From positions 3,092-67,091 of the forward strand of contig CAYTWE010000004.1 of assembly GCA_964440985.1 (NCBI GenBank): a stretch of DNA of 64,000 nucleotides, given 5' to 3'. The notes beneath the pieces are model-generated. The model did not search any database, was not told where the DNA came from, and saw nothing but the letters and a program-made list of their open reading frames with translations. A program made the translations under genes and the position numbers. This DNA is from an uncultured Lentisphaeraceae bacterium. Lineage in GTDB: Bacteria; Verrucomicrobiota; Kiritimatiellia; RFP12; UBA1067. Position 1 is the stretch's first letter, and each line of letters begins with the position of its first letter. Shown here piece after piece: positions 1-64,000 of the stretch.

Positions 1-551
1 TCGGCGGCAACCTGATCGTCCGTCATTCCAAGGATGTCGTTTCGGATATGCTCAGAGCAGTCGAGCGTGAGCATCGTGTAGCCTTCTCCGAGAGCATACT
101 CCACCTCTGCATCGGTTTTGAGGTGATCGCCGTCCGCGCCATAGCCTTTCCGGAAATCCTCCCTGAACACGGCGCGTGTTGCGCAGTCCAGCACATCGCC
201 GAACGTACGGCCGGTCAGCGTGAGTTCACGTATCGACTGCTGCGCCAGCACCGGCAGGGCATCGAACTTCTCAAAGACGCGAAGATGACCCGGCGTCGCG
301 AGGCCAAGACGGTCGCCCACTCCGACGGTGCGAACGGACGACAGCACCGGTCTTGGCGCACAGAACGGAAAGAGCTTCCTCAGCAGAACCGTATTGGCAT
401 GGTCAAGCGGGTAGAATCCCGCCCCTGCGGCGCAAGTCCCGGAGAATCCGGGATTCGGGCCTGACACCTTGAGAAAATCAGCGTCTTCACCGCGCACCAT
501 TGAAACCGTGGTTTCGCCCAGTCTATGTACGGAACGTGGATATTCGAACAT
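1..551 (-). CDS. Partial CDS (N-terminal 183 aa; the 3' end lies beyond the window start). Hypothetical, possibly a GatZ/KbaZ/UxaE-superfamily sugar-phosphate or sugar-acid enzyme.
   Basis: Stop-free minus-strand reading frame from the ATG at 551 to the window edge. My own translation gives MFEYPRSVHRLGET...GADGDHLKTDAEVEYALGEGYTMLTLDCSEH, with GDHL and LDCS motifs reminiscent of GatZ-like proteins. A GAGAGAGG RBS sits upstream. It is absent from the ORF track only because its stop is off-window. Confidence 0.35.
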   Translation of the reverse strand, partial: MFEYPRSVHRLGETTVSMVRGEDADFLKVSGPNPGFSGTCAAGAGFYPLDHANTVLLRKLFPFCAPRPVLSSVRTVGVGDRLGLATPGHLRVFEKFDALPVLAQQSIRELTLTGRTFGDVLDCATRAVFREDFRKGYGADGDHLKTDAEVEYALGEGYTMLTLDCSEHIRNDILGMTDDQVAA

Positions 552-596
552 CGATAAACCTCTCTCACCGCCTTGCTGCATGAAAAAAACGGCGGA

Positions 597-612
597 TATT
601 TTATACCATGCC
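597..612 (-). promoter_or_regulatory. Extended -10 promoter element (TGGTATAAA) for the partial gene at 1..551, giving a leader of about 45 nt.
   Basis: The reverse complement reads ATGGTATAAAATATCC about 45 nt upstream of the ATG. The same TGGTATAA(T) motif recurs upstream of many genes in this window. Confidence 0.35.
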
Positions 613-808
613 GCCATCTGCGTCAAATCGCCAAAATAGGCGGCATGACCATCCGCAGTCTGCCGCAAAAACTGACACTCCCGAAAAAGACGCGGTCTTC
701 GGCTCCGCTCCGTTTGCCAAATGCCGCCAAACTGCCTGCGAAGTCTCTTTCACATTTGACAAGTCGGCACGAACGGCAGAGCAGACACGCCGAATACGAC
801 GGAATCTT

Positions 809-1957
809 TCAACGCCGCCGCAGCACTATCTCGGTGATCTCGGTTGGATTGAACAGGCGCAAAGGAAATCCAGCCCACTGTCCCGTACCGGGAGAAAGAT
901 TCAAAAACCGCCTCTCGGCAAATTCGTATACGCCATGTGTGCGACCTTCGTTCAATTTCGCTATGAGAGGTCTGAATGGCGGCATTACGCCGCCATGGGT
1001 GTGTCCGGAAAGCTGCAGACGCACATTTGACTGCGCCGCACCTGCAGCCTCTGCCCACGGGCGGTGGCAAAGGAATATCCTGAAAGCGTCATCCGGAACT
1101 CCGTCGAACGCATTGCGGATTCTGATCGCATCCCGGCCACCTGCCGGTCTGCCCAAAAATGCCGGATCCTTCACCGCACCTATCGCGATGGAGTCGCCGC
1201 CACGGCGAACGACGACAGGACCCGATTCCTCCGGGAACAAAATTCCCCATCTCATGAATGCGCTTCCCCAACTCTTCCAATCCCAATAGGCCTCATGGTT
1301 CCCGGTGCAACCTACAACTCCATCCCTCGCTCGAAGGTCTGCGAGCGGCGCAAGGTCGGATTCCCGATCCGTAAAGCGTCCATCCACGAAATCGCCGGTG
1401 ATGGCAACAAGATCGGCATCAAGTGAATTTGCAAGATCAACTATTCGCTCAAAATGTCCGCGTCTTGCAGCCGAGGAGCAGTGCAGATCGCTCATATGCA
1501 CTATGCGGTAGCCGTCAAACGACGCCGGCAACTCGCTCCACGCAAGCTCTACGCGACGGACACTCGGCACACATATGCCCTCATATATCCCCCAGACCGA
1601 CAGCACGGCTGCGACAAGCGCAAGAAAGGCCGTGCGAATGCGCTTTGCGCGAACGGACACGGGATGTCCGCAAACGCGAAACGCACCATCCGCCAGGACG
1701 GCAACAAAGGCAAAAGCCGTGAACAGCATCGCCCATGAATATACGCCGCCATAGCACCAGATGAGGATTGACGGAAGTTCCGGGACGAAACAATCGCCAC
1801 CGGCAAACGAAAAGAACGCGAATTTGCCGAAAGCAAGAGCCAACAGTCCGGAAAACGCCAAAGCCCTGCGCATACGAAGCCGCAAAGGCGCCACCGCCAC
1901 CAACAGCGACAGCAACCAGGCAAACACCGGTATCACCTGAAACGCGAACCGCCACAT
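809..1957 (-). CDS. Membrane-anchored metallophosphoesterase (calcineurin-like, YkuE-type).
   Basis: Motifs GDFVDG, GNHE and GHTHGG follow N-terminal transmembrane helices. I chose the start at MWRFAF (1957) because of an AGGAG RBS 9 nt upstream and the TGTGGTATAAT -10 at 2027-2038. Confidence 0.7.
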   Translation of the reverse strand: MWRFAFQVIPVFAWLLSLLVAVAPLRLRMRRALAFSGLLALAFGKFAFFSFAGGDCFVPELPSILIWCYGGVYSWAMLFTAFAFVAVLADGAFRVCGHPVSVRAKRIRTAFLALVAAVLSVWGIYEGICVPSVRRVELAWSELPASFDGYRIVHMSDLHCSSAARRGHFERIVDLANSLDADLVAITGDFVDGRFTDRESDLAPLADLRARDGVVGCTGNHEAYWDWKSWGSAFMRWGILFPEESGPVVVRRGGDSIAIGAVKDPAFLGRPAGGRDAIRIRNAFDGVPDDAFRIFLCHRPWAEAAGAAQSNVRLQLSGHTHGGVMPPFRPLIAKLNEGRTHGVYEFAERRFLNLSPGTGQWAGFPLRLFNPTEITEIVLRRR

Positions 1958-2026
1958 AACGCTGCACTCCTTCCGTTTTACAAGGCGGCCCGCTTCCAGC
2001 AATCGCACATCCGCCAAATGCCGCGC

Positions 2027-2038
2027 GATTATACCACA
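2027..2038 (-). promoter_or_regulatory. Extended -10 (TGTGGTATAATC) promoter for the metallophosphoesterase gene.
   Basis: The reverse complement is TGTGGTATAATC, about 55 nt upstream of the RBS/ATG at 1957. Confidence 0.5.
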
Positions 2039-2109
2039 AACTCAGTCACTTAAATGCACATGACGCAATCAAAAGCCGGCAACAGGCAATCAATGCGCAA
2101 ATCCACATA

Positions 2110-5100
2110 TTAACCATACTCACGGAGCGTACGTACGCCAGTGCCGCCGAACTGCCTCTCATCCTCAAGCCCAGCCAACGCGGCGGCAAATCCAGCCATC
2201 GTCGTTGTGACGGGAATCCCCGCCGCGACGGCCGCCGCCCTCATTCGCCGCCCATCAGCCTCCGCTTCTCCGCTTGTCTCGGACGTGTTGACTATCCACG
2301 CAATTTCACGGCGGCGAATGAAGTCGAGAGCGTTCGGACGCCCCCGCGAAATCCTGAACGCCGCACGGGACTCTATCCCCGCCTCCCACAGATGCGTTGA
2401 TGTGCCGCGTGTCGCGCAAAGCGAGTACCCCATCTTCACAAGTCTGCGGACAAGCGGAACGGCAGACTCCTTGTCCTCATCCTTGAGGGACAGAAACACA
2501 GTCCCTTTAAGCGGAAGCGGGCTGCCCGCCGCGATCTGGCTCTTGAAATAGGCGCTGTCCGGATCATCGTCCATCGCCATGACTTCACCGGTCGACTTCA
2601 TTTCCGGAGAAAGCCCGATATCCACACCAGGGAATTTCACGAACGGAAACACCGCCTCCTTCACAGAATAGTGCTTCGGCAAGACCTCCGACGCAAACCC
2701 GATCTCATTCAAAGTCTCACCGACCATGCACCGCGCCGCATACCCTGCGAGCGGAACGCCTATCGCCTTCGAGACGAACGGCACGGTACGCGATGCGCGA
2801 GGGTTGACCTCTATCATCCATATCGTCTCCTTGCCGGCAGAATCGCGAGTGACGGCGAGCTGGATGTTCATAAGCCCTACGACGTGAAGACGCTCGGCGA
2901 AAAGCCTTGCATAGCGCTTCACCTCCTCGATTGTGCTTTGCAGGAGCGAGACGGGCGGAGTGATTGCGGCTGCGTCACCTGAATGGCATCCCGCCGCCTC
3001 GACGTGTTCAAGTATTGCGCCCACGACTGTGGTTTTGCCGTCCGATATGCTGTCCACATCAAGCTCGACCGCATGTTCAAGGAACTTGTCGATAAGAATC
3101 GGCTTTCCGTCCGAAGCGGCGACTGCATCGGCGACATAGCGTTCGAGTTCACCCTCCGCGTACACAATCGCCATGCCTCGTCCCCCAAGCACGAAACTCG
3201 GGCGCACCAGCACCGGATATCCGATGTCCGCCGCAATGCGTCTTGCATCGTCTACGGAATGTGCAATGCCCGAAGGTGGCTGGCGCATACCGACTTCGGA
3301 GACAAGCGTCTTGAAGAAGTCCCTGTCTTCAGCAAGGTCGATATCCTCAGGCGATGTGCCGATGATGTTCGCTCCCGCCGCCTTCAGCCTTTTAGCAAGG
3401 TTAAGCGGAGTCTGTCCGCCATACTGCACAATCGCTCCGTCGCACCCTTCCCGGTCGTATATCTCCATTACGTCCTCAAACGTCAGAGGCTCGAAATACA
3501 GGCTGTCGGACGTATCATAGTCCGTCGAGACGGTCTCCGGGTTTGAGTTCACCATCACAACCTCAAAGCCTCGTCTGCGAAGCGCGTATGCCGCATGGCA
3601 GCAGCACCAGTCGAACTCAATCCCCTGTCCAATCCGGTTAGGCCCGCCACCGAGAACCATGATCTTCCTTTTTGCAGAACCGGACTGCCTTTCCTGCGTC
3701 GGCAACCGCTCAGAGAAATCATAGTATGAGTAGTAGTACGGCGTTCGCGCCTCGAACTCGCCGGCACAGGTGTCGACCTCGCCAAACTCCGGACGGATGC
3801 CGAGCGCCAATCTTCTCTCGCGGACGGTCGCTTCGTCTTCGCCGACGGCATCGGCAATCTCCGCGTCGCTGAATCCGAACACCTTGGCCTGCCGCAGCAA
3901 TGATACGGCCTGTCCGTACATGGCTTGGTCTGCATCATTGCCGTTATCCGATTTCGCCAATCCGGCAAATACGCTCCTTTGGCTTTTCAGAAACGCCCTG
4001 AACGCCTCTATCTCATCGAGTTCACGCCTGAACCACGGATCGAACGATGAGGCATCGTGGTATTTGAGCGGAGCCTCAAGCGAGCGCACCGCCTTGAGGT
4101 ATGCCTGCTTGAAATTGCGCCCTATCGCCATGACCTCGCCGACGCTCTTCATCTGCGTACCGAGCCGTACGTCAGCGCCTGGGAACTTCTCGAATGCGAA
4201 GCGCGGGATCTTCACAACCACATAGTCGAGCGCCGGTTCAAAGCAGGCGGGCGTATGTCCCGTGATGTCGTTCTTGAGTTCGTCCAGCGTATATCCAACG
4301 GCGAGCAGCGCAGCGATCTTTGCAATCGGGAATCCCGTCGCCTTCGATGCAAGAGCGGATGAACGTGATACTCGCGGATTCATTTCTATGATGATGCGCC
4401 GCCCCGTCTTGGGATTTACCGCCCACTGCACATTCGAGCCGCCGGTCGCTATGCCTATCTTCTCAAGTACGGCGATCGAATCGGTGCGCATCTCCTGGTA
4501 CTCCCGGTCGGTCAGGGTGAGAATGGGCGCGACGGTTATCGAATCTCCGGTATGTACGCCCATCGGGTCGCAGTTTTCGATGGAGCATACGATCACGGCA
4601 TTGCCTGCCTTGTCACGCATGACCTCCATCTCATATTCCTTCCACCCTATCAGCGACTCCTCGATCAGCACTTCACTGTTGAGCGACGCATCAAGCCCAC
4701 GCGTCACGATTGCGCGGAACTCGTCCTGATCATGCGCAATGCCTCCGCCAGTGCCGCCAAGCGTAAACGCCGGTCTGACAATAAGCGGCCACGTGCCGAT
4801 CGTGCTGGCCACGGCATCCGCCTCCTGCAAGGTATGAGCAATGCCGCTCTGCGGCTGATCCATGCCTATCTCGCGCATCGCGTCCTTGAACTGCTGACGG
4901 TCTTCGGCCCTATCTATGGCTTCCGCCTGCGCCCCTATCATCTCGACGCGATAGCGCTTGAGAATGTTCTTCCTGAAAAGCTCCATGGCCAGATTCAGCG
5001 CAGTCTGCCCGCCAAGCGTCGGCAGCAGCGCGTCTGGACGTTCGCGACGGATGATTTCGTGCAAAGTGTCGACAGTAAGCGGTTCGATGTAGACCCTGTC

Positions 5101-5295
5101 GGCCTTGATGCCGTCGTCATCGAAGTCATCCGTCATGACTGTCGCGGGATTGGAGTTGACAAGCACCACCTCATAACCTTCGCGTTTGAGGGCCTTCACG
5201 GCCTGCACTCCGGAATAGTCGAACTCACATCCCTGCCCAATGACTATCGGACCGGCGCCAATTATGAGAATCTTCTTGATGTCAGTGCGTTTCAT
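2110..5295 (-). CDS. carB: Carbamoyl-phosphate synthase large subunit.
   Basis: 1,061 aa with two ATP-grasp halves and the N-terminus [29 protein letters not shown], ending in an MGS-like domain. Confidence 0.95.
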
Positions 5296-6931
5296 GTGCT
5301 ATTGCCTCGGCTACAAGCCCGCAGAACAGCGGATGCGGTTCGGTCGGACGCGATTTGAACTCAGGATGGAACTGGCAGGCGATGAAGTACGGATGCGACG
5401 GCAGCTCCACAATCTCCGCCAGCGAACCGTCGGGAGACACACCCGACACGACAAGGCCGGCATTCTCCATCGCCTTCTGACATGGCGTCCCGTTCGCAAA
5501 TTCGTAGCGGTGTCTGTGCCGCTCGGATATGTTCTGCCGTCCATAAAGCTTCGCAGCGAGCGAGCCTTTTTTCAAGACGCACGGGAACGCTCCGAGACGC
5601 ATTGTTCCACCCTTTTGCACAACGCCGCGCTGCTCCTCCATTAGATCTATCACCGGATGCGGCGTACCCTCGTCAAACTCGGTCGAATTTGCGTCCCGCC
5701 ACCCAAGGACGTCTCTGGCATACTCGATCACCGTACACTGCATCCCAAGGCAGATTCCGAGAAATGGCACGCCGCGCTCCCGCGCATACCGTATCGCCGC
5801 AATCTTTCCGTCAACGCCCCGGGAACCAAAACCGCCAGGAACAAGGATTCCATCGATGCCACGCATCGTCTGCTCACCGGCAAACTCCTCCGCCTCCACA
5901 GGCACGACCTCCACCCTGCAGTTCATCGACATTCCGGCGTGCTGAAGAGCCTCATGAATCGACTTGTATGCATCGCGTATGGATATGTACTTGCCCACAA
6001 GCGCAATGCGGCAGGACCGCTTCGGCTTCGTCGCCTTGCGAACAAGAGTGTCCCACACCGTATGCCGTATCGGCCATATGTCGAGATGGAGCTGACGCAG
6101 CACCTGTTCATCAAGCCCCTGCTTCCGCAGCTCTCGCGGAACGGCATACACGGAATCGGTGACATCCCTTTCCTCTATCACACACTCGCGCCTGACATTG
6201 CAGAAAAGCGCAAGCTTCCTCAGATGTTCTTCAGGTATTGCCATCTCAGTTCGGCATACAAGGATGTCCGGAACTATCCCGATGTTCCGCAGCATCCCGA
6301 CGGAATGCTGCGACGGTTTCGTCTTAAGCTCCCCGGCGGCCTTCAGGTATGGCACGAGCGTGAGATGTATGAAACAAGTGTTCTCAAACCCCTCCTCAAA
6401 ACGGAACTGACGGGCTGCCTCCAGAAACGGAAGGCTTTCAATGTCTCCGGACACTCCGCCAATCTCGCACAGGACGATATCCGGGCTGCATTCCTTCGCC
6501 CGTCCCGCAGACTTTGCGCCACGTCCGACGTCACCGGCGCTGCGTATCGCCGCCTTTATCTCATCGGTGATGTGCGGCACAACCTGAACAGTTCCGCCAA
6601 GATATCCGCCTGCGCGTTCACGCGCCAGGACGTTCGAGTAGATTCTGCCGGACGTGAAGTTGGATGCCTTTGTGCATGTCACACCCGCAAACCGTTCATA
6701 ATGTCCCAGATCCAGATCCGTCTCAGCCCCGTCATCCGTGACAAACACCTCGCCGTGCTGATATGGGGACATTGTACCCGGATCAACATTGAGATACGGG
6801 TCGAGCTTCTGCATGAACACCTTGTATCCGCGGCTCTTCAGCAGAAGCGCCAACGATGCGCTTGTGATGCCCTTTCCGAGCGAACTCACAACACCGCCTG
6901 TGATGAAAACATACTTTACCGGTCTCTTCAT
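5282..6931 (-). CDS. pyrG: CTP synthase.
   Basis: [22 protein letters not shown]...GHYERF synthetase domain plus a glutamine amidotransferase domain. The start is taken at the internal Met (MKRPVKYVF). The gene overlaps the carB start by 13 nt. Confidence 0.93.
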
Positions 6932-7049
6932 GCGAAAACCAGATAGCACACACCGTGCCAAACGCCCACATGCGGCATTGCGCCGCCCGAAAGACCGCAA
7001 ATTTCATCGGCGTGCTACAAGTTCTGCCTATGCGCCACGCCGACTGGAA

Positions 7050-7084
7050 CAGAAAATGTAAAAGCCGCCGTCAGGTCTGGCGGC
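7050..7084 (-). terminator. Rho-independent terminator downstream of rsmI, ending the ASKHA-nahK-dnaB-rsmI transcription unit.
   Basis: On the minus strand the sequence reads GCCGCC-agacctgac-GGCGGC followed by TTTTACATTTTCT. The stem overlaps the rsmI stop codon. Confidence 0.6.
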
Positions 7085-7766
7085 AGAACTTCGGGTTGTT
7101 GCCGGCTATTACGATGGCAACCTCGCCCTTCACCTTTCCGTCCTTGAATTCCGCCACAAGATCGGAAAGATAGCCGCGTGAGACACGCTCATGGAGTTTC
7201 GTCAACTCGATGCACACTGCGGCCTCCCTGTCGCCGAACACGTCATACGCCGCCTGGAGCGTCTGCGCGACACGGAACGGGGATTCGTAGCAGATCAGCG
7301 TATGGTCATGGTCGCGCTCTTCTGCAAACCAGTTCCGCAACGCACCCGGCCCGCGCGGCGGAAATCCCTTGAATGTGAAGGAACTTGTGGAAAGACCGCT
7401 CATCAGCAACGCAACGTTGACGGCGCTCGCGCCTGGTATCACGCAATATGGCACGCGCTCAACCGCGCACTTGCGTATCAGACGGTATCCCGGATCGGAG
7501 ATTCCTGGATACCCGCCATCCGAACAGAGGGCGACATCACCTCCGGCGTTGACCGCGGCGACAATCGTCTCCGCCACCCTGTCTTCATTTCCCTGCCGGT
7601 AGGAGATCATCTCCGGACGCGGTATGCCGAAATGCGTAAGCAGCTGCCACGTGCGGCGGGTGTCTTCGCAGGCTATCAGCCGAACCGACTTCAGGCACTC
7701 GATTGCGCGGGCGCTCATGTCGCCGAGATTGCCGATCGGTGTTGCGACTACGTAGAGCATCGGCAC
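7071..7766 (-). CDS. rsmI: 16S rRNA (cytidine1402-2'-O)-methyltransferase.
   Basis: Tetrapyrrole-methylase fold with MLYVVATPIGNLGD...ACEDTRRT. Confidence 0.85.
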   Translation of the reverse strand: MPMLYVVATPIGNLGDMSARAIECLKSVRLIACEDTRRTWQLLTHFGIPRPEMISYRQGNEDRVAETIVAAVNAGGDVALCSDGGYPGISDPGYRLIRKCAVERVPYCVIPGASAVNVALLMSGLSTSSFTFKGFPPRGPGALRNWFAEERDHDHTLICYESPFRVAQTLQAAYDVFGDREAAVCIELTKLHERVSRGYLSDLVAEFKDGKVKGEVAIVIAGNNPKFCRQT

Positions 7767-7772
7767 ATCCCT

Positions 7773-9281
7773 CTACATCAAATCCTCGACGATTATCTGC
7801 TCCTGATGCATCTCAGGCACGGCAGCCTCGTCCATCTGCCGCTGCACCTCCTCTGCGGCGGCGGTCTCGTCCTTTTGCGACCTGTCGCCGAAACGGACGA
7901 AATCGCGGTAGAAGTTCATCTTCACGTCGCCTGTTTCCCCGTTGCGGTGCTTGGCAACGTCTACGACAGCAAGGTTCTGCGTCTCAACATCGTCACGCGT
8001 CGCCCGCACCATAGACGGACGCCGCAGCATCATCACGACGTCGGCATCCTGCTCGATCGCGCCGGAGTCGCGCAGGTCGGAGAGCTTCGGCACCTCGTTC
8101 TTGTCGCCGCGCTGCTCGTTCGCACGGGAGAGCTGGGAGAGAACTATCACCGGCACCTGAAGCTCCTTGGCCATGGACTTGATCTGTCCGGATATGCGGC
8201 TCACCTCTATCTGGCGGCTCTGCTTTGCGACTTCGCGGCACTGGCAGAGCTGGAGGTAGTCGATTACCACAAGCTCTATTCCGTGCTGACGCTTCATGCG
8301 TCTTGCGCGGGCGCGGAGGTCGGCTATGTCAAGTCCGCTCGCATCGTCAATGTAGATTGGAGCCGTCTTAAGCTCCCCTGCCGCCCTGATGAGCGCAGCG
8401 GTGGCGTCGGCCTTCTCGGACTTCGCCATCAGGTTGCGCGCTATGCGCCACGAACTCACATGTGCGCGTCCGCACAGCATACGCTTCGCAAGCGATTCCG
8501 CATCCATTTCAAGCGAAAAGATCAGCACCGGATGCGGACGTCCCGCATCGCCCTCGAACGGACGCCCGTTTATGTCGCTTCCGAGGGCAACGCATTCCGC
8601 TATGTTCATGGCGAACGAAGTCTTGCCCACCGACGGACGCGCCGCTATGACTATCATCTCCGCCTTCTTCAGACCAAGCAGCTTTTCGTCGATGTACTTG
8701 AAGCCTGTCGGAAGCCCCTCCATCATCCCGGTGGACTCGAAAAGGCGCTCTATCGACTTGAACGTGCGGTCGATTGCGCTCTTCCAGTCCTTCTTGACCG
8801 CAGTTTCGCCGCCAATGCCGAGGAATGCGCTTTCCGCCTCGCCAAGTATCACGTCGGCGTTGCGTCCGTCGCCGCTGTAGCATTTGCGCTCAGTCTCCTG
8901 CGCGGTTGCGATGAGCTTGCGCAGGACGTGCTTCTGCCGCACGATGTCGATGTAATACTCCGCGTGTGCGGATGTAGGCGTACCGGAGACAAGGGATTCG
9001 ACTACTGTGAGCCCTCCGACCGCCTCTAAACGATCCATGGCGCGAAGCCGCTCTATGAGCGTGACGCCGTCCACCGGCATCGTTGCGCGGGACATCTCAA
9101 GGAGCGTCTCGTAGATGATTCTGTGGCGCGGATCGTAGAACGAATCCGGCTCCAGTCCATGCGTGAGACACAGATCAAGCACCCTGGTGTCCTCGCCCGT
9201 CTCCGCATCAAGCAGAATCGAGCCGAGGACACCACGTTCGGCCTCCGCGCTGTGCGGCGGCGTCTTTACGTCGTCCACCAT
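7773..9281 (-). CDS. dnaB: Replicative DNA helicase.
   Basis: DnaB N-terminal domain (ERGVLGSILLD) and a RecA-like C-terminal domain (GKTSFAMNIA, Walker A). Confidence 0.92.
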   Translation of the reverse strand: MVDDVKTPPHSAEAERGVLGSILLDAETGEDTRVLDLCLTHGLEPDSFYDPRHRIIYETLLEMSRATMPVDGVTLIERLRAMDRLEAVGGLTVVESLVSGTPTSAHAEYYIDIVRQKHVLRKLIATAQETERKCYSGDGRNADVILGEAESAFLGIGGETAVKKDWKSAIDRTFKSIERLFESTGMMEGLPTGFKYIDEKLLGLKKAEMIVIAARPSVGKTSFAMNIAECVALGSDINGRPFEGDAGRPHPVLIFSLEMDAESLAKRMLCGRAHVSSWRIARNLMAKSEKADATAALIRAAGELKTAPIYIDDASGLDIADLRARARRMKRQHGIELVVIDYLQLCQCREVAKQSRQIEVSRISGQIKSMAKELQVPVIVLSQLSRANEQRGDKNEVPKLSDLRDSGAIEQDADVVMMLRRPSMVRATRDDVETQNLAVVDVAKHRNGETGDVKMNFYRDFVRFGDRSQKDETAAAEEVQRQMDEAAVPEMHQEQIIVEDLM

Positions 9282-9287
9282 GTCGGA

Positions 9288-10397
9288 TTATGCGCCGGCG
9301 CGGACAATCGCCTCGTATTCGTCCTTCTGAGCCTCCATCGACTCGACCATCTTGAACTGCGTACGGCAGCGCACAAGGTTGTGCTCCGGGTACGCAGTGT
9401 GGAAGTACGTGTCGCCCGCGAGGTAGTCTGTGAGGAAGCGTATCCCGATGGTGAGCGTAATGAGCCTTCCGGAAAACGCAAGGTTGGCCTTCTCCGCCTC
9501 GGTGAGGAACTTCGCCTCAGAGAGATAGCCTTTGACAAGCGCCTCGAAGTACTCCTTGCGGGAGAACACCTTGGACAGATCCTTTTCGTCCTCGGCGGCC
9601 GCCGCAGTTGACGTGCGCACCATGTCGCCGAAGTCGTAGAGAGCACAGCCTGGCATCACGGTGTCGAGATCGATTACGGCAACGCCTTCGCCCGTCGCAT
9701 CGTCGAGCATCACGTTGTTGATCTTCGTGTCGTTGTGCGTGATGCGTTCGGGAATCTCGCCTGCGGCCATCATCTTGACGATCTTGCCGGCCTCTTCCGA
9801 ACGGGCCTCGACGAACGCGAGCTCCGCAGCGACGGATGCCTTGCGGCCAACCTTGTCCTCCGCCGCCGCGACATTAAGCTGCTCAATGCGCGACAGCGTA
9901 TTGTGGAAGTTGGGGATCGTCTCGTAGAGGCGCGGCGCGGGAAGATCCGCAAGTGCGTTCTGGAATCCGGCGAACGCCTTTGCGGCCTTGCGCGCCTGAT
10001 CGGCGTTTTCGATGAGGTCGATAGTCCTTGCGCCGGCGATGAACACATACATGCGCCACCAGCCACCCTCAGGACCACGCGCAACGGGCTGCCCGTCACG
10101 TGACGGTATCACCGTGAGCGTCCGGCGGGACGCATCGTCCGAACCGGCAAACTTGCAGCGTATGTGGTTCGTGACGCGGGCGATGTTCTCCATCACGCGG
10201 TCTGGGCGCGTGAATATGCCGTCGTTGATGCGTTGAAGCACATACGAGACGGGAACGCCGCCAAGGGAAAGGTCGACCTTGAAGGTGTCGTTGATGTGTC
10301 CGGAACCGTACCGGTTCACAGCGACGATGTCGCCGTAGACCTGGAAAAGCGCAATGACCTCACGGAGCTGCTCGTGTGAAAACGTCCTGTTGCTCAT
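9288..10397 (-). CDS. APH-fold anomeric sugar kinase, N-acetylhexosamine 1-kinase (NahK)-like.
   Basis: Motifs GSGHINDTFKV, ITHNDTKINNVMLD, VIDLDTVMPG..YDFGD, AEDEKDLSKV and YPEHNLVRCRTQ match my recollection of Bifidobacterium NahK almost motif-for-motif. A GAGG RBS is present. The gene starts 7 nt after the stop of the upstream gene. Confidence 0.6.
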   Translation of the reverse strand: MSNRTFSHEQLREVIALFQVYGDIVAVNRYGSGHINDTFKVDLSLGGVPVSYVLQRINDGIFTRPDRVMENIARVTNHIRCKFAGSDDASRRTLTVIPSRDGQPVARGPEGGWWRMYVFIAGARTIDLIENADQARKAAKAFAGFQNALADLPAPRLYETIPNFHNTLSRIEQLNVAAAEDKVGRKASVAAELAFVEARSEEAGKIVKMMAAGEIPERITHNDTKINNVMLDDATGEGVAVIDLDTVMPGCALYDFGDMVRTSTAAAAEDEKDLSKVFSRKEYFEALVKGYLSEAKFLTEAEKANLAFSGRLITLTIGIRFLTDYLAGDTYFHTAYPEHNLVRCRTQFKMVESMEAQKDEYEAIVRAGA

Positions 10398-10404
10398 CTT
10401 CGCC

Positions 10405-11802
10405 TCACTTCTTGATCACAGGAATCTGGGCTGCGGCCACAGACTGACCGAGACGACGCGCCTTCTCGTCCGGCATGAACACGTCAACCTCCTCCGCAAG
10501 TGCGGGATCGATCGCCTCAAGCCCCATCCGCGCAGTCTCAAGAAGCAGTTCGCCGCCGAATCCAGACGTGACGCGACCGAGGATCATGAGGTTCGAGAAG
10601 TCGTAGAACTCACGATACCAGCAGACAGCATTGGCGAGGTAGCGGCCGATCATCAGATAGACCTTCATCGCCTTTGCGTCATGCTTCTCCATGGCGGCCT
10701 GAACGACCTTGAGGCGTTCGGGGAGTTTCATCGACTTCGGGAACTTGAATCCGTACTTGCAGGCAAGATGGTTCACGGCCTGCTGCGAGAAGTACATCGC
10801 GCCGACGCCGGCGTCGCCGCTCCATTCGTCGCAAGCGGCATTCGGATTGAGATCCACCGGCGCAAACGCAAGCTCGGAGATGCGGCCTGTCAGCGCCCCC
10901 TTCGGGTTGATGTATCCGACAGCCTCGGACGATCCCATCGCCACGCCGAGGATGCCGCTCTTCTTCATCGTGATCGCACCGGCAAGAGCCGTGACGTCGC
11001 CGTCGTTGTAGACCTCGAACGGCACCTTCCATTCGTCCTCTATGCGCGTGAAGAGGTTGCGGGCTTCGTCCTTCTTCTTCGGGTTCTTCTCGAGAATTGC
11101 GCGAAGAAGCGAAGCCGGTCCGAGCCGCTTGCCGACGAGTGTGCCGGCGGTCGAGCCGCCGATGGCGTCAACCTTGCCGCCAAGAGCCTGTGCGGCCTCT
11201 TCAAGTCCGGCGGAAAGCTTCGTGTAGTGGTATTCGGGATCGGGCTGATTGCGCGGATCCCACGGGAACTCCTTGGAGAACACGACCTTGCCGCGCTTGA
11301 GCGCTGAGATTTTGAAGTCGGAGGCGCCGAGGTCGAACCCGATGCGATTGCCGTTTGTGTTGTTCTTGACGATCACTTCGCGCTCGTTGGTCTCAGGCAT
11401 CTTCTTGAGCGGAACGATGGCGACCTCGAACGGCTTGCCGTAGAGATCCTTGAAGAATCCGTAGTCGAACTTGCGCGCACCCTTTGCCGAGTAGTCCTTG
11501 GCGATGGGCTTTACGATCCAGTCCGGACCGGAGAGATAAAGCTTCCAGCCGCCGGCAGCCCAAAGCACGAACTTCACGCAGCGCTCAACAAGATGAACCA
11601 CTCCGGGACGCGCCGACGAGTGTATGTTGGACGGAATCATCAGGTCGTAGCGGAAGGTGTGTCCATCCTCGCGCTCCCAGGCTATGGCCACGGTCATCGG
11701 CTTGGATTCCGAGGCGGAAAGATACCTGAGGTAGTCCAACGCCCTCGTAGGAGCCTGAAATCCGTCATCCATTTCGCAGCCGCACGTGCACTTCTTCGAC
11801 AT
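10405..11802 (-). CDS. ASKHA-superfamily (hexokinase/ROK/BadF-like) putative sugar kinase with a roughly 170-aa N-terminal extension carrying a CxCxC cluster.
   Basis: IGFDLGASDFKISAL (phosphate-1-like) and AIGGSTAGTLVG motifs. The N-terminus reads MSKKCTCGCEMDD. The start is set at 11802 (AAAGGAAAA RBS, ATG); the ORF-track upstream extension is unlikely. Confidence 0.45.
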   Translation of the reverse strand: MSKKCTCGCEMDDGFQAPTRALDYLRYLSASESKPMTVAIAWEREDGHTFRYDLMIPSNIHSSARPGVVHLVERCVKFVLWAAGGWKLYLSGPDWIVKPIAKDYSAKGARKFDYGFFKDLYGKPFEVAIVPLKKMPETNEREVIVKNNTNGNRIGFDLGASDFKISALKRGKVVFSKEFPWDPRNQPDPEYHYTKLSAGLEEAAQALGGKVDAIGGSTAGTLVGKRLGPASLLRAILEKNPKKKDEARNLFTRIEDEWKVPFEVYNDGDVTALAGAITMKKSGILGVAMGSSEAVGYINPKGALTGRISELAFAPVDLNPNAACDEWSGDAGVGAMYFSQQAVNHLACKYGFKFPKSMKLPERLKVVQAAMEKHDAKAMKVYLMIGRYLANAVCWYREFYDFSNLMILGRVTSGFGGELLLETARMGLEAIDPALAEEVDVFMPDEKARRLGQSVAAAQIPVIKK

Positions 11803-11844
11803 GATATTTTCCTTTGTTGTGTTGATGAAAACTGATGTCAGCGT

Positions 11845-11873
11845 ATGATACACGAAACCGCCGCCGATTTCAA
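11845..11873 (-). promoter_or_regulatory. Sigma70-like promoter (TTGAAA-17 nt-TATCAT) for the ASKHA-nahK-dnaB-rsmI operon.
   Basis: Reverse complement of 11868-11873 is TTGAAA; there is a 17-nt spacer; reverse complement of 11845-11850 is TATCAT, preceded by TG. This gives a leader of about 36 nt. Confidence 0.45.
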
Positions 11874-11988
11874 CCTTGCAAAAAGCCTGAGGCTCCCCCA
11901 TTTCTTTTTCTTGGCGGACGAGGTGGCTGTCTGCGTCTTTGTGTTCTCTGTGTTCTTTGTTGTTTCACGAGAGAGAGTGTGTGGAGAG

Positions 11989-12027
11989 TGGGGGGTGGGG
12001 GTGGGCTTGGTCGCAAACCCACCCCCG
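11989..12027 (-). terminator. GC-rich perfect hairpin (9-bp stem, no U-tract) downstream of the lipoprotein gene; possibly a non-canonical terminator.
   Basis: Minus strand reads GGGGGTGGG-tttgcgaccaag-CCCACCCCC. There is no following T-run; it is embedded in a roughly 100-nt GT/CA-rich low-complexity tract. Confidence 0.3.
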
Positions 12028-12058
12028 CAAAAGAAGTCAACTTTTTCGCTTTTCCGCA

Positions 12059-12622
12059 TCAAATCAGACCGGGCAACAGCCAGCGGAACCAAGGACGCCG
12101 CTTCGCCGAAATGCCAACAGGCTTGCCTTTGTCACTTGTTAACGTCTCCCATGGCTTAATGCGAATCACCTGAACATCCTTGGGAAGAACGACCGGCTTA
12201 TCCTGGATCATGTTCACGCTCTTCATGTTCGCCGGGAAGCCGGTGGCTTCGCATTCGACCTCCTTGTAGAAGAAGTAGTCGCTCACCTTGTAGCGGTAAA
12301 GCGTACCCATGAGCGCATCTGCCTTCGCGTTCTCCAGCGCGTCATATGTGGCCGACGCCTTGGCTGCATGGATGCCCCAGTTGACATCAGGCGAAGGCAC
12401 GGGTGCAGACCTGCCATCGGAGGAGGCGAAAATCCAGAACCAGCAGGAGGATGTTCCCGTCCCCTTCACGCGCTCGTTCCTGATTGTGTAGTCGATGTAG
12501 TACGGATTGCAGCTTCCGTCCGACATCGTCGGCGCAAGTTGCGTATCGCGTTCAACATGATAGGATGTGCTGCATCCCGCCATCAGCAAGGCCGCACCGG
12601 CAACCATCATCATCTGTTTCAT
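12059..12622 (-). CDS. Hypothetical lipoprotein.
   Basis: Signal peptide with lipobox (MKQMMMVAGAALLMAGCS) and a GGAG RBS. No recognisable domain. Confidence 0.6.
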   Translation of the reverse strand: MKQMMMVAGAALLMAGCSTSYHVERDTQLAPTMSDGSCNPYYIDYTIRNERVKGTGTSSCWFWIFASSDGRSAPVPSPDVNWGIHAAKASATYDALENAKADALMGTLYRYKVSDYFFYKEVECEATGFPANMKSVNMIQDKPVVLPKDVQVIRIKPWETLTSDKGKPVGISAKRRPWFRWLLPGLI

Positions 12623-12698
12623 GATTTTCAGCTCCTTTGTTTATTGTTCATGTCTCGATTGACATCTCCAGTCAGACACAAGAGACATCACACCGCAA

Positions 12699-13271
12699 AT
12701 GTCAATTAAGATATCATTTTTTTTTTATTGTCAATCCCCCCCCCCCCCCCACACACACACACACACACACACCACCGCCACCACTGTGGATTGGGTCATT
12801 CCCCTGATCTCTGATGGCATCGACAGGACGGCGCTTCCCTTCGCAAACCGCGCCCCGCACGCGGCCGTTCCGCAGTTCGCGCCCAATGCCGCCGTCACTG
12901 TGACACGCAACAAGGGCAAGTCCCGCCACGGAAAGGATGTCGCACCGGTCTCAGTCTCCTTCCCGAACATCGCCGCCGCAGACCAGGCGGACAAGGCCGT
13001 GCGGCCTTTCGACTACGAGGTCACGGTCGAGGCAAAGGAGTGCGACTTCGATAAGACGTGGATGGTCAAGCGCGTCTATTCACCAGGCTTCTACCGTGGC
13101 GCGAAGAAAGACGAGCCGACAGCAACGTGCGTGTTTGCGGCGGAAGAACTGCCACGCGGCAACGGACATGAACCCATCGCGCGCGACCGCACGTTCCGAT
13201 TCGCCGTCCGTCCCGCCAACTGCTTCGGCGCATTGGGCCGCCCCATCCGGTCGGACTGGATGGTCGGATGA
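12699..13271 (+). CDS. Hypothetical ORF whose 5' end spans the T10, C15 and (AC)11 tracts (the only substantial plus-strand ORF here); coding status uncertain.
   Basis: 190-codon ORF with plausible amino-acid composition in its 3' two-thirds. There is no RBS or signal peptide. The repeats encode FFFY, PPPP and HTHTHT, so tract-length changes would shift the frame. Confidence 0.25.
   Translation: MSIKISFFFYCQSPPPPHTHTHTHTTATTVDWVIPLISDGIDRTALPFANRAPHAAVPQFAPNAAVTVTRNKGKSRHGKDVAPVSVSFPNIAAADQADKAVRPFDYEVTVEAKECDFDKTWMVKRVYSPGFYRGAKKDEPTATCVFAAEELPRGNGHEPIARDRTFRFAVRPANCFGALGRPIRSDWMVG
12700..12772 (-). promoter_or_regulatory. Promoter of the lipoprotein gene with an A10 homopolymer inside the -35/-10 spacer, flanked upstream by G15 and (GT)11 tracts; candidate phase-variable promoter.
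   Basis: On the minus strand the order is (GT)11, G15, A, TTGACA (reverse complement of 12729-12734), the 15-nt spacer AT-A10-TGA, then TATCTT (reverse complement of 12708-12713). TGA immediately precedes the -10, so it is an extended -10. The plus strand shows T10 at 12717-12726, C15 at 12736-12750 and (AC)11 at 12751-12772. Confidence 0.5.
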
Positions 13272-13368
13272 ATGTCCGATGGCGGAGTTCCGCTCTTCAT
13301 GCAACCGGAGCAGCCGTAGATGAGGAGCGGCAATTCTCAATTCGCCGTCCAGGATTGACCTGCGCGAA

Positions 13369-14358
13369 TCACAGAACATCCGCCGCCGGACGGCTGCCGT
13401 TGACAGCCTCGGCGGCAAAGTCCACCGCACGGCGGAATGCCGACGGCTGACCTGGTACCGTCACGAAAAGATGGGTGCTGCCGGGAATGAGTTCGTAGCG
13501 CACACGGCATCCGCACGACTTCAGGCGTCTGGCAAAACGAATTCCCTGATCACGCAGGACATCGTGATCGGCGCCGAGAATGTGAACGGGCGGCAGACTG
13601 CGCAGCTGTTCGTCAGAGGCGCACATCGGCGATATGAGCGGATCGGCAAAATAGCGCCCGTTCAGATATGCCGTGTTGCAAGCGTCCATGAATGCGGCGT
13701 CCATGCCAAAGCCGGTCGCGAAATCACGCCATGACCCGGAGCCGTCGGCCCTTGCCTCGGTAACGGGATAGTGCAGAACAAGCGAACGGGACACCAGTCC
13801 ATCCCGCATCAGGGCGAACGCAGCCGTCACAGACAGATTTCCGCCTGACGAATCACCTCCTATCGAGACGCTTCCCGGATCGCATCCAAACCTCTCCGGA
13901 TTGCGGACGACCTCCCGGTATGATGCACACACTGCGTCCAGCGCACATGGGAACGGACGTTCCGGCGCAAGAGGATAGTCGACGGCAAGCACGGCAATTC
14001 CCTTCGCAGCCAGTGCGCCGCAGTACGCAGAACAGCTTGCGATGCTTCCGATCACCCATCCGCCTCCATGCAGATAGATGAGAAGCGGCAATCCGTACGG
14101 AGACCCCGCAGGGCGGTAGAGCCGCATTGTCGGTGAAACCATTTCGGCCACTACGCCATCCGGAAGAGGCGCAAACGCATTCCTCGCCGCCCGCACAGCA
14201 ACAAGTTCATCCACAGCGCCATCCGTCGCCTTGCGGATGGCGGCGATTTGACGCGCCTGCACACGCACATCACGCGCCGACAGAAAGGCATCGGCCTCGC
14301 GGGCATAGATTCCATCAGCGGTTTTCACGACCGCACAGTTGACGAAATTCTTCTTCAT
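13369..14358 (-). CDS. Alpha/beta-hydrolase fold-3 esterase/lipase (hormone-sensitive-lipase family).
   Basis: Oxyanion-hole box LIYLHGGGWVIGS and nucleophile elbow GDSSGGN. Confidence 0.75.
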   Translation of the reverse strand: MKKNFVNCAVVKTADGIYAREADAFLSARDVRVQARQIAAIRKATDGAVDELVAVRAARNAFAPLPDGVVAEMVSPTMRLYRPAGSPYGLPLLIYLHGGGWVIGSIASCSAYCGALAAKGIAVLAVDYPLAPERPFPCALDAVCASYREVVRNPERFGCDPGSVSIGGDSSGGNLSVTAAFALMRDGLVSRSLVLHYPVTEARADGSGSWRDFATGFGMDAAFMDACNTAYLNGRYFADPLISPMCASDEQLRSLPPVHILGADHDVLRDQGIRFARRLKSCGCRVRYELIPGSTHLFVTVPGQPSAFRRAVDFAAEAVNGSRPAADVL

Positions 14359-14423
14359 GTTTGCGGGTTAATCTCCAGTGAAGCAGAACGGTTCTCATGA
14401 AGAGAAAGAAATCACCCGTCCTG

Positions 14424-15947
14424 TCAGGGCTTTTGCCGGAAGACCCGCAGGGTGGTGTGGTTCTGACCGAAATCGTCAATGCGCAGAATGTTTCTGTACC
14501 CTTCTTCAAGAAGGTTCACATACCGCCGCTGCATATCTTTGGGCGTCTCCGTCCCCTTCGGCGACTCAATCGCAAAGCCATACCCGGAAACTGCGGCAAG
14601 GCGGCAAGGCGCGGACTTGAGCAATCCTTCCATCAACTCGCCGTTCACCACATGGATTGCGGAAGCATCTTCTGTTGACAGGTCGGGGAAGTACGAAAAC
14701 GGCCCCATCTCAAGTCCGTGCGGGACCTTGCGTCCCATCTCCACCGCAAGGTAAAGATCCTGTGTAAGCAGCATCTCACCGCCGGGGTCGAGCGTCTCCA
14801 TGGCCTTGGCGACCGAACGGATCTGCGACAGTTCGCTTGCGCACTTCTTCCTGGGCCAGAAGCGATCCTGTCCGTTTGTCATCCAATCCTGCATCAGCGG
14901 CGAAGCGAATGCGCACATCCCAGAGACAAGGACCGGAAACCAGCGGACTGCGTTCGGCATTTCCGATGCGCCGTTGACAAACCATACCGATATGATCACG
15001 GCCAGGATCGGCATGATTGGCACGGCGTAGTCGTCGTACGGGAACGGTGCGCACATCTGGAGCAGGAACACGGCGGCAAAACCGAGACCCGCCATCCACA
15101 TCAAATCTCTGGCGTACTGAACCGCCGTAGTTTCAGTGGCGGTGCGGCGAACTGCACGAAAACCGGCGGCGGCGAACATGACGGCGCCGAGCGAGAGATA
15201 ACCGCGGGCAAGACGGCTGACCGAGCCGACGGCAAAGAAAGCGTCAAAACCTCCGCGTCCGGCATGATACGTCTGCGCGGCAAGCAATCCGTTCAAAGAC
15301 GTTTCATCAAGAGCAAACAGACCGTACACGAGGAAAAGTCCAAGCGTGCCGCCGATTCCGAACCACAGCCAGTCTAAACGGCGGAAGCGAGTGACCAGAA
15401 GCCAAACGCCGACCACGCCAAGCAGGAGCACCAGCGATATGCGTGTACCGCTGGCGAACGCAAACGACATCGCAGCAGGGAAGTTCCATCCACGGGAAAG
15501 CAGCAGGAAGCCGCCCATCACAAAAAGCGCCCCCACTGCATATGTTTTAGGTATGGCGGTGAAGTATGCGTGATACAGGTTGCAGGAGAGAAGCGCAAAC
15601 ACCGTCAGACCTACGGCCCCGCGCCGCTGCGGCGAGACAAGCCCACGTGCGAACGCCATCGCCAGCAGCGTGGCGACAAGTGAGATGCCCGCCGTGACGA
15701 GGCGTCCGGAGAGCAGACCATGTATCGGCATCGCCGAATAGAGGAACGGAAGCACCGGACCCTGCGTGAAGAAGAAGTCCCGGTACGGCAGACGCCCCTC
15801 ACCGACAAGACGCGCAGCGTAGAGATACCATCCCTCATCCTGGTTCAACGCCCCCCACCATACGGCAAGCGCCGCAACGCACACCGCCACAAACACGGCG
15901 AGCAGCGCCGGGGAATGTGCGGCAATGATGTTCCACAACCGTCTCAT
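14424..15947 (-). CDS. Integral-membrane glycosyltransferase, PMT_2/ArnT-like family (GT39/GT83-type).
   Basis: Multi-transmembrane N-terminal region with the WYLYAARLVGEGRLPYRDFFFTQGP motif typical of ArnT/PMT-family transferases, plus a soluble C-terminal domain. Confidence 0.5.
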   Translation of the reverse strand: MRRLWNIIAAHSPALLAVFVAVCVAALAVWWGALNQDEGWYLYAARLVGEGRLPYRDFFFTQGPVLPFLYSAMPIHGLLSGRLVTAGISLVATLLAMAFARGLVSPQRRGAVGLTVFALLSCNLYHAYFTAIPKTYAVGALFVMGGFLLLSRGWNFPAAMSFAFASGTRISLVLLLGVVGVWLLVTRFRRLDWLWFGIGGTLGLFLVYGLFALDETSLNGLLAAQTYHAGRGGFDAFFAVGSVSRLARGYLSLGAVMFAAAGFRAVRRTATETTAVQYARDLMWMAGLGFAAVFLLQMCAPFPYDDYAVPIMPILAVIISVWFVNGASEMPNAVRWFPVLVSGMCAFASPLMQDWMTNGQDRFWPRKKCASELSQIRSVAKAMETLDPGGEMLLTQDLYLAVEMGRKVPHGLEMGPFSYFPDLSTEDASAIHVVNGELMEGLLKSAPCRLAAVSGYGFAIESPKGTETPKDMQRRYVNLLEEGYRNILRIDDFGQNHTTLRVFRQKP

Positions 15948-16822
15948 CTATCTTCCGCAGCCGATGCCGCCCGCTCCATATACCTGAAAAGCTCCTTTGC
16001 GACGCCGTTCTCATCGTTTGACGCCGTGACGACATCCGCCGCCGCAAGCACCTGCGGATGCGCGTTTGACATTGCGACGCCTGTCCCTGCCGCCTCTATC
16101 ATCGAAAGGTCGTTCAATCCGTCGCCGAAAGCCATGCAGTTGTCGAGCGTAAGCCCAAGGGACTCCGCAAAGCGGCGAAGCGAATTCCCCTTGTTTGCCG
16201 TCGATATGTTGAATTCAAGATTGTTCCACGTCGATGCGGTGGTCTTCAGTTCAGGGAACTCCGCCTCAACCTCTGCGCGGATCGCCTCGGCTTCACGCCC
16301 CCCCTCCGGGGTGTTGCGGGTGAAGAGCATGACCTTCTGCACATCCCCCTCCGATGCCGTGGCGGCGAGATGGGACTTCAGATCCTGAACCGGCCTCCTG
16401 AACTCCCGGATCATCTTCAGATAGTGCGCGTCAGTCGCGTATGCGGCGGCCTTGCCCTGCAGCGATTCCGTCATCCATCCCCAGTTCGAGCGGTAGCAGT
16501 CGTATATCACATCATGGCGGTCGAGTAGACGCATCAGGCGCAGCGCAACTTCGAGCGGGATCTCCTCACGGACAATCGCGGCATCCGTCTCGCGGTCATA
16601 GACCTGCGCTCCATTTATTGTTATTGCATAGCGTACAAACGGCAGATCGCGCACGGCCTGCGGCATCATGCCGAAAAAGCGGCCGGTTGTCGGAACGATG
16701 TGCATTCCGTTCGCCGCCGCCTTTTCGAGCGCCATGCGATTGACGTCACTGAGACGCTTCTGCGAATCAAGCAGCGTTCCGTCAAGGTCAAGCGCAACTA
16801 TCTTTATGTCCTTTTCCGTCAT
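15944..16822 (-). CDS. Cof-type HAD-IIB sugar-phosphate phosphatase.
   Basis: IVALDLDGTLL (motif I), TGRFF and FGDGLNDLSMIEAAGTGVAMSNA (motif IV). The start is set at MTEKDIK; an alternative GTG at 16861 overlaps the ymdB stop. Confidence 0.75.
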   Translation of the reverse strand: MTEKDIKIVALDLDGTLLDSQKRLSDVNRMALEKAAANGMHIVPTTGRFFGMMPQAVRDLPFVRYAITINGAQVYDRETDAAIVREEIPLEVALRLMRLLDRHDVIYDCYRSNWGWMTESLQGKAAAYATDAHYLKMIREFRRPVQDLKSHLAATASEGDVQKVMLFTRNTPEGGREAEAIRAEVEAEFPELKTTASTWNNLEFNISTANKGNSLRRFAESLGLTLDNCMAFGDGLNDLSMIEAAGTGVAMSNAHPQVLAAADVVTASNDENGVAKELFRYMERAASAAEDR

Positions 16823-16857
16823 TCGCAAACCCCTGGTCAAACCGGCTAAACCGCCCT

Positions 16858-17652
16858 TCACTGCTGCGCAGACGCAAGCGGTTCACGCACACGCAGCGTC
16901 TCGATCGAAACCGCCCGCTTCGTCCTGGGATCAAATTCGATCACAGCCCCTTCAAGAGTGGCCGGGCCTTCCGCCATCTCGAAGCGTGACGGCATCCCGG
17001 TGAGGAATTTCTTGATGACGGGCTTGATGTCGCGTCCGATCGAAGATACGTACGGGCCGCACATTCCAAGGTCGGTAAGATATGCGGTTCCTTTCGGGAG
17101 CAGTATCGCATCGGACGTCTGCACATGGGTATGGGTGCCGACAACGGCCGTCACTCGTCCATCGAGATGGAATCCGAGTGCAGCCTTCTCGCTTGTCGCC
17201 TCCGCATGGAAATCAACGAACACCGGCACGTCCTTCGGCATCTCGTTCAGGCAGTCATCCGCCGTCCTGAACGGACAGTCCGCAGGGTTCATGAAGGTGC
17301 GTCCGACAAGGTTAAGCAGCGCAAAGCGGCAGGTCGGCGCAGTGACGAGCGTCCAGCCCTTGCCGGGCTGCCCCGGCCCACCATTGGCCGGACGCACAAC
17401 ATTCTGAAGGCGGTCTATCTCCGACGCAAACGTCTTCTGCCCCCAAGTATGGTCACCAAGCGTTATGGCATCCACACCGCTTTCAAACAGCTCATTCGCA
17501 AGCGCGGCGGTCAGCCCATTCCCGGCGGCGGCGTTCTCGGCGTTCGCCACCACGGCGGCAAGGCCAAGCTCCTGCTTAAGCCTCCGAACGTGTTCCTTGA
17601 CCATCCGACGTCCGGGAGACCCGTTGACGTCCCCAAGCATCAGAATCTTCAT
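16858..17652 (-). CDS. ymdB: YmdB-family metallophosphoesterase (2',3'-cyclic-nucleotide 2'-phosphodiesterase-like, TIGR00282).
   Basis: MKILMLGDVNGSPGRRMV...NAENAAAGNGLT...GDHTWGQK...GTHTHVQTSD is characteristic of the YmdB family. Confidence 0.75.
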   Translation of the reverse strand: MKILMLGDVNGSPGRRMVKEHVRRLKQELGLAAVVANAENAAAGNGLTAALANELFESGVDAITLGDHTWGQKTFASEIDRLQNVVRPANGGPGQPGKGWTLVTAPTCRFALLNLVGRTFMNPADCPFRTADDCLNEMPKDVPVFVDFHAEATSEKAALGFHLDGRVTAVVGTHTHVQTSDAILLPKGTAYLTDLGMCGPYVSSIGRDIKPVIKKFLTGMPSRFEMAEGPATLEGAVIEFDPRTKRAVSIETLRVREPLASAQQ

Positions 17653-18248
17653 TTTCCGCCTCCAAGCGCTCGTTTGATCACAGTCTCTGTGTCCGCGACA
17701 TGCGGATCGGCCTCAAGCACGTCAGAGACCATCTTTCTCGCCTTGTCATCCGTGAAGCCAAGAGCCGTCAGCGCAAGCATCGCATCGCGCAGGACAGTCC
17801 GCTGCGCACCGCACGATGCGGCGGAGGAGTTCGCAAGAGCCTCGATCGGGTTGACCTTGTCCTTCAGCTCGACCACGATGCGCTCCGCCGTCTTCATCCC
17901 GATGCCCTTGACGGTTGCAATCCTTTTCGCGTCCCCCTGGGATATGGCGAGCTGCAGATCTCCGACCGTAAATCCGGAAAGGACGGAGAGAGCCGTCTTC
18001 GGCCCAACGCCGGAGACGGCCGTCACCTTGGCGAACATATCCCGCTCCTCGACCGTCGCGAAACCGAAGAGCGCCTCGCCGTCCTCGCGCACCACGTGGC
18101 TGGTGAACAGCTTCACCTTGCCGCCCGTCGCCGGAAGCCGATCAAACGTGGAAAGAGGAATCATCGCCTCATAGCCTACGCCACAGCATTCCACAACGAC
18201 GTTCGCAGGCGACTTCTCCGCCAGTACTCCATTCAGATACGCTATCAT
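17649..18248 (-). CDS. ruvA: Holliday junction branch-migration complex subunit RuvA.
   Basis: MIAYLNGVLAEKSP...GVGYEAMIPLST...VSGVGPKTALSVLSG (HhH domains), 199 aa. Confidence 0.9.
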   Translation of the reverse strand: MIAYLNGVLAEKSPANVVVECCGVGYEAMIPLSTFDRLPATGGKVKLFTSHVVREDGEALFGFATVEERDMFAKVTAVSGVGPKTALSVLSGFTVGDLQLAISQGDAKRIATVKGIGMKTAERIVVELKDKVNPIEALANSSAASCGAQRTVLRDAMLALTALGFTDDKARKMVSDVLEADPHVADTETVIKRALGGGK

Positions 18249-18307
18249 GCCTCAGCCTTCGGCTTCCGCCGCCCTTCTGCGCAAAGCCAACAGTCAACCG
18301 CCGAAAA

Positions 18308-19270
18308 TCACAGGCCGACCGCCATGCGCACCTTGTCCATGGTCACCGCCGCAGCGGCGCGGGCCTTCGCCGCGCCGGCCTTAAGTATGTCCTCGATCGT
18401 GTCAGGATCTTTGGCAAGTTCCTCGCGCTTTTCCCTGAACGGGTCGAACTGGCGGTGGTACGCTTCGAGAAGAGCCTTCTTGGCGTGTCCGTAGCCATAG
18501 TTGCCGGCACGGAAGCTTGCCGCCATCTGTGCGACCTCCTCCGGAGTCGCAAAAAGCTTGTACAGCTCGTAGATGGAGTTCCCTTCAGGCTCTTTCGGCT
18601 CTTCCATGGTCTTGGAATCAGTCACAATGCCCATGACCTTCTTCTTGATTGATCCGTTCGGCTCAAAAAGCTCTATGGCATTGTGGTAGCTCTTGGACAT
18701 CTTCTGTCCATCGGTGCCGGGAATCGTCGCGACCGATGCCGGAATGTATGCGTCCGGCAGCTTGAACGTCTCGCCGTATGCGTTGTTGAACTTTTGCGCA
18801 AGATCACGCGTCACCTCAAGGTGTTGCTTCTGATCCTTGCCGACGGGGACGAGGTCTGCGTTCATGATGAGTATGTCGGCGGCCATCAGCACCGGATATG
18901 CGAACAGGCCGTGCGTCGCCTCGAACCCGTGAGCCATCTTGTCCTTGTAGCTGTGGCACCGCTCAAGCAGCCCCATTGGCGTGAGGCAGGAAAGGAACCA
19001 CGCAAGCTCCTGCACCTCCATCACATCGCTCTGGCGATAGACTATCGACTTTTCCGGATCAAGACCGCAAGCGAGGTAGTCGAGCACGACGTCACGCGTC
19101 TGTGCGCGAAGCGCGGCGCCGTCCCGGACGGTTGTCATCGCATGGTAGTTCGCAATGAACATGAATATCTCTTCGCCCTTCGCCTGAAGGTCGAACATTG
19201 ACTTCATCGCCCCGAAATAGTTTCCCCAGTGGAGTTTGCCGGATGGCTGTATGCCTGTTAGGATTCTCAT
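18308..19270 (-). CDS. trpS: Tryptophan--tRNA ligase.
   Basis: TGIQPSGKLHWGNYFG (HIGH-region equivalent), KMSKS motif, 320 aa. Confidence 0.92.
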   Translation of the reverse strand: MRILTGIQPSGKLHWGNYFGAMKSMFDLQAKGEEIFMFIANYHAMTTVRDGAALRAQTRDVVLDYLACGLDPEKSIVYRQSDVMEVQELAWFLSCLTPMGLLERCHSYKDKMAHGFEATHGLFAYPVLMAADILIMNADLVPVGKDQKQHLEVTRDLAQKFNNAYGETFKLPDAYIPASVATIPGTDGQKMSKSYHNAIELFEPNGSIKKKVMGIVTDSKTMEEPKEPEGNSIYELYKLFATPEEVAQMAASFRAGNYGYGHAKKALLEAYHRQFDPFREKREELAKDPDTIEDILKAGAAKARAAAAVTMDKVRMAVGL

Positions 19271-19300
19271 GTCTTTTTCTGCCTTTCAAATGAGTGTGCG

Positions 19301-20737
19301 TCAGAACTTCACCGTCACTTCCCAGCGCAGGAACCAGGCCGGACGCGACGAATCGTAGTAGTCGCCCGGGTTGAACAGCTCAGCGACGACATGGCCGAAC
19401 ATTTCGAACCTGTCGACGCCGGTCGCCCCCTTCGGTGCAAGCACGAGCGGAAAATCGTAGCGCGTCGCGGAAAGCACACCCTTGAACATGCTCTCGCCCG
19501 AACCGTCCGCATGGCCGGCCCTGTCCTGCGCCGCCGCGAACATCGGACCTGAATATGCGGAGACCCTGTGCTTCGGGCCGATGTCAAGCCCGAGCGTGAA
19601 CTTCGGATAGGTCATGTTGCTCCAGTATCCGAGACCGTACAGGGTCCCGTACTGGAACATCTCTGAATCCTGCGGCGTGCGACCCCATAGCGGATCCCAT
19701 CCGATGTCATTGTCGCTGTCGCCTCCGTGATTGCGGTCGCCTGACAGGTACAGCACACTGAAGCGCGAATACGGATGCATCCCCTGCGCACTGCGCGATC
19801 TGTGGAAATCCACTGCGGCGTAGCCCATGCGCCCGCCGGCCTGACGGCTTCCGATCGAGCCGAACTGTTGGGCGAAATCGAACTCGAACGACAGGTTGTC
19901 GGTCACTTCCGGAAGCACATTCAACCCGACAGTGGTGATCTGCTTGTCCGGGACACGACGGTATCCCGACGCATGGTACGCCTCGTTGTGCTTATGCACC
20001 ACGTACGCCTTGTACGGGAAACTTCCGGATGCGAACGAATCATGCCACACAAGGCCACCGCCCCACTCATCCATGCCAGGACCGTCGGTCGGGTTTATGG
20101 CGTTCATCGGCCGCCCGCGCGAATTGTGGTTTCCGTAGCGGAACATGTTGCGTCCGTTGTTGTAGAGCGCGAACGCATCAAGTTTCGATTCGTCCGACGT
20201 ATGGAATGTGAACCGCACCATGTCCGAATAGCACGAACGCGACCCGACGTACGGAGAGCCGTCCGAGAGGATGCGGTCAAGACCAAATACGGAATGCCCC
20301 TGCTCCAGCATGTCCTGACGGCCGAACCTGAAATCCAGGAAGCCGTCGAACAGCCCCTTTCCGTCAAGATACAGGCTGTCGAGCACGACCTCATCCGGAA
20401 ACGTGTACGAACGGCGCTTGCGCGGCACACCGTTCTTCACGATATGTTCGCGAATCTCGTCCACAAGTCGCCCATACAGCGTGAAGCTGTCCCATGCCGC
20501 GCTTGCCCATATGCGTGGGCGGATGCGGATGTGGTTGATGTCCTTCTTGTATGCGCGGGGCATCATCGCGTTCGGCGCGCCCGGCAACCCGGTGACGTTG
20601 TGCATTATCTCCTGCCGCACACGCAGATCGGCCCCGGCGTCGAACACGACGGAATTGGTCGACTGCGCTTCAGCCGTCAGGAGCAGCGCCGCGAAGACTG
20701 CGGCGCTGACGGAAGGGGATGATGCAAACATTGACAT
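19301..20737 (-). CDS. Putative outer-membrane beta-barrel protein/porin.
   Basis: Signal peptide MSMFASSPSVSAAVFAALLLTAEAQS, aromatic-rich alternating pattern, C-terminal ...WEVTVKF (terminal Phe). Immediately downstream of kdgK, probably same operon. Confidence 0.45.
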   Translation of the reverse strand: MSMFASSPSVSAAVFAALLLTAEAQSTNSVVFDAGADLRVRQEIMHNVTGLPGAPNAMMPRAYKKDINHIRIRPRIWASAAWDSFTLYGRLVDEIREHIVKNGVPRKRRSYTFPDEVVLDSLYLDGKGLFDGFLDFRFGRQDMLEQGHSVFGLDRILSDGSPYVGSRSCYSDMVRFTFHTSDESKLDAFALYNNGRNMFRYGNHNSRGRPMNAINPTDGPGMDEWGGGLVWHDSFASGSFPYKAYVVHKHNEAYHASGYRRVPDKQITTVGLNVLPEVTDNLSFEFDFAQQFGSIGSRQAGGRMGYAAVDFHRSRSAQGMHPYSRFSVLYLSGDRNHGGDSDNDIGWDPLWGRTPQDSEMFQYGTLYGLGYWSNMTYPKFTLGLDIGPKHRVSAYSGPMFAAAQDRAGHADGSGESMFKGVLSATRYDFPLVLAPKGATGVDRFEMFGHVVAELFNPGDYYDSSRPAWFLRWEVTVKF

Positions 20738-20758
20738 TTTCCGGATGCCGTGCAAACG

Positions 20759-21832
20759 TCAGCGCTGGACGCGGGCGTTGCCCGCGTAGACGTCCCACAC
20801 CTGCTTTTCGTCGGCCGGCTCTGCATAGTCGTTGAGGGACGATGCCGCCATCACTCCGGATGCCCATCCGAACTGGAGGCACTTGTCCGCCGTCCAGCCC
20901 TTGAGGACGCCATACAGAAGTCCGCCGGTGAATCCGTCGCCGCCGCCGATGCGGTCAAGCACATCGATCTCACGCGGTTCTTCGACAAACCACTTGCCCT
21001 TGGAATAGAGGATTGCACCCCAAAGATGCTTTGATGCAGAGATGACCTGACGCAGCGTCGTGCCGTACATCTGCGCATTAGGATACTTCTTCGTCACCTG
21101 GACGATCATCTCCTTGAAGCGCTCGATCTTGCCCTGCAGATCCTTGCCGCCCGCCTCCGGCCCCTTGAAGCCGAGGCAGAGCTGGAAATCCTCTTCATTC
21201 CCAACGAGGATGTCTGCGACGGACGCGATCTTGTGGAACGCGGCGGCAAGCTCCTTCTCACGCCCCTTCCAGAAAGTGGCGCGGTAGTTGAGGTCGAACG
21301 AGACCAGCACACCGTACTTCTTCGCCTCGGCCGCAAGCTTGAGACAGCATTTCGTCGTTTCCGGGCTCATGGCGGCGATCAGTCCCGAAAGATGCAGAAT
21401 GCCGACGCCATCCTTGCCGAAAAGCCTTGCCGTATCGTAGTCCTTCGCGTCAAGTGTGCGGCCGACTTCGCCGGCGCGGTCATTCCACACGCGAGGTGCG
21501 CGAAGCCCGAAGCCGGAATCGGCGATGTTGAACTGGTGGCGGTATCCCCACGGCCCGCCCTGCGCCACGTCCGGTCCCGCATACGCAATGTTGCGGGCGC
21601 GGAGCTGCGCCTTGATGAACGCCGCCATGGGGCTTCCCTCAACGAAGCGCGTAAGCACAAGGCACTCCCTGCCGAGCGACGACGTCACGTTCAGCACGTT
21701 GGTCTCCGCACTCGTCGCCTGGAGTATGAAGCGGTTGGAGTTGTGCACGGCCATGCGGTTTTCCGGCGTGATGCGAAGTCCCATCGACGACAGGCAGGCC
21801 ACGGCGTACTTTGCGTTCTTCTTCACTTTCAT
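20759..21832 (-). CDS. kdgK: PfkB-family sugar kinase, 2-dehydro-3-deoxygluconokinase-like.
   Basis: PfkB signature DRIGGGDGFTGG near the C-terminus and a ribokinase-like fold. The gene-symbol assignment is tentative. Confidence 0.7.
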   Translation of the reverse strand: MKVKKNAKYAVACLSSMGLRITPENRMAVHNSNRFILQATSAETNVLNVTSSLGRECLVLTRFVEGSPMAAFIKAQLRARNIAYAGPDVAQGGPWGYRHQFNIADSGFGLRAPRVWNDRAGEVGRTLDAKDYDTARLFGKDGVGILHLSGLIAAMSPETTKCCLKLAAEAKKYGVLVSFDLNYRATFWKGREKELAAAFHKIASVADILVGNEEDFQLCLGFKGPEAGGKDLQGKIERFKEMIVQVTKKYPNAQMYGTTLRQVISASKHLWGAILYSKGKWFVEEPREIDVLDRIGGGDGFTGGLLYGVLKGWTADKCLQFGWASGVMAASSLNDYAEPADEKQVWDVYAGNARVQR

Positions 21833-21857
21833 TTCAAATACTCCTTTCTGGGACAGT

Positions 21858-22643
21858 TCAGAGTTCCTTGATCTTCAGGTTGCGGTAGGACACCGTGGAG
21901 TCCGAATGATCCTGCAGAAGTATGCGGCCTTCAGGAAGTTCGCCCCACTTGTTCCCGTCCGTACCCCATGTCGCGTACTTGGATTCGGCGACCGCCTGGC
22001 GGAACGCCTCGGAGCCGCGCTCGTACTCAAGCACCTTCTTGCCGTTGAGCCAATGCTCCACATGGCTGCCCTTCGAGACGATCATGCCACGATTCCATTC
22101 GCCTATCGAATTGCAGACCTTTTCGGCATTGGCGGGAATCAGGTCGTAGAGAGACGCCACGCGGCGGTTGCCGTCCTCGCCCTTGTCCCAGTCAGGATGG
22201 CCCTTGTCGAGAATCTGATACTCCTCGCAGGTGCCGCGGTTCTTCGTCTCGTCGTAGAAGTACTTCACGCCGGAATTTGCGCTGTCCGTGAGGCGGAAAT
22301 CAAACTTGAACACGAAATCCCTGTACTTCTTGACGGTGCAGATGTCGCCGCCGCCGCCAAGCTTCACGTCCTCCGGCGGAAGGTCAATCCACCTGCCGTT
22401 GGAGATGCCCTTGATGGGCAGCACGGTAAGCACCCCCTTGCGCATCTTCCAGCCACGATCAGGGAACGTCTTGCAGCCGGACTTCACTCCGACCCATCCG
22501 GCGGATGTCTTGCCGTCCCAGAGCAGTTGCCAACCCTCCGCCTTCTCCTTCTCGGACAACGTATTGGGAGCCTGCTCCGGCTCGCAGAACGTACAGCATC
22601 CCGCGACTGCCGCGAGCGCACCAAGAATCGTAAGCTTCTTCAT
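21858..22643 (-). CDS. DUF1080-family lipoprotein (3-keto-disaccharide hydrolase-like, LamG-type jelly roll).
   Basis: [26 protein letters not shown]...[20 protein letters not shown] is the DUF1080 C-terminal hallmark. Lipobox [27 protein letters not shown] start is taken at the internal Met. Confidence 0.65.
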
Positions 22644-22678
22644 CTTTCGGTCAACCTTTCGTTGTTGGGTAAATGTGC

Positions 22679-22690
22679 GGATTATACCAT
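22679..22690 (-). promoter_or_regulatory. Extended -10 (TGGTATAATC) promoter for the DUF1080-kdgK-porin operon.
   Basis: The reverse complement is ATGGTATAATCC, about 30 nt upstream of the ATG at 22643. Confidence 0.5.
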
Positions 22691-22714
22691 ATCGGCCGTA
22701 CACGAGGCCTGACG

Positions 22715-25525
22715 TCAATGGGCCTCAAGCCAATTCCGGCCGACGCCGACGGACACCTCTATCGGAACTCCGACGTCGAGTGCGTGCTCCATCTCGCGCT
22801 TCGCTATGTCCACGACCTGATCCGCCTCCTCCTTCCGGACGTCAAACAGCAGTTCGTCGTGTATCTGAAGAATCATCCTGGACTTCAATCCGGCCTTCTT
22901 GATTGCACGGTCCACACGCACCATGGCGAGCTTGATCATGTCCGCCGCAGTTCCCTGCACAGGCGTGTTTATCGCATCGCGCTCCGCCGCCGTACGAGCC
23001 GTTGCATTGCGCGAGTTGATGTCGCGCAACGTCCTCCGCCGCCCGAGCAGCGTCTCCGCGTATCCGGTTTTGCGAGCCTTTGCGATGGCTTCGTCCATGT
23101 ATCTCCGAACCGCCGGATAGAGCTTGAAATACGTATCAATCAACGCGGCGGCCTCCGTCCGCGTCACTTTAAGCCTCTGCGCAAGGCCGAACGCGGATAT
23201 TCCGTAGATGATGCCGAAGTTGACCATCTTGCATTTCGAACGCTGCTCCGGGGTGACATCCTCCGGCGACACGCCGAAGACGCGGGCCGCGGCATCGCGG
23301 TGGATGTCCTCACCACGCTCGAACGCGCTCTTCATCGCCTCGTCTCCGCTCATCGCAGCCATCAGTCTCAGCTCTATCTGCGAATAGTCTGCGGAAACGA
23401 GCAGATGCCCGTCATCATGCGGAACGACTGCGGCGCGTATGTTCTTGCCGCGCTCAGTCCGCACCGGTATGTTCTGCAGGTTGGGGCCGCTTGACGAAAG
23501 CCGGCCAGTTTCGGTGAGCGACTGCGCGAACGTGGTGTGGATGCGTCCGTCCACCGGATCTATGCACTGCGGAAGCTTCTCCACGTACGTGGACTTAAGC
23601 TTGGAGCAGGTGCGGTACTCAAGAATGTCGAACACGACGGGATGCAGGCCGATGACGCTCTGCAGCGTCTTCTCGTCCGTCGACCAATGACCCTTCGTCG
23701 TGCGCTTCACTCCGGTGGGGTCGAGCTTGAGCTTGTCGAACAGCAGTTCGCCTATCTGCTTCGGCGAATCGATGTTCATCCCGGGATCGCCGTAGGACAT
23801 TATGGATTTGACGAGTCCCTGTATCTCCCTGTCCAGCGAAACGCCGTACGCCCGCAGCGCCGCCACGTCAATCTTTACGCCCGTAAGCTCCATCTCGGAA
23901 AGGATGTCTGAAAGCGGCTCCTCGCTCTCTTCGAGAACCTTGATCAGTCCGGCGTCCTTCACGGCGGGACGGAGTACGTCCTCAAGCTGCAACGTGACGT
24001 CAGCATCCTCGGCCGCGTAGTCCTTCACAAGCTCAGGCGGCAGGTCGCGCATGTTCTTCTGCGGCTTTCCGCGCTCCTTCGCGCCGATCAGATCCTCGAT
24101 AGGCACCGGTGCATATCCAAGACGCTCCCGCGCCATCACGTCCATGCCATGCCGTGCGGCGGCGTCCAGCACATAGTGTTCGAGCATCGTATCATGCACA
24201 GTAGACCCGAACCGTATTCCGTAGCGCTTCAGGAGCGTCGTGTCGAACTTCGCGTTCTGCGCTATGAGCGTCTTGTCCGGATCGGCGAACGCCTTGGCGA
24301 ACACCTGCACAAATTCCCTCGCAGAGACTGCGGATGACATCGAGAACGAAAACAGGTCGTCGGACGCGGCAACGCCTCCACCCTGCGGGACTGCGGCGTA
24401 CCAGGCGCGGCCAGGCTCTGTGGCGAAACTCATGCCTACGATGTCGGCGGTGCGGGCATCGGTGCTTGTTGTCTCGGTGTCAAACGCAAAGCGGGGAGCA
24501 GCCTCAAGTATCGCGGCCAACTCCCTGGCCTGTTCAATCGTCGTGACAAGACTGTACTCGTGCGGAACGTCGCGCAGCGTACGAAGGTGTTCCGGATCAG
24601 GTCTGTCATCGTTTCGCGACGTCGGCTCGTTGGCCCGTACGTTGACCGGAGACAGATATATGCCGAACCTCTTGGCGAGGTTGTACAGCTCGTATTTCAC
24701 GCACACCGCAGTCAGCCTGTCGGTGTCCGGCGGCGTAAGGCGGCACGTCTCGAGGTCTATGTCGATAGATACATCCGTCCGGATCGTAGCGAGGAATTTC
24801 GACAGCTTTGCGTCCTCCACTCCGGCGGACACCTTTTCGCCGATCTTGCCGCCTATTTCGGACGCATGGGCAATGATGTTCTCGATGCTGCCCCAGTCGT
24901 TGAGCAGCTGCGCGGCCGACTTCCCGCCTATTCCCTTTATGCCTGATATGTTGTCTGCGGTGTCCCCGGCGAGCGCAAGGAAATCGATCATCTGCTTCGG
25001 ATGCGCAAGCCCCCACATCCTCTTTACGTCCTCCACGCCAAGCACTTCGGACGCCGATGCGCCCTTCCCAGGACGGAACAGCTTTATCCTGTCCGTCACC
25101 AGCTGCGCGGCATCCTTGTCCGGCGTGACGACATACACCATGTCGAACCCCTCCGCCACGGCCTTCTCCGCAAGCGTACCGATGACGTCGTCCGCCTCGA
25201 ATCCTGACTTCCGCACGACAGGGATGTTCAGGGCGTCAGCGACCTCGAACGAATACGGTATGTTCTCCGCAAGCTCCTCAGGCATCTTCTGCCTGTGCGC
25301 CTTGTACCCCGGAAACATCTCGTGCCTGAAAGTCTTGCCGTCGGGATCCATGGCCAACGCCACATGCGTCGGCGAAATCTCCTTCAGCACGGCCATCACT
25401 CCGTTCACGAAGCCAAGAAGAGCCGATGTGTTGATCCCGGAATACGTGATGCGCGGCTTGTTCAGGAACACAAAATGGCCGCGATACAGAAATGGCATCA
25501 AATCGATGACGCACAGCGTTTTCAT
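22715..25525 (-). CDS. polA: DNA polymerase I.
   Basis: 5'-3' exonuclease N-terminus ([18 protein letters not shown]), 3'-5' exonuclease and polymerase domains. The start is at MKTL; the ORF-track upstream extension is rejected. Confidence 0.93.
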
Positions 25526-25534
25526 AATGCGCCC

Positions 25535-25546
25535 GATTATACCACA
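25535..25546 (-). promoter_or_regulatory. Extended -10 (TGTGGTATAATC) 10 nt upstream of the polA ATG, giving a near-leaderless transcript.
   Basis: The reverse complement is TGTGGTATAATC-gggcgcatt-ATG, with no room for an RBS. Confidence 0.5.
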
Positions 25547-25568
25547 ATGCCCATGCCGCATGGAGCGG

Positions 25569-26439
25569 TCAGTGGTCGTGCCGCCCCTCGCCGTGCCATG
25601 GGATGAACGGCGGCACCTCGTCGATGCCGGCGGCAATCCTCTGGCGAACGGCCTCATACAGCAGAATCGTGGCGGCGGCGGACACGTTGAGGGAGTCCGC
25701 AAGGCCGAGCATCGGAATTCGTACGCGCAGCTCCGCTCCGTCCATCCACTTCTCCGTGAGGCCGTACTGCTCCGCGCCAAGCGCCACGGCGACGTTCCCC
25801 GTGAGATCAACCTCGAAATGCAGCCGCTCCGCATGTGGCGTAGCCGCAAGTATCTTGAACCCATTCGCCTTGAGCCAGGCCAAGGCCTCCTCGGATGTCG
25901 CCTCGACGATCGGCACCGAGAACATCGTGCCGGTAGACGCCCGCACCACGTTCGGGTTGTGTATGTCGGTCGTGCGGTCGCACACGATCACGGCGGACAC
26001 CTTTGCGGCGTCCGCGCTGCGGAGGATCGTTCCGAGGTTGCCGGGCTTCTCGATCGCCTCAGTCACCACAACAAGCGCGTTTGGAGGAAGCGAAAGGTCT
26101 GAAAGCCGTTTGGAGACGTGCGGCCCGGTCATCAGCAGACCGTCGGGGCGCTCCTTGTACGCCATCTTCACGAACGCCGTCTTTGAACACAGAAACACGT
26201 CCGCGCCCGCACGTTCGGCGTCATCCACGAGATTCCGTTCGTTCTCGTTTTTGAGGTACAGATCCGGACAGTGGAAGATTGCGTTCGGACGATATCCGTT
26301 GTCGAGCGCCCGGCGGCATTCACGAAAGCCCTCGACTATCATCTCACCCGTCTCCTCTCGCTCCGAACAGGAGCGAAGCTTGACGACGTGCTTTATCTTC
26401 GGATTCGCTGGACTAGTCAGTTCAGTTCTCACTTCCGGA
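25569..26439 (-). CDS. TrmH/SpoU-family RNA 2'-O-methyltransferase (RlmB-like).
   Basis: SPOUT domain (GNVAVALGAEQYGLT...LNVSAAATILLYE) with an N-terminal substrate-binding domain. The start is estimated at the GTG at 26439 after a GGAG RBS. Confidence 0.65.
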
Positions 26440-27070
26440 TCTCCTGCTGCTTCTGCTCCTTCGGGCTTTCGTACGGGCGCACACGCAAACGCGCACCGAC
26501 GCCCTCGCATATGCGGCGGCAGCGCTCCTGCTTCTCAGGCGAAGTGACCGGTTCGCCCACGACCGTCATCACAACGTCCGGCACGAATCTCGCCACCTCT
26601 TCGGCAAACTTCAGCATGGCGGGATACGCCGCCGCGCCGAACTTCGGACGGCACATCGACAGATACTCCTCCGGATCGTCGGTGTTGAGGCTTATCGAGA
26701 CCTCATCGACAAGCCCGGAAAATCTTGAAGCCGTAGGCGCTCCCGCAATCAAATCGGAAAGGCCGTTCGTGTTCACGCGGATCTTCACCTGAGGCCACCT
26801 GCCGCGAATGAACTTCGCGACCTCAAGCAGAACGTCAAGGCGTTCCGTCGGCTCGCCGTAGCCGCAGAATACGATTTCGCGGAACCGTTCGAAATCCCAG
26901 CCTGAAAGCGAACCCTCAATCTCGCACACCGTCGGCTCACGCTCCAGCCAGAGCGAACCGGACCCGAACACGCCGTCGGCGTTGTTGCGCAGGCAGAACG
27001 TGCAGGCGCACGGACACCGGTTCGTAAGGTTCACGTAGACCGAATCTTTCACCTGATAGGTAATGGTCAT
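26429..27070 (-). CDS. Small radical-SAM protein (CX3CX2C), TatD-associated-type.
   Basis: VNLTNRCPCACTFC near the N-terminus, 213 aa, with a GYGEPT glycine-rich SAM motif. Confidence 0.5.
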   Translation of the reverse strand: MTITYQVKDSVYVNLTNRCPCACTFCLRNNADGVFGSGSLWLEREPTVCEIEGSLSGWDFERFREIVFCGYGEPTERLDVLLEVAKFIRGRWPQVKIRVNTNGLSDLIAGAPTASRFSGLVDEVSISLNTDDPEEYLSMCRPKFGAAAYPAMLKFAEEVARFVPDVVMTVVGEPVTSPEKQERCRRICEGVGARLRVRPYESPKEQKQQEIRK

Positions 27071-27897
27071 GCCACAATCTCCGAAAGCACTTCCTCGAAA
27101 GCCAGGCCATCATGCGTCGGGATGCCAAGCGCCTCCGAGCGAGCGACGGCCTTCGAGACGAAAAGCGCAGCCCGGCGGACTGACTCCATGAATGATGCGC
27201 CGTTGAGAAGCGAACCGAGAAGCACCGATACGAACACGTCACCGGTGCCGCTTCTGTCCGCACCTATGCGCTTGACCGAAAAGACCTGCGACGCACTTCC
27301 CTTTTCGTACACGTAGTTCACAAGGTCGTCGCCACGCGCTATGCCGGAGATGACAATGCGCTTCGCGTGAACCGCAAGCGCACCGCAGAGGTCTTCCAGT
27401 TCGGCGTCGGTCATGTCCGGTGCATACGGCCTGTCCGCAAGGACGCAAGCCTCGGTAAGGTTGGGCGTAAGCACGTCCGCAACGTTGAGGAACGCCCGCA
27501 TGGACTTTGCAAGCTCGTCGTCGTATGTCGAGTACAGCCTTCCGTAGTCGCCCATCACCGGATCGACAAGCACCAGCGTATCGGGAGTGCGGAACGCTTC
27601 GATGAAGCGGAACACAAAATCTATCTGACGGCTGGAGCCGAGAAATCCGGTTGATATGGCGCTGAACCGCAAATCCAGCCTCTTCCACTGCTCAACATAG
27701 TCGTCAAGGTGGTCGGTGCAGTCCGTCCACGCATATGACGGAAAGCCTGTGTGGTTTGTGAAGATCGCAGTCGGGACCGGACAGCACTGAACCTTCATCG
27801 CCGACAGTATCGGCAGGGCGACTGTCAGCGAACATCTCCCGAACCCGGAGAAATCGTTTATGGCCGCAACTTTCCTTTGTCTGTTGTGGTCTTCCAT
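27067..27897 (-). CDS. pdxK: Pyridoxal/pyridoxine/pyridoxamine kinase.
   Basis: PfkB-like fold with GTGDVFVSVLLGSLLNG at the C-terminus; the N-terminus FSGFGRCSLTVALPIL resembles PdxY. Confidence 0.7.
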   Translation of the reverse strand: MEDHNRQRKVAAINDFSGFGRCSLTVALPILSAMKVQCCPVPTAIFTNHTGFPSYAWTDCTDHLDDYVEQWKRLDLRFSAISTGFLGSSRQIDFVFRFIEAFRTPDTLVLVDPVMGDYGRLYSTYDDELAKSMRAFLNVADVLTPNLTEACVLADRPYAPDMTDAELEDLCGALAVHAKRIVISGIARGDDLVNYVYEKGSASQVFSVKRIGADRSGTGDVFVSVLLGSLLNGASFMESVRRAALFVSKAVARSEALGIPTHDGLAFEEVLSEIVA

Positions 27898-28021
27898 TCT
27901 CAACAGTCCATCGCCGTGCATTTGCAAAGTGGATGCGGCGATATGGCCGCATCCACTCCGTTCAACAGCTGAACCAGCACCCGCCGTCCTTGCGGACGGA
28001 ACGGGTGGTCGGTCACTCCGG

Positions 28022-28783
28022 TCAGGCCTTGGCGGCCGCAGAGATGATGCCGGCGAAGTCCTCGGCCTTGAGGGCGGCGCCGCCGATGAGACCGCCGTCG
28101 ATGTCCTTCTTGGCGAGCAGCTCAGCGGCGTTGCCGGGCTTCATCGAGCCGCCGTACTGGATGCGGACAGTCTCGGCCGTTTCGGCGCCAACGAGCTTGG
28201 CAAGCGTGGCGCGGATGAGTGCATGGACCTCCTGCGCCTGATCGGGCGTAGCCGTCTTTCCGGTTCCGATCGCCCACACAGGCTCGTACGCGATCACAAG
28301 CTTCGCGCAGTCCGCCGCCGTGACGTCCTTGAGGCCGACGTTCATCTGACGCTCGATGACCTCGTTGAGCTTTCCGGCCTCGCGCTCCTCAAGCGTTTCG
28401 CCGACGCAGACGATGGCCGTAAGCCCCGCCGCGATCACAGCACGCGTACGCTTGTTCACCGTCTCGTCCGTCTCGCCGAAGTACTGGCGGCGTTCCGAGT
28501 GACCGATGATCACGTACTCGACCCCGGCGTCAACGAGCATTCCCGTGGAGATTTCGCCGGTGAACGCACCCTTCGCCTCCCAGTGCGCGTTCTCCGCACC
28601 GGCCTTGACCTGTGTTCCCTTGCAGGCCTCAACTGCGGCGGGAATGTCGATTGCGGGTGTGCAGCACACGATGTCGACGTTATTGAAATCCTTTGTCGCC
28701 TCAGCGATTGCCTTCACGAGAGCCGCCGTCTCCGAGGGCTTGACGTTCATCTTCCAGTTGCCGGCGATGATTTTCTTGCGCAT
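28022..28783 (-). CDS. tpiA: Triose-phosphate isomerase.
   Basis: MRKKIIAGNWKMN... with AYEPVWAIGTG and the GGS phosphate loop. The start is at the internal Met. Confidence 0.92.
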   Translation of the reverse strand: MRKKIIAGNWKMNVKPSETAALVKAIAEATKDFNNVDIVCCTPAIDIPAAVEACKGTQVKAGAENAHWEAKGAFTGEISTGMLVDAGVEYVIIGHSERRQYFGETDETVNKRTRAVIAAGLTAIVCVGETLEEREAGKLNEVIERQMNVGLKDVTAADCAKLVIAYEPVWAIGTGKTATPDQAQEVHALIRATLAKLVGAETAETVRIQYGGSMKPGNAAELLAKKDIDGGLIGGAALKAEDFAGIISAAAKA

Positions 28784-28905
28784 TTCTGTTCTGACCTTTC
28801 TGTATCCTTGCTTCTTGTTGCAAAATGCCCGCTGGAGGGGTTTCTCTCCAGACATATGTCCGCCCTCCTGCCGACACCCGCCGGGCATGGGAAAGCTTTT
28901 GGCGC

Positions 28906-28917
28906 GTAATTATACAC
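28906..28917 (-). promoter_or_regulatory. -10 element (GTGTATAAT) for tpiA, with a 5' UTR of about 120 nt.
   Basis: The reverse complement is ATGGTGTATAATTA; a long structured leader lies before the tpiA ATG at 28783. Confidence 0.35.
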
Positions 28918-28982
28918 CATCGGTGTTCCGTTTTGCAAGAAAATTGGAAATCAATTCATTTTCCTGGAACGGCAGCACCTCG

Positions 28983-31385
28983 CTACCTGGCAAAATCCAG
29001 CAGCCTCACCGTCTCCGGAGGGATCGTCGCTTCGGCAGCTCCGTTGATGAACCGCCACTCTGCACCGGCCACAAGCTCCTTTGCCCGCTTTGCACCGGTA
29101 AGCGACCTGATCCTCACGTTCTGCGGCGTTGTGCCTGAATTGAACACGGTCAGGTATCTGTCGCCAAACTGCTCGACGAACACCGATGGCGTCTCGGAGA
29201 CGGCAAGGGTGTTGACCGGACGCCATCCGGCCTCAGAGATCATTCGGCAGAGCGGCACGTACTTCTTGAACAGCGGACGGTCACGATTGTACAGTTCAGG
29301 GCACGAGAAGTAGTGCCCGCCGGAGGCGTTCGGACTGAAGAAGCTCGGAAGCAGGCCATAGGCGAGCGTACGCTGCATGTACTTCTCTACCATCTCGTGA
29401 GTGAACTTGCTGAAATCCACGTTCATCAGGAAGCAGTACGGCTTGCCGCCGCTTATCGCCCGACGGTAGAGCAGCTCTTCGTCGGACATCGGCTTCCACT
29501 GCGCCGTCTTGTGGTCAATCCACCCGGTCTCAGTCCCGTTGTAGTCGCTGTACGGAACGAGCCACGGCCAGCGGTTCGGAACGGCGTTGCACATCAGGAG
29601 GCGACCTATCGAATGGCATCTATCAGATGCGGCGCGAACGTACTCGTAGAACATGAGCGACTTGGCGAGAGCTGGACGCTTCGTCTCCTTGGAATAGACA
29701 AGCGGCGTCTTTGAATACGCAAAATGCTCGCGGTTGAAGTTCACATCCGGAGTGACATACCCTTCTGCGGAGTCGATGTACTCACCGTCCACGCCCTGCG
29801 GGAACGTCTTGCCGCCGTAGCGTCCGTTCCACTCCTTGTCCGAGAACTTGTAGGCGTATTCGCCGCCGGGGAGCGACGGAAGCGGACACAGATTCCATAC
29901 CGCGCCGCTGCACCACGGCTCATCCTTGACCTTGCCGACAACACTTCCGTGTTCATCGCGAAAGGCAGACCTGCGCCACGCAATGGCGAATTCGTTTCCG
30001 TTTGCGGCCTGCCTGTCGCCCTCGATGAAGCAGTCGCCGATTGTGTATCCGCCCATTCCCTTCGGCATCGCCATCCACCATGTGGACGGTTCCGTGTAGC
30101 GGAACGTGAGTATGCCGTGGGCATCGTCCCAGCCCGGCTCTCCGTCGCCCTCCTTCACGCCAAATCCAAAATCATCCCACCCTTCGACCTTGCTGATGTT
30201 GTGGAACGCCATCCATATGCCGTGCCTTTTGATCCTGACTTCGTTGAGTTCCGGATAGAGTGCCTGATACGTCGCAAGAGCGCCGCGGAATCCGTGCTTT
30301 GCCGGGAACGCAAAGCGCACGAAACGGAAATGCGCGTCGGGATGCTCCTTGGCGAATCCGAGGTCGAATGCGATGAACAGCTGACGCAGACGCTGGTGGG
30401 CGGTCACGCGGAACACGGCAGGCGCCGTGCAGTCAATGCCGAGCGCAACGCCCTTTCCGTCAACGGTCACGGCGCCAAACGGCCAACGGGACATCAGCCC
30501 TTCACCTGCGTTCTGCTGAATCGTGGTGCGGAACTGGACATCGCCCTCCGCATCGAGCGTCACGTCTGTGCGCGGATCGGAATGCCACACCATCGGCGCG
30601 GCTTCATCGAACGGAATCGCGTACACAAGCGTGACGGCCCTGTCACGTCCGGAAAGCTCACGCGCCGTGACATCGAAGATCGTGGCATCTGCAATCTGCT
30701 CCGTCTTCACGTCAAGCGCAATCTTCTCCGCCTCGCCGCCGGACGCAACGGAAACGAAACCGCGACCGGCCGTGACGTCTCGCACCATGAAACCGGGCGC
30801 TTCGAGCCTGCGCTGCCGTGAGAGATCCGCAAAGCAGGTGTCATACATCGAAATCGCGCCAAGCGAATGCAGACGGACGACCGGTGCACGGAACTTGACG
30901 CGGCCGGCGACGTTCCTCAAAAGCAGATTGCAGGAGAACGACTTGACCGGCTTGTTCGGCATTACCGTCACTTTCCCCTTCTGCCAGCCGAGACCAGGAT
31001 TGCGGGTGAACTGGGCGCACTGTCCGTACAGCGACGTTCCGTCCGCATACTGCACGTCGATGTAGAGAGCGTAGTCGTTGGAGCGCTCTCCGCGCACGGA
31101 GACGGCCAGGCTCTCCGCCGTAACGGTGAACGGTGCGGCATTGGTCTGATTCAAGTTTACGTTCCACGATGCGCCACGGGACACCTTGGAATCCTTGCCG
31201 TTGTCGCACACGATAACGTCCGAACCCTCAAATGCGAACCCTTCGCCAAACTTGCGGCATTTGTCGAAGGACAGGTCCCGCACAGATACGCCAGCCGTTC
31301 CGGAAGCCTCCGGATACACCACGCCGCCCACAAGCGGAAGCGCAAAGATCGCAACCGCCGCAAAAAACAGATTTGATGCCTTCAT
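28983..31385 (-). CDS. Large secreted hypothetical protein, glycoside-hydrolase-like.
   Basis: Signal peptide MKASNLFFAAVAIFALPLV, 800 aa, Trp/aromatic-rich carbohydrate-active-enzyme-like composition. I recognise no confident family. The start at 31385 is leaderless. Confidence 0.4.
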   Translation of the reverse strand: MKASNLFFAAVAIFALPLVGGVVYPEASGTAGVSVRDLSFDKCRKFGEGFAFEGSDVIVCDNGKDSKVSRGASWNVNLNQTNAAPFTVTAESLAVSVRGERSNDYALYIDVQYADGTSLYGQCAQFTRNPGLGWQKGKVTVMPNKPVKSFSCNLLLRNVAGRVKFRAPVVRLHSLGAISMYDTCFADLSRQRRLEAPGFMVRDVTAGRGFVSVASGGEAEKIALDVKTEQIADATIFDVTARELSGRDRAVTLVYAIPFDEAAPMVWHSDPRTDVTLDAEGDVQFRTTIQQNAGEGLMSRWPFGAVTVDGKGVALGIDCTAPAVFRVTAHQRLRQLFIAFDLGFAKEHPDAHFRFVRFAFPAKHGFRGALATYQALYPELNEVRIKRHGIWMAFHNISKVEGWDDFGFGVKEGDGEPGWDDAHGILTFRYTEPSTWWMAMPKGMGGYTIGDCFIEGDRQAANGNEFAIAWRRSAFRDEHGSVVGKVKDEPWCSGAVWNLCPLPSLPGGEYAYKFSDKEWNGRYGGKTFPQGVDGEYIDSAEGYVTPDVNFNREHFAYSKTPLVYSKETKRPALAKSLMFYEYVRAASDRCHSIGRLLMCNAVPNRWPWLVPYSDYNGTETGWIDHKTAQWKPMSDEELLYRRAISGGKPYCFLMNVDFSKFTHEMVEKYMQRTLAYGLLPSFFSPNASGGHYFSCPELYNRDRPLFKKYVPLCRMISEAGWRPVNTLAVSETPSVFVEQFGDRYLTVFNSGTTPQNVRIRSLTGAKRAKELVAGAEWRFINGAAEATIPPETVRLLDFAR

Positions 31386-31392
31386 GTGCCGC

Positions 31393-31401
31393 ATTGTATC
31401 A
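31393..31401 (-). promoter_or_regulatory. Extended -10 (TGATACAAT) 7 nt upstream of the ATG, giving a leaderless transcript.
   Basis: The reverse complement is TTATGATACAAT-gcggcac-ATG. Confidence 0.45.
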
Positions 31402-33624
31402 TAATGAACCGCCGAGGACACGTGCAACGTGCGGAAGGAAGGCGGCGGACAACGCCTTGTATCCGGCGTCGGTCGGGTGGGCTGAATCCGACATCATCCC
31501 GTGCACGATGTCGCCGTTTGCGTCAACGAATCGTCCCCCCGCATTCTCAAAGCTGACCTTCCCGTCATATCCGTACGACGGGATTCGCGACAAAAGCGCA
31601 TTCAGCCTGTCCACGTTCCGGCGAAGCGGACTTCCCGGTGTCCCCGCCGGCAGGGCGCCCATCAGCAGAATGCGCGCCTGCGGCTGGATGCGCCGGATGC
31701 GGCCGATCAGGCCTCTGATCGCCTGCGCCGTCTCCTCCGGTGAATCCGCCTTCCCCTCTTCGTCCGGCACAAGGTTGTTTCTGCCGAGCATGATTACAAC
31801 CAGCTGTGTACGCACGTTCTTGAGTTCGCCGTTGTCGACTCGCCAAAGCGCGTTCTCCGTGCGGTCGCCAGCACAGCTCATGTTCATGACGCGCACACGG
31901 CGGTCGAACATCGCCTTCCAGCGCGGCAGCGTCAGCGAGTCGTCCGTCTCGCCGATGGAGTCGATGCCCGACCACAGATGGAGCGCATCGTCGCCGATGA
32001 ACACGACATTCGGATTCGTGCGCCATGTCTTGGCTTCCGCCAATATGTAGTCATGCCGTTCGCGCCAGTCATAGCCAACGGCCCGTACGTTCTCCGCCGG
32101 CTGCAGGGCACGGCTGGCCGGAACGCCCTCCGGCGTCGGGGCGGCGTTCACGCCCATCCGGCGAAGCCTCGGAATGTGATCGCCCATCCGCCGAAGGAAA
32201 TCGCCGTAATTGAGGGCGGACTTCTCCGACCACAGGATTTCCGCAACGGCGCACAGCCTCGGAAAGCCCTGCCACATAAGCTCTTCCGGAACACGTATTC
32301 CCTCCGACCAGAGAAGCCCCTCCGAACCCAGCACATGACCGGCAAATTCGCCGGGAACGCCGTCTGTCGGATCGAAAGAGTAGACGCGGGAAAGCGGCAG
32401 CCCGCCGCCGTCCGACCGCCACGGATCGTCGGGAATCCCCTGCTTCTGGTCAAGGTACATCAACCGGTTCGGACAGACCACGCAGTCGACGCCGTTCGTG
32501 GCGGCGAAAGCCGCCTTCTCCGTTCCAAGCCAGCACATGGCCGCCGTGTTTCCGCAGATGCCGCCGTCCAGCATCTCCTCCCAGCCAATGGCACGTTTGC
32601 CCTTCTTCATCAGATACTCCGCGAAATGGCGCATCAGCCACGTCTGCAGCGCATTCTCGTCCTTCAGCCCGGCGGACTTGATGCGGGCCTGGCATTTCGG
32701 ACACTTCCGCCAGCGGATCTTCGGACACTCGTCGCCGCCGATGTGGATGAACTCGGAATGCTTGAACAGGCGACAGTATTCGTCAAGAACGCTTTCAAGG
32801 AAGGCGATTGCGCGGTCGTTTCCGGCGCAGTACAGCTCGCGCTTGACGCCCCATTTCACGTCCACGCGGCGTTCAAGCCGCTCTCCAAGGCACGAGAATT
32901 CCGGATAGGCCGTAAGCGCGGCCCTGGAGTGTCCGGGAATCTCAAGCTCCGGCACGATCTTGACATGATGCCGTTCCGCGAACTCGACGATCTCCTTGAT
33001 ATCCTCCTCCGTGTAGAAATGCGGCCCGTACCGCCGTCCGTCGCCCTCAGCGGAGTTGTCGAAGCGCGGACTTTCCGCCCGAACTGCCCCCCGTGCCGTC
33101 AGCTCCGGCCATTTCCGGATCTCGATGCGCCACCCCTGGTCTTCCGTCAGGTGCCAATGCAGAACGTTCAGCTTGTTGAACGCCATGGCCTCGATTATCT
33201 TCTTGATCGTCTCCTTGCCGAAGAAATGGCGTCCTTCGTCCACAAGGCAGCCCCGCCAGCGGAAGCGCGGCCAGTCCCGTATGCGGCAGAACGGATACGA
33301 GACCTGCTCGCCCACGCCCTGCGCCAGCTGCCGAAGCGTAATCCGCGCATAAAACGCGCCGTCGCCGTCCGACGACGCCACGCGAACGCCACTGGCATCG
33401 ACCGTCAGTTCATATCCCGCTTTCGGCTGGGCCGCATCAAAGACGTCAACCACATTTGTGCCGCTGTACATCCCGTCACGCCATTCAACCTGCCGAGGCG
33501 CAGGAACGATCGACGGCAGGATGCCTGTGCCACCGGCACCCGCCCCCGCATATGCGAAAACGGCTACTGAACACGCAAGCGCGCAGACCGCGCCCCTCAC
33601 GGACATTTTCTTTTCACTCATCAT
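31399..33624 (-). CDS. Bifunctional secreted beta-N-acetylhexosaminidase (GH20) fused to a C-terminal SGNH/GDSL esterase domain.
   Basis: GH20 catalytic core (RFRWRGCLVDEGRHFF...LNVLHWHLTEDQGWRIEI). C-terminal VVFIGDDALHLWSG...LLMGALPAG matches SGNH blocks I and III. Signal peptide present. Confidence 0.7.
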   Translation of the reverse strand: MMSEKKMSVRGAVCALACSVAVFAYAGAGAGGTGILPSIVPAPRQVEWRDGMYSGTNVVDVFDAAQPKAGYELTVDASGVRVASSDGDGAFYARITLRQLAQGVGEQVSYPFCRIRDWPRFRWRGCLVDEGRHFFGKETIKKIIEAMAFNKLNVLHWHLTEDQGWRIEIRKWPELTARGAVRAESPRFDNSAEGDGRRYGPHFYTEEDIKEIVEFAERHHVKIVPELEIPGHSRAALTAYPEFSCLGERLERRVDVKWGVKRELYCAGNDRAIAFLESVLDEYCRLFKHSEFIHIGGDECPKIRWRKCPKCQARIKSAGLKDENALQTWLMRHFAEYLMKKGKRAIGWEEMLDGGICGNTAAMCWLGTEKAAFAATNGVDCVVCPNRLMYLDQKQGIPDDPWRSDGGGLPLSRVYSFDPTDGVPGEFAGHVLGSEGLLWSEGIRVPEELMWQGFPRLCAVAEILWSEKSALNYGDFLRRMGDHIPRLRRMGVNAAPTPEGVPASRALQPAENVRAVGYDWRERHDYILAEAKTWRTNPNVVFIGDDALHLWSGIDSIGETDDSLTLPRWKAMFDRRVRVMNMSCAGDRTENALWRVDNGELKNVRTQLVVIMLGRNNLVPDEEGKADSPEETAQAIRGLIGRIRRIQPQARILLMGALPAGTPGSPLRRNVDRLNALLSRIPSYGYDGKVSFENAGGRFVDANGDIVHGMMSDSAHPTDAGYKALSAAFLPHVARVLGGSL

Positions 33625-33641
33625 CAACACCTTTCCTTCCG

Positions 33642-33647
33642 ATTATA
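33642..33647 (-). promoter_or_regulatory. -10 hexamer TATAAT upstream of the GH20-SGNH gene, with a GGAAGGAAAGG RBS.
   Basis: The reverse complement is GGTATAATCGGAAGGAAAGGTGTTGATGATG. Confidence 0.4.
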
Positions 33648-33993
33648 CCGTCAGGCGCAAACTTATGTTCAGCGCCTTTCCCCGGCACGTAAGCGACGGA
33701 TAGAAGAGAACGATCCTTTCTGCGTCTGCCGTGACGGTCGGCGTCTGCTCCGCCCCCAGCACGGGCACCTCACGCTCCTCATGTCCGCCGCGCCGGTCGT
33801 CGAAATAGAGCCGCCACAGCTGTGCGCCGCCCGCCCAGTCATGCCCCGTCGCCTTGCATACGAGCGCCTTCAGTTCGCCCCTGTCTCCGACTTCGACGCG
33901 CACAAGGCCGTTCTCAAGACTTGCCGCCGCCGCTACTGACGCGACGCCGGCCAATGCCAGCGCGAGCAGACCGGTTTTTCGCGAATAATTCAT
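33643..33993 (-). CDS. Small secreted hypothetical protein (116 aa).
   Basis: Signal peptide MNYSRKTGLLALALAGVASVAAAAS. It could be a free-standing N-terminal-like domain or a gene remnant. Confidence 0.35.
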   Translation of the reverse strand: MNYSRKTGLLALALAGVASVAAAASLENGLVRVEVGDRGELKALVCKATGHDWAGGAQLWRLYFDDRRGGHEEREVPVLGAEQTPTVTADAERIVLFYPSLTCRGKALNISLRLTV

Positions 33994-33995
33994 CT

Positions 33996-36900
33996 TCACC
34001 TCTCCCATACCGCGACATCAAGCGGACCAAGTTCCGTCGACTGCGTTGTTCCAAACACGAACCGCCATTTGCCGTTCAATTCGATTCGCTTCCTCTCACG
34101 CGAGAGGTTGGCGAAAAACACGAGGTCGCGTCCATCCGCAGTACGCCCCGTGCGCCACATCACGCCGTACGGCGCCCGTGCGTCGTCCCTCGGCGGCGCG
34201 GCGAGCGCGGCGTAGTCCACCGGACGGTACGGCAGCGGCAGCGTCTGCCGACGCTCGCCGCGTTCGTCCTTCGCAAGCGCCGTCGGCGCGGAGAAGAGGA
34301 GCGTGCCGCCGTCGGCAACGAAGCGTTCGAGCGCAGCGTACACGCGGTCGGAGACGCGTCGTGCGTCGGGAAGCACGATCTTCTTGGCGCCCTTGAAATC
34401 TCCGCGCTCAAGGTCACGCTCCGTGATGAACCGCACCGCCCAGCCGGAGAATGACGCCTTGCCGTAGACGTCGTACAGCGACCGCACGTAGGCGTCGCGT
34501 TCGCCAAACGACGCGACGGAATGGAACAGCCGGAACGGCGGATCGGGCGTACGCCTGAACGCGGCGATCTCCTCCGGATGCGCCCGGCAGTCAAGCGCCG
34601 CACGAAGCGTCGCGTGGTATGTGTTCGCACGCGTGAACGCATACTCGCCGTACGTGTGACGTGTGTTCGCCCACTCCCAGATTGATGATGCGTTCAGCCC
34701 CATGAGAAACGCCAGCACGTTTGAGAGGTAGATTTCCTTCTCGGAATACTCCCTGTACACGCCGTCCACGATCACGTGCGTTTCGTTGTCGGCGATCGGC
34801 TTCTCCGGCGCAACGGAACGCGCAAAGTCAAGCTCGAACCCGCCCTTCGGGAAGTCCATCGCCCATTCACTTCCGTCCAGCCCGAATCCGCCGTCGAAGC
34901 CGACGATGTCGAAGATCTCCCACAGCCGCTCAAAATCCGCCATGACGACAAGCGGATCCAGCCCGGCAATGTTGTAGTGCGTGGAGTAGTGGACGGTCGT
35001 GGGCAGGCCAAAGCGCCGCTTGAGCCAGTCCTGCTGCGGAATCTCGCGGGCGATGTTTCGCTCTAACTGCGCCTGCATCCGTGCGAACTTCCCGCCCTCG
35101 TCGCCCGCCGGCGGCTTGGAGTCCCACTGCTCCGGGAATGACACCTGAAACACGAACGCCGGCGACGGATTGGACGGCACGAGCGAGCCAAGCCAATAGC
35201 CGCGCCCGCCACGATATGCGTTCTGCAGATCGGCGGACGCGACAGCCAGCGGGTCGTGCGCCGTCAGGTCATGCGAGGAGGCGTGCGCCGATCCCCAGGC
35301 GCAGTATACGCCGTTCGTCTCGCAGCGGCGCACGACGTCGGCGTAGTTCGTTCCGCCGATGTAGAAGCAGTTCACGAGGTTGAACCCGGTCTTCGCAATC
35401 CATTCGACGTCCGCATTCTCCCACCCGGCGACGTTCGTCCAGGTGTCAGGGCCAATCAGGAGAATCTCCCGACCGTCAACCTTGAACCCGCCCTCCGACG
35501 GCACGGGACGTACGCCACGCGGATACTTGACCGTCCGAAGCGGCGCAACCTTTCCGTCCGCAATGGCCCTCTGACGCGCCGCGAGTCCCCGTTGCAGCCG
35601 TTCGAGGTCGATGGCATTCTTCAACACGCGCTCATCCATGTAGTGCCGATATCCGTCCGTAATGGCCTTGCGCACATGACCGACGGCGATGTGTCCCTCG
35701 GCATCCAGGTCGCGTCGCATGAATTCCACGAAATAGTCCGTCATCGCCTTGACCGCGATGGAATACTCGTCGTCCTCTGCGACGCGCAGTGCGGCATTGG
35801 CGGCGGCGATCGCGTCCACCCTGCGGCGCAACTCGTCCCGCGTGGGCAGTTTGGCGCGTTCCGGCTCAAATCCCGTCTCTACGCGCACAAGGTCGACGAA
35901 CGGCCACAGTCTCGGGTCACGGCCGCCCAAAACACCATCGGCGACGCCCATCCAGTTCTCGACGGCATCGCCCCGATCCCGATCGACTACGCAGACGTTG
36001 AAGCGGATTCCGTCCTCACGCCGCATCCCGGCCTCGGCAAGTTCACGCCACTGGAATCTGACCTTAACCTCATCACCGGGATAGAAGCGCTCAAAGGTGC
36101 GCCCGCCAGCCGCATCGGCAAACACGACATGGACGCCGTCATCCTTTGTCTTCACGTCATCAGTGACGCGCACATCAACGTCAATGCCCTGTTCGGTCGC
36201 CGTCACGTGCGCGACGAACGAAAGATCGGAAGCGCCCGACCATGTCGGAGACGCGAGCGGACGATAGTCCTTCGTCTCGCTCCGACTGATTTCGCCGCCG
36301 GCAACGCCCCAATCGCACGCACGCAGCGCACGGAGTGCATCGAGATCCCTCGCGCCGCCTACGCGGCCAAACGCGATCGACTGCGCAATGCGTTCGCCTG
36401 GGGCGACGCCCCTTCCCTGACGCGGCGCGGGAATGTCGGCCTGGGCGCAGAACGTGCCGGGCTTGCCGTCACCACGCGGACAGAACGTCCCGAACTCGCG
36501 CCCCATGTACCACGTCTCGCCGCCAGTCGTGCGTCCAAGCACGTACCGCCCGGCCTTCACCTTGTAGCCGCCATCCTTCGACCGGAACTCCTTCGTCGTC
36601 GGGAACGGCGCAAATTCCGTCCCGTCAATGGCGTAGTCCGTCACCTCAAGCCCCATCCCCATGTTCCACGATATGAAATGGAACGGCTCCAGCACGTTCA
36701 GGCGCGAGGCCGCCACCACGCCGGGTACGCCCGGCTTCATCACGTAGTCTGTGACGAGCCGCGCCTTGGACCACGGTGTCGGCTTCTTGCCGTGCAGGTA
36801 GTCGTGCAAGGACAGCGAACGGTCTGCCCGCACGATGACGACTGGATTTGTGGCAAGCACCGAAAAGACGTCATCGCGCCCGTCGCACACGGCCGCCACC

Positions 36901-37043
36901 ATGCCGTCCGCTCCGGCGACGCGGATGTTCTGCGAGAACCGCCGCGCCCATCCCTTTGCATCGTCAATCGGCGAACCGGCCATCGCCGGGAGCACCAGCA
37001 CCGCAGCCAGCCCGGCAACGAACGCCCTCAACACCACATTCAT
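33996..37043 (-). CDS. Large secreted hypothetical glycoside-hydrolase-like protein (GH42/beta-galactosidase-trimerisation-like C-terminal region).
   Basis: Signal peptide MNVVLRAFVAGLAAVLVLPAMA, 1,015 aa. The C-terminal segment KIVLPDARRVSDRVYAALERFVADGGTLLF resembles glutamine-amidotransferase-like trimerisation domains of GH42. Confidence 0.4.
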   Translation of the reverse strand: MNVVLRAFVAGLAAVLVLPAMAGSPIDDAKGWARRFSQNIRVAGADGMVAAVCDGRDDVFSVLATNPVVIVRADRSLSLHDYLHGKKPTPWSKARLVTDYVMKPGVPGVVAASRLNVLEPFHFISWNMGMGLEVTDYAIDGTEFAPFPTTKEFRSKDGGYKVKAGRYVLGRTTGGETWYMGREFGTFCPRGDGKPGTFCAQADIPAPRQGRGVAPGERIAQSIAFGRVGGARDLDALRALRACDWGVAGGEISRSETKDYRPLASPTWSGASDLSFVAHVTATEQGIDVDVRVTDDVKTKDDGVHVVFADAAGGRTFERFYPGDEVKVRFQWRELAEAGMRREDGIRFNVCVVDRDRGDAVENWMGVADGVLGGRDPRLWPFVDLVRVETGFEPERAKLPTRDELRRRVDAIAAANAALRVAEDDEYSIAVKAMTDYFVEFMRRDLDAEGHIAVGHVRKAITDGYRHYMDERVLKNAIDLERLQRGLAARQRAIADGKVAPLRTVKYPRGVRPVPSEGGFKVDGREILLIGPDTWTNVAGWENADVEWIAKTGFNLVNCFYIGGTNYADVVRRCETNGVYCAWGSAHASSHDLTAHDPLAVASADLQNAYRGGRGYWLGSLVPSNPSPAFVFQVSFPEQWDSKPPAGDEGGKFARMQAQLERNIAREIPQQDWLKRRFGLPTTVHYSTHYNIAGLDPLVVMADFERLWEIFDIVGFDGGFGLDGSEWAMDFPKGGFELDFARSVAPEKPIADNETHVIVDGVYREYSEKEIYLSNVLAFLMGLNASSIWEWANTRHTYGEYAFTRANTYHATLRAALDCRAHPEEIAAFRRTPDPPFRLFHSVASFGERDAYVRSLYDVYGKASFSGWAVRFITERDLERGDFKGAKKIVLPDARRVSDRVYAALERFVADGGTLLFSAPTALAKDERGERRQTLPLPYRPVDYAALAAPPRDDARAPYGVMWRTGRTADGRDLVFFANLSRERKRIELNGKWRFVFGTTQSTELGPLDVAVWER

Positions 37044-40033
37044 CTTTCAACCTCCCTGATGGCGACGATGCACGGACGCGCCTTTGGATTCCACCGGAAC
37101 GAGGCCGCCGTCACCGTCTTGCCGGAGAGGACGTCATGGATTGACGCCTCGGCGGGCAGCCGCAGTTCCAGTTCGGTATCCGGCTGTGCGTTCAAGGCGC
37201 GTGTGCCTTTCATGACATTCCCTGCGTCCACGGCCCTTCCCGTCAGCAGCAGGATTCGCCGCCCGTCCGCCGTGCGAAAGTCCCCGCACGTGATTCCCGT
37301 CGCCACGCCGCCGCCCGACATCATCGCGATTTCATAATCGGCCTTCACGCCGCAGTCCGCAAGGAAATCGCGCAGGCCATCGACGAACGATGCATCATTC
37401 ACGTTAGGCAGCGACGGGCAGCAACGGTCGAGCATTCCGGCGAACGATGCTGTCGGCACACCGCGTTCGTCATGCCGGCCGCAACGGTCGTCCCCGACGA
37501 CAACGCCGCCGCGTGCGCGGAAGTCGCGGATTGCGTTGCGCGTCGTCTGCGACAGCGCCCAGCATTCCGGAAGGACAAGCACCTTGGCCGTTTCAAGCCG
37601 TTTCGCCAGCTGCGGCTCGCTCGTGTAGTCAAATCCGAGACGCAGCGTATGAAGCACCTTCTCCCACTGCTCCTGCGAACGGAACCAGTTGAGGTAGTGG
37701 CTTCCCTCCTTCTTTCCGCGAGCCTCCCAGTCGAACTGAAGCGGATCGTCACTTTCAAGCCAGGCAATGCCCATGCCGCCCTGCGCATAGAGGATGGTGA
37801 CGGGCATGGGTGCACGTTCGGCGGCGTTGATCAAGTCGCCCCATCCGCCGGAGACGAGCGGCGCAAGCGCGGCCTTCAACCGTCTGCCGTTCGCGCTCAA
37901 CAGTCCGTCCTCCGATAGATAGCCCTCACCCGTCGCCACGGTGTGCTGGACGGAACCGTACAGCATGATTCCCGTCGCGCCGTTGTTGACGGCGCTCCAG
38001 ACATCCATCTCGATGTTGTCGTAGTTTCCGTACCCAAGCCACGTCAACACGGGCGCACCCTTCCGCTTGAACGAGCGCACATACGCGCTCGGCCCGTAGT
38101 CCTGCCCTGACGTCCGGTTCGGGACAATCTTCGACGGATCGATCCCAGCCATCGGCGTCATCCACGTCCAGTTCGGCTGCCCAGTGGAGATGCGCGGGTT
38201 CTCGCGTCCGAACACATCGACCGCGACCTTCGACACCTCCGCGAGGACATCGTCCATGAACAGCCTGAACTCAAGCCATGACGCATAGTTCCGGTCGCCC
38301 TTCCGGCGGCGGCCGCGCATCTCGTCCGTGAGCGACGGCACAACGTCATCGAACGTCGCAAACGCCGTTCCCCATGCACGGTTCAGCGCGGCGACATCGC
38401 CGTACTTCGTGCGCATCGCGTTCCTGAACCGTGCAAGGCACGGCGCCATGCGGCACGGCTCAGAATCCTTGGCATGATAGTTCATCCAGGGCGCCGAGAG
38501 CGTCATCTCGTCTCCGATGGCATACGCGAACGGCTCACGTCCACGGGCCAGACGCGCATAGGCGGCAAACCCCGCCTCGGCGGCGGGCTTCCACGTGGCG
38601 TCGGAGAGGCATCCATTGCGCCAATGCTTCTTGACGGGATCGTTCCCGTAGCACGTACGCCCATGGACGCCCTGCTCCTGAAGCGCCGCCTCCACAATCG
38701 GATTCTCGCGGTTGACGATTCCGCCCCATCCGTCCGTCCACGCGAAGCCATGCTTCGCCGCATCGTACGCGCCGGGCATCCAGCAGTTTATCGCGTTTAT
38801 TCCGATGTCGCGCATGACGGGATAGAACTGCCGCCGGTAGTGTATCGGCATCCACAGATAGCCGGCGACTACGAATTTCCTGCGATCTTCAAAGCACGGG
38901 CGGACGGACAGCGGCGCGTCCGGCGTGTGCGTCCACGGCACGACCTCAAGTTCCCTGTCGAGAATGAGATCGGCGTACAGCAGCGACCACATCTCATTGT
39001 ACGGATAGCCGGCCTGTCGCTCATCGAAGTCGCTGAGTTCACGCGTCAGGTACACCTCATCCACCTCCGGCCAGATGGCGCTGCGGAAGAAGACGCGGCC
39101 GCGCAGAAGCAGCTCCACGACCATGCCGTCTCCGAACCGCCCCTCCGTGAGACTCGCGATTCCGTACCGGCCGCATCCCTTCGGGGAGATGCGCGAATAG
39201 TCTACGCCTTGCGGGAGCTCTCTTGGACGACCGAAGCGCCGGCCATATTCGGACGAGACGAAGACCGCCCGTCCGCCGCGCCGGACGTACGAGACGACGG
39301 CCTTCTCCTTCTTCTCGAACGCATCGGCGTTCGTTCCGGCAAAGAGCAGGACGTATTCGCCGTTCGAGAACCGTCTCTGCACCGTCTCCGGATCGGCAGT
39401 CGCGCCGTCATTGACGACGTCAACCTTCAGCCCGAATTGCCGTTCGAGGTCTTCTGCAACCCAGTCGAGACACGATCCGGACGCGAACAGCAGAACGCGC
39501 TGCGAAACCTTTTCCTTTGCGAAAACATGCAGCTTGCGCTCCGGGAAGCGTCCGCTCGCAGACGGCTTCCGCTCACGGCGCTTCAGACCCAGATTCAGTT
39601 CGACGTCATCCATCACCCGCAGCGACAGGTTGTTCAACGTGACGTTCACCGGCTTTGATACGAAGATGCGGAACTCGCCATCCTCGATTTTCCAGTCCAG
39701 ATCAACACGATCGCCGACAAACGCTCTGTCACACCGGAAGTCTATCCGCGCTCCAGACCCCGGTGACGACTTGAGTTTCTGTGACAGCAGCACGCCGGGC
39801 GTATCGCGCCGGACGGCGACAAGGAAGTCCTCGCTGAGATAGTCGCGCTCCCGATACTCAAACGCCACGTCGCCGGGGATGCGCCAGTCAGCCGGCGTCT
39901 TTCCGTCAAACGACTTTGCGTCAAGCGAACCGTTCGCAAGAAGTTCAGCGTCTGCGGCTTGTGCCGCGACTGCCGCCGCAAGGCATACGACCGCAACGCA
40001 TAGGCGCCGTGCGCAGGATTTCGTCGCCGTCAT
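37040..40033 (-). CDS. Large secreted hypothetical glycoside-hydrolase-like protein, distantly similar in architecture to the preceding gene.
   Basis: Signal peptide, 997 aa. KVLVLPECWALSQTTRNAIRDFRARGGVVV is a similar C-terminal module. The start overlaps the upstream stop (ATGA). Confidence 0.4.
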   Translation of the reverse strand: MTATKSCARRLCVAVVCLAAAVAAQAADAELLANGSLDAKSFDGKTPADWRIPGDVAFEYRERDYLSEDFLVAVRRDTPGVLLSQKLKSSPGSGARIDFRCDRAFVGDRVDLDWKIEDGEFRIFVSKPVNVTLNNLSLRVMDDVELNLGLKRRERKPSASGRFPERKLHVFAKEKVSQRVLLFASGSCLDWVAEDLERQFGLKVDVVNDGATADPETVQRRFSNGEYVLLFAGTNADAFEKKEKAVVSYVRRGGRAVFVSSEYGRRFGRPRELPQGVDYSRISPKGCGRYGIASLTEGRFGDGMVVELLLRGRVFFRSAIWPEVDEVYLTRELSDFDERQAGYPYNEMWSLLYADLILDRELEVVPWTHTPDAPLSVRPCFEDRRKFVVAGYLWMPIHYRRQFYPVMRDIGINAINCWMPGAYDAAKHGFAWTDGWGGIVNRENPIVEAALQEQGVHGRTCYGNDPVKKHWRNGCLSDATWKPAAEAGFAAYARLARGREPFAYAIGDEMTLSAPWMNYHAKDSEPCRMAPCLARFRNAMRTKYGDVAALNRAWGTAFATFDDVVPSLTDEMRGRRRKGDRNYASWLEFRLFMDDVLAEVSKVAVDVFGRENPRISTGQPNWTWMTPMAGIDPSKIVPNRTSGQDYGPSAYVRSFKRKGAPVLTWLGYGNYDNIEMDVWSAVNNGATGIMLYGSVQHTVATGEGYLSEDGLLSANGRRLKAALAPLVSGGWGDLINAAERAPMPVTILYAQGGMGIAWLESDDPLQFDWEARGKKEGSHYLNWFRSQEQWEKVLHTLRLGFDYTSEPQLAKRLETAKVLVLPECWALSQTTRNAIRDFRARGGVVVGDDRCGRHDERGVPTASFAGMLDRCCPSLPNVNDASFVDGLRDFLADCGVKADYEIAMMSGGGVATGITCGDFRTADGRRILLLTGRAVDAGNVMKGTRALNAQPDTELELRLPAEASIHDVLSGKTVTAASFRWNPKARPCIVAIREVER

Positions 40034-41427
40034 CTCTGCGATGCCTTTCGCTCAAGCACGATGGCAGGACGGAAGGAGTTGTACCCGCCTCTACCCTGCT
40101 TCAGGTAGAACGCCGCCCGTGCGGCGGAGCGGCAGCGATCCGCGCTCGAAAGCCAATCCCCTCCGCGAACCACCGCATGGAATCCGTTTCCGTCAGTCGC
40201 AACGACATTCAGGGGTTCGACTACAGGTTTGTCGCCGAGGTCGTTCCTGCACGTCGTCCAGTCCACAACATCGCGGCAGATCTCACCAGCATTTCCGTGC
40301 ATGTCGTAGAATCCCCAGGCGTTCGGCAGATACCTGCCACCGACACCAGGCTGATTGCCCTGATCCCAAACGCCGTTGCGGCTGCAGTAGTTGCCGAGAA
40401 GATCCATGACCGTATTGGCATAGAAGCCGTCCTTGTAGGCCGTCTTGCCGTTATCGGTGTAGACGCCGTAGTAGTCGCCCTCACCCGCACCTGCGTTCCA
40501 CGAACCGTCCGTTCCGGCGCGGCAGGCGTACTCCCACTGCGCCTCGGTCGGCAGGTCAAGCGTGTAGCCGGGCGGAAGGCAGTTCGCCGCCGACGAACGG
40601 AAACGCCCAAAGAACGATTCCGGATCTACATCCGTGCAGGTGTTGTTCCAGTAGTCCGTCGTGTATCCGCGAAGCGAATACAGGAAGAACTCGTTGGAAT
40701 CGGAACTCAAGAACGTCGGACGCCAGGCTTGCTTGGCATAGTAGTCATCGTCGACCTGCGTCATGACATTCGTCTCCCACACCTTGAACGACTGCGCGTA
40801 CGTCAATTCAAAGAGCGCAAGGTAGAAGTCGTTGGTGAACGTAACAAGATGCCGCGCCTCCGGCAAGGCCGCGATATTGTTGGTATATGCCACCACGCGC
40901 TTTGACTCCGCCTCAGGTGACCCCATGAAATACGAACCGGCCCGGCAGCGACGGAACGCTATCTTCGTTGTCTTGTACACGTCCGTGTTGAACCCGCCCT
41001 CCGGCGGCGCATCCATCTGCTCGGCGGTGTATGTTCCGCCGACCCCGGCCGAAAGATCCATGACAAGATAGCGTCTGCCGACCGGCTGCGCGAGCGAAAG
41101 GCTGAACGTCAGCCCAATGCGCGGTACAGCGGATGTGACTCCGGCGGCGACTGGATTCCATACGAGACGATGCGTCCCGGCCTTCACGTATTCCAGATCA
41201 CCGCTCTGGGCGGCGTAAGCACCGGTGACGTCATTCCCTTCCGGGTCTGTAACCTTGAGAACGACATCCCATCCGACATCGCCGTTCGAGTCGCCGTCTA
41301 TTCTGTACTCGATGACTGTCTTTGCGTTCCATGGCCACATCTGCGAAATCTTCACGGGAGTGACCGTGGCGCCGTACGAGGCAAGGCCCGCCACGGCATA
41401 AACAAGAACGATTGCCGCTTTTTTCAT
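40030..41427 (-). CDS. Secreted FGE/SUMF1-domain (formylglycine-generating-enzyme-like) protein, paralogue A.
   Basis: Signal peptide MKKAAIVLVYAVAGLASYG, central F.MGSPE and C-terminal RGGDW...RSAAR...FRPAIV FGE-domain motifs. TGATG start/stop overlap with paralogue B. Confidence 0.6.
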   Translation of the reverse strand: MKKAAIVLVYAVAGLASYGATVTPVKISQMWPWNAKTVIEYRIDGDSNGDVGWDVVLKVTDPEGNDVTGAYAAQSGDLEYVKAGTHRLVWNPVAAGVTSAVPRIGLTFSLSLAQPVGRRYLVMDLSAGVGGTYTAEQMDAPPEGGFNTDVYKTTKIAFRRCRAGSYFMGSPEAESKRVVAYTNNIAALPEARHLVTFTNDFYLALFELTYAQSFKVWETNVMTQVDDDYYAKQAWRPTFLSSDSNEFFLYSLRGYTTDYWNNTCTDVDPESFFGRFRSSAANCLPPGYTLDLPTEAQWEYACRAGTDGSWNAGAGEGDYYGVYTDNGKTAYKDGFYANTVMDLLGNYCSRNGVWDQGNQPGVGGRYLPNAWGFYDMHGNAGEICRDVVDWTTCRNDLGDKPVVEPLNVVATDGNGFHAVVRGGDWLSSADRCRSAARAAFYLKQGRGGYNSFRPAIVLERKASQR

Positions 41428-42797
41428 CACTTCACCTCCCACACTATTGCCGGACGCACAGTATACTGCGCCGCCGTCGGCAGCCAGCCTTTCCGTCGCG
41501 ATGCGCTGCGGCAGTTCTCCGCGCCGGTCAGCCATCCGCCGCCACGCGCAATGGCACCCATCCTGTTAGAATCGAACCAGACGTAGAGCGGCTCCACGGC
41601 CTCAGCGCTGCCAAGGTCGGCATTGCCGTTGGACTCCACGGCCGCATCGCGGCAAAACTCCTCGCAGTTGCCGTACATGTCATAGAAACCCCACGGATTC
41701 GGCGCGTACCGGCCAACGGTCGATGGCTGCACCGCCTGTCGCCACACGCCGCCGTTTGCGCAATACTGTCCAAGCGAATCAAGTGCCGCAAGATGGTAGA
41801 ACGGCAATTCACGGGAATTGTAGCTTCCGAAGTCAGTGACACGCACATAATCGTTGGAGGTGGGTGAGACACCGCTGGAATAGGCAGTGTCCGTTCCGGC
41901 GCGGCAGGCGTACTCCCACTGCGCCTCGGTCGGCAGGTCAAGCGTGTAGCCGGGCGGAAGGCAGTTCGCCGCCGACGAACGGAAGCGGCCGAAGAACGAA
42001 TTTGGCTCAACCTGCGAATCCGTCCTGTTCCACCATGTGTAGTCCGAACCACGGAAGCTGAGCGGCGTTTCGACCCCGTAGAACACCTTCGTGCTGTCCG
42101 CCGAACACGTCTTGTTCGTCTCCCAGATTCGCGCCGACTGCCCCTCGGTCAGTTCGAAGATCGCAAGCCAGAAATCATTGGTGAACGTGACGAGATGGCG
42201 CGTCTCGGCAAATAGCAGGGTGTTGTCGTTGCGGGTTTCATATGGCTGTGAAACGCGCATTGCCTCGGTCTCCGGCGATCCCATGAAATACGAACCCGCC
42301 TTGCAGCGACGGAACGCCATCTTGCGGGTCTTGTACTCGTTCGTGTTGAACCCGCCCTCCGGCGGCGCATCCATCTGCTCGGCGGTGTATGTTCCGCCGA
42401 CCCCGGCCGAAAGGTCGATTACAAGATACTTCGGCCCGGACGGCTGGCCGAGCGTCACCTCGAATTTGAGCAGTGTTTCGCGGGCGATCTCGCATCCGGC
42501 GACCTTCGGATTCCACCAGATGTCATGTTCGCCGGCGGACACGAACTCGATGTCGCCAGTCTGTGCCGCAAGCGTACCGGTGACGTCGTTGCCGAGCGGG
42601 TCTGTGACCCGAAGCGAAACATCGTACACCTCGCCCGCCGCCGCGTCGAGCACATAGTTGACGCGCACCCGTCCGTCCCACGGCCATTGCTGTCTCACAA
42701 TCTGCGAAACCACCTGCGCCCCGTTCGCCACGCACGCAAACGCGGCAAACACCGCAAAAAGACCAGGAGTTGCCGACATGTTCATTTTCATTGCCAC
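41427..42797 (-). CDS. Secreted FGE/SUMF1-domain protein, paralogue B (tandem duplicate of the preceding gene).
   Basis: Same architecture. YLVIDLSAGVGGTYTAEQMDAPPEGGFNT and the downstream segment are identical to paralogue A, including roughly 115-bp and 85-bp identical DNA tracts. Confidence 0.6.
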   Translation of the reverse strand: MAMKMNMSATPGLFAVFAAFACVANGAQVVSQIVRQQWPWDGRVRVNYVLDAAAGEVYDVSLRVTDPLGNDVTGTLAAQTGDIEFVSAGEHDIWWNPKVAGCEIARETLLKFEVTLGQPSGPKYLVIDLSAGVGGTYTAEQMDAPPEGGFNTNEYKTRKMAFRRCKAGSYFMGSPETEAMRVSQPYETRNDNTLLFAETRHLVTFTNDFWLAIFELTEGQSARIWETNKTCSADSTKVFYGVETPLSFRGSDYTWWNRTDSQVEPNSFFGRFRSSAANCLPPGYTLDLPTEAQWEYACRAGTDTAYSSGVSPTSNDYVRVTDFGSYNSRELPFYHLAALDSLGQYCANGGVWRQAVQPSTVGRYAPNPWGFYDMYGNCEEFCRDAAVESNGNADLGSAEAVEPLYVWFDSNRMGAIARGGGWLTGAENCRSASRRKGWLPTAAQYTVRPAIVWEVK

Positions 42798-42801
42798 ACC
42801 T

Positions 42802-43446
42802 CTATTTGACCGTGATCATAAACGCCCGACGTACGCCAACGGACATGGAAAAAGGCTTGCCGTCCACGACGGCGGTGAGCAGATCGCCTTCGCCGGAGAG
42901 TGCCAGCGTCTGCCAGCCGGGTGCGTCCATCGTCGGAGGAAGCTCTTCGCCTCCGAATGTCACGTTTGATACGCTTTCAGGCAGCAGAACGACCGGATGC
43001 CTGACTGATGCCCGTGACCAATGCCCGCGTCGTGCCTCGTCCTTGACGCAGACCGAATCGCCGACCCCTGTTCCCACGACAAGCCCCAGCGATGCGGATA
43101 CCGCCGATACCTCAGTTCCTTCTGCATCCTGATATGACACAGAGATGGTGATTATGCGTTCGCCTGTGGCATCGGACGGAAGCGAGAACGGAACAGAAAC
43201 TGAATCCGCCGTCACGTCGGAACTGGTCGCAACAGTTCTCCCGTCAACGCTGACGACGGCGCTGACGGCGCCAGTCGGCCAATCAAGCGCAACATCAGAC
43301 GATGCGGCGGTCACAGTCTTCCACGACAGCGACTCCGCCGGATTGACGCAGATCAGCGCGTTGGTTGAGGTGGCCCCGGATGCTCCAGCCACGGCGCACA
43401 GGGCAACTGCCACAGACGCACATAAAGTTCCTGCAATGTTATTCAT
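42802..43446 (-). CDS. Secreted Ser/Thr/Val-rich hypothetical protein, first gene of the FGE-domain operon.
   Basis: Signal peptide MNNIAGTLCASVAVALCAVAGASG, GGAGAAG RBS, low-complexity S/T/V-rich body. Its stop overlaps the next start. Confidence 0.5.
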   Translation of the reverse strand: MNNIAGTLCASVAVALCAVAGASGATSTNALICVNPAESLSWKTVTAASSDVALDWPTGAVSAVVSVDGRTVATSSDVTADSVSVPFSLPSDATGERIITISVSYQDAEGTEVSAVSASLGLVVGTGVGDSVCVKDEARRGHWSRASVRHPVVLLPESVSNVTFGGEELPPTMDAPGWQTLALSGEGDLLTAVVDGKPFSMSVGVRRAFMITVK

Positions 43447-43493
43447 AGCGCTTCTCCAATGGAACAAAGTATGCCTTTAAATAAATTGCAGCG

Positions 43494-43521
43494 ATTATAC
43501 ATTTTTTTTTTCTACGGTCAA
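43494..43521 (-). promoter_or_regulatory. Near-consensus sigma70 promoter TTGACC-16 nt-TATAAT whose spacer contains an A10 tract; candidate phase-variable promoter of the secreted-protein/FGE-domain operon.
   Basis: Reverse complement of 43516-43521 is TTGACC; the spacer is GTAG-A10-TG; reverse complement of 43494-43499 is TATAAT. The plus strand shows T10 at 43502-43511. Confidence 0.55.
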
Positions 43522-43542
43522 TCCATCTGCGAAAGCTGTCCA

Positions 43543-44607
43543 TTATTGCTCTTGACGCTTCAGGTGGCGGTCGAGAAAGACGTAGCCGGTCTCTGTTGCG
43601 GATGGCGGCGGACGGTGTCCCTGTGCGTGATTCACGAGTTTCAGCCTTTCTGGGTTGCGTTCATATCCGGAAGCCCTGCGCATGAGCGCACCGCTTGAAT
43701 CGTCATCATAGCGTCCGGCTATCAGGCAGAACGGTTTGCCGCCCGAAAGTGAGAGAAGCCCCGCATGATCCATGCCTTTGGCGCGCACTTCGTCAAGTTT
43801 TCCGCCCCAATACCACACATCGCTCCAGTTGGACTGATCCCAGCGAATCCCGAAATCGCTTGCGACAATCACCTTTATGCGCGAATCGATGCACCCCGCA
43901 TAGAAAGCCATCTTGCCGCCGAGCGAATGACCGATGATTCCGATGCGGTTGGTGTCTACACGCGCATCCTCGCAGAGCAGATCGATGAGAAGCCGCGTAT
44001 CGAACGCAAGCTTTCCGATGCCGGTCCAATCCGGATGGTCTGCGAGAAGTTTTCGTCCCGCGTGTCCCCATTTCGCCCACTGGTCTTTCGGTGCATTTGC
44101 CGGGTCGTACATAAGGTGGTAGGCGTCCGCCGAAATTGTCACATAGCCGCGTTTCGCGAGATCCGACATGTACGACACGGCGGCATAGAACGTCAGGTTC
44201 GTTCCTGATGGAGCGAGCGGAGAATCTGCACTCCCGGTTCTCGGATCGAATCCAAGCGTCGCCTCCGGAAAGTAGAACGGGACAACAACCGCCGGCAACG
44301 GATATCGGTCTGCGCCGACTTTCGGCACCGCCATCATCACACGCTGTTCCGTGGATGGGCCGTTGGCCTGGCGGAACTCCTCGACGTCAAACTCTGTGAA
44401 CCGGTACACGCCGACCTTTTCCACTTTGCGCGGAAACGCCGCATACGACGGCGGCGCTTCGATGTATGCCCCCCAATCAGATGCCGACGGCATCGATGCA
44501 CGCTTCACTTCATTTGGGGATGCGCATCCCGCTGATGCTGCGCCAAACGCAAGAAGCGGTATGCATCCTATCAGCAAGGCACATCTCTTCATGAGGACAT
44601 GATTCAT
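43543..44607 (-). CDS. Secreted alpha/beta-hydrolase (carbohydrate-esterase-like).
   Basis: Signal/lipobox-like N-terminus and nucleophile elbow GHSLGG. Coupled ATGA overlap with the upstream CN-hydrolase gene. Confidence 0.55.
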   Translation of the reverse strand: MNHVLMKRCALLIGCIPLLAFGAASAGCASPNEVKRASMPSASDWGAYIEAPPSYAAFPRKVEKVGVYRFTEFDVEEFRQANGPSTEQRVMMAVPKVGADRYPLPAVVVPFYFPEATLGFDPRTGSADSPLAPSGTNLTFYAAVSYMSDLAKRGYVTISADAYHLMYDPANAPKDQWAKWGHAGRKLLADHPDWTGIGKLAFDTRLLIDLLCEDARVDTNRIGIIGHSLGGKMAFYAGCIDSRIKVIVASDFGIRWDQSNWSDVWYWGGKLDEVRAKGMDHAGLLSLSGGKPFCLIAGRYDDDSSGALMRRASGYERNPERLKLVNHAQGHRPPPSATETGYVFLDRHLKRQEQ

Positions 44608-45656
44608 TTGATTTCGCCGCCGCGAAGTTCAACAGAGCGGCTGTAGTAGTCGTCCCAGAGGATGAGACCGAACTCCTTAATCAGATTGTCGACCGGAACG
44701 GATGGATCGTTGGAGAGGAACGTCACGCATCCGACAGCGCCCGGATTGCGCACTTCGACCTTCTGGCCGTACTTGTCGACGGCATGTTGCAGTCCGCCCC
44801 AATTGTCATCAAGATGGCATACACGGTAGTTGGTGTTGATGCGGAAAGTCCCCGTGCGGAAATATCCCTGCGAATGGAATATCGCCTCGCCGGACGGCCC
44901 CCATACGTCCTTGGCGAGTTCGCCAAGCGTCGCCCCGACAAAGTAGCTCTGGCAGGTGTAGGCCCATACGCGCTGCCAGAAGTCGCCGTGATAGGCGCTG
45001 GAGAAGCAGATCACATCAGGCTTTTCGCGCCTGTATGCTTCGATCAGGTCGCGGAAGTTGAGGTCGAAGCATACGGCAAACCCAACTCGCCCGAAATCCG
45101 TATCGATCACAACCGGACTGTCGCCCGGAACGATCGGGAGTTCCTTCCAGAGTATTTCCCCCGGCGTCGGATATGCCTTGTCGTATACGCCCACCACATC
45201 ACCTTCGCGGTCTATGAGATAGGAGGCGTTGGCAAAGCGTCCGTCCTTTCGCTGACGATAGGAGTTGAACACAAGATATGCGCTGTGTTCCTTCGCATAG
45301 CGCTGAAACTCCTTGAGCAGCAGATCGCCGCGCCGCTTCACCCAATCGAACTTGTCGGCGGGGGTTGCGCCGAGCCATGAATCCACACCCTCCGGCAGAA
45401 CGATCAAATCAGGTTTGTTGGCGATCTCCTTGTCCATCCCGCCTTTCCAGTGGCGGAAACATTCTTCGACGGTGGGCTTGCGCCCTTTCGGAAGCGCGGG
45501 ACGCGCCAATCCGATGATCGATACCGTAATCTCCCGCCGGACGACCTTGACCTGCTTCTTCACCGGCACGGGATCGCACGGCGGCGGAAATACTTCATCG
45601 CAGACACCGACATAAACAGACGCCACTGAGCAAACAGCCAAAATTATTCTTTTCAT
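44604..45656 (-). CDS. Secreted carbon-nitrogen hydrolase (nitrilase superfamily).
   Basis: CN-hydrolase blocks (RVGFAVCFDLNFRD with catalytic Cys) and a signal peptide MKRIILAVCSVASV. The start is set at the internal Met; the transcript is leaderless. Confidence 0.6.
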   Translation of the reverse strand: MKRIILAVCSVASVYVGVCDEVFPPPCDPVPVKKQVKVVRREITVSIIGLARPALPKGRKPTVEECFRHWKGGMDKEIANKPDLIVLPEGVDSWLGATPADKFDWVKRRGDLLLKEFQRYAKEHSAYLVFNSYRQRKDGRFANASYLIDREGDVVGVYDKAYPTPGEILWKELPIVPGDSPVVIDTDFGRVGFAVCFDLNFRDLIEAYRREKPDVICFSSAYHGDFWQRVWAYTCQSYFVGATLGELAKDVWGPSGEAIFHSQGYFRTGTFRINTNYRVCHLDDNWGGLQHAVDKYGQKVEVRNPGAVGCVTFLSNDPSVPVDNLIKEFGLILWDDYYSRSVELRGGEIK

Positions 45657-45664
45657 GGCGGCAA

Positions 45665-45673
45665 TGATACCAT
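45665..45673 (-). promoter_or_regulatory. Extended -10 (TGGTATCAT) 8 nt upstream of the CN-hydrolase ATG (leaderless).
   Basis: The reverse complement is ATGGTATCAT-tgccgcc-ATG. Confidence 0.4.
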
Positions 45674-46712
45674 ATCGGCATCCTTTATCAAACCGAAATC
45701 CGATTGCCACTTGTCAAAGCAGCACGATAATCCTTGAAATCCGTGGCAAACAAACGATGTGTGGACACAACGACGCAGGGAGAGAAGCGGAGCGAGACCT
45801 TCAGGCGCATGGCCGCCCCTTCTTCATGCGCACACGCAGGACGACCTTACGGCGCGGCAGGGCGGCCAGCGAGATGGGTACGGATGCCAACCGTTGCCGC
45901 TCCTTGAGGAAGTCGCCGACCGCCTGAAGTTGGCACAAGGCGAAGGCAATCCGAAAAAGTGTACTAAAGACACTAAGAGCCAAGGTCAAGACCAACTTCA
46001 GAAGAAGCAAATGCACATTCGGAGCAACTGAATGCGACCATGGGTCATCGTGGCACAAATTCAGTCGCATATGCTCTGACAAGTGACAGCCGGAATCCAA
46101 TGTCAACCACCAATCCGCTTTTGGAGGTTCCCCAAATTTTTATTGGCGGACGAGGCGTCGCGCAGGTTGCGTCATCCGGTAGGGCGCGACGTCCCTGTCG
46201 CGCCGGGTTGTATCATGCGGGCGCGGAAGTTCGTTGCTTTCGCTGCGGTGAGTTCTGGAGTTTTGGAGTTCGGGGCGAATTGTGGAACGACCTCGCGCCT
46301 CCAAGCCTTCGAAACTCCCGGTAGCTAAAGCGACAGCAGCACTGCGGCATCTGCCCGCAGAAGATCTCTTCGAGGGTGTGCTGTGGACGCGCTCTGTGTT
46401 CCCGTAGCCGAGTTTTCACTTGGCGCAACGTGAAAACCGCGACATCGCCCTTTGTTTACAGCGGTTCAGAGATTTTCTTGCCCGAAAAAATGGGGGATCT
46501 CCAACCAATCCGCTTGGATTGCAATTCACCTGTCAGACACCTGACTGCTTGCGTTTGCTCTTGTATTGATTAAGAAGAAAAGCAAACGTGCGTCTTCAGA
46601 ACGTCAACTTCACAAGCGACACCCATCTGCCCTTCCGCCAGAATCAGCTTAAGCAGACGCCGACTTCTGACAGACGTAATCCAAATCGGCAAATACGCCA
46701 CACAACGAATGA

Positions 46713-46800
46713 TGGCGGAGGGGGGGGGATTCGAACCCCCGGTGGACTTGCGCCCACACAACCTTTCCAAGGTTGCACCATCGACCACTCGGACACCCCT
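46713..46800 (-). tRNA. tRNA-Ser (anticodon GGA), 88 nt with a long variable arm and an encoded CCA.
   Basis: The reverse complement is GGAGGGGTGTCCGAGTGGTCGATGGTGCAACCTTGGAAAGGTTG...GGGGGTTCGAATCCCCCCCTCCGCCA. The anticodon loop is uuGGAaa. It has a type-II tRNA cloverleaf. Confidence 0.85.
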
Positions 46801-46818
46801 CCAAACGAAAAACGGCAC

Positions 46819-46828
46819 ACATTATACC
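46819..46828 (-). promoter_or_regulatory. Extended -10 (TGGTATAATG) promoter 18 nt upstream of the tRNA-Ser 5' end.
   Basis: The reverse complement is TTTTGGTATAATGTGTGCC. Confidence 0.45.
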
Positions 46829-46900
46829 AAAACACCCCCACCGACGCAAGAGCCCCGCCTGAATGGCATCATGGTGCTGTATATCTGCCGATTTCGCAGA

Positions 46901-48565
46901 TCAGATGCGCTTTGGCGCGGCGATGCCGAGCAGGTCGAGACCTTTGGCAAGCACCCTGCCGAACAGCGCACACAGCTTAAGTCTTGCGTCACGAACCTCC
47001 AGCTCGCTCTTCAGTATCGGATTCTGCTGATAGAACGACGAGTATATCTGCGCCGTCTGGAACAGGTAGTCCGCAAGAAGCGAAGGTTTGTAGTTCTCGG
47101 CCGCCTTGCGCACGGTGTCCCCGAACTTGAGCAGCTGCAGCGCCAGAAGCTTCTCCGACTGCGATGCGACGTTGAAGCGGAACGAAGCGACATCCGGATT
47201 GCCGGCCTTCTCCATGAGCGAACATACGCGAGCGTGTGCGTACTGCAGATATGGGCCGGAGTTGCCTTCAAGCGCAAGTGCCTTGTCCCAGTTGAAGTCG
47301 ATCGCCGTTCCGGGGTCATGGCTGAGATCCGCATACTTCACCGCACCAAACCCGATCTGCTCGGCAAGCGCCTCGTCTCCGCCACGATCCTTCACGATAT
47401 CGTACGCCCGGCGCGTCGCCTCGGACAGAAGATCGTCAAGCTTGATCAGGTTGCCCTCACGCGTGGATATCGCCTTACCCTGATACGACATCAGTCCGAA
47501 CGGTACATGGACAAGCTTTGCCGTCATGCCCATCTTCCGGCAGATGATGAAGAACTGCTTGAAGTGAAGTATCTGGCGGTCATCCGTCACGTAGATGATC
47601 TCCGCCGGATCGTAGTCCCTGATGCGGCTCTCCACGCAAGCGATGTCCGACGTCGTGTAGTTGAATCCGCCGTCGGACTTCCTTACGATCGCAAGAGGCA
47701 ACCCCTCTTCCTCGAAACGGACTACGAGTGCGCCCTCCGACTCCTCAGCAAGCCCCATCTTCACGAGCCTATCCACGACAGGCGCCATCATGTCGCGGTA
47801 GAACGATTCACCGCGCCACGTATCGAACTTGACGCCAAGCTTGGCGTACATCCTGTTGAATTCGTTGATCGAAATTTCGATGAACCTCTTCCACAGCGCC
47901 ACATCATCAGGATCCCCCTGCTGCAGCTTCACCAGTTCTTCGCGACACGCCGCCTTCCAGGCTTCGTCAGCCTTTGCGCGTGAGGATGATTCCACATAGC
48001 ACTTCTCAAGCGTCGCCACGGCAAGATTGTCGCGCTCCTCCTGCGTAAGGCATTCGCGATATCCCTTGATGAGAATGCCGAACTGCGTCCCCCAGTCGCC
48101 AAGGTGGTTGTCCGCTATCACGTCATATCCGAGCGCACGGTACATCCTGTCTATCGCATTGCCGATCACCGTCGATCGGATGTGTCCGATATGCATCTGC
48201 TTCGCGGCGTTCGGCGACGAATAGTCGATCACAACCTTTCGACCGTCACCTATCTTGGCTATTCCGCAGTTGGAATCCGCCTCAAGCGCGGAAAGCGCAT
48301 TTCCGAGCCAGGCAGACGTTATCGTCACGTTCAGGAACCCAGGCCCCGCAACCTCCACCTTGTATTCGTCCGAGAGGCACTCGACGACTTTCTGCGCCGC
48401 CTCACGCGGATTCCTGAATCCGGCTTTCTTCGCAATTTTGAGCGCATCGTTGCACTGATAGTCGCCGAACTTTGGATCAGTGGCGGGCACCACCTTTATC
48501 TCCGGAATGTCCGTACCCGGAAAAGCCTTTTCAAATCCCTCTTTGAGCCATTCTGTAATCGTCAT
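46901..48565 (-). CDS. argS: Arginine--tRNA ligase.
   Basis: Arg-tRNA synthetase N-domain, HIGH-type motif (MHIGHIRSTVIG) and a DALR anticodon-binding C-terminal domain, about 555 aa. Confidence 0.9.
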   Translation of the reverse strand: MTITEWLKEGFEKAFPGTDIPEIKVVPATDPKFGDYQCNDALKIAKKAGFRNPREAAQKVVECLSDEYKVEVAGPGFLNVTITSAWLGNALSALEADSNCGIAKIGDGRKVVIDYSSPNAAKQMHIGHIRSTVIGNAIDRMYRALGYDVIADNHLGDWGTQFGILIKGYRECLTQEERDNLAVATLEKCYVESSSRAKADEAWKAACREELVKLQQGDPDDVALWKRFIEISINEFNRMYAKLGVKFDTWRGESFYRDMMAPVVDRLVKMGLAEESEGALVVRFEEEGLPLAIVRKSDGGFNYTTSDIACVESRIRDYDPAEIIYVTDDRQILHFKQFFIICRKMGMTAKLVHVPFGLMSYQGKAISTREGNLIKLDDLLSEATRRAYDIVKDRGGDEALAEQIGFGAVKYADLSHDPGTAIDFNWDKALALEGNSGPYLQYAHARVCSLMEKAGNPDVASFRFNVASQSEKLLALQLLKFGDTVRKAAENYKPSLLADYLFQTAQIYSSFYQQNPILKSELEVRDARLKLCALFGRVLAKGLDLLGIAAPKRI

Positions 48566-48598
48566 GATTTGCATCTCGGCGATGTTCCGCCGTCTCCG

Positions 48599-49126
48599 TC
48601 ACTTGCTGTTCTTCTTGAGTTTCTTGATTACCTTGTCGCGAGACCGCTCATCCATGTGGTCTACGTACAGTATGCCTTTCAGATGATCCGTCTCATGGCA
48701 GACGGCCCTCGCAAGAAAGCCGCGCACCGTTGCCATCTGCGGAACACCGCTGCAATCGACATACTGAACCGTAACCTCCTCCGGACGCGTAACGTCACCG
48801 CCGACGTTCGGGAGCGACAGGCACCCCTCTCGTCCCGTCTGCTCGCCGGATGTCGCCACAATCTCCGGATTGAAGAGCACAAGCGGCTGCTGCGTTCCGG
48901 CGTTGAAGAGCTTAGTCTCCTCGTCGTCCTCACAGCTCAGCGGAACATCTATCACGCAAAGCGCCTCGTCCCTGCCGACCTGCTCTGCCGCAAGTCCTAC
49001 ACCCTTGGCCTTGTACATGGTCTCAAGCATGTTTTCGGCAAGAGCCACAAGCTCCGGCGTCACCGCCACCTTGCGCGCCTTTACCCGCAGCTTATCACTG
49101 CCGTATTTTTCAATTGGAAGTATCAT
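48599..49126 (-). CDS. def: Peptide deformylase.
   Basis: GVGLAAEQVG, CLSLP (EGCLS motif) and HETDHL metal-binding motifs. Confidence 0.9.
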   Translation of the reverse strand: MILPIEKYGSDKLRVKARKVAVTPELVALAENMLETMYKAKGVGLAAEQVGRDEALCVIDVPLSCEDDEETKLFNAGTQQPLVLFNPEIVATSGEQTGREGCLSLPNVGGDVTRPEEVTVQYVDCSGVPQMATVRGFLARAVCHETDHLKGILYVDHMDERSRDKVIKKLKKNSK

Positions 49127-49179
49127 GTCTCCATCCGTTAAGTAAACCTATGCCTAAATCACGCCCGGCGCCGGCAGCC

Positions 49180-52113
49180 TCACTCGGCCACGCTTTCCGT
49201 CTTCGCAAGGCTACAGGCCTCAAGCGGCTTCTTCCCGCCGACTATGCACACTGACGGCTTCTTCGACAGTCTCTCAAGGACATCCGCGAAGCGAAGCAGA
49301 TCCTCTCGCTTCGTGGACAGTATCTCAGCCCTCACCCTGTCCAAGTCCTGAGGCGTGCGCCCGGAAAGATAAAGTTCGGATGCCCTCTGCGCCTCAAGCC
49401 TCGGCGAAAGGTACGGCTCCGTCTTTCCGATCGCCGAGACTACATACTTGTCAAAGTCGGCATTCGACTCACAGAACCTCCTGAGCGCCGCTCCTGTCTC
49501 GGCGATCTTTTCGAGCGAACGCGACGGATTGGGATCGCGGTACGTCATGTACTGCACGTCTCCATCGGGACGCACGGCAAGCCCCATGCCATAGGCTCCG
49601 CCAAGCACACGTATCTCGTTCCACAGATAATCGAGCGACAGTATGCGAGCGGCGACAAGCTGCGAGCCGCTGTAATCCACTCCATCCGGCAGACGCGCCG
49701 CAACGCCGGCATAAGCCACCTCCGCAGGAATGGTGAAGCCCTCTCCGCCCGACACCGAAGGAAGGACGGTCTTCCATTCCGCCGCTTTCACCGCTTCGCC
49801 ATCCGGCCATGCCTCGACAACCTCCGCCGCATACTCCGTCGGCATGTTGTCCGTCAGGCATACCGTAAGGCGGCTTCTCGTGAACACGCGCTTGGCGAAT
49901 CCGGAAAACCGCGCAAGCATCGGCTGTTCGACCTTGGCCTTCTGCAGCCAGCGAAGCTGAGAGAGACCAGAGATGACCTCATCCATCTCGTTCTGCCGCG
50001 AAAGACGCGCCCCCGCTCTGCGCATTGCGTATTTGTTGCCCGAACTCGCAACGCTAAGCTCAACGCCCTGACGCACCTGCTTGAGCAGATCGTCAACGGC
50101 TTTCGCATCGTCGAACTTCGTGCCGAGCAGAATCTCCTTCAACACGCGGAGGGCATCGGCACGTTTCGATTCAAGAGCGGCGATCTGAACCGTAAGATAC
50201 GGAGCGCCCGCCCCCTTCGCATCGTACACCGAAACACCCGCCGAGAAGCGTCCGAGGTTCGCATCCATCTCTCTCTTGAGTTCGAGAGCGCTGAAGCGTT
50301 CCGTCGCCACATCTCCAAGCAGGGATGAGAAGAACGGCATCTCGACAAGTTCGTCAGCAGCCATGTCGGCAAGCGAGAAATGCAGTTCGAGATAGAAGAT
50401 GCCGTCAGCGCCTACCTTTGGACGCAGCAGCGTCCGTCCGCCGACCGACGCAATCTCCTGCCTTATCTCCTCGCCCTTAAGCGGAATGTCCTTCACAGAA
50501 AGTGCAGGCAGCTTTGCGGTGGCTTCGGGGCTGTCCTTCGACTTCTGAAACTCCTTCAGCTTGGCGGCGGCGGACTTGACTTCAGAAATCTTCTTTTCGT
50601 CCCACCCCGCCATGACAGCGGCAAGTTTTGCCTCAAGCGCCTTTGCGCGCTCCTCGCCAAGCGTCGAAGACGGCTCAAGCGTAAGCTCCACATGATGCGC
50701 ATTGTCTATCAGCATTTCACGAAGGTAGCGCATGAACTCACCGGAACGTATCTTCTCCCGCATTGAGCCAAAGAGTTCCCTATAGCGGAAGCCGTCCGCA
50801 GGATCGCCGCCGTACAGCCAAGAGTCGTACGCAGCGGACATAAATGCCAGACCACGCGGATATGTTCCGGAATCCTTCTCCCGCGCAAGGAACTCGCATT
50901 TGTTCAGCACAGCCTCAAGCCGACTGCGGTCAAGGCCGTCGCGCACAAGCTTCTCCAACGTCTCGCGGACGACCTTGCGGCATTCTGACATCTTGTCTTT
51001 GGACGTGTTGCGGATCGTCAGCATCGCCGCAATCTGCTGTACACCCTCGGCATCCAGCTCGACATCCTCACACAGCCCCCTGTCGAGAAGCGCCTTCTTG
51101 AGAGGCGCCTCATTCGATCCGACAAGAGCATCGGAAAGCACGGCGAACGCAAGCCGCCTGTCGCGATCGTCAAACCGGCCGATGCCCCATCCATCGACGA
51201 GAATGTACTTGTCCTTGCCGTCATCGGCCACTTCGTACTTGACGGTGGCGCTTCCGGACACCGGCTTCTGGAACGGAATGTCGGCGTGTACGTCGGCACG
51301 TTCATAGTCTTTGAGAAATGAATCAAGCCGGGACAGCACGGCATCCAGATCAACCTTGCCGTCGAGGAATATGCGGGCATTGGACGGATGATAGAACCTT
51401 GCATGAAACGCCTTGTAGGCATCGAACGTCAAATCAGGTATGTGGTTTGGATCGCCGCCAGACTCCTTGGAGTAGCAGCAGTCCGGGAAGAGAAGTTTCA
51501 TCGTCTCCCAAAAAGCGACGGAATCCGGATTGGAGAACACTCCCTTCATTTCCGAGTACACGACGCCGTTCATGGTGAGTTTCCCGCCGTCGTCGAACTC
51601 GTAGTGCCATCCCTCCTGATCGAGCGCCATGCGGTTTTCAATCGATAGCGGATGCAGCACGGCATCCATGTATACGTCGATGAGATTGAGGAAATCGGCG
51701 TTGTTGCGGGTGGCGACCGGATATACAGTCTTGTCCGGATACGTCATCGCGTTGAGGAACGTGGCGAGCGAACTTTTCAGCAGATCCACGAACGGCTCCT
51801 TGACAGGATATTTGCGCGACCCGCAGAGAACGGAATGCTCCATTATGTGAGCGACGCCTGTATCATCCTCCGGAACAGTCTTGAACGCGATCGCAAACGT
51901 CTTGTTGTCGTCCTCACGCTCAAGCCACACGAGATCCGCGCCGTTTTTCGCATAGGTCATCCGCCATATCCGCCCCGGCACCTCCGGAAGCTCTGAGACC
52001 GACTGTACTGTGAAGTTGTGGATGTTGTCGCCTTGTTTCATTGCGTATGATGCCGACGCGCACAGAAGTGCCGTCAATGTTGCCGTAATACCAGATTTCA
52101 TGCTCACTGTCAT
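49180..52113 (-). CDS. Secreted M16-family zinc metallopeptidase (pitrilysin/PreP-like, with M16C-associated domain).
   Basis: Inverted zinc motif HIMEHSVLCGSRKYP (HxxEH), about 970 aa, signal peptide MKSGITATLTALLCASASYA. The start is either 52113 (near-leaderless) or 52101. Confidence 0.75.
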   Translation of the reverse strand: MTVSMKSGITATLTALLCASASYAMKQGDNIHNFTVQSVSELPEVPGRIWRMTYAKNGADLVWLEREDDNKTFAIAFKTVPEDDTGVAHIMEHSVLCGSRKYPVKEPFVDLLKSSLATFLNAMTYPDKTVYPVATRNNADFLNLIDVYMDAVLHPLSIENRMALDQEGWHYEFDDGGKLTMNGVVYSEMKGVFSNPDSVAFWETMKLLFPDCCYSKESGGDPNHIPDLTFDAYKAFHARFYHPSNARIFLDGKVDLDAVLSRLDSFLKDYERADVHADIPFQKPVSGSATVKYEVADDGKDKYILVDGWGIGRFDDRDRRLAFAVLSDALVGSNEAPLKKALLDRGLCEDVELDAEGVQQIAAMLTIRNTSKDKMSECRKVVRETLEKLVRDGLDRSRLEAVLNKCEFLAREKDSGTYPRGLAFMSAAYDSWLYGGDPADGFRYRELFGSMREKIRSGEFMRYLREMLIDNAHHVELTLEPSSTLGEERAKALEAKLAAVMAGWDEKKISEVKSAAAKLKEFQKSKDSPEATAKLPALSVKDIPLKGEEIRQEIASVGGRTLLRPKVGADGIFYLELHFSLADMAADELVEMPFFSSLLGDVATERFSALELKREMDANLGRFSAGVSVYDAKGAGAPYLTVQIAALESKRADALRVLKEILLGTKFDDAKAVDDLLKQVRQGVELSVASSGNKYAMRRAGARLSRQNEMDEVISGLSQLRWLQKAKVEQPMLARFSGFAKRVFTRSRLTVCLTDNMPTEYAAEVVEAWPDGEAVKAAEWKTVLPSVSGGEGFTIPAEVAYAGVAARLPDGVDYSGSQLVAARILSLDYLWNEIRVLGGAYGMGLAVRPDGDVQYMTYRDPNPSRSLEKIAETGAALRRFCESNADFDKYVVSAIGKTEPYLSPRLEAQRASELYLSGRTPQDLDRVRAEILSTKREDLLRFADVLERLSKKPSVCIVGGKKPLEACSLAKTESVAE

Positions 52114-52121
52114 GTTGTGGC

Positions 52122-52134
52122 GTATTATACCACA
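52122..52134 (-). promoter_or_regulatory. Extended -10 (TGTGGTATAATA) promoter for the M16 peptidase gene.
   Basis: The reverse complement is TGTGGTATAATA-cgccacaac-ATG. It sits immediately after the eno terminator. Confidence 0.5.
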
Positions 52135-52135
52135 C

Positions 52136-52180
52136 AAAAAAGGAAAACGGCGCATCCGCACCGGCGGATGCACCGTTTCC
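52136..52180 (-). terminator. Rho-independent terminator of eno.
   Basis: On the minus strand the sequence reads GGAAACGGTGCATCCGC-cggt-GCGGATGCGCCGTTTTCC followed by TTTTTT. Confidence 0.65.
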
Positions 52181-52199
52181 GTTATCCGAGAAGGTCGGT

Positions 52200-53492
<1,293 letters not shown>

Positions 53493-53523
53493 TTACTGTT
53501 CCTTAAGTGGAAAATTGCCGCGT

Positions 53524-53552
53524 AGTCTACCATCATCGCCCATGAAAGTCAA
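53524..53552 (-). promoter_or_regulatory. Sigma70 promoter TTGACT-17 nt-TGG-TAGACT for eno.
   Basis: Reverse complement of 53547-53552 is TTGACT; the spacer is exactly 17 nt; the extended -10 is TGGTAGACT (reverse complement of 53524-53532). The leader is about 28 nt with an AAGGAA RBS. Confidence 0.5.
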
Positions 53553-53585
53553 ACCGGCGCAAAAACGGAATTGTCGATTCCATGC

Positions 53586-54398
53586 TCAGCGACGCTGTCC
53601 GAAAAGCCATTCCAGCGCAGCGTCGTCGGCGTAGGTGCATGACCAGACATTGTGTCCGGCCTTCGGTATCTCATTGTATGTCACATTACCGCCGACGGAC
53701 TTCAGGGCATCCACCATGTCGCGGGAACGCTTCACCGGAACAACGCTGTCGGCGTCGCCATGGACTGCGCGAACCGGAAGCTCCTTCAGCCTCGGCGCAC
53801 AGGCGACGTCACCGCCGCCGCAGATTGGCATTGCTGCGGCGAACTTCTGCGGTTCGCGCTGTGCAATGTCCCACGTGCCGTAGCCGCCCATGGATATCCC
53901 GGTCACATAGACGCGATCCCGGTCAACCGGATATCTTGCCATGACGTCATCTATCAGCGCCATTGCCTTCGCCATGTTCACGGACGGCTCGGGGTTCATC
54001 GTGTGGGCAGGTGCGCTCCACGGAGTGTCCACCCACTGCGCCCCGTTCGGGCACTGCGGCGCAATGACGATCGCCTTCTGTCCGGTGCGTTCGCTGTAGC
54101 CGATGATCTGCGGCACTCCATGGACAAGCTGCGCAACGTTGTTCGTGCCGCGCTCGCCTGCACCATGCAGGAACAGCACCAGCGGCACCTTCTCCATCCA
54201 GCCGATGCCACGCGGAACGAATATGCGGTACTTCAGTCCATTGAAGTCGCAGGTCTGCGTGACGGTTTTCGCCCAGGCAAGATCCACCTTTTCGGGGACT
54301 TTCGCGTCTTCGGAGATTGTCGGAACGACCGTGCTGCATCCGGCCGCGAACAGCCCGGCAAGCATGCACACTGCAATTGGCTTGAAGATGTTTTTCAT
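53586..54398 (-). CDS. Lipoprotein alpha/beta-hydrolase esterase (phospholipase/carboxylesterase or PHB-depolymerase-like).
   Basis: Lipobox MKNIFKPIAVCMLAGLFAAGCS; oxyanion motif LFLHGAGE; nucleophile motif GISMGG. Start at 54398 (leaderless); the ORF-track upstream extension is rejected. Confidence 0.65.
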   Translation of the reverse strand: MKNIFKPIAVCMLAGLFAAGCSTVVPTISEDAKVPEKVDLAWAKTVTQTCDFNGLKYRIFVPRGIGWMEKVPLVLFLHGAGERGTNNVAQLVHGVPQIIGYSERTGQKAIVIAPQCPNGAQWVDTPWSAPAHTMNPEPSVNMAKAMALIDDVMARYPVDRDRVYVTGISMGGYGTWDIAQREPQKFAAAMPICGGGDVACAPRLKELPVRAVHGDADSVVPVKRSRDMVDALKSVGGNVTYNEIPKAGHNVWSCTYADDAALEWLFGQRR

Positions 54399-54404
54399 GG
54401 GACG

Positions 54405-54416
54405 GATTATACCACA
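54405..54416 (-). promoter_or_regulatory. Extended -10 (TGTGGTATAATC) 7 nt upstream of the esterase ATG (leaderless).
   Basis: The reverse complement is TGTGGTATAATC-cgtccc-ATG. Confidence 0.5.
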
Positions 54417-54446
54417 ACGCGATGCGCCGCCGCTCTTTTGCGGACA

Positions 54447-54455
54447 TGATACAAT
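54447..54455 (+). promoter_or_regulatory. Extended -10 (TGATACAAT) 7 nt upstream of the ubiE ATG; divergent, leaderless partner of the esterase promoter.
   Basis: The plus strand reads cggacaTGATACAAT-acgcggc-ATG. Confidence 0.45.
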
Positions 54456-54462
54456 ACGCGGC

Positions 54463-55140
54463 ATGAAAAGGATGTTTGGCAACATCGCCGGAAAGTACGA
54501 CAGGATGAACAGGATCATGTCCCTCTCGCTTGACCGGCTGTGGCGGCGCAAGTCGCTTGACGCGGTTCCGCCGCCGCATCCGGATAGCGTCCTCGACCTT
54601 GCCTGCGGAACCGGAGACTTCACGCTCGAACTTCTCAAGCGCTTTCCGAAGACATGTATCACCTGCGTGGACATCACGCCGGAAATGATCGATGTCGCAA
54701 AGGCAAAGCTCGCCGGACGCCAATCGGTGCGGTTTATGGTCGGCGACGCCCAGAACCTTTCCGGCATTCCTGACGGCTCATTCGGGCTTGCGGTGTGCGG
54801 ATTCGGATTCCGCAACTTCCCGGACAAGGCATCCGCGCTTGCGGAATGCAGGCGCGTACTCGCCGGAGACGGCAGACTTGTGGTGCTTGAGCTGTTTCGC
54901 CCGCAATCACGTTTCGTCGGGGCGATCGTCAACGCATGGCTTACGCTTGTCTCCTTTGTGTTCGCAAATGCGTTCGACAGGGAATACGCCTATCTCCGGC
55001 AATCCGTTTCAAGGACGGTCAGCGCAGATGAGTTTGCGAAAATGGCGGAGACTGCGGGGTTCTCCCTCATCGCCAGAAGATCACTGGTTCCTTCGGCGAC
55101 GGCCCTGGTCTTCGAAAGGCGAGACAGCGACGGTCAGTAG
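54463..55140 (+). CDS. ubiE: Demethylmenaquinone/ubiquinone C-methyltransferase (UbiE/MenG family).
   Basis: MKRMFGNIAGKYDRMNRIMSLSLDRLWRR (UbiE N-terminal signature) and the SAM motif VLDLACGTGD. This is the only plus-strand gene in the window. Confidence 0.8.
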   Translation: MKRMFGNIAGKYDRMNRIMSLSLDRLWRRKSLDAVPPPHPDSVLDLACGTGDFTLELLKRFPKTCITCVDITPEMIDVAKAKLAGRQSVRFMVGDAQNLSGIPDGSFGLAVCGFGFRNFPDKASALAECRRVLAGDGRLVVLELFRPQSRFVGAIVNAWLTLVSFVFANAFDREYAYLRQSVSRTVSADEFAKMAETAGFSLIARRSLVPSATALVFERRDSDGQ

Positions 55141-55784
55141 AGCAGATGCTGCCCGGCGTCCACCGGTATCACCGTTCCGGTCACGCACTCAGCCTCGAGC
55201 AGATATCGGACAGCTGAGGCCACATCTTCCGTGGTCGGCCTCCTGTCAAGGAGCATATCTCCGGAAGGCTCATGGACGCCGACCGGCGGCAGCACCGGGC
55301 CAGGCGCGACCGCGTTCACGCGAAGCGTCTGCGCAAACATGGCGGCATATTTCTTTGTATCCGCGAGCAGCTGGCGTTTCGTACGCGTGTATGCGGAATC
55401 GCCAGCCTCCATCGGACCGAGCGCACGGGAATCGAGGATGTTCACGACTGAACACTTCACGCCCTCGCGTCCGGCAAGGAGCGTCGTAAGTTTGCGAGGC
55501 GCAACGACGTTCAACGCCTCAAGCATCGCTTCGTCGCCCCGGAAGAGCGCGGCGTTGTTCACTATGGCGCAAAGATCCGGCGCGGCGGCAAGCGCGGCGG
55601 AATACAGCCTTGCAGGCCCGTCAGGGCTTGTGAGATCCACCACGAAATCCTCCGCTCCGGACTTCGCATGAGACGAAACAAGGACGCGCCATCCCGCCGT
55701 GCGCAGCGCATCCGCAATGCATTTGCCAAGCCGCCGGACACCGCCGGTGACAAGCACAGTCCCCAGATTTCTCTCTTCTGTCAT
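55134..55784 (-). CDS. Short-chain dehydrogenase/reductase, FolM/pteridine-reductase-like.
   Basis: VLVTGGVRRLG cofactor motif (TGGxRRIG as in FolM/PTR1), 216 aa. The transcript is leaderless. Confidence 0.55.
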   Translation of the reverse strand: MTEERNLGTVLVTGGVRRLGKCIADALRTAGWRVLVSSHAKSGAEDFVVDLTSPDGPARLYSAALAAAPDLCAIVNNAALFRGDEAMLEALNVVAPRKLTTLLAGREGVKCSVVNILDSRALGPMEAGDSAYTRTKRQLLADTKKYAAMFAQTLRVNAVAPGPVLPPVGVHEPSGDMLLDRRPTTEDVASAVRYLLEAECVTGTVIPVDAGQHLLY

Positions 55785-55790
55785 GCGCAG

Positions 55791-55796
55791 ATTATA
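55791..55796 (-). promoter_or_regulatory. -10 TATAAT (TGcTATAAT) 6 nt upstream of the SDR ATG (leaderless).
   Basis: The reverse complement is TTGCTATAAT-ctgcgc-ATG. Confidence 0.45.
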
Positions 55797-55869
55797 GCAA
55801 AATGGAACGTCCGGTTTTCATTGCTCTGCGCACCATGCGTGTGTCGGAGAATGTGCATCCGGGAAACGC

Positions 55870-57288
55870 TCACTCGCTGTCTTCAATGTGGAACGCACCG
55901 AGCGGAAGTCCGGCCTCGTTCATCAGATAGCCGCGCCATGGACGCGAATGGAGATAGCGAAGCTTCTTCGGATCCTTCACTTCGGGCGCAAACACAACAA
56001 GCTCCTCCCCGACGATGTCACCGCGATATTCAACCCATGCGGCGTCAAGCTTCTTGAAGTTGCCGATCTGCGCCTTGACCCATTTGCCGTCCGCGCCGGC
56101 AACCTCGAATCCGTATTCCGCACTTTGCGCCGGATCACGGTGGATGCGCCACTCCGCCTCATATGCAGACCACTTCTTTACGTCGTTGAACCTCATCACA
56201 AACCTGCCGTCCTCAATCTTCCACGATTTGAGCGTCGGCGAATCAGCAACGATATCCGCAAAACCGTAGTCGCGCTTCAAGGCAAGAAGCGCAAGACGCA
56301 GCCCTGGCGTCTGCTTGTCGTTCGGATGTATGTCGTGCAGATTCCCCAGATCGCAAAGAACCGCCATTCCGGCATCAGGTTCACTTTGCGCAAACCGCTG
56401 CTGAACCTCCTGCATTCGAGGCACATCGGCACTTCCCCACGGACACAGCTGGCAGAAGTAGAGCTTCATGCGCGGGTTCTCGAAAATGCGCTTCCAACCG
56501 CCGAGAAGAGCCTCCATGCGAGCGCCATAGCCATCAATTACGCCGGGGCCGGCGTGCGTGTTGCTCTCGCCCTGATACCATATCGCCCCGCGCAGGGCGT
56601 ACGGCACAATCGGGTTCACCTTGCCGTTATGGTACTGGGACGGCTTCTGCCCGTCTGTCTTCTCGCGTCCCGGCGGCGGAGCGAACCTGCAGTCTGGAAT
56701 CCACGTCTCAATGTCCGTTGCGCCTACATATGCGCCAAGGAGGCCGACAGGGATCTTGAGCGTCGTCTGGAGATAGTACCCATACCAGAGAGCCACAGCG
56801 GAAAATCCGCCGGAAAGGCAGAACTGCGGCGTGGCGCGCCTCCACTGCACGTTCTCATCCGTCAGCGGAACGTCGCTCCAGCCGTTGCCGAGATGTGCAC
56901 AGCGCAGAAGCGGCAGGTTCATTATCTGTCCAATCGCACCGCCAAGCCGATCGCGGCCGCGTGGAGAATCGCTCCAGAACGGAATGCCCATGTTGCTCTG
57001 TCCGGAGCACAGCCAAACCTCGCCGACGAGTACATCCTTCACAGAGACGCCGTTCGCCGTCAGCGTCCGCCCTTCGCAGCAGGCGTCCATCGGATCAAGA
57101 TCCACACTCCAGCGTCCGTCCGCAGTCGCCGTCGCGGTTTTTGTCTGTCCGGCAAACGCCACCGTCACAGTTTCGCCGGGAGAGGCCTTGCCCCAAATCG
57201 GCACCTTCGTCTCTCGCTGCAGAACTGCGCCGTCCGTGAATGGTGCGGCAAGCTTCACCGCCGCAAGCAGAATCGTGATTCCGTTCAT
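55870..57288 (-). CDS. Sialate O-acetylesterase (SASA/DUF303 family).
   Basis: N-terminus FTDGAVLQRETKVPIWGKASPGETVTV...RWSVDL and the catalytic block VWLCSGQSNM are typical of sialic-acid 9-O-acetylesterases. Signal peptide present. Confidence 0.8.
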   Translation of the reverse strand: MNGITILLAAVKLAAPFTDGAVLQRETKVPIWGKASPGETVTVAFAGQTKTATATADGRWSVDLDPMDACCEGRTLTANGVSVKDVLVGEVWLCSGQSNMGIPFWSDSPRGRDRLGGAIGQIMNLPLLRCAHLGNGWSDVPLTDENVQWRRATPQFCLSGGFSAVALWYGYYLQTTLKIPVGLLGAYVGATDIETWIPDCRFAPPPGREKTDGQKPSQYHNGKVNPIVPYALRGAIWYQGESNTHAGPGVIDGYGARMEALLGGWKRIFENPRMKLYFCQLCPWGSADVPRMQEVQQRFAQSEPDAGMAVLCDLGNLHDIHPNDKQTPGLRLALLALKRDYGFADIVADSPTLKSWKIEDGRFVMRFNDVKKWSAYEAEWRIHRDPAQSAEYGFEVAGADGKWVKAQIGNFKKLDAAWVEYRGDIVGEELVVFAPEVKDPKKLRYLHSRPWRGYLMNEAGLPLGAFHIEDSE

Positions 57289-57337
57289 GTCAACCCTTTT
57301 CCTTCCTCTTTGATTTATCTACTCAACCGCTCCATGA

Positions 57338-60300
57338 CTACCGGACAACGATCTGCATCCCGATCGGCGGCATTATCTGTCCGTAGCCTACCGTCCCGGC
57401 CTCGCCGAATGATGCCGGACGCTCAAGAGACGCCGCTCCTACGCGGGCGTAGATGTTCGTTCCGCCAGACACATCGACCACGCCCGCATATGTACAGCCT
57501 TCCTGCGCTTCGGCGGTGCGGCGGATGCGGCAACGCCTTTCAGTTCCGTACTTCGCGGCGTTTTCGACACCAGACCACAACGCAACCCGTCCGCCACCGC
57601 CACAGCCGGAGGCGCTGTTCGCATAGTTTGCGCCATCGCCGCCACGAGCAGATATTCTTCCGCCACCGGAGACGGTGCTGCCGGAAAGATACACGGTTCC
57701 GCCTGCACCGGATGCAACCCTGCACTGGTATCCCTCCGGCAAGGATGCGTCATTTCCGGAATATTTGGAGAAATATCCGCTCATCCACCCGTCGGATGAC
57801 ACCGTGCCGTCAATGTTTATCGACGATTTTGCCTCAACGATGATTGCGCCGCCGCCTGCGCCGCCCTCTCCGTAGCCATACACGCTCCCGCCCATGCCGG
57901 GCGCATCGGGGGCAAACCTGTCGCCAACGGTTGCGGACGCAAGTCCGTTGTTGACGAACGCACCATCGGAACCCACGCCAACGCCGCCAAGCCCGCCATG
58001 CGAACCGCCCGCCGCCTGCGATGAGGTCGCCGCGCCGAATCCCCATCTGTGCGACGCGCCCATCATGCTGTTCTGCGTGGTCGCATCCCACCCACCGGCT
58101 CCACCTCTTCGGTCGGAAGAAAACAGCCCATCGGCAGTCACGTCAAGCGCACCGACCGAAAAATGCGGAACGGAAAGATTCACCGGATCGCACGAAGCGT
58201 AAAGCGTTCCGGCTACCGTCATTGTCCCCGTCACAGACACCTCAGCACCCCATCGCATTGCCGCATTCGTCTCCGCCGCACGAACCTCAACGGTCGCGCC
58301 CTCCGCTATCGTGAAATCTCCGCCGACGGTCAGCCTGTTCACCTCACGACCGCCCCATGTATCGTTCACTGCGCAGCGCATATTCGTCCAGCACACGTTC
58401 CCGATCTCAAGACGAGACTCCGCCGATTCGACCGTCAGGTCGCCGGTCACCTCAAAGCTGAATCCCTCGGCAGGAAACCTCACGTGCCCCCACGACCAGA
58501 CGAAATTCCCTTCGTGGCGGAACGACGGAACGTCAAGCAGCTTTCCAGATATGCCCTTTCCGACCAGACGTCCACGCAACGCCGCATCGGTGATTACAAC
58601 CGTGCCAGGCTCCGCATGTGTATTGTAGCGGTCGAACGTCGCAAGGGTGTCGCACTCGAACTTTTCGTCCCGATAGTAGCCGGGAGCTGCGGATATCTTC
58701 AGCCCATCGACATCCGCCGCCGCCTGCGCCTCAGCATCGGATGTCTGTATCTTCACCATGCCGCCCCCAGCCGCGTGTCCGATGCGCGAGTCATCGGACG
58801 GATAGTTGCCGTTCGCAAGCACAAGCATAGGCGGATATACCGGCGCACCGCCATCACCGCCGTTCGCGGAGATCATCCCGGAACCCTTTATCGCCTTGCA
58901 TGAAATCCATACGCTTCCGCCTGATGCACCGGTATCGTGCTTCTGAGACGTGAGGAACGCCGTCGTTGCATCTGCGCCATCAGCCAGGATTGCGCCGTCA
59001 ACGCTTACGATCCCTGCAGCCTCAATCCGAACCGCACCACCGCCGGAATGCGATTCGCCGCTTCCCCACTTCGATGGGCAGGTGCCGCCAGAACCTGGCT
59101 CAACCGGCGCATAGGGATCGTCGTATGTCGATCCAGGCATATGCGGTACGGCGTTGAATCCACCCATCCCGCCATGCGACGGCGCGGATTTGCTTTCTGC
59201 CGATGCAGCTCCAGGACCGAAACCTGTAGCATGAATCTGCAGTTCACCATCCCACAGACCTCCGTCCCATCCCTTCTTCGATACGTCAATCGCGCCATCA
59301 TTTGCAATGGAGAGATCGCCACACTTAATCCACACACGCGATTTCGCAGACTCGTTCGTGAACGGCCCGGCACATGTAACAAGGCCTTCAATGCTCACCG
59401 TGTCGGCGTTGACGCTGGTTGTCCAGTTGGAAAGCGTAAGCGTGGCTCCGTCACAGACCACAAGCAAACTAAGACGTGGCGTGGATTCAGAGAGAATCAC
59501 GTCACCTTCAATGATTGCGCTCTCCCCTGCAACTGGCACAACCCCGCCATGCCAGTTTGCCGGATCATTCCAGTCCGAAGATGCGCTCCCACTCCAGAAC
59601 CTACTTGCGCCAAGCACGGTGAGAGTACCGTCACCTATGATGTTCACTCCATGCGCCCCCATATCGTATATGCCCGGCGCAAGCGGCGTTCCGTCAACGG
59701 TTGCGGATATGCACATTAACACCCGCCCTTTGCCGAGAACGAGTTCGGAAGACGAGCCCAGCACAACATTCGTGACGAACAACGGCAGTTTCGATGCCTC
59801 CGCTTCGAATGTCGCATCCTCGGATACGGAGAGCTGCCCAAGCGCGGTGAACCCCGCCGTCCCCGTTACCATAAGTCTGCCACCCTTCACGTCAAATGTG
59901 CCGATGGTCGTGGATACGGCGTTGCTGAGGTACAGCGTGGTATCCTGTCCCTCTTTTGGCGTCCATTCAATGCCGGCGGCTCCCGTGAACGCACTCTTGA
60001 ATCCTGATGTGGCACAACCCGACATCCTTATCGATGCCGGTGCCGGAGAAGTCACCACGCCACCATACTTTGCGGTTGCATCCCTCGCTGTGAATCCCGT
60101 CAGCAGCTGGCTGTGTCCGTTCAGGTTTACGCAGCCGTGTTCACGCTCGAAATAGAAGTACGTGACATTCCGCGGCAGCACATTCTCGTCCTCGCATATG
60201 AATGGGGAGTCTGCAACAAAAATTGCGGCCTGACTCGATTCCGTACTGTGGAAATGAACTGTGCTCTCGCTGTCGCCAGATGTCCTGTTCGATCCGGCAA

Positions 60301-61219
60301 GAGGCGCGTACATATGCAGTTCCCCACCATTGTACGGCGCAAGCATAAAATAGTTGGCATGCTTTACGTTGCCCCTTAAACTCACCGTTCCGCCATCAAC
60401 TATCGCCCTCAGCCTGAATCGGCAGTTTATCTCTGCGGTGAAATCGACGTCGGCGTTGTTGACGACAAGCGACCCTATGTTCTTGTAGTCCCCAGTCAGT
60501 TCAATGGGAATGGAGATGGTGCCGTCCGCTTCAACGATCAGCCGGCATCCGAACCCGGCCGTATCCTCATTTTTGCAGGTCGCCTCGGCATCAAAAGCGG
60601 CGGACAACGCACCAAGCGCTCCGCAATCGTAGATGATGACGTCCCCAGACCCTGTCAACCTGTAGTTCAACGCCGCAAAATCTCCGCCACTCGGCGTACG
60701 CCCTGTCCCGTTGGCGATGAATGCACCGCTGAACGTATTGCCTCGATAGAGATGCAGACATCCGGCCCCTGTCTTTGCAAGCCCACCCGCGCCGGAAATT
60801 ACGCCTCCAAGATGCAGAGGGCCGGCAGGCGTAGCGGCGGACAGCGCCGCCGGCCCGGTCACCGCAAGCGGTGTGGCCGCAGACGCCACATGGATGTCGT
60901 TTGAAATCCCGACCGCCGCCGATGATGTCGAGGATATGCCGCCATCGCCAAGGGAGATTGCCTTGCCGGTCACGGTCAGCGTACTAGCACCTGACACCTC
61001 CATGCCTTTTATTTCGATGTCAGACGCAACGGTCACGGCAGTTGCAGATGATGGTGCAAACTTCGCGACATCAGATGTGTCATTTGGATAACCGCTTGAC
61101 GGCGACCAGTTTGAAGCCGTCGTCCACTCACCAGCCGTGCCGCCGACCCACGTATAATCCGTTGCAGACGCAGACATGGCGACCAGCGCCAACGCAACCG
61201 AGATTCCTCTAATGTTCAT
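57338..61219 (-). CDS. Giant secreted Gly-rich beta-helix repeat protein (autotransporter-associated beta-strand-repeat/PATR-like surface protein).
   Basis: Signal peptide MNIRGISVALALVAMSASA, 1,294 aa, many GxGxL/TGxGxLxLxG-type repeats and Gly-rich C-terminal blocks (GGAGGG). AAAAGGGGTG RBS. Confidence 0.5.
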   Translation of the reverse strand: MNIRGISVALALVAMSASATDYTWVGGTAGEWTTASNWSPSSGYPNDTSDVAKFAPSSATAVTVASDIEIKGMEVSGASTLTVTGKAISLGDGGISSTSSAAVGISNDIHVASAATPLAVTGPAALSAATPAGPLHLGGVISGAGGLAKTGAGCLHLYRGNTFSGAFIANGTGRTPSGGDFAALNYRLTGSGDVIIYDCGALGALSAAFDAEATCKNEDTAGFGCRLIVEADGTISIPIELTGDYKNIGSLVVNNADVDFTAEINCRFRLRAIVDGGTVSLRGNVKHANYFMLAPYNGGELHMYAPLAGSNRTSGDSESTVHFHSTESSQAAIFVADSPFICEDENVLPRNVTYFYFEREHGCVNLNGHSQLLTGFTARDATAKYGGVVTSPAPASIRMSGCATSGFKSAFTGAAGIEWTPKEGQDTTLYLSNAVSTTIGTFDVKGGRLMVTGTAGFTALGQLSVSEDATFEAEASKLPLFVTNVVLGSSSELVLGKGRVLMCISATVDGTPLAPGIYDMGAHGVNIIGDGTLTVLGASRFWSGSASSDWNDPANWHGGVVPVAGESAIIEGDVILSESTPRLSLLVVCDGATLTLSNWTTSVNADTVSIEGLVTCAGPFTNESAKSRVWIKCGDLSIANDGAIDVSKKGWDGGLWDGELQIHATGFGPGAASAESKSAPSHGGMGGFNAVPHMPGSTYDDPYAPVEPGSGGTCPSKWGSGESHSGGGAVRIEAAGIVSVDGAILADGADATTAFLTSQKHDTGASGGSVWISCKAIKGSGMISANGGDGGAPVYPPMLVLANGNYPSDDSRIGHAAGGGMVKIQTSDAEAQAAADVDGLKISAAPGYYRDEKFECDTLATFDRYNTHAEPGTVVITDAALRGRLVGKGISGKLLDVPSFRHEGNFVWSWGHVRFPAEGFSFEVTGDLTVESAESRLEIGNVCWTNMRCAVNDTWGGREVNRLTVGGDFTIAEGATVEVRAAETNAAMRWGAEVSVTGTMTVAGTLYASCDPVNLSVPHFSVGALDVTADGLFSSDRRGGAGGWDATTQNSMMGASHRWGFGAATSSQAAGGSHGGLGGVGVGSDGAFVNNGLASATVGDRFAPDAPGMGGSVYGYGEGGAGGGAIIVEAKSSINIDGTVSSDGWMSGYFSKYSGNDASLPEGYQCRVASGAGGTVYLSGSTVSGGGRISARGGDGANYANSASGCGGGGRVALWSGVENAAKYGTERRCRIRRTAEAQEGCTYAGVVDVSGGTNIYARVGAASLERPASFGEAGTVGYGQIMPPIGMQIVVR

Positions 61220-61264
61220 TGCACACCCCTTTTCTGTTTGACGATCAAATTTACGCAATAGCAG

Positions 61265-62473
61265 TTAATCGCTGTAGACGCGCTCCGTGCCGCGGTTCAC
61301 AAACGGACTGTCGAGACCGGAAGCAAGATACGCCTTCAACGTGACATACGTCACATCCACCAGCTCGTCGAAAGTGTATTTCCTCGTAGGCGACGAATTC
61401 GCCTGCGGCTTGTCCGGGCGGTCATACGACACGGAGCATTCAAGTGTGAGGGCCAAGGCGCCGGACGCAAGGGCGAACATGCTGTTGAGGTTTATCTCCG
61501 GCCTGCTTGGACGATCCTCTTCCGGAGACTTCGGCACGGATGACGTCAATCCCGCTTCGTGCAGAGCAAGGTTGCAGCGATAGCGGACATCCCTTGCACG
61601 CTTCAGCTTTTCCGGATGCTCTATCGAACTCGGCGAAAGCACCGACGGCGCAAACTCATATGAATGTCCGTTCAGCACCGCATCCGCACGCCATCTCGCA
61701 GCAAGTTTCAGCAATGCCTTCGCCTCCTCCGTACGGATGTCCCCGGGACACGCATCGTGCATGATGTTGTAGCCATCGGCATTTGGATATCCGCCCGGAT
61801 ATGCGACCTTGCCTACAGGCAGCGGAAACCACGCCTTGCTTCCGCGCCATCCGATCAGCGAGCCGTCCGCCCACACGCCCTGCGACACCTTTCTGAATGT
61901 CACCCAATCCACACCGCGAAGGTGGTCAGGGGAAATTGCGCGTCCGTCCATGTTAACGCACGGAACGATGATGAGCCTGTACCTCCCCGCAAGGCGAATC
62001 AGCTCCTCGTCCCGTCTGCCGCGAAAGTCAGTCCCCGTTTCAAGCATCTTGATGACGTTTGCCGCGCCAGCGACCGTTTCAGGCTCAGCGCCATGCACAC
62101 CGGCAATGAAGAGGAACGTCTGCGTTCCTCCCTGCGGACGGCCATAGTAGTTCCGGTAGGTGGTCGACCCCTGCCCTGCCGACCAGTTGGTCTGCGGCGG
62201 CGGTTCATTGAAGTCGCCATAGAACAGGGCGTACACCGGATATCCGAGCGGCGTTCTGCATATGATCTCCTTCCGTGAGCATTTCGTAGCGTTCTCGCAA
62301 AGTTCCATGATCTCCGCAGGGCGCACCTTCCAGAAATCCGGCCGTCTCTCAAGCCCCTCCACCTCAAACGGCTTGAACCGCGTAGGACTGATTCCGCCGC
62401 CATGCGTTCTGCATCCCGCAAACGCCGCAGCGAGCGACATTGCGCCTAAAAAGCCCTTTCTCGAAGTGTTCAT
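61265..62473 (-). CDS. M14-family zinc carboxypeptidase-like protein with a Tat-like signal.
   Basis: HGAEPE (HxxE zinc ligands), NMDG and a downstream NGHSYEF His. N-terminus MNTSRKGFLGAMSLAAAFAGC. GGAG RBS. Confidence 0.5.
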   Translation of the reverse strand: MNTSRKGFLGAMSLAAAFAGCRTHGGGISPTRFKPFEVEGLERRPDFWKVRPAEIMELCENATKCSRKEIICRTPLGYPVYALFYGDFNEPPPQTNWSAGQGSTTYRNYYGRPQGGTQTFLFIAGVHGAEPETVAGAANVIKMLETGTDFRGRRDEELIRLAGRYRLIIVPCVNMDGRAISPDHLRGVDWVTFRKVSQGVWADGSLIGWRGSKAWFPLPVGKVAYPGGYPNADGYNIMHDACPGDIRTEEAKALLKLAARWRADAVLNGHSYEFAPSVLSPSSIEHPEKLKRARDVRYRCNLALHEAGLTSSVPKSPEEDRPSRPEINLNSMFALASGALALTLECSVSYDRPDKPQANSSPTRKYTFDELVDVTYVTLKAYLASGLDSPFVNRGTERVYSD

Positions 62474-62492
62474 GGCATAATCTCCCTGCAAA

Positions 62493-64000
62493 TCACAACA
62501 CACCGGACTGCGCAGTCACCTTTTCGGCAAGCTTCGCGCTTTCCTTCGCCAGACATTTCCCGTCACTCCCGACAAGACGGAATCGCACATCCCCGCCGAC
62601 AGGGCCTGTGCGGTTGAAGCGCAAGACCACTTCAAGCGTCCCGGTCTTCCCTTGCATTCGCTGTCCGGGAATGGTCATCCTGACCCCGTCGCTTGACGGA
62701 CCTTTTACGTACTCGCTGATCACCGGTTCGCAGTTCGACGCATCACCGACATTTATCACGTGAAGAAACCTGTCGTTCTTGGACGGCCTTCCCGGCTTTA
62801 CGGAAATGCGCCACTGCCCGAACCACGGCCCTGTCCCGCGTCTTGCGCACCTCTCGTTTGCGTCCTTTACGTAATCTTCATCTAACGGCCAGTTCCTTCC
62901 GGCGCTCCAGAACTCACGTCCCGGTCCGCCTGTCTTTTCGATGCTGCCGCCTTCTGGGAGAAGCGTCCGCACATGCATCATGCCGTCCTCCGCCTTGGAC
63001 TTGACGATGCAACCGTTGATGTCCGGCTCGTTCTGCATATGGAGAAGCCACTCCTTCGAATAGGACGGATCTGTTGCGCCAACACGGTCGTACACGACAA
63101 AGACGTCCGGCATTATGTAGACGAACTGGCGGACTGCTTCGCTGCATTTGCCGCCATAGCTGCGCGTCGCGTCAGCCGCCACGTAGGTATACAGCGGATT
63201 CGTTTCGAACGCAATGGGCGTCCCCTTGGCCTTGCACTGCCCGCCGTAGGAGAACTTGCCTTCCGGTCCGTCGTATTTCAATCCCCAGTAGGGGGTGAGC
63301 GGCTCGTTCGGCTTGTGGATCAGCACACAGTTGTGTGCGACAGTCTGTGCATAGTAGTACGTGAGGTTGTGATCGGTCTGACGTGCGCGGGAACCGGAAT
63401 CGAGCGCCTGATATCCGTTGCGATATATGACAAAGTTGTTTTCGTCGTAATGGCGGTGGTTGTCGACATCACCGCCGGAGGTGAACATGCAGTATGTGGC
63501 GTCTGCATTCCAGCCGCTCCGCATTGCAAACTGTCCGATGCTCTCGAAGTGCCTCGCCTTGAGCTTCCATGCGTCCAGCTCTTCATCCGAAAATGGTTCA
63601 ATCCCGTCGACATCTGCGAACAGGAACGGATACATCGGCCATGTGCCGCCAAGGCTCTGGCGCGACACATGGCGGCGCAGCGTGACGGCGAGACGCGCCG
63701 CCGCCGGGGACGACTTGCGGTAGAAGTTGGCGTACTGCGTCATGTGCTCGTAGAGACGCCCCACAGGAAGCAGGTTGTCGTCGTGCGGCGCATCGCCAAA
63801 CCCGCAATGTCCCGCACCGGCCTTCGTCGGAATCCAGTTCCACCATATCCAGTTCGGGAACAGCGCGAGATTCGGATATTCTGCCGCCGCATCCATTCCT
63901 GCGGCAGAGGCCAACGTATGGAAGAAGTTGAAATGCGCCCACGGGTACTCCCCCATCGAATATCCGACAACGCCGGACGCCAATGCGCCATCATCGCCGG
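62493..64000 (-). CDS. Heparinase II/III-like polysaccharide lyase, partial (the N-terminus lies beyond the window end).
   Basis: C-terminal beta-sandwich/heparinase II/III-like region (GGDVDNHRHYDENNFVIYRNGY...). The ORF is open to the window edge. Confidence 0.5.
   Translation of the reverse strand, partial: GDDGALASGVVGYSMGEYPWAHFNFFHTLASAAGMDAAAEYPNLALFPNWIWWNWIPTKAGAGHCGFGDAPHDDNLLPVGRLYEHMTQYANFYRKSSPAAARLAVTLRRHVSRQSLGGTWPMYPFLFADVDGIEPFSDEELDAWKLKARHFESIGQFAMRSGWNADATYCMFTSGGDVDNHRHYDENNFVIYRNGYQALDSGSRARQTDHNLTYYYAQTVAHNCVLIHKPNEPLTPYWGLKYDGPEGKFSYGGQCKAKGTPIAFETNPLYTYVAADATRSYGGKCSEAVRQFVYIMPDVFVVYDRVGATDPSYSKEWLLHMQNEPDINGCIVKSKAEDGMMHVRTLLPEGGSIEKTGGPGREFWSAGRNWPLDEDYVKDANERCARRGTGPWFGQWRISVKPGRPSKNDRFLHVINVGDASNCEPVISEYVKGPSSDGVRMTIPGQRMQGKTGTLEVVLRFNRTGPVGGDVRFRLVGSDGKCLAKESAKLAEKVTAQSGVL

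Follow-up and report, generated by a model that had tools for sequence, protein, structure and literature searches.

Mucins and glycosaminoglycans have GalNAc and GlcNAc as core sugars, and the entry of these two into metabolism in gut anaerobes other than Bifidobacterium is only partly known. In Bifidobacterium longum the anomeric kinase NahK/LnpB (BL1642), an APH-fold enzyme of the GNB/LNB pathway, is encoded next to lnpA (GH112 phosphorylase), lnpC (GalT-type uridylyltransferase) and lnpD (UDP-hexose 4-epimerase). Bacteroides thetaiotaomicron has a NahK homologue, BT4240, that phosphorylates O1 and prefers GalNAc. Growth on GalNAc depends on it, and the GalNAc of mucin and chondroitin sulfate is not used without it; its downstream pathway is undefined, as is still the fate of GalNAc-1-phosphate in Bacteroides (PMC11992087).

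Among the ROK sugar kinases, which include NagK of Escherichia coli and Plesiomonas, the glucokinases 2qm1 and 3vgk and the ManNAc kinases, the usual length is about 300 aa; these ASKHA/ROK-fold proteins have a phosphate-1 motif DxGG, a catalytic Asn-Asp and a Gly-rich phosphate-2 motif. The chitin/GlcN pathway of Thermococcus deacetylates first, using a PIG-L-type Dac, an ADP-dependent GlcN kinase and a SIS-type GlmD.

The window (the whole 64,000-nucleotide stretch of DNA that was analysed) encodes a NahK homologue beside a long ROK-like kinase. Four minus-strand genes follow one another in the order ROK-like (ASKHA) kinase, NahK homologue, dnaB, rsmI, with spacings of 7, 6 and 6 nt:

11845..11873, minus strand: candidate sigma-70-like promoter, TTGAAA-17-TATCAT, agreeing with the consensus at 10 of 12 positions and lying 43 nt upstream of the ASKHA start codon
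11359..11802, minus strand: conserved N-terminal α/β domain of the long ROK-like kinase (residues 1-148), modelled by AlphaFold2
10405..11358, minus strand: ROK-fold ASKHA kinase core (residues 149-465 and the stop codon) by Foldseek and family profile, a probable amino-sugar 6-kinase
9288..10397, minus strand: N-acetylhexosamine 1-kinase (NahK/LnpB-type, APH fold), 369 aa, by PF01636 and PDB 4ocj/4wh1
7773..9281, minus strand: dnaB, replicative helicase, 6 nt downstream of the NahK gene (TIGR00665, 415.8 bits, cutoff 385)
7071..7766, minus strand: rsmI, 16S rRNA (C1402-2'-O)-methyltransferase, 6 nt downstream of dnaB (TIGR00096, 199.5 bits, cutoff 167.9)
7053..7084, minus strand: terminator-like hairpin with a GCCGCC/GGCGGC stem and a 9-nt loop, then TTTTACATTTT; it overlaps the rsmI stop codon

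The dnaB product also matches both Pfam DnaB and DnaB_C. The ASKHA open reading frame spans 10405-11901; aligned homologues and a ribosome-binding site, AGGA, favour ATG 11802 as the start, which places the gene at 10405-11802 and gives a protein of 465 aa, one residue shorter than in the original prediction, whose coordinates for the minus-strand open reading frames were confirmed. The genes are indeed packed tightly enough for the single transcript proposed there. Its promoter-like site is present, at 11873..11845, yet such sites are as numerous across the region as chance would give (three observed, 2.7 expected). The candidate is sensibly positioned relative to the ASKHA gene, and collinearity with the sister strain L002 breaks just upstream of it, at 11892. 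The proposed terminator was likewise recovered, as a GC-rich hairpin and T-run with a fold energy of -12.4 kcal/mol (z = -1.9); it was found by reading the sequence, since our hairpin scanner has a loop limit of 8 nt and missed it.

On sequence grounds the gene at 9288-10397 encodes a genuine NahK-type anomeric kinase, and this identity is solid. The product scores 55 bits against PF01636 (gathering cutoff 23.2) and matches the B. longum NahK structures 4ocj/4wh1 over its full length (E 3e-84, 43% identity; residues 3-365 align to 20-371). The NahK motifs that had been picked out in it are all present and aligned: HNDTKINN and IDLDT fall column for column on HNDTKLNN and IDLDT of 4ocj, and EDEKDLSKV and YPEHNLVR are common to the two proteins. 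The catalytic loop H-N-D-T-K-x-N-N holds the Asp base, and I-D-L-D-T is the Mg-binding motif. The next PDB matches have E > 0.1; with NahK as the sole strong match, membership of a different APH subfamily, whether MTR kinase or AmgK type, is rejected. The enzyme is predicted to phosphorylate GlcNAc/GalNAc at O1 with ATP.

Unlike the B. longum gene, the window gene has as neighbours the ROK-like kinase and then dnaB and rsmI, and lnpABCD-type clustering of phosphorylase, uridylyltransferase and epimerase genes is absent both beside it and among the scanned window proteins. The pathway is not visible locally, because nagA, nagB, glmU, GH112, galT-like and epimerase genes were all missing from those proteins; a GH20 hexosaminidase is encoded in the window, a point in favour of amino-sugar use. 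The original prediction treated the missing uridylyltransferase as unusual, a view that the characterised homologue BT4240 does not support, as its paper names none either in the text or among the locus genes described (PMC11992087). By description BT4240 is similar in being a NahK homologue that stands alone in a gut host-glycan degrader; it differs in its setting, a polysaccharide utilisation locus that also encodes glycosidases, an M60-like protease and SusC/D, whereas the window gene belongs to a kinase-kinase-dnaB-rsmI unit.

For the 465-aa partner, profiles and structure prediction were needed, because direct searches of Pfam (E <= 0.01), NCBIfam (curated NagK models included) and PDB sequences gave no match, the protein also falling below the gathering score of Pfam ROK (PF00480). 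Its relatives P0140, P0165 and P0217 pass that profile (40.3, 30.1 and 24.3 bits, cutoff 22.9), and the Clostridia relatives carry a precomputed PF00480 match. Confidence in the full-length model is only moderate (pLDDT 68); every one of its best 40 Foldseek matches is a ROK kinase or a ROK repressor (E about 1e-12, TM to target 0.61-0.70), with ROK glucokinase, NagK and ManNAc kinases at the top for the kinase core. Family profile A2 matches the ROK glucokinase 2qm1 (E 1.7e-11), with DxGG, NDG and the Gly-rich phosphate-2 segment aligned.

In the protein itself the phosphate-1 motif is IGFDLGASDFK (D157), the catalytic motif NDGD (N266, D267, G268) and the phosphate-2 motif GVAMGSSEAVGY (G290, G296); in A2 and A3, as scored across 49 and 76 family members, the conservation of these residues is complete or at least 90%. 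Judged from sequence and model together, it is a very divergent ROK-fold kinase that keeps its catalytic residues. The ASKHA/ROK fold first suggested for it is thus borne out, and with the catalytic Asp and phosphate-2 residues conserved a pseudokinase is rejected. The fold is shared with ROK kinases over about 310 residues at ~15-20% identity. Unlike them, the window protein lacks the zinc motif GHx(9-11)CxCGxxGCxE with its His, the aligned segment SELAFAPVDLNPNAACDEWSGDAGVGAMYF having no His and no Cys cluster, and it carries an added conserved N-terminal domain of 148 aa; the total length is about 455-465 aa.

This domain had been put at roughly 170 aa, but the ROK phosphate-1 motif begins at residue 153. 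Structure prediction, proposed earlier as a check, gave a conserved α/β domain (pLDDT 88.9, pTM 0.80) with nothing significant among solved structures when searched against the PDB by Foldseek (best E 0.049, TM 0.31). Its invariant residues include E43, R44, E73, R74, K77, W81, G84, G85, K87, R110 and D113. The Cys cluster at residues 5-9, read at first as a possible metal site, is missing in P0041, P0097, P0120 and all Clostridia relatives; it was rejected as a zinc site.

Gene contexts were surveyed at 65 species-level loci, with NahK adjacency counted by tblastn because the codon-usage gene scorer missed some NahK genes. NahK adjoins the kinase in 22 of the 65, down to 66-73% kinase identity; the pair with a PIG-L gene in between persists at 59% and 51%, and in Clostridia the pair occurs once, in the order NahK-NagA-kinase (L092). 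About two thirds of the Kiritimatiellia loci have the kinase without NahK nearby. From these neighbourhoods kinase and NahK most likely form a recurrent functional module, and the pairing offers a concrete candidate gene set for amino-sugar entry in mucin- and sulfated-glycan-degrading Kiritimatiellia. Two epimerase genes adjoin NahK at one distant locus (L089), the only place where such adjacency was seen.

The order kinase-NahK-dnaB-rsmI does not extend beyond the four closest species (L002-L005, 86-100% kinase identity), and the other kinase-NahK loci have different downstream genes. The position beside dnaB and rsmI looks like a matter of local gene order without biological meaning; the tight, probably constitutive unit would be a genus-level accident. 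Meaningful co-regulation with dnaB is rejected on this confined synteny, and the link between amino-sugar salvage and the replicative helicase that had been drawn from the locus is unworthy of follow-up.

Relatives of the kinase keep company with enzymes of amino-sugar catabolism. P0127 and P0146 are fused to NagB (295.6 and 249.9 bits on TIGR00502, cutoff 236.9). Six distinct Clostridia contexts were examined: in four of them nagA runs up to or into the kinase start (L082/83, L090, L091 and L092, the nagA of L092 scoring 322 bits on TIGR00221, above cutoff), and one (L084/85) is an operon of GntR, a NagB-II-like SIS protein, the kinase and a PIG-L deacetylase. NahK is present in L092 only. 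In Kiritimatiellia nagB lies directly downstream of the kinase at L037, L041, L052 and L060. By adjoining nagA and nagB, the relatives have a NagK-like genomic role. The enzyme types of the L084/85 operon are those of the Thermococcus pathway, with the differences that the Thermococcus GlcN kinase is unrelated to the ROK-like kinase and that the window has no PIG-L gene. A literature search found nothing on NahK in Kiritimatiellia, nor on the combination of ROK, PIG-L and GlcN kinase for this subfamily. Nag-type operons host subfamily members in the Clostridia and Kiritimatiellia examined.

Because relatives are fused to NagB, overlap nagA and adjoin nagB, the 465-aa kinase is most likely a GlcNAc/GlcN 6-kinase; substrate and position are taken from the contexts and fusions of relatives at 41-77% identity, and the specificity among GlcNAc, GlcN and Glc could differ. 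Given the folds that we observe, the conservation of catalytic residues and the genes to which relatives are fused or adjacent, we consider it probable, if some way from assured, that the pair are parallel entry kinases for host-glycan amino sugars with one NagA/NagB trunk, and not a bisphosphate route. Amino sugars would be released from host glycans by this gut Kiritimatiellia bacterium. The ROK-like kinase would phosphorylate free GlcNAc, and possibly GlcN, at O6, and its product would reach fructose-6-phosphate by way of the NagA/NagB trunk. The NahK homologue would act on GalNAc and/or GlcNAc at O1; its HexNAc-1-phosphate may be converted to UDP-HexNAc, either in salvage or in turning GalNAc into GlcNAc by a Leloir-like path, or may eventually become GlcNAc-6-phosphate. 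Two kinases acting on two sugars or positions had been one of the alternatives in the original prediction, and no other agrees so well with the evidence. The subfamily would then probably supply a GlcNAc/GlcN kinase missing from genome-scale metabolic models.

A less likely reading, though one to be taken seriously, is that the ROK-like protein is a general glucokinase/hexokinase for central glycolysis and that its adjacency to NahK is inherited synteny between separate pathways. The kinase is very highly conserved (66-93% identity among the best 80 of 328 confirmed GTDB genome matches, mostly Kiritimatiellia MAGs), most Kiritimatiellia loci place it among housekeeping genes (dnaN, era, mnmE; here dnaB), and where relatives match NCBIfam weakly, the family is that of ROK glucokinases (TIGR00744). 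What speaks for amino sugars instead are the NagB fusions, the nagA overlap and the adjacency to nagB, NagB-II and PIG-L genes, in two phyla; and a pairing with NahK that extends down to 51% kinase identity and appears again in Clostridia is hard to explain as neutral.

We think it improbable, more so than a glucokinase, that the parts belong to an undescribed route for HexNAc-1-phosphate, and GalNAc-1-phosphate especially, that bypasses UDP-sugars. In it NahK and the long ROK-like kinase would be joined by either NagA or a dedicated PIG-L deacetylase and, in some genomes, by a small phosphomutase-like protein of the Metalloenzyme superfamily, with the N-terminal domain of the kinase providing a second activity or binding the 1-phosphorylated sugar. 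If true, it would answer what becomes of GalNAc-1-phosphate in non-bifidobacterial gut bacteria.

The sequential route of the original prediction, in which NahK makes HexNAc-1-phosphate and the ROK-like kinase, by way of its N-terminal domain, converts this to HexNAc-1,6-bisphosphate as an intermediate or mutase cofactor, is very unlikely. Invariant residues of that domain (R44, R74, K77, K87, R110, D113) could bind phosphate, the phosphomutase-like Metalloenzyme gene lies directly upstream of the kinase at 11 loci, three of them also with NahK, and the fate of GalNAc-1-phosphate outside bifidobacteria is undefined (PMC11992087). However, relatives work in NagA/NagB operons without NahK, so the kinase there would have to make the 6-phosphate from free sugar alone: five of the six examined Clostridia contexts, and the majority of Kiritimatiellia loci noted above, are of the NahK-free kind. 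The NagB-kinase fusions, too, imply the 6-phosphate as direct product, and no bisphosphate-using enzyme was identified. With this route go the Cys metal site and the helicase link, leaving of that overall reading the NahK assignment, the ROK fold and the tight packing.

That the protein has no catalytic role and instead senses sugar or regulates, as the ROK repressors Mlc and NagC do, with its N-terminal domain as an output domain controlling NahK or the operon, is scarcely credible: ROK repressors share an extra N-terminal domain and are among the Foldseek matches (1z05, 3bp8, 5f7q), but the domain model here has no helix-turn-helix and no structural match to their winged-helix domains, the family members scored show little or no variation in the catalytic Asp and the two phosphate motifs, and fusion to NagB and overlap with the nagA end are typical of enzymes.

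Returning to the preferred reading of parallel entry kinases, the partner of NahK points to a large, widespread, unnamed and uncharacterised kinase subfamily, with 1386 matches at E ≤ 0.001 in a 50%-identity representative library. Public annotation of its members is only 'ROK family protein' or 'hypothetical'.

The 465-aa kinase at 10405-11802 represents an uncharacterised, widespread and long ROK-type subfamily, and the gene neighbourhoods of its relatives suggest that it is probably a non-orthologous NagK. Its gene heads a series of four co-directional genes separated by gaps of 7, 6 and 6 nt:

10405-11802, minus strand: ROK-like kinase, 465 aa (ORF with homologue-supported start)
9288-10397, minus strand: NahK-like gene, encoding an N-acetylhexosamine 1-kinase homologue of 369 aa (ORF)
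7773-9281, minus strand: dnaB (above the curated NCBIfam equivalog cutoff)
7071-7766, minus strand: rsmI (above the curated NCBIfam equivalog cutoff)
11873..11845, minus strand: promoter-like TTGAAA-17-TATCAT (sequence match)

The kinase ORF is open as far as 11901; homologues begin with MSKKC or MAKKC and an AGGA ribosome-binding site lies 5′ of the ATG at 11802, which is therefore taken as the start. Overlapping the rsmI stop codon is a GCCGCC/GGCGGC hairpin trailed by T-rich sequence (folding gave −12.4 kcal/mol, z = −1.9). The single four-gene transcript of the original prediction is plausible from the tight spacing; its promoter-like site is present, but such sites occur across the region at chance level (3 observed, 2.7 expected from shuffled sequence).

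Judged by sequence, the NahK homologue belongs to a known family, as a new but ordinary member. Pfam APH matches it, and the Bifidobacterium longum N-acetylhexosamine 1-kinase (4ocj/4wh1) aligns end to end (residues 3-365 against 20-371, E 3e-84, 43% identity), with the catalytic loop HNDTKINN, the Mg-binding IDLDT and the EDEKDLSKV and YPEHNLVR blocks kept, which bears out the identity first proposed. All remaining PDB matches had E > 0.1, placing the protein outside other APH subfamilies. Its relatives are publicly named only ‘aminoglycoside phosphotransferase family protein’ or ‘RdoA’.

The ROK-like kinase sequence, used alone, had zero matches in Pfam, NCBIfam and PDB. More than 8000 relatives share words with it, and 1386 representatives in a 50%-identity library reach E ≤ 0.001, the matches listed being mostly whole-length at about 31–52% identity. 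Its assignment to the ROK family, in keeping with its earlier reading as an ASKHA kinase, has several supports. Certain distant relatives score above the Pfam ROK threshold, and Clostridia members come with a precomputed ROK match. Foldseek with the AlphaFold2 full-length model (pLDDT 68) ranks solely ROK proteins, both kinases and repressors, at the top (E about 1e-12, about 320–340 columns), among them 2qm1, the Plesiomonas NagK 7p7w, 3vgk and 3vov. The family profile matches the ROK glucokinase 2qm1 at E 1.7e-11, aligning IGFDLGASDFK with phosphate-1, NDGDVTALAG with the catalytic xNDxN and GVAMGSSEAVGY with phosphate-2. In alignments of 49 and 76 members, D157, N266, D267, G268, G290 and G296 either never vary or are at least 90% conserved, so a pseudokinase reading was dropped. 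The ROK zinc motif GH...CxCGxxGCxE was not found in this kinase, where the aligned segment is SELAFAPVDLNPNAACDEWSGDAGVGAMYF.

The ROK core starts near residue 150, so the extra N-terminal domain has about 148 aa rather than the roughly 170 first estimated. Modelled separately from 28 sequences of two phyla (pLDDT 88.9, pTM 0.80), it has the predicted order α-β-β-α-β-α-α-β and no significant Foldseek match in PDB (best E 0.049, TM 0.31). Its invariant charged residues (E43, R44, E73, R74, K77, K87, R110 and D113) suggest a function beyond packing. The extreme N-terminal Cys cluster, once proposed as a metal site, is absent from several Kiritimatiellia members and every Clostridia member, which speaks against that role.

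Amino-sugar genes recur beside or within the relatives. NagB is fused N-terminally in two of them (P0127 and P0146), above the TIGR00502 cutoff. Clostridia relatives are 41–44% identical over the full length, and at four of their loci (L082/83, L090, L091 and L092) nagA runs into or directly adjoins the start of the kinase gene, the L092 nagA scoring 322 bits on TIGR00221, above cutoff. Another Clostridia operon comprises GntR/UTRA, a NagB-II-like SIS protein, the kinase and a PIG-L deacetylase; of six distinct Clostridia contexts, one showed no amino-sugar neighbour. At four Kiritimatiellia loci (L037, L041, L052 and L060) nagB lies directly downstream, that of L060 passing TIGR00502. No second kinase is present in these nag-type operons, which argues that the family makes the 6-phosphate from the free amino sugar. 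The main rival is a general glucokinase, and most Kiritimatiellia kinase copies do lie among housekeeping genes; the nag-type operons point to an amino-sugar kinase. For such a kinase the substrate would be GlcNAc at loci that couple it to NagA; when it is fused to NagB, or accompanied by PIG-L and a deaminase, GlcN is possible. We infer substrate and regiochemistry from relatives at 41–77% identity; nagA and nagB were not found among the window proteins scanned. Two other relatives (P0224 and P0269) have CutC, whose function is unsettled, fused at the N terminus, which hints that CutC may take part in amino-sugar metabolism.

Of the 65 species-level genome loci that extend at least 1.2 kb downstream, 22 have NahK next to the ROK-like kinase.

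NahK adjacency by kinase identity to the window protein
≥ 85% identity: 4/5
74-81% identity: 2/28
66-73% identity: 16/32

The window derives from a Kiritimatiellia-type gut MAG, and its kinase is 100% identical to that of L002, one of the four closest species (L002-L005). At L087 the two kinase genes overlap, and at L088 and L089 (kinase identity 59% and 51%) the order is kinase, PIG-L, NahK. In Clostridia, L092 has the order NahK, NagA, kinase, its NahK being 47% identical to that of the window and matching 4ocu at E 3e-104. The association is thus patchy but deep and spans two phyla, which argues for a shared pathway. PIG-L/LmbE-type deacetylases of about 280 aa occur at L088:6056-6898, L089:6015-6851 and L085:8489-9520; those of L088 and L089 are 53% identical to the deacetylase of the Clostridia GntR/SIS operon, and candidate substrates are free GlcNAc or a HexNAc that is phosphorylated or substituted at the anomeric position.

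Two parallel entry kinases are the simplest model fitting every context. The ROK-like enzyme would supply GlcNAc-6-phosphate or GlcN-6-phosphate for NagA/NagB, and NahK would supply HexNAc-1-phosphate, probably as the entry point for GalNAc. In the bifidobacterial GNB/LNB pathway HexNAc-1-phosphate is led back to GlcNAc-6-phosphate and NagA/NagB, which would explain the clustering of NahK, a nag-type kinase and NagA. Bacteroides thetaiotaomicron BT4240 offers a direct precedent for a NahK-type entry kinase: 39% identical to BL1642, it phosphorylates O1, prefers GalNAc about 275-fold, and is indispensable when cells grow on GalNAc and needed for half of chondroitin sulfate growth (PMC11992087). 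That paper names no uridylyltransferase for BT4240 and does not describe the later fate of the product (PMC11992087), so the missing uridylyltransferase neighbour, originally thought unusual, is not. The earlier sequential route, in which NahK and then the ROK-like kinase would yield a sugar bisphosphate, is unlikely: nothing in this analysis supports it, and the ROK-like kinase occurs without NahK in most contexts.

At 11 Kiritimatiellia loci a PF01676 Metalloenzyme-superfamily protein of about 285–310 aa, absent from the window, is encoded directly upstream of the kinase on the same strand (L048:5134-5988, L064:7076-7933, L077:7079-7936, L080:3358-4245 and seven further loci), with NahK downstream in three. 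Weakly similar to the phosphopentomutase and iPGM core, it could be a sugar-phosphate mutase joining the 1-phosphate and 6-phosphate pools.

Among the loci compared, dnaB-rsmI follows NahK in L002-L005 only; elsewhere a Na+/H+ exchanger-EIIA fusion, mnmE, RND efflux genes or others do. The proposed tie between amino-sugar salvage and the replicative helicase is therefore incidental. Six members of the clade at 66-73% identity (loci L057, L063, L068, L069, L076 and L077) have dnaN (DNA polymerase III beta) on the opposite strand, about 1–2 kb upstream of the kinase, the window cluster preceding dnaB instead; the two arrangements probably reflect housekeeping clustering.

Elsewhere the window holds a glycan-degradation cluster (28983-41535) and a small gene group at polA:

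28983-31427 and 33996-37043: large proteins, no Pfam match
31399-33630: GH20 hexosaminidase fused to a GDSL esterase domain
37040-40033: third large protein of the cluster
40030-41535: FGE-sulfatase-domain protein
20759-21832: PfkB-family sugar kinase
21858-22718: 3-keto-disaccharide hydrolase domain protein (PF06439), adjoining the PfkB gene
22715-25864: polA, with the PfkB/PF06439 pair just downstream

The GH20, FGE-sulfatase and a sialate-esterase-like protein fit a host-glycan lifestyle, and the PfkB and PF06439 genes may be a further small sugar-utilisation pair amid housekeeping genes.

All but one of about 45 predicted genes in 1-64000 are on the minus strand. Thirty of the 32 2-kb windows show negative GC skew, with values close to zero at 10001-12000 and 52001-54000; the whole resembles an extended co-directional part of a single replichore. 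The operon on L002, a sister-strain contig, is 94% nucleotide-identical to that of the window and has, immediately upstream of the promoter-like site, a 3.6-kb insertion (L002:4268-7914) encoding a 677-aa protein with He_PIG (Ig-like) and InlB B-repeat domains; the window counterpart is 186 nt (11892-12078). A perfect inverted repeat, GGGGGTGGG...CCCACCCCC, followed by C/A-rich low-complexity sequence, occupies 11985-12035, just downstream of a lipoprotein-like gene (12059-12622), and a (CA)n-type tract at about 12735-12775 is read as PPPPHTHTHTHT in the ORF 12699-13271.

What the first reader, a model, noticed from the sequence alone, without database searches (positions are those of the whole stretch)
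12690..12790. Three hypermutable tracts (A10, G15 and (GT)11 on the transcribed strand) built into a lipoprotein promoter
On the minus strand the order is (GT)11, G15, A, TTGACA, AT-A10-TGA, TATCTT. The A10 tract lies precisely in the spacer between a consensus -35 (TTGACA) and an extended -10 (TGaTATCTT). The spacer is now 15 nt, so gaining 1 or 2 A's brings it toward the optimal 17 nt and losing A's pushes it further away. The G15 and dinucleotide tracts sit where an UP element or activator site would be. This is the classic architecture of slipped-strand contingency promoters (fimbrial and opacity-gene-type switches in Neisseria and Haemophilus). The controlled gene (12059..12622) is a lipoprotein, i.e. 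surface-exposed. I am not aware of such loci being described in PVC-group bacteria.
Basis: partly seen in the sequence, partly recalled or inferred. Interest (0 to 1): 0.8.

Follow-up and report, generated by a model that had tools for sequence, protein, structure and literature searches.

The report
Repeat-laden lipoprotein promoter in Lentisphaeraceae
The three repeat tracts are real and sit on a genuine, conserved lipoprotein promoter of a gut Lentisphaeraceae bacterium. The A10 run looks like a fixed promoter part shared by several secreted-protein genes, while the GT and G runs are a young, variable microsatellite at a deletion scar.

Summary
On the minus strand the order is (GT)11 12751-12772, G15 12736-12750, TTGACA 12729-12734, A10 12717-12726, TGa-TATCTT 12708-12716, with a 15-nt spacer. 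Contigs from nine other samples corroborate parts of it.

The promoter call is well supported. 'A10-TGn-TAnnnT' is the only invariant upstream block among orthologues with 72-95% protein identity.

The proposed switch is only partly supported:
- A10 is invariant in all nine A10-bearing sequences of this gene. Its spacer is fixed at 15 nt in two lineages and at 19 nt in three.
- The same A9-11 run recurs in two unrelated promoters of secreted proteins. One is in this window at 43502-43511, where 13 of 15 sequences have A10, one A9 and one A11.
- (GT)n is truly hypermutable: 9, 10 or 11 units in strains with at most 4 SNPs in 4-5.6 kb of flank.
- (GT)n and G15 are lineage-specific. The sister species has an interrupted version.
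- These two tracts abut a 1.2-kb deletion that truncated the divergent metallophosphoesterase gene.

Best reading: a conserved A-tract extended -10 promoter, at most a slippage rheostat, next to a young microsatellite. A true contingency locus is not excluded (about 0.3). Read-level data are needed.

The parts
12751..12772 (-). (GT)11 dinucleotide tract, about -53 to -74 relative to the inferred transcription start
   Evidence: Length-polymorphic: (GT)10 in L020 and (GT)9 in L023, each followed by a G run, in strains 2-4 SNPs from the window. The sister species L036 has only (GT)4 here.
12736..12750 (-). G15 homopolymer, ending 1 nt upstream of the -35 hexamer
   Evidence: At least 10 and at least 13 Gs are seen at the ends of L020 and L023. 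Every short-read contig breaks in or next to it. L036 has the interrupted GGTGGGAGGGTGAGGGGGGAGGC instead.
12729..12734 (-). -35-like hexamer TTGACA
   Evidence: CATTGACA is conserved in L036, L003 and L038; L015 has TTGCAA. It lies 15 nt from the -10 here and in L036, and 19 nt in L003, L038 and L015.
12717..12726 (-). A10 run in the promoter spacer, directly 5' of the TG of the extended -10
   Evidence: A10 in the window, L001, L002, L036, L003-5 and L015/16; A11 in L038. These are invariant columns in alignment A2.
12708..12716 (-). Extended -10 element: TGa + TATCTT
   Evidence: TGn + TAnnnT is conserved in all orthologues (TGgTACAAT, TGgTATGAT, TGcTATTAT) and in 45%-identical homologues that lack an A run (TGaTATAAT, TGcTATACT).
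12623..12701 (-). Inferred 5' UTR of about 79 nt, with Shine-Dalgarno AAGGAG at 12632-12637 and an ATTGACAT / ATGTCAAT inverted repeat
   Evidence: I5. The predicted hairpin is not better than shuffles (z -0.54) and covariation is weak. The transcription start is inferred, not mapped.
12059..12622 (-). Lipoprotein gene (187 aa, lipobox LLMAGC), a small clade-restricted family
   Evidence: No Pfam or NCBIfam match. Only 6 + 4 homologues found. dN/dS 0.09 against L036. The AlphaFold model is unusable.
11997..12026 (-). 13-bp G/C-rich hairpin after the stop codon. Homology with strain L002 ends in its loop.
   Evidence: I9.
11893..12008 (-). Low-complexity C/CA/CT-rich filler at a second deletion junction. 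It includes an inverted, 76% complementary copy (11977-12001) of the GT/G motif.
   Evidence: I1; the motif occurs only at these two places in the window. Confirmed by L001. Absent from L002 and L036, which carry a 3.6-kb insert here instead.
12789..13271 (+). 5'-truncated remnant (C-terminal 161 codons) of a 493-aa Tat-signal metallophosphoesterase gene. It is not an intact divergent gene.
   Evidence: Synteny and the full-length L036 gene. phmmer gave 205 hits, with the query aligning to residues about 330-490 of proteins of about 480 aa. Coding-type GC3. dN/dS 0.20.
43494..43521 (-). Sister promoter of the same class, TTGACC-GTAG-A10-TG-TATAAT (16-nt spacer), upstream of a secreted 214-aa protein (42802-43446)
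   Evidence: A10 in 13 of 15 sequences, A9 in L035, and A11 in L045 with 0 SNPs in 2.2 kb against L043. The 62%-identical orthologue has a canonical TTGCAA-17-TGtTATACT with no A run.

Best explanation
This is the genuine promoter of a small, clade-restricted Lentisphaeraceae lipoprotein gene. It is a sigma-70-type extended -10 promoter (TGnTAnnnT) and belongs to a local class of promoters. These carry an uninterrupted A9-11 run directly 5' of the TG and so far all drive signal-peptide proteins.

The A run is a conserved part of the promoter. Its length and the total spacer are held constant within lineages. It most likely acts as a structural A-tract or spacer element. Because it is a homopolymer it occasionally slips by one base, as seen at the sister locus. 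This could tune expression like a rheostat, but it does not behave as an ON/OFF switch at this gene.

The (GT)n(G)n block is a different thing. It is a young, lineage-specific compound microsatellite that grew out of an interrupted G/GT-rich stretch. It lies exactly at the junction of a roughly 1.2-kb deletion that removed the 5' two-thirds of the divergent metallophosphoesterase gene. It is truly hypermutable. However, it lies upstream of the -35 with nothing conserved beyond it, so its length changes are most likely neutral or only weakly modulatory.

Shown: the anatomy, conservation, polymorphism, deletion and pseudogene status.
Inferred: use of the promoter, the transcription start, and any effect of any tract on transcription.
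For: Promoter conservation:
- window and L036: TTGACA-AT-A10-TGA-TATCTT
- L003: TTGACA-GGTGAG-A10-TGG-TACAAT
- L038: TTGACA-GAGGT-A11-TGG-TATGAT
- L015: TTGCAA-TCAGGG-A10-TGC-TATTAT
- Homologues at 45% identity keep TGnTATAAT or TGnTATACT but have no A run.

The A run is a class feature:
- A second A10 promoter lies in this window.
- A third (A9) lies upstream of a 1224-aa secreted protein in L015.
- No A6-A8 intermediates occur. Runs are 9-11 or absent.
- Canonical 17-nt-spacer promoters also exist in this clade.

A-run stability and rare slippage:
- 9 of 9 sequences at this gene have A10.
- At the sister locus 13 of 15 have A10, one A9 and one A11, in otherwise identical DNA.

(GT)n polymorphism: 11, 10 and 9 units with 0-4 SNPs in 4.3-5.6 kb of flank.

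Lineage-specificity and the deletion scar:
- L036 is collinear with the window except for two inserts, 1.17 kb and 3.6 kb, that flank the lipoprotein cassette.
- L036 has GTGTGTGTGGTGGGAGGGTGAGGGGGGAGGC where the window has (GT)8G15.
- The window's + strand ORF is the C-terminal third of a 493-aa Metallophos protein.
Against: - Perfect preservation of an uninterrupted A run across diverged lineages is also what second-order selection for mutability would produce.
- All three A-run promoters drive secreted or lipoproteins, the typical cargo of contingency loci.
- A strong modal length with about 10% +/-1 alleles matches accepted phase-variable tracts. Akkermansia Amuc_1413 has 32 genomes with 9G against 4 with 8G or 10G (PMC13055324).
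- Spacers of 15 and 19 nt are both poor for a sigma-70 promoter. How a fixed promoter works at those spacings is unexplained unless the extended -10 makes the -35 dispensable.
- Consensus contigs cannot reveal minority alleles within a population.
- Every short-read assembly breaks at the G/GT block. This could reflect within-sample length heterogeneity. The end of L020 is exactly where a (GT)10 / (GT)11-or-longer mixture would break a k=31 graph.
Confidence: 0.5

Rival explanations
1. True contingency or rheostat promoter. Slipped-strand gain or loss of A's changes the -35/-10 spacing (15 nt now, 17 nt optimal) and switches or tunes lipoprotein expression. The A9-11 promoters of this clade together form a small 'phasome' of secreted-protein genes.
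For: - The A10 run lies exactly in the spacer.
- The run stays uninterrupted across lineages while the flanks diverge.
- +/-1 alleles (A9, A11) occur at the sister promoter in otherwise identical DNA.
- All three A-run promoters drive signal-peptide proteins.
- The allele-frequency pattern resembles Akkermansia Amuc_1413 (PMC13055324).
- The architecture matches the M. hyorhinis vlp polyA promoters (PMC10502178, citing Citti and Wise 1995).
Against: - No length variation at this gene in 9 sequences from 4 lineages.
- Spacers of exactly 19 nt (three diverged lineages) and exactly 15 nt (two lineages) are conserved. That is not expected for an arbitrary OFF state, which should drift.
- The window sits two steps from the 17-nt optimum in every sample.
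- The conserved TGn extended -10 may make the -35 spacing unimportant.
Confidence: 0.3
2. The G run and/or the (GT)n tract is the functional variable element. Its length alters promoter strength through DNA structure (G-quadruplex or Z-DNA) or polymerase alpha-subunit contacts upstream of -35. Analogues are polyG upstream of Treponema pallidum tpr genes and polyC in Bordetella fim promoters (both from my own knowledge).
For: - (GT)n is demonstrably hypermutable.
- The G run ends 1 nt from the -35.
- All assemblies break here.
- G15 is just long enough for an intramolecular G-quadruplex (inference).
Against: - The tracts are absent from orthologous promoters, and the closest relative has an interrupted, non-slippery version.
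- Upstream DNA is a truncated gene remnant left by a deletion, so no conserved activator site exists to be re-phased.
- The position does not alter core-promoter geometry.
Confidence: 0.1
3. Translational phase variation of a + strand ORF. ATG 12699 currently reads in frame through T10, C15 and (CA)11 (MSIKISFFFYCQSPPPPPHTHTHTHT...) into the phosphoesterase remnant, so tract lengths would gate its translation.
For: The 190-codon frame 12699-13271 is open. The remnant has coding-like GC3 and dN/dS of 0.20.
Against: - There is no Shine-Dalgarno sequence before 12699 or 12786.
- The N-terminus is low-complexity and lacks a signal peptide, whereas the ancestral protein is Tat-exported with its catalytic Metallophos domain in the deleted part.
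- The low dN/dS is explained by a recent deletion.
Confidence: 0.03
4. Assembly or sequencing artefact: a chimeric join through low-complexity k-mers or polyG noise from two-colour chemistry.
For: - No independent contig spans the G run.
- One contig (L019) runs from (GT)11 straight into a Nextera adapter.
- A JGI pattern scan found no spanning contig.
Against: - The sister species has the esterase block, a G/GT-rich stretch and the A10 promoter in the same order and orientation on one contig.
- Seven contigs from other samples enter the same (GT)n-G run from one side.
- Two contigs start 3 nt from the G run on the other side.
Confidence: 0.03

Closest known systems
Mycoplasma hyorhinis vlp lipoprotein promoters (polyA tract between -35 and -10; Citti and Wise 1995, as summarised in PMC10502178)
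   Same: A homopolymeric A run lies inside the promoter of lipoprotein genes. Several genes in one genome share the design. Slippage would change spacing.
   Different: - The vlp tracts are longer (about 17-20 A, from my own knowledge).
- They vary freely between clones, and ON/OFF switching has been proven.
- Here the run is about 10 A, essentially fixed at this gene, abuts a TGn extended -10, and switching is untested.
Neisseria meningitidis porA / opc / fetA promoters with polyG or polyC in the spacer (own knowledge)
   Same: A homopolymer lies between -35 and -10. It acts as a rheostat with a strong modal length and +/-1 variants, and controls outer-membrane proteins.
   Different: - Those are G/C tracts in a species with a documented phasome.
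- Tract lengths differ widely between strains.
- Here total spacers of 15 and 19 nt are conserved across lineages.
Repeats upstream of the core promoter: Treponema pallidum tpr polyG, Bordetella pertussis fim polyC, N. meningitidis nadA (TAAA)n (own knowledge)
   Same: Variable repeats lie just upstream of, or overlapping, the -35 region, as do G15 and (GT)11 here.
   Different: - Those repeats are conserved features of the loci and re-phase a known activator or repressor site.
- Here the tracts are lineage-specific, sit on a deletion junction, and have only pseudogene DNA upstream.
SSR phase variation in other PVC bacteria: Chlamydia pmpG polyG (10.1101/506121) and Akkermansia muciniphila Amuc_1413 G9 (PMC13055324)
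   Same: The same superphylum. Homopolymer slippage affects envelope or surface functions. The distribution is modal with about 10% +/-1 alleles across genomes.
   Different: - Both are coding-region frameshift switches, not promoter tracts.
- My searches found no report for Lentisphaerota.
A/T-rich spacer element of Chlamydia sigma-66 promoters (Tan, Gaal, Gourse and Engel 1998, J Bacteriol 180:2359; cited in PMC5066175; content recalled, paper not held)
   Same: A PVC-lineage primary-sigma promoter in which A/T-rich spacer sequence just upstream of the -10 contributes to activity. This is a structural, non-switching role for the spacer.
   Different: - That element is a general A/T-rich stretch in an AT-rich genome.
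- Here it is a perfect A9-11 run in a 59% GC genome, limited to a few promoters.
- No functional data exist.

Membership tests
SSR-mediated phase-variable (contingency) promoter | Perfect repeat tract long enough to slip (homopolymer of about 8 or more, dinucleotide of about 5 or more units) | tested here: met
   A10, G15 and (GT)11 are all uninterrupted.
SSR-mediated phase-variable (contingency) promoter | Tract placed where its length changes promoter geometry (between -35 and -10, or between an activator site and the core promoter) | tested here: inconclusive
   A10 lies between conserved -35-like and extended -10 elements, but promoter use is inferred and the TGn motif may make the -35 dispensable. 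G15 and (GT)11 lie upstream of -35 with no conserved site beyond them.
SSR-mediated phase-variable (contingency) promoter | Tract length varies among closely related strains or populations: (GT)n | tested here: met
   11, 10 and 9 units in the window, L020 and L023, with 2-4 SNPs in 4.3-5.6 kb of flank.
SSR-mediated phase-variable (contingency) promoter | Tract length varies among closely related strains or populations: A run at this locus | tested here: not met
   A10 in the window, L001, L002, L036, L003-5 and L015/16. L038 has A11 by substitution, with total spacer unchanged. There are only 3 sequences from the window's own species, and all are consensus sequences.
SSR-mediated phase-variable (contingency) promoter | Tract length varies among closely related strains or populations: A run at the sister promoter (43502-43511) | tested here: met
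   13 sequences with A10, 1 with A9, 1 with A11. The A11 allele has 0 SNPs in 2.2 kb against an A10 allele. The frequency is low.
SSR-mediated phase-variable (contingency) promoter | Tract length varies: G run | tested here: inconclusive
   Only lower bounds (at least 10, at least 13) from contig ends, plus 15 in the window. All short-read contigs break there.
SSR-mediated phase-variable (contingency) promoter | Reversible, high-frequency switching within a clonal population, with expression tracking tract length | not testable with these tools
   No reads, cultures or transcript data are available.
Extended -10 (TGn) sigma-70-type promoter | TG at -15/-14, one base, then a TAnnnT hexamer, at a plausible distance upstream of the gene | tested here: met
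   TGaTATCTT here. TGgTACAAT, TGgTATGAT, TGcTATTAT, TGaTATAAT and TGcTATACT in orthologues and homologues.
Extended -10 (TGn) sigma-70-type promoter | Transcription starts about 7 nt downstream of the -10 | not testable with these tools
   No 5'-end data are available.
Invertible or mobile cassette bounded by inverted repeats | Specific inverted repeats with an associated recombinase, and inversion that changes the promoter-gene relationship | tested here: not met
   The only inverted repeat is the 76% low-complexity pair 11977-12001 / 12736-12760. It encloses both promoter and gene, so inversion would change nothing. Neighbouring genes are an esterase, a kinase-like protein and unknowns, with no recombinase.

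The most novel reading that the evidence does not exclude
Gut Lentisphaeraceae possess a small phasome of secreted-protein and lipoprotein genes. Their extended -10 promoters carry an A9-11 run that slips to retune the -35/-10 spacing. This locus additionally carries a hypermutable (GT)n(G)n block. These would be the first promoter-located contingency loci in the PVC superphylum, and the first of any kind in Lentisphaerota.
Probability: 0.25. Interest if true: 0.65.

Novelty: new member of a known kind. Interest (0 to 1): 0.45.

Why it matters
Lentisphaeraceae are uncultured or barely cultured gut glycan degraders, and nothing is known about how they regulate genes.

If the A-run promoters slip to tune expression, stochastic surface variation would extend to a commensal PVC lineage. 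So far only coding-tract switches are known in this superphylum, in Chlamydia and Akkermansia.

If the A run is instead a fixed element, it defines a recognisable promoter class (A9-11 + TGnTAnnnT) for envelope proteins. That class could be used to annotate promoters in this phylum.

Either way, the locus gives a concrete, cheap test: count tract-length alleles in existing read sets.

The (GT)n(G)n block also shows a bacterial microsatellite being born at a deletion junction. In addition it explains why short-read assemblies of these genomes fragment at this point.

Tried and rejected
1. Function of the lipoprotein.
- Pfam and NCBIfam gave nothing.
- An AlphaFold model from the 7-sequence alignment was unusable (pLDDT 34), so no fold search was run.

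2. The + strand ORF 12786-13271 as an intact divergent gene sharing the promoter region. Rejected.
- A word-based search found nothing.
- The exhaustive phmmer search and the synteny with L036 show it is the C-terminal third of a roughly 490-aa metallophosphoesterase.

3. A spanning contig with other tract lengths. A gapped-pattern scan of JGI metagenomes gave 0 hits. All Logan contigs stop in the tracts.

4. An RNA element in the 5' UTR.
- Rfam gave only a chance miRNA hit.
- The hairpin is no better than shuffles.
- Covariation is weak.

5. An inverted-repeat-bounded invertible or mobile cassette. The repeat is low-complexity, 76% complementary and encloses both promoter and gene. Rejected as a switch, although both deletion junctions coincide with these motifs.

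6. Alternative -35 or -10 registers giving a 17-nt spacer in the window or in the 19-nt orthologues. None scores above 1-3 of 6 by manual inspection.

7. Using contig break points to infer within-sample heterogeneity. Only the end of L020 fits a (GT)10 / (GT)11-or-longer mixture. The others fit no simple model and may reflect loss of coverage. L019 ends in a Nextera adapter.

8. dN/dS of the remnant (0.20, against 0.14 and 0.09 for its neighbours). Too little divergence since the deletion to be informative.

9. Tan et al. 1998, on the Chlamydia spacer A/T element, is not held.
Full report
**1. What is in the sequence**

Read on the minus strand, window 12772-12708 is (GT)11, G15, A, TTGACA, AT, A10, TGA, TATCTT. 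The coordinates are:
- (GT)11: 12751-12772
- G15: 12736-12750
- TTGACA: 12729-12734
- A10: 12717-12726
- TGA: 12714-12716
- TATCTT: 12708-12713

About 79 nt further on lie a Shine-Dalgarno AAGGAG (12632-12637) and the ATG of a 187-aa ORF (12059-12622). Its N-terminus ends in the lipobox LLMAGC.

Chance is excluded. From base or first-order Markov frequencies, 64 kb should hold 0.015-0.05 A10/T10 runs, 2e-4 to 3e-3 G15/C15 runs and about 1e-8 (GT)11 tracts. Only two other runs of 9 or more occur in the window. One is a second A10 (43502-43511). The other is a G9 inside a tRNA-Ser gene.

**2. Organism and context**

The window is chromosomal DNA. It carries CarB, DnaB, PolA, GH20 and similar genes.

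The lipoprotein belongs to a very small family:
- 6 homologues among 5.8 billion clustered proteins.
- 3 loci among GTDB species representatives.
- 4 distant loci in JGI metagenomes.
- No Pfam or NCBIfam match.
- A structure prediction failed (pLDDT 34).

**3. The promoter is real and conserved**

I retrieved the upstream regions of orthologues from other samples and species and aligned them. The flanks are essentially unalignable. One block is invariant: a TTGACA or TTGCAA hexamer, a few bases, an uninterrupted A run, then TG-n-TAnnnT.

| Lineage (protein identity) | -35 | Linker | A run | Extended -10 | Spacer |
|---|---|---|---|---|---|
| window and L036 (95%) | TTGACA | AT | A10 | TGA-TATCTT | 15 |
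| L003-5 (78%) | TTGACA | GGTGAG | A10 | TGG-TACAAT | 19 |
| L038 (86%) | TTGACA | GAGGT | A11 | TGG-TATGAT | 19 |
| L015/16 (77%) | TTGCAA | TCAGGG | A10 | TGC-TATTAT | 19 |

Homologues at 45% identity keep a TGnTATAAT or TGnTATACT extended -10 but have no A run. One of them has a textbook TTGCAA-17-TGaTATAAT. Use of the promoter and the transcription start remain inferred.

**4. The A run is a class feature and is nearly fixed in length**

The same design occurs at two unrelated genes:
- Window 43494-43521 reads TTGACC-GTAG-A10-TG-TATAAT, upstream of a secreted 214-aa protein.
- L015 647-655 reads TTGCGG-AGGG-A9-GAA-TATAAT, upstream of a 1224-aa protein with a signal peptide.

Across all Lentisphaeraceae DNA fetched, promoter-context A runs are 9-11 long or absent. 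There are no A6-A8 intermediates.

At the lipoprotein gene, A10 is found in all nine A10-bearing sequences (window, L001, L002, L036, L003-5, L015/16). The A11 of L038 arises from a G-to-A substitution at the edge of the run and leaves the 19-nt spacer unchanged.

At the sister locus, 13 of 15 sequences have A10, one has A9 (L035) and one has A11 (L045). L045 is identical to an A10 allele over 2.2 kb. The 62%-identical orthologue of that gene again has a canonical 17-nt spacer and no A run.

So the run is intrinsically slippage-prone, with indels where SNP density is about 1e-3. It is nonetheless held at a strong mode.

Exact conservation of a 19-nt spacer in three diverged lineages, and of a 15-nt spacer in two, argues that these geometries are selected. 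An arbitrary OFF state would drift. Canonical 17-nt promoters exist in the same genomes, so the polymerase is not unusual in that respect. I cannot explain why the run is about one helical turn irrespective of total spacer length. A structural A-tract role next to the TG motif is the simplest reading. An A/T-rich spacer element is known for Chlamydia sigma-66 promoters (Tan et al. 1998; recalled, paper not held).

**5. The (GT)n(G)n block is young, hypermutable and sits on a deletion scar**

Seven contigs from other samples carry the neighbouring esterase, and all run into this block and stop there:
- Two read through the GT tract into the G run: (GT)10 followed by at least 10 Gs (L020), and (GT)9 followed by at least 13 Gs (L023). 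The window has (GT)11 G15.
- Their flanks differ from the window by 4 SNPs in 5586 nt (L020) and 2 SNPs in 4256 nt (L023). The GT tract therefore mutates far faster than the background.

The sister-species contig L036 is collinear with the window:
- L036 1-4681 matches window 17476-12789.
- L036 5857-6545 matches window 12766-12078.
- L036 10191-12546 matches window 11892-9537.

L036 carries two extra segments. Segment X (1.17 kb) holds the first two-thirds of a 493-aa Tat-signal metallophosphoesterase gene. The window's + strand ORF 12789-13271 is the C-terminal remnant of that gene. An exhaustive phmmer search gave 205 hits, almost all aligning the ORF to residues about 330-490 of proteins of about 480 aa. 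The state in the window is therefore a deletion, and its junction is the tract.

In L036, the 31 nt preceding ATTGACAAT read GTGTGTGTGGTGGGAGGGTGAGGGGGGAGGC. The window has (GT)8G15 over the same 31 nt. More distant orthologues have nothing comparable next to the -35. The perfect tracts are thus a recent, lineage-specific purification or expansion of a G/GT-rich stretch. Upstream of them there is only pseudogene DNA and no conserved site whose distance they could modulate.

Segment Y (3.6 kb, two InlB-repeat / Ig-like secreted proteins) is missing downstream of the lipoprotein gene in the window and in L001. It is present in L036 and, at least its start, in L002 (99.7% identical over the cassette). 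That junction is filled by 116 nt of C/CA/CT-rich low-complexity sequence. This filler includes an inverted, 76% complementary copy of the GT/G motif. The lipoprotein cassette therefore sits in an indel hot spot bounded by G-rich low-complexity DNA.

**6. Is it an artefact?**

No contig independent of the window spans the G run. One contig (L019) runs from (GT)11 into a Nextera adapter. A pattern scan of JGI metagenomes found nothing.

Against an artefact, L036 shows the same order and orientation (esterase block, G/GT-rich stretch, A10 promoter) on one contig. Nine contigs from other samples also approach the block from both sides. The join is real. Only the exact length of the G run is uncertain.

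Both lipoprotein-side contigs start at the same base (GACAAT, 12732). I cannot explain this by length heterogeneity in any tract.

**7. Mechanism**

My best-supported reading (confidence 0.5) has two parts:
- This is a conserved A-tract extended -10 promoter of a lipoprotein gene. The A run is a functional, length-constrained element. It slips rarely and could at most act as a rheostat.
- It is flanked by a young, truly hypermutable (GT)n(G)n microsatellite born at a deletion junction. Any effect of this block on transcription is probably small.

The rivals are:
It gains from the secreted-protein cargo of all three A-run promoters, from the uninterrupted runs, and from the +/-1 alleles. The allele frequency resembles the accepted Akkermansia Amuc_1413 G9 switch, with 32 genomes at 9G against 4 at 8G or 10G (PMC13055324). 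It loses from invariance at this gene and from the conserved 15-nt and 19-nt spacers.
- G/GT-length modulation of the promoter (0.1).
- Translational gating of a + strand ORF that currently reads in frame through all three tracts (0.03).
- An artefact (0.03).

**8. Comparison with known systems and novelty**

The architecture works like the polyA promoters of the M. hyorhinis vlp lipoprotein genes (PMC10502178) and the spacer homopolymers of Neisseria porA and opc (own knowledge). Membership in 'phase-variable promoter' is not established:
- The position criterion is met only by inference.
- Among-strain variation is met for (GT)n and for the sister A10, but not for this A10.
- Switching is untestable here.

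SSR phase variation is not new to PVC bacteria. It is described for Chlamydia pmpG polyG (10.1101/506121) and Akkermansia Amuc_1413 (PMC13055324), both coding tracts. I found nothing for Lentisphaerota and nothing promoter-located in PVC.

I rate the finding a new member of a known kind, of moderate interest (0.45). Counting tract-length alleles in the existing read sets would settle it.

Noticed in passing
window 43494-43521 (minus strand): A second promoter of the same design, TTGACC-GTAG-A10-TG-TATAAT, lies upstream of a secreted 214-aa protein (42802-43446). Across 15 sequences the run is A10 in 13, A9 in 1 and A11 in 1.
   Followed up: yes
L015 620-660 (NCBI CAYLRN010000020.1): A third A-run promoter, TTGCGG-AGGG-A9-GAA-TATAAT, lies upstream of a 1224-aa signal-peptide protein with a weak InlB B-repeat hit. 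It is in the neighbourhood of the lipoprotein orthologue.
   Followed up: partly
window 12789-13271 (+): An intact-looking 161-codon ORF is in fact the C-terminal third of a Tat-exported metallophosphoesterase. The 5' 1.17 kb, present in sister species L036 (4199-5680), has been deleted. Gene callers would annotate the remnant as a hypothetical protein.
   Followed up: yes
window 11893-12008; L036 6546-10190; L002 725-2288: A 3.6-kb segment encoding two InlB-repeat / Ig-like secreted proteins is present or absent between near-identical strains. In the window it is replaced by 116 nt of C/CA/CT-rich filler of unknown origin. The filler contains an inverted copy of the GT/G motif.
   Followed up: partly
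L015 5415-5420 and L036 6540-6560: The lipoprotein orthologue in L015/L016 has an in-frame TAG after codon 138. The L036 copy has lost its last codons, its terminator and part of the next promoter. The gene appears dispensable and decays in some lineages.
   Followed up: no
L001 and L002, position 1 (= window 12732): Two contigs from different samples start at exactly the same base (GACAAT), 3 nt short of the G run. No simple tract-length heterogeneity predicts this break point.
   Followed up: partly
L019 5609-5630: This Logan contig ends with an untrimmed Nextera adapter (CTGTCTCTTATACACATCT) directly after (GT)11. That suggests few reads cross the G run, so coverage is lost at this structure.
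   Followed up: no
window 12650-12714 (minus strand 5' UTR): The motif ATTGACA(T) occurs three times: at the -35, around the inferred start, and inverted as ATGTCAAT in the 5' UTR. It could be an operator. The corresponding RNA hairpin is not significant.
   Followed up: partly
window 46713-46802 (-): A tRNA-Ser (GGA) gene contains the window's only other long G run (G9, 46720-46728).
   Followed up: yes
L038 (CAYLUV010000278.1): A 1.4-kb contig carrying an 86%-identical lipoprotein orthologue with the Lentisphaeraceae-type promoter is binned in a 'Lachnospiraceae' MAG. It is probably a mis-binned contig.
   Followed up: no

Follow-up and report, generated by a model that had tools for sequence, protein, structure and literature searches.

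The window, i.e. the whole 64-kb stretch of DNA that was analysed, belongs to a gut or rumen member of the Kiritimatiellae (PVC) with a GC content of 59%. The polA coding sequence (positions 22715-25525, minus strand) is preceded by the extended -10 sequence TGTGGTATAAT at positions 25546-25536, which is separated by a gap of 10 nt from the ATG at 25525. Six further genes carry an element of this type next to their start codon. On the minus strand these are an SDR gene (TGCTATAAT, 55799-55791, gap of 6 nt, ATG at 55784), a lipoprotein esterase gene (TGTGGTATAAT, 54416-54406, gap of 7 nt, ATG at 54398), the gene of an M16 (PreP-like) peptidase (TGTGGTATAAT, 52134-52124, gap of 10 nt, ATG at 52113), a CN hydrolase gene (TGGTATCAT, 45672-45664, gap of 7 nt, ATG at 45656) and a GH-like gene (TGATACAAT, 31401-31393, gap of 7 nt, ATG at 31385); ubiE/menG is located on the plus strand (TGATACAAT, 54447-54455, gap of 7 nt, ATG at 54463). 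The initial annotation had listed these seven genes as having an extended -10 element 6 to 10 nt before the ATG, and direct reading for TGnTAnnnT confirmed all seven; the coordinates of the CN hydrolase element had been off by one and are corrected above. The TG is positioned one base upstream of the TAnnnT hexamer (-15/-14) at every one of the seven sites, and the base at -1 is C in six of them and T in polA.

The 12-mer GATTATACCACA, which had been described as recurring verbatim, is present in the window in three exact copies and two copies with one mismatch, against 0.06 expected. A repeat or mobile element was considered as its source and rejected, since the five copies share nothing outside TRTGGTATAAT(C). 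Among ORFs of at least 100 codons, seven ATGs are located 6 to 10 nt after a match to TGNTANNNT, compared with 1.7 expected (p=0.0017). The proposed lack of a Shine-Dalgarno (SD) sequence in the gap also held: SD-like matches of 4 nt or more are present in none of the seven candidates vs 25 of the 36 other curated genes in the window. Across these 43 curated genes SD and start-adjacent motif are mutually exclusive, and operon-internal genes lack the motif and have a GGAGG-type SD instead. Additionally, pyrG (ATG at 6931) is preceded by TGTGCTATCTG and 8 nt, with a hexamer that lacks the final T, and may be regarded as a weak eighth candidate.

The position of the start codons was assessed from the encoded proteins. 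The Pfam domain 5_3_exonuc_N begins at residue 4 of the polA product, Ubie_methyltran at residue 2 of the ubiE product and adh_short at residue 9 of the SDR, and signal peptides are found at the N-termini of four of the seven proteins. The N-terminus of the polA product is conserved in more than 70 orthologues, and the DNA upstream of it is not conserved as protein. Taken together, Pfam boundaries, signal peptides and the polA orthologues support the cited ATGs as true starts. An independent gene caller yielded the same 216-aa product for the SDR gene and the same 270-aa product for the esterase gene, the latter with a lipobox N-terminus, and the CN hydrolase combines a Pfam CN_hydrolase match with a signal peptide. 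The product of the GH-like gene is a secreted protein of 800 aa with a signal peptide at its N-terminus (MKASNLFFAAVAIFALPLVGG), for which no Pfam match was obtained. The ubiE start is placed three codons further downstream in the database gene call and protein collection (222 aa). In the M16 gene a second in-frame Met is found four codons downstream, and its start is ambiguous in that it could be Met1 or Met5. The raw ORFs of polA, M16, esterase and CN hydrolase are too long by 18 to 178 codons, in line with the earlier remark that several ORF starts were over-extended.

The surroundings of the individual elements differ. The polA gene follows a co-directional gene by 43 nt, and the GH-like gene is located downstream of a co-directional GH20 gene (31399-33630, minus strand), whose stop codon TGA (31401-31399) supplies the TG of the GH-like -10 element, the GH-like ATG being 13 nt beyond it. 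A -35 sequence, TTGATA, is present upstream of the CN hydrolase element (45691-45686, minus strand). The strong intrinsic terminator of eno (52143-52180, minus strand) consists of a 17-bp stem and a subsequent T run; 8 nt separate its end from the M16 motif, so that no space is left for a leader. The promoters of the esterase gene and ubiE are divergent, with 32 nt between their extended -10 elements. At the SDR gene, the gap of 6 nt would place the canonical +1 at the A of the ATG.

The same -10 element had also been reported at leadered genes and at a tRNA gene, and all four cases were verified. On the minus strand, TGTGGTATAAT of the metallophosphoesterase gene (2028-2038) is followed by a leader of about 65 nt with the SD GGAAGGAG and the ATG at 1957, TGGTATAAT of the 3-keto-disaccharide hydrolase gene (22681-22689) by a leader of about 30 nt and the ATG at 22643, and the eno promoter TTGACT-17-TGGTAGACT (53524-53552; hexamer TAGACT, with TG) by a leader of about 28 nt and the ATG at 53489. 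Moreover, TGGTATAAT at 46829-46821 (minus strand) precedes tRNA-Ser(GGA) (46802-46713), the only match in an Rfam search, by 18 nt counted to the mature 5' end. Since the motif precedes a tRNA gene and, at variable distances, SD-led genes, it is to be regarded as a promoter and not as a ribosome-binding site. Leadered promoters without TGn also exist in the window, namely those at 28914-28909 (tpiA), 43499-43494 and 33647-33642. Two further starts were considered and rejected. TTG 2017, 10 nt past the motif at 2038-2028, was examined as a leaderless start of the metallophosphoesterase gene, for which ATG 1957 with its SD was preferred. For tpiA, an SD-less leader of 20 nt from TATAAT (28914-28909) to ATG 28888 was discarded, as it would put the beginning of the Pfam TIM domain at residue 39; the gene in fact starts with ATG 28783 (MRKKIIAGNWKMN), behind a leader of about 120 nt that includes the SD GAAAGG.

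Related Kiritimatiellae loci comprising 617 kb were analysed in the same manner, and ATGs were counted if they opened ORFs of at least 100 codons. In this sample 71 ATGs were found 6 to 10 nt after TGNTANNNT, compared with 10.1 expected (p=1e-35), and none at 11 to 12 nt; with the polA sites left out, about 40 remained vs 10 expected (p=1e-12). GTG (5 vs 7.8 expected) and TTG (5 vs 6.8 expected) showed no excess after the motif, the enrichment being specific for ATG in every gap class, and reversed and reverse-complement control motifs gave flat spacing profiles. The gap distribution has its main peak at 7 nt and a shoulder at 9 to 10 nt, the latter gaps accounting for about one third of the sites. 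Apart from polA, motif-led genes with canonical N-termini include those of PurA (MNTVLVGAQWGDEGKGK), GpsA (MKIAVIGDGGWGTA) and an FGGY kinase (MKKYLAIDIGASSGRH).

The consensus of 74 non-redundant sites is TRTGnTATAAT. No conserved element was detected in the -35 region of these 74 sites (at most 0.14 bit), and a standard -35/-10 scan therefore misses most of these promoters; applied to positions 44000-57500 of the window, it returned three sites vs a shuffle mean of 4.8 and caught only one of five candidate leaderless promoters. TGn is present at 31% of TAnnnT-plus-ATG sites vs 7.9% of all TAnnnT hexamers. A pyrimidine occupies position -1 in 57 of the 74 sites (77%; p=3e-6), as a transcription start at the A that follows would predict.

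The orthologues of polA vary in their upstream sequences. About 33 to 35 of 72 have an extended -10 at a gap of 6 to 10 nt, 23 have an SD-like sequence instead, and a few have a GTG start (L016, L017 and L074). Motif and spacing are kept in loci L007-L010 and L013 despite diverged flanks. For ubiE, the metagenome scan gave one true orthologue only (locus L087; 62% identical), where TGATACAAT recurs unchanged 6 nt before the start codon; the divergent neighbour of this orthologue has TGTGGTATAAT, followed by a leader of 30 nt with the SD TAGGAGGTG. Judged by their upstream sequences, orthologues thus appear to switch between leaderless and SD-led modes across the class.

These data are best explained by extended -10 promoters that yield mRNAs with no leader or a leader of 2 to 4 nt, which we consider probable, with both start site and translation mode deduced from the DNA. 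The leaderless or near-leaderless reading of the initial annotation is thus supported, as a deduction, by spacing, ATG specificity, absence of SD, N-termini, conservation in related loci and use of the motif at a tRNA gene. The promoters would be recognised by a housekeeping sigma factor of the sigma-70/RpoD type and would belong to the extended -10 class, with the consensus T-R-T-G-n-T-A-T-A-A/C-T and in most cases without a conserved -35. RNA polymerase would start at the A of the ATG where the gap is 6 to 8 nt and 2 to 4 nt before the ATG where it is 9 to 10 nt. With no space for an SD, the resulting mRNA would depend on leaderless translation, its 5'-terminal AUG being recognised by a ribosome loaded with initiator tRNA. 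A mixed regime is envisaged, in which some transcription units have leaderless heads, and operon-internal genes and the other unit heads depend on canonical GGAGG-type SD sequences. Based on the 43 starts curated by hand in this single window of 64 kb, seven genes (about 16%) and roughly 30% of the heads of transcription units would be leaderless.

The closest competitor to strict leaderlessness is that some of these mRNAs have very short leaders, with +1 located 6 to 8 nt after the -10 element and 5'-UTRs of 2 to 4 nt at sites with gaps of 9 to 10 nt, i.e. polA, M16 and about one third of the sites in relatives. The shoulder at 9 to 10 nt beside the peak at 7, the retention of the polA gap of 9 to 10 nt in seven related loci (L007-L010, L013, L015 and L042) and a purine after a pyrimidine 7 to 8 nt past the -10 element (polA cgggcgCAtt, M16 acgccaCAac) are in favour of it, whereas the ATG specificity in all gap classes speaks against it. 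Discriminators of up to 9 to 10 nt also occur, and work on mycobacteria and Deinococcus treats UTRs of 5 nt or less as leaderless. For archaeal mRNAs, leaderless was defined as less than 8 nt (PMC10783764). Overall this reading is a serious possibility that falls somewhat short of an even chance. For polA and M16 themselves a leader of 2 to 4 nt is more likely than none, since their gap of 10 nt exceeds the usual 6 to 8 nt from -10 to +1. Very short leaders would refine the main explanation and do not contradict it.

For the GH-like gene only, co-transcription with GH20 and termination-reinitiation across 13 nt may be considered, with the -10 sequence being incidental or a minor internal promoter. 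The two genes are co-directional, with the GH20 TGA 13 nt ahead of the ATG, and no terminator was found between them; however, TGATACAAT with a gap of 7 nt is the same as in the ubiE promoter, C is found at -1 as in six of the seven window sites, and an SD for internal initiation is missing. Coupling is rather unlikely here, and it is not mutually exclusive with an own promoter.

Far less support can be given to the idea that the TATAAT-like sequence is transcribed as part of longer mRNAs and, being AU-rich, enhances their translation independently of an SD through S1 binding and low secondary structure, as in the Bacteroidetes-type group B. An AT-rich motif in a genome of 59% GC would fit such a role, and read-through is possible into polA and the GH-like gene, which follow co-directional genes by 43 and 13 nt. 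On the other hand, the conserved TG two positions ahead of the hexamer and the invariant T-A...T are typical of sequences recognised by sigma-70 and not of those bound by ribosomes. The same motif is found before a tRNA gene and 20 to 120 nt before SD-led genes, operon-internal genes are without it and have a GGAGG-type SD, and the M16 motif follows the end of the 17-bp terminator by 8 nt. The group B motif is expected before all genes, operon-internal ones included (PMC6028130). The enhancer reading is accordingly very improbable. Hardly credible is an artefact of chance or annotation, with real starts elsewhere and motifs that are AT-rich intergenic sequence resembling a -10: although 24 of the window's 35 TGNTANNNT matches are away from gene starts and high-GC ORFs are over-extended, with starts ambiguous from ORFs alone, the spacing peaks (p=1e-35 in relatives, p=0.0017 in the window), the flat profiles of control motifs, the N-termini established from Pfam boundaries, from signal peptides and from alignments of orthologues, and the retention of the motif while flanks diverge contradict it, and polA orthologues, Pfam boundaries and spacing statistics effectively refute it already.

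Leaderless genes with a -10 box next to the start codon have precedents, and the initial annotation overstated their rarity beyond Actinobacteria, Deinococcus and Archaea, in view of GeneMarkS-2 group C, the work of Zheng et al. and Akkermansia. The leaderless group C of GeneMarkS-2 comprises 1028 of 4769 bacteria (PMC6028130), and Zheng et al. (2011) predicted leaderless (TA-led) genes in many phyla (PMC3160421); in both studies leaderless genes are defined by a Pribnow box 6 to 8 nt from the start codon. The group C and TA-led genes of Actinobacteria and Deinococcus-Thermus resemble the present ones in a Pribnow-type -10 located 6 to 10 nt before the first gene of a unit and the lack of an SD, in the use of SD sequences by other genes, in the share of operons affected (about 25-50%) and in mode switching among orthologues (PMC6028130, PMC3160421). 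A comparable arrangement in Deinococcus-Thermus has been described as a '-10 motif adjacent to ORFs' (PMC12340547). The differences are the lineage, here Kiritimatiellae (PVC) with 59% GC, the full TATAAT/TATACT hexamer in place of the degenerate TAnnnT of the high-GC groups, and the TRTGn extension at nearly all sites without a -35 element. Furthermore, the excess found here is restricted to ATG, whereas GUG-initiated leaderless mRNAs have been reported in Deinococcus deserti (PMC4007540).

The nearest experimentally supported precedent is Akkermansia muciniphila, likewise a gut bacterium of the PVC superphylum, for which Cappable-seq on mouse gut assigned about 10% of transcription starts to leaderless mRNAs starting at annotated start codons (PMC4782308). 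It belongs to another class, its starts were measured while those presented here are predicted, and that work does not describe how the motifs of its leaderless starts are built (PMC4782308). Extended -10 (TGn) promoters in general, including those with the TRTG '-16 region' of Gram-positive bacteria, are alike in the TG one base above the hexamer, the preference for T two bases further up and a dispensable -35; unlike them, the class described here is tied specifically to promoters adjacent to start codons. Among the papers searched, none links leaderless genes with Kiritimatiellae. The finding is thus a new lineage for a known arrangement and no new mechanism.

Whether it extends to the clade as a whole is finely balanced: the chances are about equal that gut and rumen Kiritimatiellae are an unrecognised leaderless-rich PVC clade, in which about 1/10 to 1/6 of genes (polA, purA, gpsA and gyrB-like in different species) would be leaderless, -35-less TRTGnTATAAT promoters would be used nearly throughout and orthologues would flip frequently over short evolutionary distances. 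If so, the clade would be a natural system for studying the turnover of translation-initiation modes. The predictions made here add a PVC class to the bacteria with a sizeable leaderless fraction, which bears on the question of whether leaderless initiation is ancestral or was repeatedly gained. For this uncultured gut lineage of glycan degraders, the consensus can be used directly as a promoter model. In MAGs, gene callers trained on SD sequences misplace the starts of such genes, as exemplified by ubiE, which is three codons short.

Reading every TAnAAT in the window and each individual site confirmed the seven genes that the initial annotation had listed when claiming at least seven leaderless genes with an extended -10 element next to the start codon; its coordinates were right except for the CN hydrolase, where they were off by one. 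On the minus strand, the extended -10 ends 6 nt before the ATG of the SDR gene (TGCTATAAT, ATG 55784), 7 nt before those of the esterase (TGTGGTATAAT, ATG 54398), the CN hydrolase (TGGTATCAT, ATG 45656) and a secreted, glycoside hydrolase (GH)-like protein of 800 aa (TGATACAAT, ATG 31385), and 10 nt before those of the M16 peptidase (TGTGGTATAAT, ATG 52113) and polA (TGTGGTATAAT, ATG 25525). On the plus strand, ubiE has TGATACAAT with a gap of 7 nt (ATG 54463). The reported recurrence of a 12-mer also stood: GATTATACCACA on the plus strand, equal to TGTGGTATAATC on the minus strand, occurs exactly at 2027, 25535 and 54405 and with one mismatch at 22680 and 52123, compared to 0.06 occurrences expected from shuffled sequences. 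A repeat element as the source of these copies was ruled out, since the five share no sequence beyond the motif, which therefore represents a sequence signal. Additionally, TGTGCTATCTG plus 8 nt stands before pyrG (ATG 6931; window 6931-6960), which lacks a Shine-Dalgarno (SD) sequence; CTP_synth_N begins at residue 6, and the upstream element fits in its TRTGn part and lacks the final T of the hexamer. It is possibly a weak eighth leaderless promoter.

The spacing was analysed with a motif-centred test, independent of gene calls, on ATGs that begin ORFs of 100 codons or more. Within the 617 kb of related loci, 71 such ATGs are located 6 to 10 nt after TGNTANNNT vs. 10.1 expected (p=1e-35), with 9, 26, 12, 13 and 11 at gaps of 6, 7, 8, 9 and 10 nt, respectively, and none at 11-12 nt. 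After removal of the polA sites about 40 remained vs. 10 expected (p=1e-12), and the non-polA cases have textbook N-termini (PurA, GpsA, a GyrB-like protein and FGGY kinases). GTG and TTG, tested likewise, gave no excess, and the profiles of the reversed and reverse-complement control motifs were flat. The window by itself contains 7 vs. 1.7 expected (p=0.0017).

The consensus of 74 non-redundant sites is T-R-T-G-n-T-A-T-A-A/C-T, and their -35 region carries no information (at most 0.14 bit per position). TGn precedes 31% of the start-adjacent TAnnnT hexamers vs. 7.9% of all TAnnnT, and hexamers without TGn contribute almost nothing to the spacing excess. Position -1 is a pyrimidine in 57 of the 74 sites, consistent with the Y(-1)R(+1) rule for a +1 at the A of the ATG. 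Most of these promoters were missed by a conventional -35/-10 scan.

The evidence points to a promoter and not to a ribosome-binding signal. TGGTATAAT is also found 18 nt upstream of the mature 5' end of tRNA-Ser, the motif lies 30-65 nt upstream of SD-led genes as well (2038-2028 for ATG 1957; 22689-22681 for ATG 22643), and the 17-bp intrinsic terminator of eno ends 8 nt upstream of the M16 motif. Among 43 curated genes, an SD-like sequence was present in 25 and a start-adjacent extended -10 in 7, with no gene having both. The arrangement occurs at 6 of 21 transcription-unit heads, defined by divergent orientation or by 40 nt or more to the upstream gene, or at 7 of 22 (~30%) when the GH-like gene, which lies outside this definition, is included; this matches the 25-50% of GeneMarkS-2 group C (PMC6028130).

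RNA polymerase holoenzyme would most likely bind the extended -10 with no requirement for a -35 element. At gaps of 6-8 nt transcription would start at the A of the ATG, at gaps of 9-10 nt (polA, M16) a few nt before it, and the 5'-terminal AUG would be decoded via the leaderless pathway. We infer both start position and translation route from the sequence, and at this level the leaderless interpretation is supported. For the GH-like gene, translational coupling on a read-through transcript of GH20 (31399-33630) is a parallel possibility, favoured by the distance of 13 nt to this upstream gene on the same strand and by the stop codon within the -10: the TGA of GH20 is the TGA of the extended -10 at 31393-31401, which places the promoter within the final part of a coding sequence on the same strand. 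The divergent esterase and ubiE genes are separated by 64 nt (54399-54462) with two back-to-back extended -10 elements 32 nt apart; the polymerase footprints would overlap, and mutual interference or co-regulation is possible.

The chosen start codons were assessed with Pfam, where 5_3_exonuc_N covers residues 4-171 of PolA from profile position 2 and the first domain begins at residue 2 in UbiE and residue 9 in the SDR. In the GH-like protein, CN hydrolase, M16 peptidase and esterase, the initial Met-Lys/Thr is followed by a hydrophobic signal peptide, with a lipobox in the esterase. The raw ORFs extend 18 to 178 codons further upstream, and coding potential gave no support for these extensions. 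The SDR of 216 aa and the esterase of 270 aa agree with the gene calls on near-identical public contigs, in which ubiE is 3 codons shorter than from ATG 54463; no in-frame ubiE start was found in the intergenic region upstream. The true start may instead be Met5 for M16. For ubiE it may be Met4, although AAAGG would then directly abut the ATG. At 28781-28914, the tpiA ORF extends in frame 35 codons too far upstream, to ATG 28888; due to the TIM domain and the N-terminus MRKKIIAGNWKMN, ATG 28783 is taken as the real start, giving a leader of ~120 nt from a TTGCAA-18-TATAAT promoter. Rfam gave no match for this leader. Read from its first ATG (26510; window 26429-26510), a SpoU-type rRNA methylase ORF would share 82 nt with the radical-SAM gene before it. 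As Pfam places its first domain from residue 36 on, the true start probably lies further downstream.

The polA search gave 80 orthologous loci (44-97% identity), nearly all from gut, rumen or faecal Kiritimatiellae/Kiritimatiellia MAGs. M-x-K-L-F-I-I-D-L-M is conserved at the N-terminus, with most alignments running from residue 1. The closest relatives (loci L007-L010 and L013) retain TGTGGTATAAT and a gap of 9-10 nt within otherwise unalignable upstream DNA. Among 72 usable orthologues, TGnTAnnnT ends 6-10 nt before the start in about 33-35, a count including 14 rows labelled 'noTG' which are mis-registered TGnTATACT sites; 23 have an SD-like sequence instead and 14 have neither. Thus the same gene switches modes within the class, as described between orthologues of other groups by Zheng et al. 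(PMC3160421). One ubiE orthologue (L087, 62% identity) has an identical TGATACAAT with gap 6, and its divergent neighbour has TGTGGTATAAT, a 30-nt leader and the SD TAGGAGGTG ahead of the ATG. In L016, L017 and L074, the extended -10 of polA is followed after 6-7 nt by GTG in place of ATG; GTG-initiated leaderless mRNAs may exist in these relatives but would be rare. Several genome records (L009, L010, L032, L039, L084) with polA orthologues 44-82% identical to the gene in the window are titled Limosilactobacillus gorillae, Clostridium sp. CAG:138, Faecalibacterium sp. CAG:74, Gemmiger sp. or Prevotellaceae, and are probably mislabelled or contaminated bins.

Leaderless genes in Actinobacteria and Deinococcus-Thermus are defined by this same arrangement (PMC3160421, PMC6028130, PMC4007540, PMC12340547). 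The rarity outside these groups and Archaea claimed initially was overstated: the pattern defines GeneMarkS-2 group C, with 1028 of 4769 bacteria (PMC6028130), and 10% of transcription starts were leaderless by Cappable-seq in the PVC relative Akkermansia muciniphila (PMC4782308). Substantial leaderless fractions were also predicted in Acidobacteria, Aquificae and delta-proteobacteria (PMC3160421). In the literature searched, one paper alone names leaderless mRNAs together with Kiritimatiellae; it gives an SD usage of 63% for the class, without discussion of leaderless genes there (PMC10783764). The arrangement is thus already known, and the lineage appears undocumented in the literature searched. 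The main value lies in annotating start codons and predicting promoters in Kiritimatiellae MAGs, and in one more example of how initiation modes evolve.

Beside tRNA-Ser(GGA), about 1 kb (45714-46712) contains no convincing gene, and neither Pfam on a 94-aa ORF nor Rfam gave a match; the stretch may encode an unknown RNA or be what is left of an element that integrated at the tRNA gene. A promoter-like TTGCCA-16-GATAAT at 45704-45731 (plus strand) is directed into it. An intergenic simple-sequence tract of T10, ~C14 and (CA)11 at 12720-12775 lies upstream of a minus-strand gene for a small lipoprotein-like product (12059-12622). Slippage could change the length of this tract, which makes it a candidate for phase variation; the gene starting at 11901 likewise has a C/CA-rich stretch upstream.

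Follow-up and report, generated by a model that had tools for sequence, protein, structure and literature searches.

In this work we describe short-patch exchange between two tandem paralogues, here termed A and B, which in an uncultured Kiritimatiellia bacterium encode secreted proteins with the fold of formylglycine-generating enzyme (FGE) and share two tracts of identical DNA within otherwise strongly diverged sequence. Taken together, the comparisons below lead us to conclude, with considerable confidence, that gene conversion produced these tracts and that neither protein is a sulfatase maturase. Conversion between paralogues is a textbook mechanism and already known; here it is seen in an unstudied gene family.

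A five-gene operon and its promoter

Within the window (the whole 64-kb stretch of DNA that was analysed), A and B lie on the minus strand in an operon headed by gene C (42802..43446; 214 aa), which has a signal-peptide-like N-terminal segment and is predicted to be all-beta. Gene B (41427..42791; 454 aa) encodes a signal peptide, an N-terminal beta-sandwich (approximately residues 20-115) and then an FGE-sulfatase-fold domain, and its paralogue A (40030..41427; 465 aa) is identical in architecture. The start of B lies 10 nt past the stop codon of C, and the stop of B overlaps the ATG of A (TGATG). A sequence-only reading of this DNA had described the coordinates and coupling of these three genes correctly save for the start of B, which it placed at a GTG at 42797; the ATG at 42791 gives instead a product of 454 aa, which NCBI records with exactly this sequence. 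That reading's view of the three as co-transcribed also stands, while its extent for the operon was too short, as two large glycosidase-like genes follow on the same strand. The stop of A forms an ATGA overlap with the ATG of a GH42-like gene (37040..40033; 997 aa, secreted), which adjoins C-B-A also in the more distant genome L002, and a second ATGA overlap couples this to a GH167-like gene (33996..37043; 1015 aa, secreted), the last coupled gene, whose C-terminal part matches a GH167 glycoside hydrolase. This sugar-degrading operon thus comprises five genes: C-B-A, then the GH42-like and GH167-like genes. Gene C had earlier been described as encoding a secreted, S/T-rich protein; its S+T content (21-22%) is only moderate.

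The whole operon would be transcribed from one strong promoter, a sigma-70-type promoter-like site at 43494..43521 (minus strand; TTGACC-16 nt-TATAAT) that is the sole 11/12 match in 33400-43700. Its spacer contains an A10 homopolymer at 43502..43511 (minus strand; TTGACC-GTAG-A10-TG-TATAAT), and only four homopolymers of at least 9 nt occur in the 64 kb. The tract is A10 in the window and in L001, L005-L010 and L093, and A9 in L091, L094 and L095, which shortens the spacer from 16 to 15 nt; the B genes of L093 and of these three A9 strains are identical or 1 nt apart. Promoters that are phase-variable or tunable through a homopolymer in the spacer are familiar from Neisseria, Haemophilus and Bordetella, and the present site resembles them in having a 10-nt homopolymer between -35 and -10 that differs in length by one base. 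It differs in that just two lengths occur, each fixed per assembly, and in that the sister species L002 lacks the tract. Of the previous suggestion of a phase-variable promoter, the part that is supported is a spacer homopolymer whose length differs between near-identical strains, with A9 and A10 as its two states; tuning of the promoter by the poly-A tract alone may occur.

Exchange of sequence between A and B

Two stretches are perfectly identical between the paralogues, both read from the minus strand. Tract 1 spans 72 bp, at 42342..42413 in B (the recipient copy) and 40984..41055 in A (the donor copy), and encodes LSAGVGGTYTAEQMDAPPEGGFNT; tract 2 spans 96 bp, at 41889..41984 in B and 40507..40602 in A, and encodes FRSSAANCLPPGYTLDLPTEAQWEYACRAGTD, the core FGE-fold motif. 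Both had been noticed previously, at slightly shifted positions and greater lengths (about 85 bp at 40990-41075 and 42340-42425, and about 115 bp at 40540-40650 and 41880-41995). Allowing for mismatches lengthens them to 176 nt (89% identity) and 144 nt (88%). The tracts are internal to the proteins (residues 125-150 and 270-307), and beyond them 537 of 1161 aligned bases differ (46%). The idea that the two paralogues are kept similar thus does not apply to the genes as a whole: the homogenised part amounts to only ~170 bp of 1.4 kb, or ~12% of the gene, and over their full length the two proteins share 53% identity.

Identity inside the tracts lies far above the level that synonymous divergence in the remaining sequence would permit. 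At conserved residues with degenerate codons, the codon is the same in 54 of 54 cases within the tracts and in 50% outside. Runs of 32 and 25 positions with the same codon arose in at most 1 of 100,000 shuffles in a permutation test, and an identical run of at least 72 nt in 0 of 20,000. Comparison with orthologues gives tract 1 a polarity. In this tract the window's B differs from the window's A at 0/72 sites (46% in the rest of the gene) and from its own B orthologues at 13-15/72, where over the remaining gene only 7-10% of sites differ; for L1_B the values are 15/72 and 6.7% (Fisher p=1.6e-4), and the excess is also seen relative to L091_B (p=0.027). The A copy, by comparison, differs from A orthologues at only 5-6/72 sites, matching the rest of that gene. 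The resulting phylogenetic incongruence, in which the paralogue is nearer than the orthologue within tract 1 and the reverse is true of the flanks, is sharply delimited: among 418 fixed A/B differences, the window's B shows the A state in one uninterrupted series of 8 sites only (42401..42366), with the B state on either side, at 42414 and at 42337. At five positions of the LSAGVGGTYTAEQMDAPPEGGFNT peptide, B orthologues carry I, P/T, V, F/L and R. Since the B genes of L001 and L091-L095, all close strains, lack tract 1, its identity is derived rather than ancestral, and it is A-type sequence copied into B in the window's lineage alone. A single A-to-B event moved 36-76 bp and changed four to five residues.

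Tract 2 points to a broader process. Here A and B differ at 0/96 sites in the window, at 4/96 in L091 and at 24/96 in L002, compared with 46-48% in the rest of the gene. One variable codon reads CCC in both copies in the window and TCC in both copies in L091, a matching seen in only these two genomes, and the state GCC is found in L4_A and L1_B, which belong to two different lineages. Tract 2, over the LPTEAQWEYACRAG core, has been homogenised across a whole clade of strains, with the distinction between A and B erased in all close strains. Together, the excess codon identity, the permutation results and the polarity of tract 1 bear out the earlier proposal of gene conversion between tandem copies, and differences between lineages suggest that it may be ongoing. 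The most probable mechanism is short-patch, non-reciprocal homologous recombination (interlocus gene conversion) that has copied sequence between A and B, presumably by RecA-type recombination between sister or intrachromosomal copies, at conserved core motifs where DNA identity still suffices. Both open reading frames are full-length, leaving the copies intact and without deletion.

Of the competing explanations, the one that fares best, improbable as it is, sees here the variable surface module of the sequence-only reading, brought about by programmed diversification (DGR-like or by cassettes) or by switching ON and OFF through phase variation. The top structural match of B, TvpA, is itself a DGR target protein, near-identical strains differ between A9 and A10, and joining B to A or A to B by way of the tracts would keep all four possible chimeras in frame. 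Against this, blastn and tblastn searches of C-B-A against the window yielded only the two paralogues and no third (template) copy, and Pfam scans of the large ORFs turned up no reverse transcriptase. The tracts occupy the best-conserved core motifs and not the C-terminal variable region that DGRs use, comparison of orthologues gives dN/dS values of 0.09-0.20 for A and B and 0.24-0.25 for C, and seven assemblies of the window's strain type all carry A10. An exact lookup of the four chimeras in 15 billion proteins found no chimeric or deleted allele, a result of little weight given that contigs built from short reads end at the repeats.

Gene conversion is also favoured over two explanations that would do without any exchange in the organism. 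The first, an assembly or polishing artefact in which repeat collapse or cross-mapped reads made the tracts identical in this MAG, might be entertained as the contig that holds the window is 67.8 kb long and belongs to an uncultured organism, and the exact A and B proteins are recorded from this contig only. We regard it as very unlikely: each gene is complete, keeps its frame and is collinear with its orthologues, and in other samples the contigs end at the edges of the tracts. De Bruijn graph contigs break at true repeats. In five other samples, one k=31 Logan contig each (L006-L010) ends at 42384, exactly k-1 = 30 nt into the B copy of tract 1, a sixth (L005) ends at 42365, 48 nt into it, and the contigs L097 and L096 start inside the A copy of tract 2, at 40536 and 40558. 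Unconverted strains have at most 24 nt in common within tract 1 and so would not break there; the breaks therefore indicate that the repeats are real. A practical point is that the places where k-mer assemblies of other samples break offer a means of validating short repeats in a MAG.

The second, that purifying selection with codon preference, or an embedded DNA or RNA element, holds the tracts identical, draws on the fact that they encode the family's most conserved motifs (QWEYACRA is invariant). It is hardly tenable in view of B orthologues that carry other codons and other amino acids in tract 1, of the sharing of codons at only half of the conserved residues elsewhere, and of tract 2 diverging between species like the remainder of the gene (A versus L2_A, 24/96 = 0.25 against 0.254); a scan of 39500-44000 against Rfam was empty at E 0.1 or better. 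Least credible is a recent tandem duplication whose remnants are the tracts and whose remainder diverged quickly, which the adjacency, co-orientation and like architecture of the copies might suggest but which is contradicted by a paralogue dS of 1.07 to >3, by the presence of both paralogues, already distinct, in L002/L003 (B 78% identical to that of the window), and by the absence of tract 1 from B in close strains. By these measures A and B are old tandem paralogues rather than the recent duplicates previously considered.

The closest known systems are interlocus gene conversion and concerted evolution of bacterial paralogues, with RF1/RF2 (PMC4530459), long-lasting concerted evolution in prokaryotes (PMC6053082) and tufA/tufB as examples. 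In outline, the conversion of A and B resembles them in its short, non-reciprocal mosaic tracts of identity within diverged paralogues, in a tract tree at odds with the flank tree, and in exchange that is concentrated where a conserved protein keeps the DNA alike. It differs in that the genes lie side by side on one transcript, encode proteins of an uncharacterised secreted family, come from an uncultured Kiritimatiellia bacterium and are affected over so small a share of their length. The case is unusually clean because sister strains show the donor, the recipient and the tract limits directly. A literature search found no paper on the A/B protein architecture.

An FGE-type fold without the catalytic cysteine pair

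A and B each match PF03781, with scores (61.4 and 63.1 bits) that exceed its cutoff of 23.3, and share with FGE (SUMF1; 1y1e, 2aft) the fold, the Pfam family and the conserved core motifs QWEY(A/S)CR and NxWGLYDMxGN. The best Foldseek match of the B structure model (pLDDT 86.7) is TvpA (2y3c, E 7e-13), followed by ToxD and PorK. The model also shows a beta-sandwich ahead of the FGE fold, where an N-terminal, possibly Ig-like, domain had been anticipated; this sandwich returned no structural match.

FGE converts Cys to formylglycine in a reaction that depends on O2 and Cu. Of its two catalytic cysteines (C336/C341 in the human enzyme), only the second is present in A (GGDWLSSADRC) and B (GGGWLTGAENC), with Ser in A and Thr in B at the position of Cys336; CxxxxC occurs in only 1/55 family members, and three residues are deleted before the RSAxR motif relative to FGE. 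It is accordingly very doubtful that A and B are genuine formylglycine-generating enzymes for sulfatases encoded elsewhere, a role that the Pfam scores, the match of the family profile to human FGE (E 8e-25) and the many sulfatases in Kiritimatiellales genomes (PMC6388578) might otherwise suggest. TvpA and PvdO score equally well or better against the same profile (E 8e-25 and 9e-27), the operon partners are glycosidase-like, and no sulfatase (PF00884) was found among 37 large window ORFs scanned against Pfam, in agreement with the sequence-only reading. Furthermore, while FGE requires O2, cultured Kiritimatiellales are strict anaerobes, and their FGE-domain genes have been called paradoxical (PMC6388578).

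The signal-peptide-like N-termini, the TvpA-like fold and the missing first cysteine instead uphold the view of A and B as secreted proteins with a non-canonical FGE fold. A Cys in the signal peptide of B is absent from the L002 orthologue, so there is no conserved lipobox. In TvpA of T. denticola, the FGE-type C-type-lectin fold is used as a ligand-binding scaffold, and A and B are like it in being secreted and non-catalytic, with a single Cys in the GGSW...C segment. They differ in their additional N-terminal beta-sandwich and in that the C-terminal variable region of TvpA is diversified by a DGR, whereas A and B lack a template repeat and the scanned ORFs an RT. Other FGE-fold proteins with non-FGE roles are PvdO and the type IX secretion system (T9SS) proteins PorK/GldK/GldJ. 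Assignment of A and B to this group was rejected, as the NCBIfam models score 22-37 bits, far under equivalog cutoffs of 350-500 (22-36 bits against 350-458 for PorK/GldK/GldJ), PorK gives 31 bits, and no T9SS or pyoverdine genes occur at the locus. Genes of the A/B type, annotated as 'formylglycine-generating enzyme family', are numerous in anaerobic PVC bacteria. With the Cys pair missing and, here, secreted glycosidases and the C protein as operon partners, they are therefore not to be counted as sulfatase maturases.

A conserved pair ahead of varied carbohydrate-active enzymes

Gene C has no match in Pfam or NCBIfam and belongs to an unnamed family of ~215-aa proteins with 167 representative clusters, for which a metagenome scan used a 10-sequence alignment. 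An AlphaFold model built from 4 sequences reached a pLDDT of 40 and was left out of the fold search. C and the N-terminal domain of A/B are unrelated, as indicated by an hhalign probability of 4.5%. At 8/8 distant loci that were informative, the gene immediately after a C-family gene is of the beta-sandwich+FGE-like type, and fusions of FGE and C-like proteins exist; many beta-sandwich+FGE-like genes without a C-family neighbour are also found in other PVC genomes. The genes downstream of the pair elsewhere encode varied carbohydrate-active enzymes, and the GH42-like gene was discarded as a conserved partner, its conservation stopping at L002. The C + FGE-like pair is thus a conserved cassette ahead of differing carbohydrate-active enzymes.

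It is plausible, if somewhat short of probable, that A and B are non-catalytic binding proteins that pair with C as accessories to the secreted glycosidases whose genes follow. More tentatively, the C + beta-sandwich/FGE pair could be a non-catalytic accessory cassette of Kiritimatiellia-type glycan-utilisation loci, serving substrate capture or enzyme tethering. By analogy, it might play a role like that of SusC/D-like pairs in Bacteroidota, preceding interchangeable glycosidases (GH42-like/GH167-like, GH95, GH20-like and ConA-like). The likeness to SusC/SusD loci, drawn from few loci, lies in a conserved non-catalytic secreted pair followed by changing glycoside hydrolases; the two are unrelated in sequence and fold, and the cassette has no TonB-dependent transporter.

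Should this accessory role be correct, it would explain why PVC bacteria that are strict anaerobes have so many FGE-domain genes, a seeming paradox, and gene conversion would keep the shared core or interface of the FGE-fold subunits compatible while their loops diverge. The family may be regarded as a candidate new class of glycan-utilisation accessory proteins.

Organization of the operon and nature of its FGE-like proteins

The operon is encoded on the minus strand, where gene C (43446..42802; 214 aa), which encodes a small secreted-type protein, is separated by a 10-nt gap from B (42791..41427; 454 aa), which in turn is joined to its paralogue A (41427..40030; 465 aa) through a TGATG stop/start overlap. 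These are followed by a GH42-like gene (40033..37040; 997 aa), the start of which overlaps the stop of A, and by a gene with a C-terminal match to GH167 hydrolase (37043..33996; 1015 aa) that overlaps the preceding GH42-like gene. Direct reading of the sequences, without a predictor, identified a signal-peptide-like N-terminal segment in all five products. Secreted, glycan-processing genes are also abundant around the operon (31399-33630 and 55870-63983), where genes for GH20+GDSL, SASA-type acetylesterase, heparinase II/III-like and M14 peptidase proteins, together with a protein of 1306 aa that matches G8 faintly, were found.

Both A and B match PF03781 (61-63 bits), while the first ~120 residues of each were covered by no Pfam family in a Pfam scan, and matches to the NCBIfam models PvdO, GldK and GldJ fell far under their cutoffs. 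An AlphaFold model of B (pLDDT 86.7) combines an N-terminal beta-sandwich with an FGE (formylglycine-generating enzyme) fold, its best PDB matches being the Treponema denticola variable protein TvpA (E 7e-13), followed by ToxD and PorK; a profile of 55 relatives matched PvdO, TvpA and human FGE about equally. The conserved cysteine of the family corresponds, by spacing, to human C341, and the position of human C336 is occupied by Ser in A and Thr in B, so that the canonical active-site Cys pair is absent from both; CxxxxC occurs in only 1 of the 55 relatives. As the sequence-only reading had stated, no sulfatase is nearby (0 of 37 large ORFs in the window, Pfam scan). To judge by the names in the enolase cluster, the 67,804-bp contig belongs to a Kiritimatiellia MAG. 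Cultured Kiritimatiellales are strictly anaerobic, and their FGE-domain genes have been termed paradoxical (PMC6388578). Together, the missing C336 equivalent, the fold and profile matches, the lack of sulfatases among these ORFs and the anaerobic relatives indicate that A and B are not sulfatase maturases.

Gene conversion between old tandem paralogues

A and B share 53% protein identity, and in a codon-aware alignment just two long stretches, both on the minus strand, are identical at the DNA level: tract 1, of 72 bp (40984-41055 in A, 42342-42413 in B), and tract 2, of 96 bp (40507-40602 in A, 41889-41984 in B), for which a repeat finder gave extended matches of 176 nt (89% identity) and 144 nt (88%), respectively. 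The identical tracts reported previously therefore exist, albeit about 15-20% shorter than claimed and at slightly different positions. Within the tracts the same codon is used at all 54 conserved degenerate amino-acid positions, compared with 85 of 170 outside them. Runs of 32 and 25 same-codon positions arose no more than once in 100000 trials in which same- and different-codon states were shuffled, and shuffling of the differing nucleotides yielded an identical run of at least 72 nt in none of 20000.

A diversity-generating-retroelement-type system was rejected, as no template copy was found, Pfam scans revealed no reverse transcriptase and the tracts lie within the genes; no RNA element over the locus was matched in Rfam. 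Assembly artefact could likewise be excluded. The exact C protein is encoded by twelve Logan contigs from other samples, and of the six that were read, five stop at 42384, which lies 30 nt (k-1, k=31) into the tract 1 of B, and the sixth at 42365; two further Logan contigs carrying the exact GH42-like protein begin at 40536 and 40558, inside the tract 2 of A. Shared sequence within tract 1 is at most 24 nt in strains without conversion. Since such branching of a de Bruijn graph occurs only at a true repeat, the tracts are not products of assembly.

Recent duplication, the other origin proposed for the tracts, is contradicted by a paralogue dS of 1.07 to >3 and by the presence of both copies in L002, a locus from a different species (as is L003) whose B is 78% identical. 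Orthologue dN/dS values are 0.09-0.20 for the two FGE-like genes and 0.24-0.25 for C; A and B are functional genes from an old duplication. This purifying selection, together with the location of the converted stretches in the conserved core rather than in divergent loops, argues against the earlier suggestion of a variable surface module. Chimeric or deleted alleles, also suggested as possible, were not found either: the four possible A/B chimeras through the tracts are all in frame, and exact look-up found none on record.

To resolve the direction of conversion, we compared contigs carrying homologues of B, among which were A orthologues as well as B orthologues of 94% and 78% identity; these comprised two different lineages (L001 and L004), L002/L003, and a close strain set (L091-L095) that includes NCBI assembly GCA_964567665.1. 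In tract 1 the B of the window equals its A, yet 13-15 of 72 sites set it apart from its own orthologues, as against only 7-10% outside the tract; for the A of the window, the distance to A orthologues is 5-6 of 72 sites, which is the expected level. Residues I, P/T, V, F/L and R of B orthologues are replaced by V, T, A, M and A, as found in A, and of 418 sites fixed differently in A and B orthologues, those at which the B of the window is A-like form just one run of eight (42401..42366), flanked by B-like sites 42414 and 42337. The single run and the orthologue distances thus show one A-to-B conversion of 36-76 bp, limited to the lineage of the window.

In tract 2, A and B are 0/96 apart in the window, 4/96 in L091 and 24/96 in L002, whereas over the remainder of the gene they differ by 46-48%, and its sole variable codon is CCC in both window copies and TCC in both L091 copies. 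This low distance and within-genome matching indicate that the A/B distinction has been wiped out across the clade by concerted evolution. Additional DNA-level constraint is excluded as the source of this identity, since between species tract 2 diverges like the rest of the gene (0.25 vs 0.254 between the A genes of the window and L002). Gene conversion between the tandem FGE-domain copies, as originally proposed, is accordingly borne out by codon identity, shuffling tests and tract-versus-flank orthologue distances, and short-tract conversion between old tandem paralogues is well supported as an ordinary mechanism at work in a previously unstudied family of secreted FGE-fold proteins. MAGs of Verrucomicrobia, Planctomycetes and Thermoguttaceae commonly carry three to five FGE-domain genes in tandem (L033, L041, L085, L031, L036).

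Homopolymers and the operon promoter

Within 33400-43700 of the window, just one strong sigma-70-like site was identified, TTGACC-16-TATAAT (43521-43494, minus strand), with an A10 tract in its spacer. The same A10 length occurs in L001, L005-L010 and L093, and A9 in L091, L094 and L095, the B genes of which are identical to that of L093 or 1 nt apart; the promoter region of L002 has no such poly-A tract. Slippage-tuned expression from the putative phase-variable promoter is plausible, although from two alleles only. Homopolymers of at least 9 nt are scarce (four in 64 kb); a G9 run lies within tRNA-Ser (GGA) (46713-46802, minus strand), between a CN-hydrolase gene and argS. A stronger candidate for slippage phase variation is the compound simple-sequence region at 12717-12775 (T10, then C15 at 12736-12750, then ~12 CA repeats), which is intergenic and just upstream of a minus-strand gene starting near 12622.

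A cassette of C and FGE-like genes

C initially appeared orphan-like, with four clusters, but a full HMMER scan with a C profile recovered 167 representative clusters, nearly all of 205-230 aa. In all eight informative distant loci, a beta-sandwich+FGE-like gene directly follows C on the same strand, and in L098 and L103 it is present twice in tandem; most such genes in other PVC genomes have no C-family neighbour. Two proteins join an FGE-sulfatase domain to a following C-family domain in one polypeptide (P0232, and P0299 with an additional N-terminal metallophosphatase domain), and these Rosetta-stone fusions tie the two families together. Two further proteins of ~560 aa (P0271, P0282) carry N-terminal ECF sigma-70 regions 2 and 4 and a C-terminal C-family domain, hinting that the C-type domain could act in extracytoplasmic sensing or binding.

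In L002, C-B-A and the GH42-like gene stay together in a neighbourhood other than that of the window, flanked by two 371-aa ATPase_2 (PF01637) genes (1050-2165 and 8909-10024), which raises the possibility that the whole block moved together. Genes after the cassette vary, encoding GDSL+GH95 (L103), GH20-like and beta-helix proteins (L100) or a Laminin_G_3 protein (L101). From these loci, the fusions and the varied downstream genes, we tentatively infer that C and the FGE-fold proteins might work as a pair of non-catalytic accessory proteins serving secreted glycosidases. The conserved cassette of C and FGE-like genes, which precedes variable carbohydrate-active enzymes, represents a by-product of this analysis that is of greater interest than the gene conversion itself.
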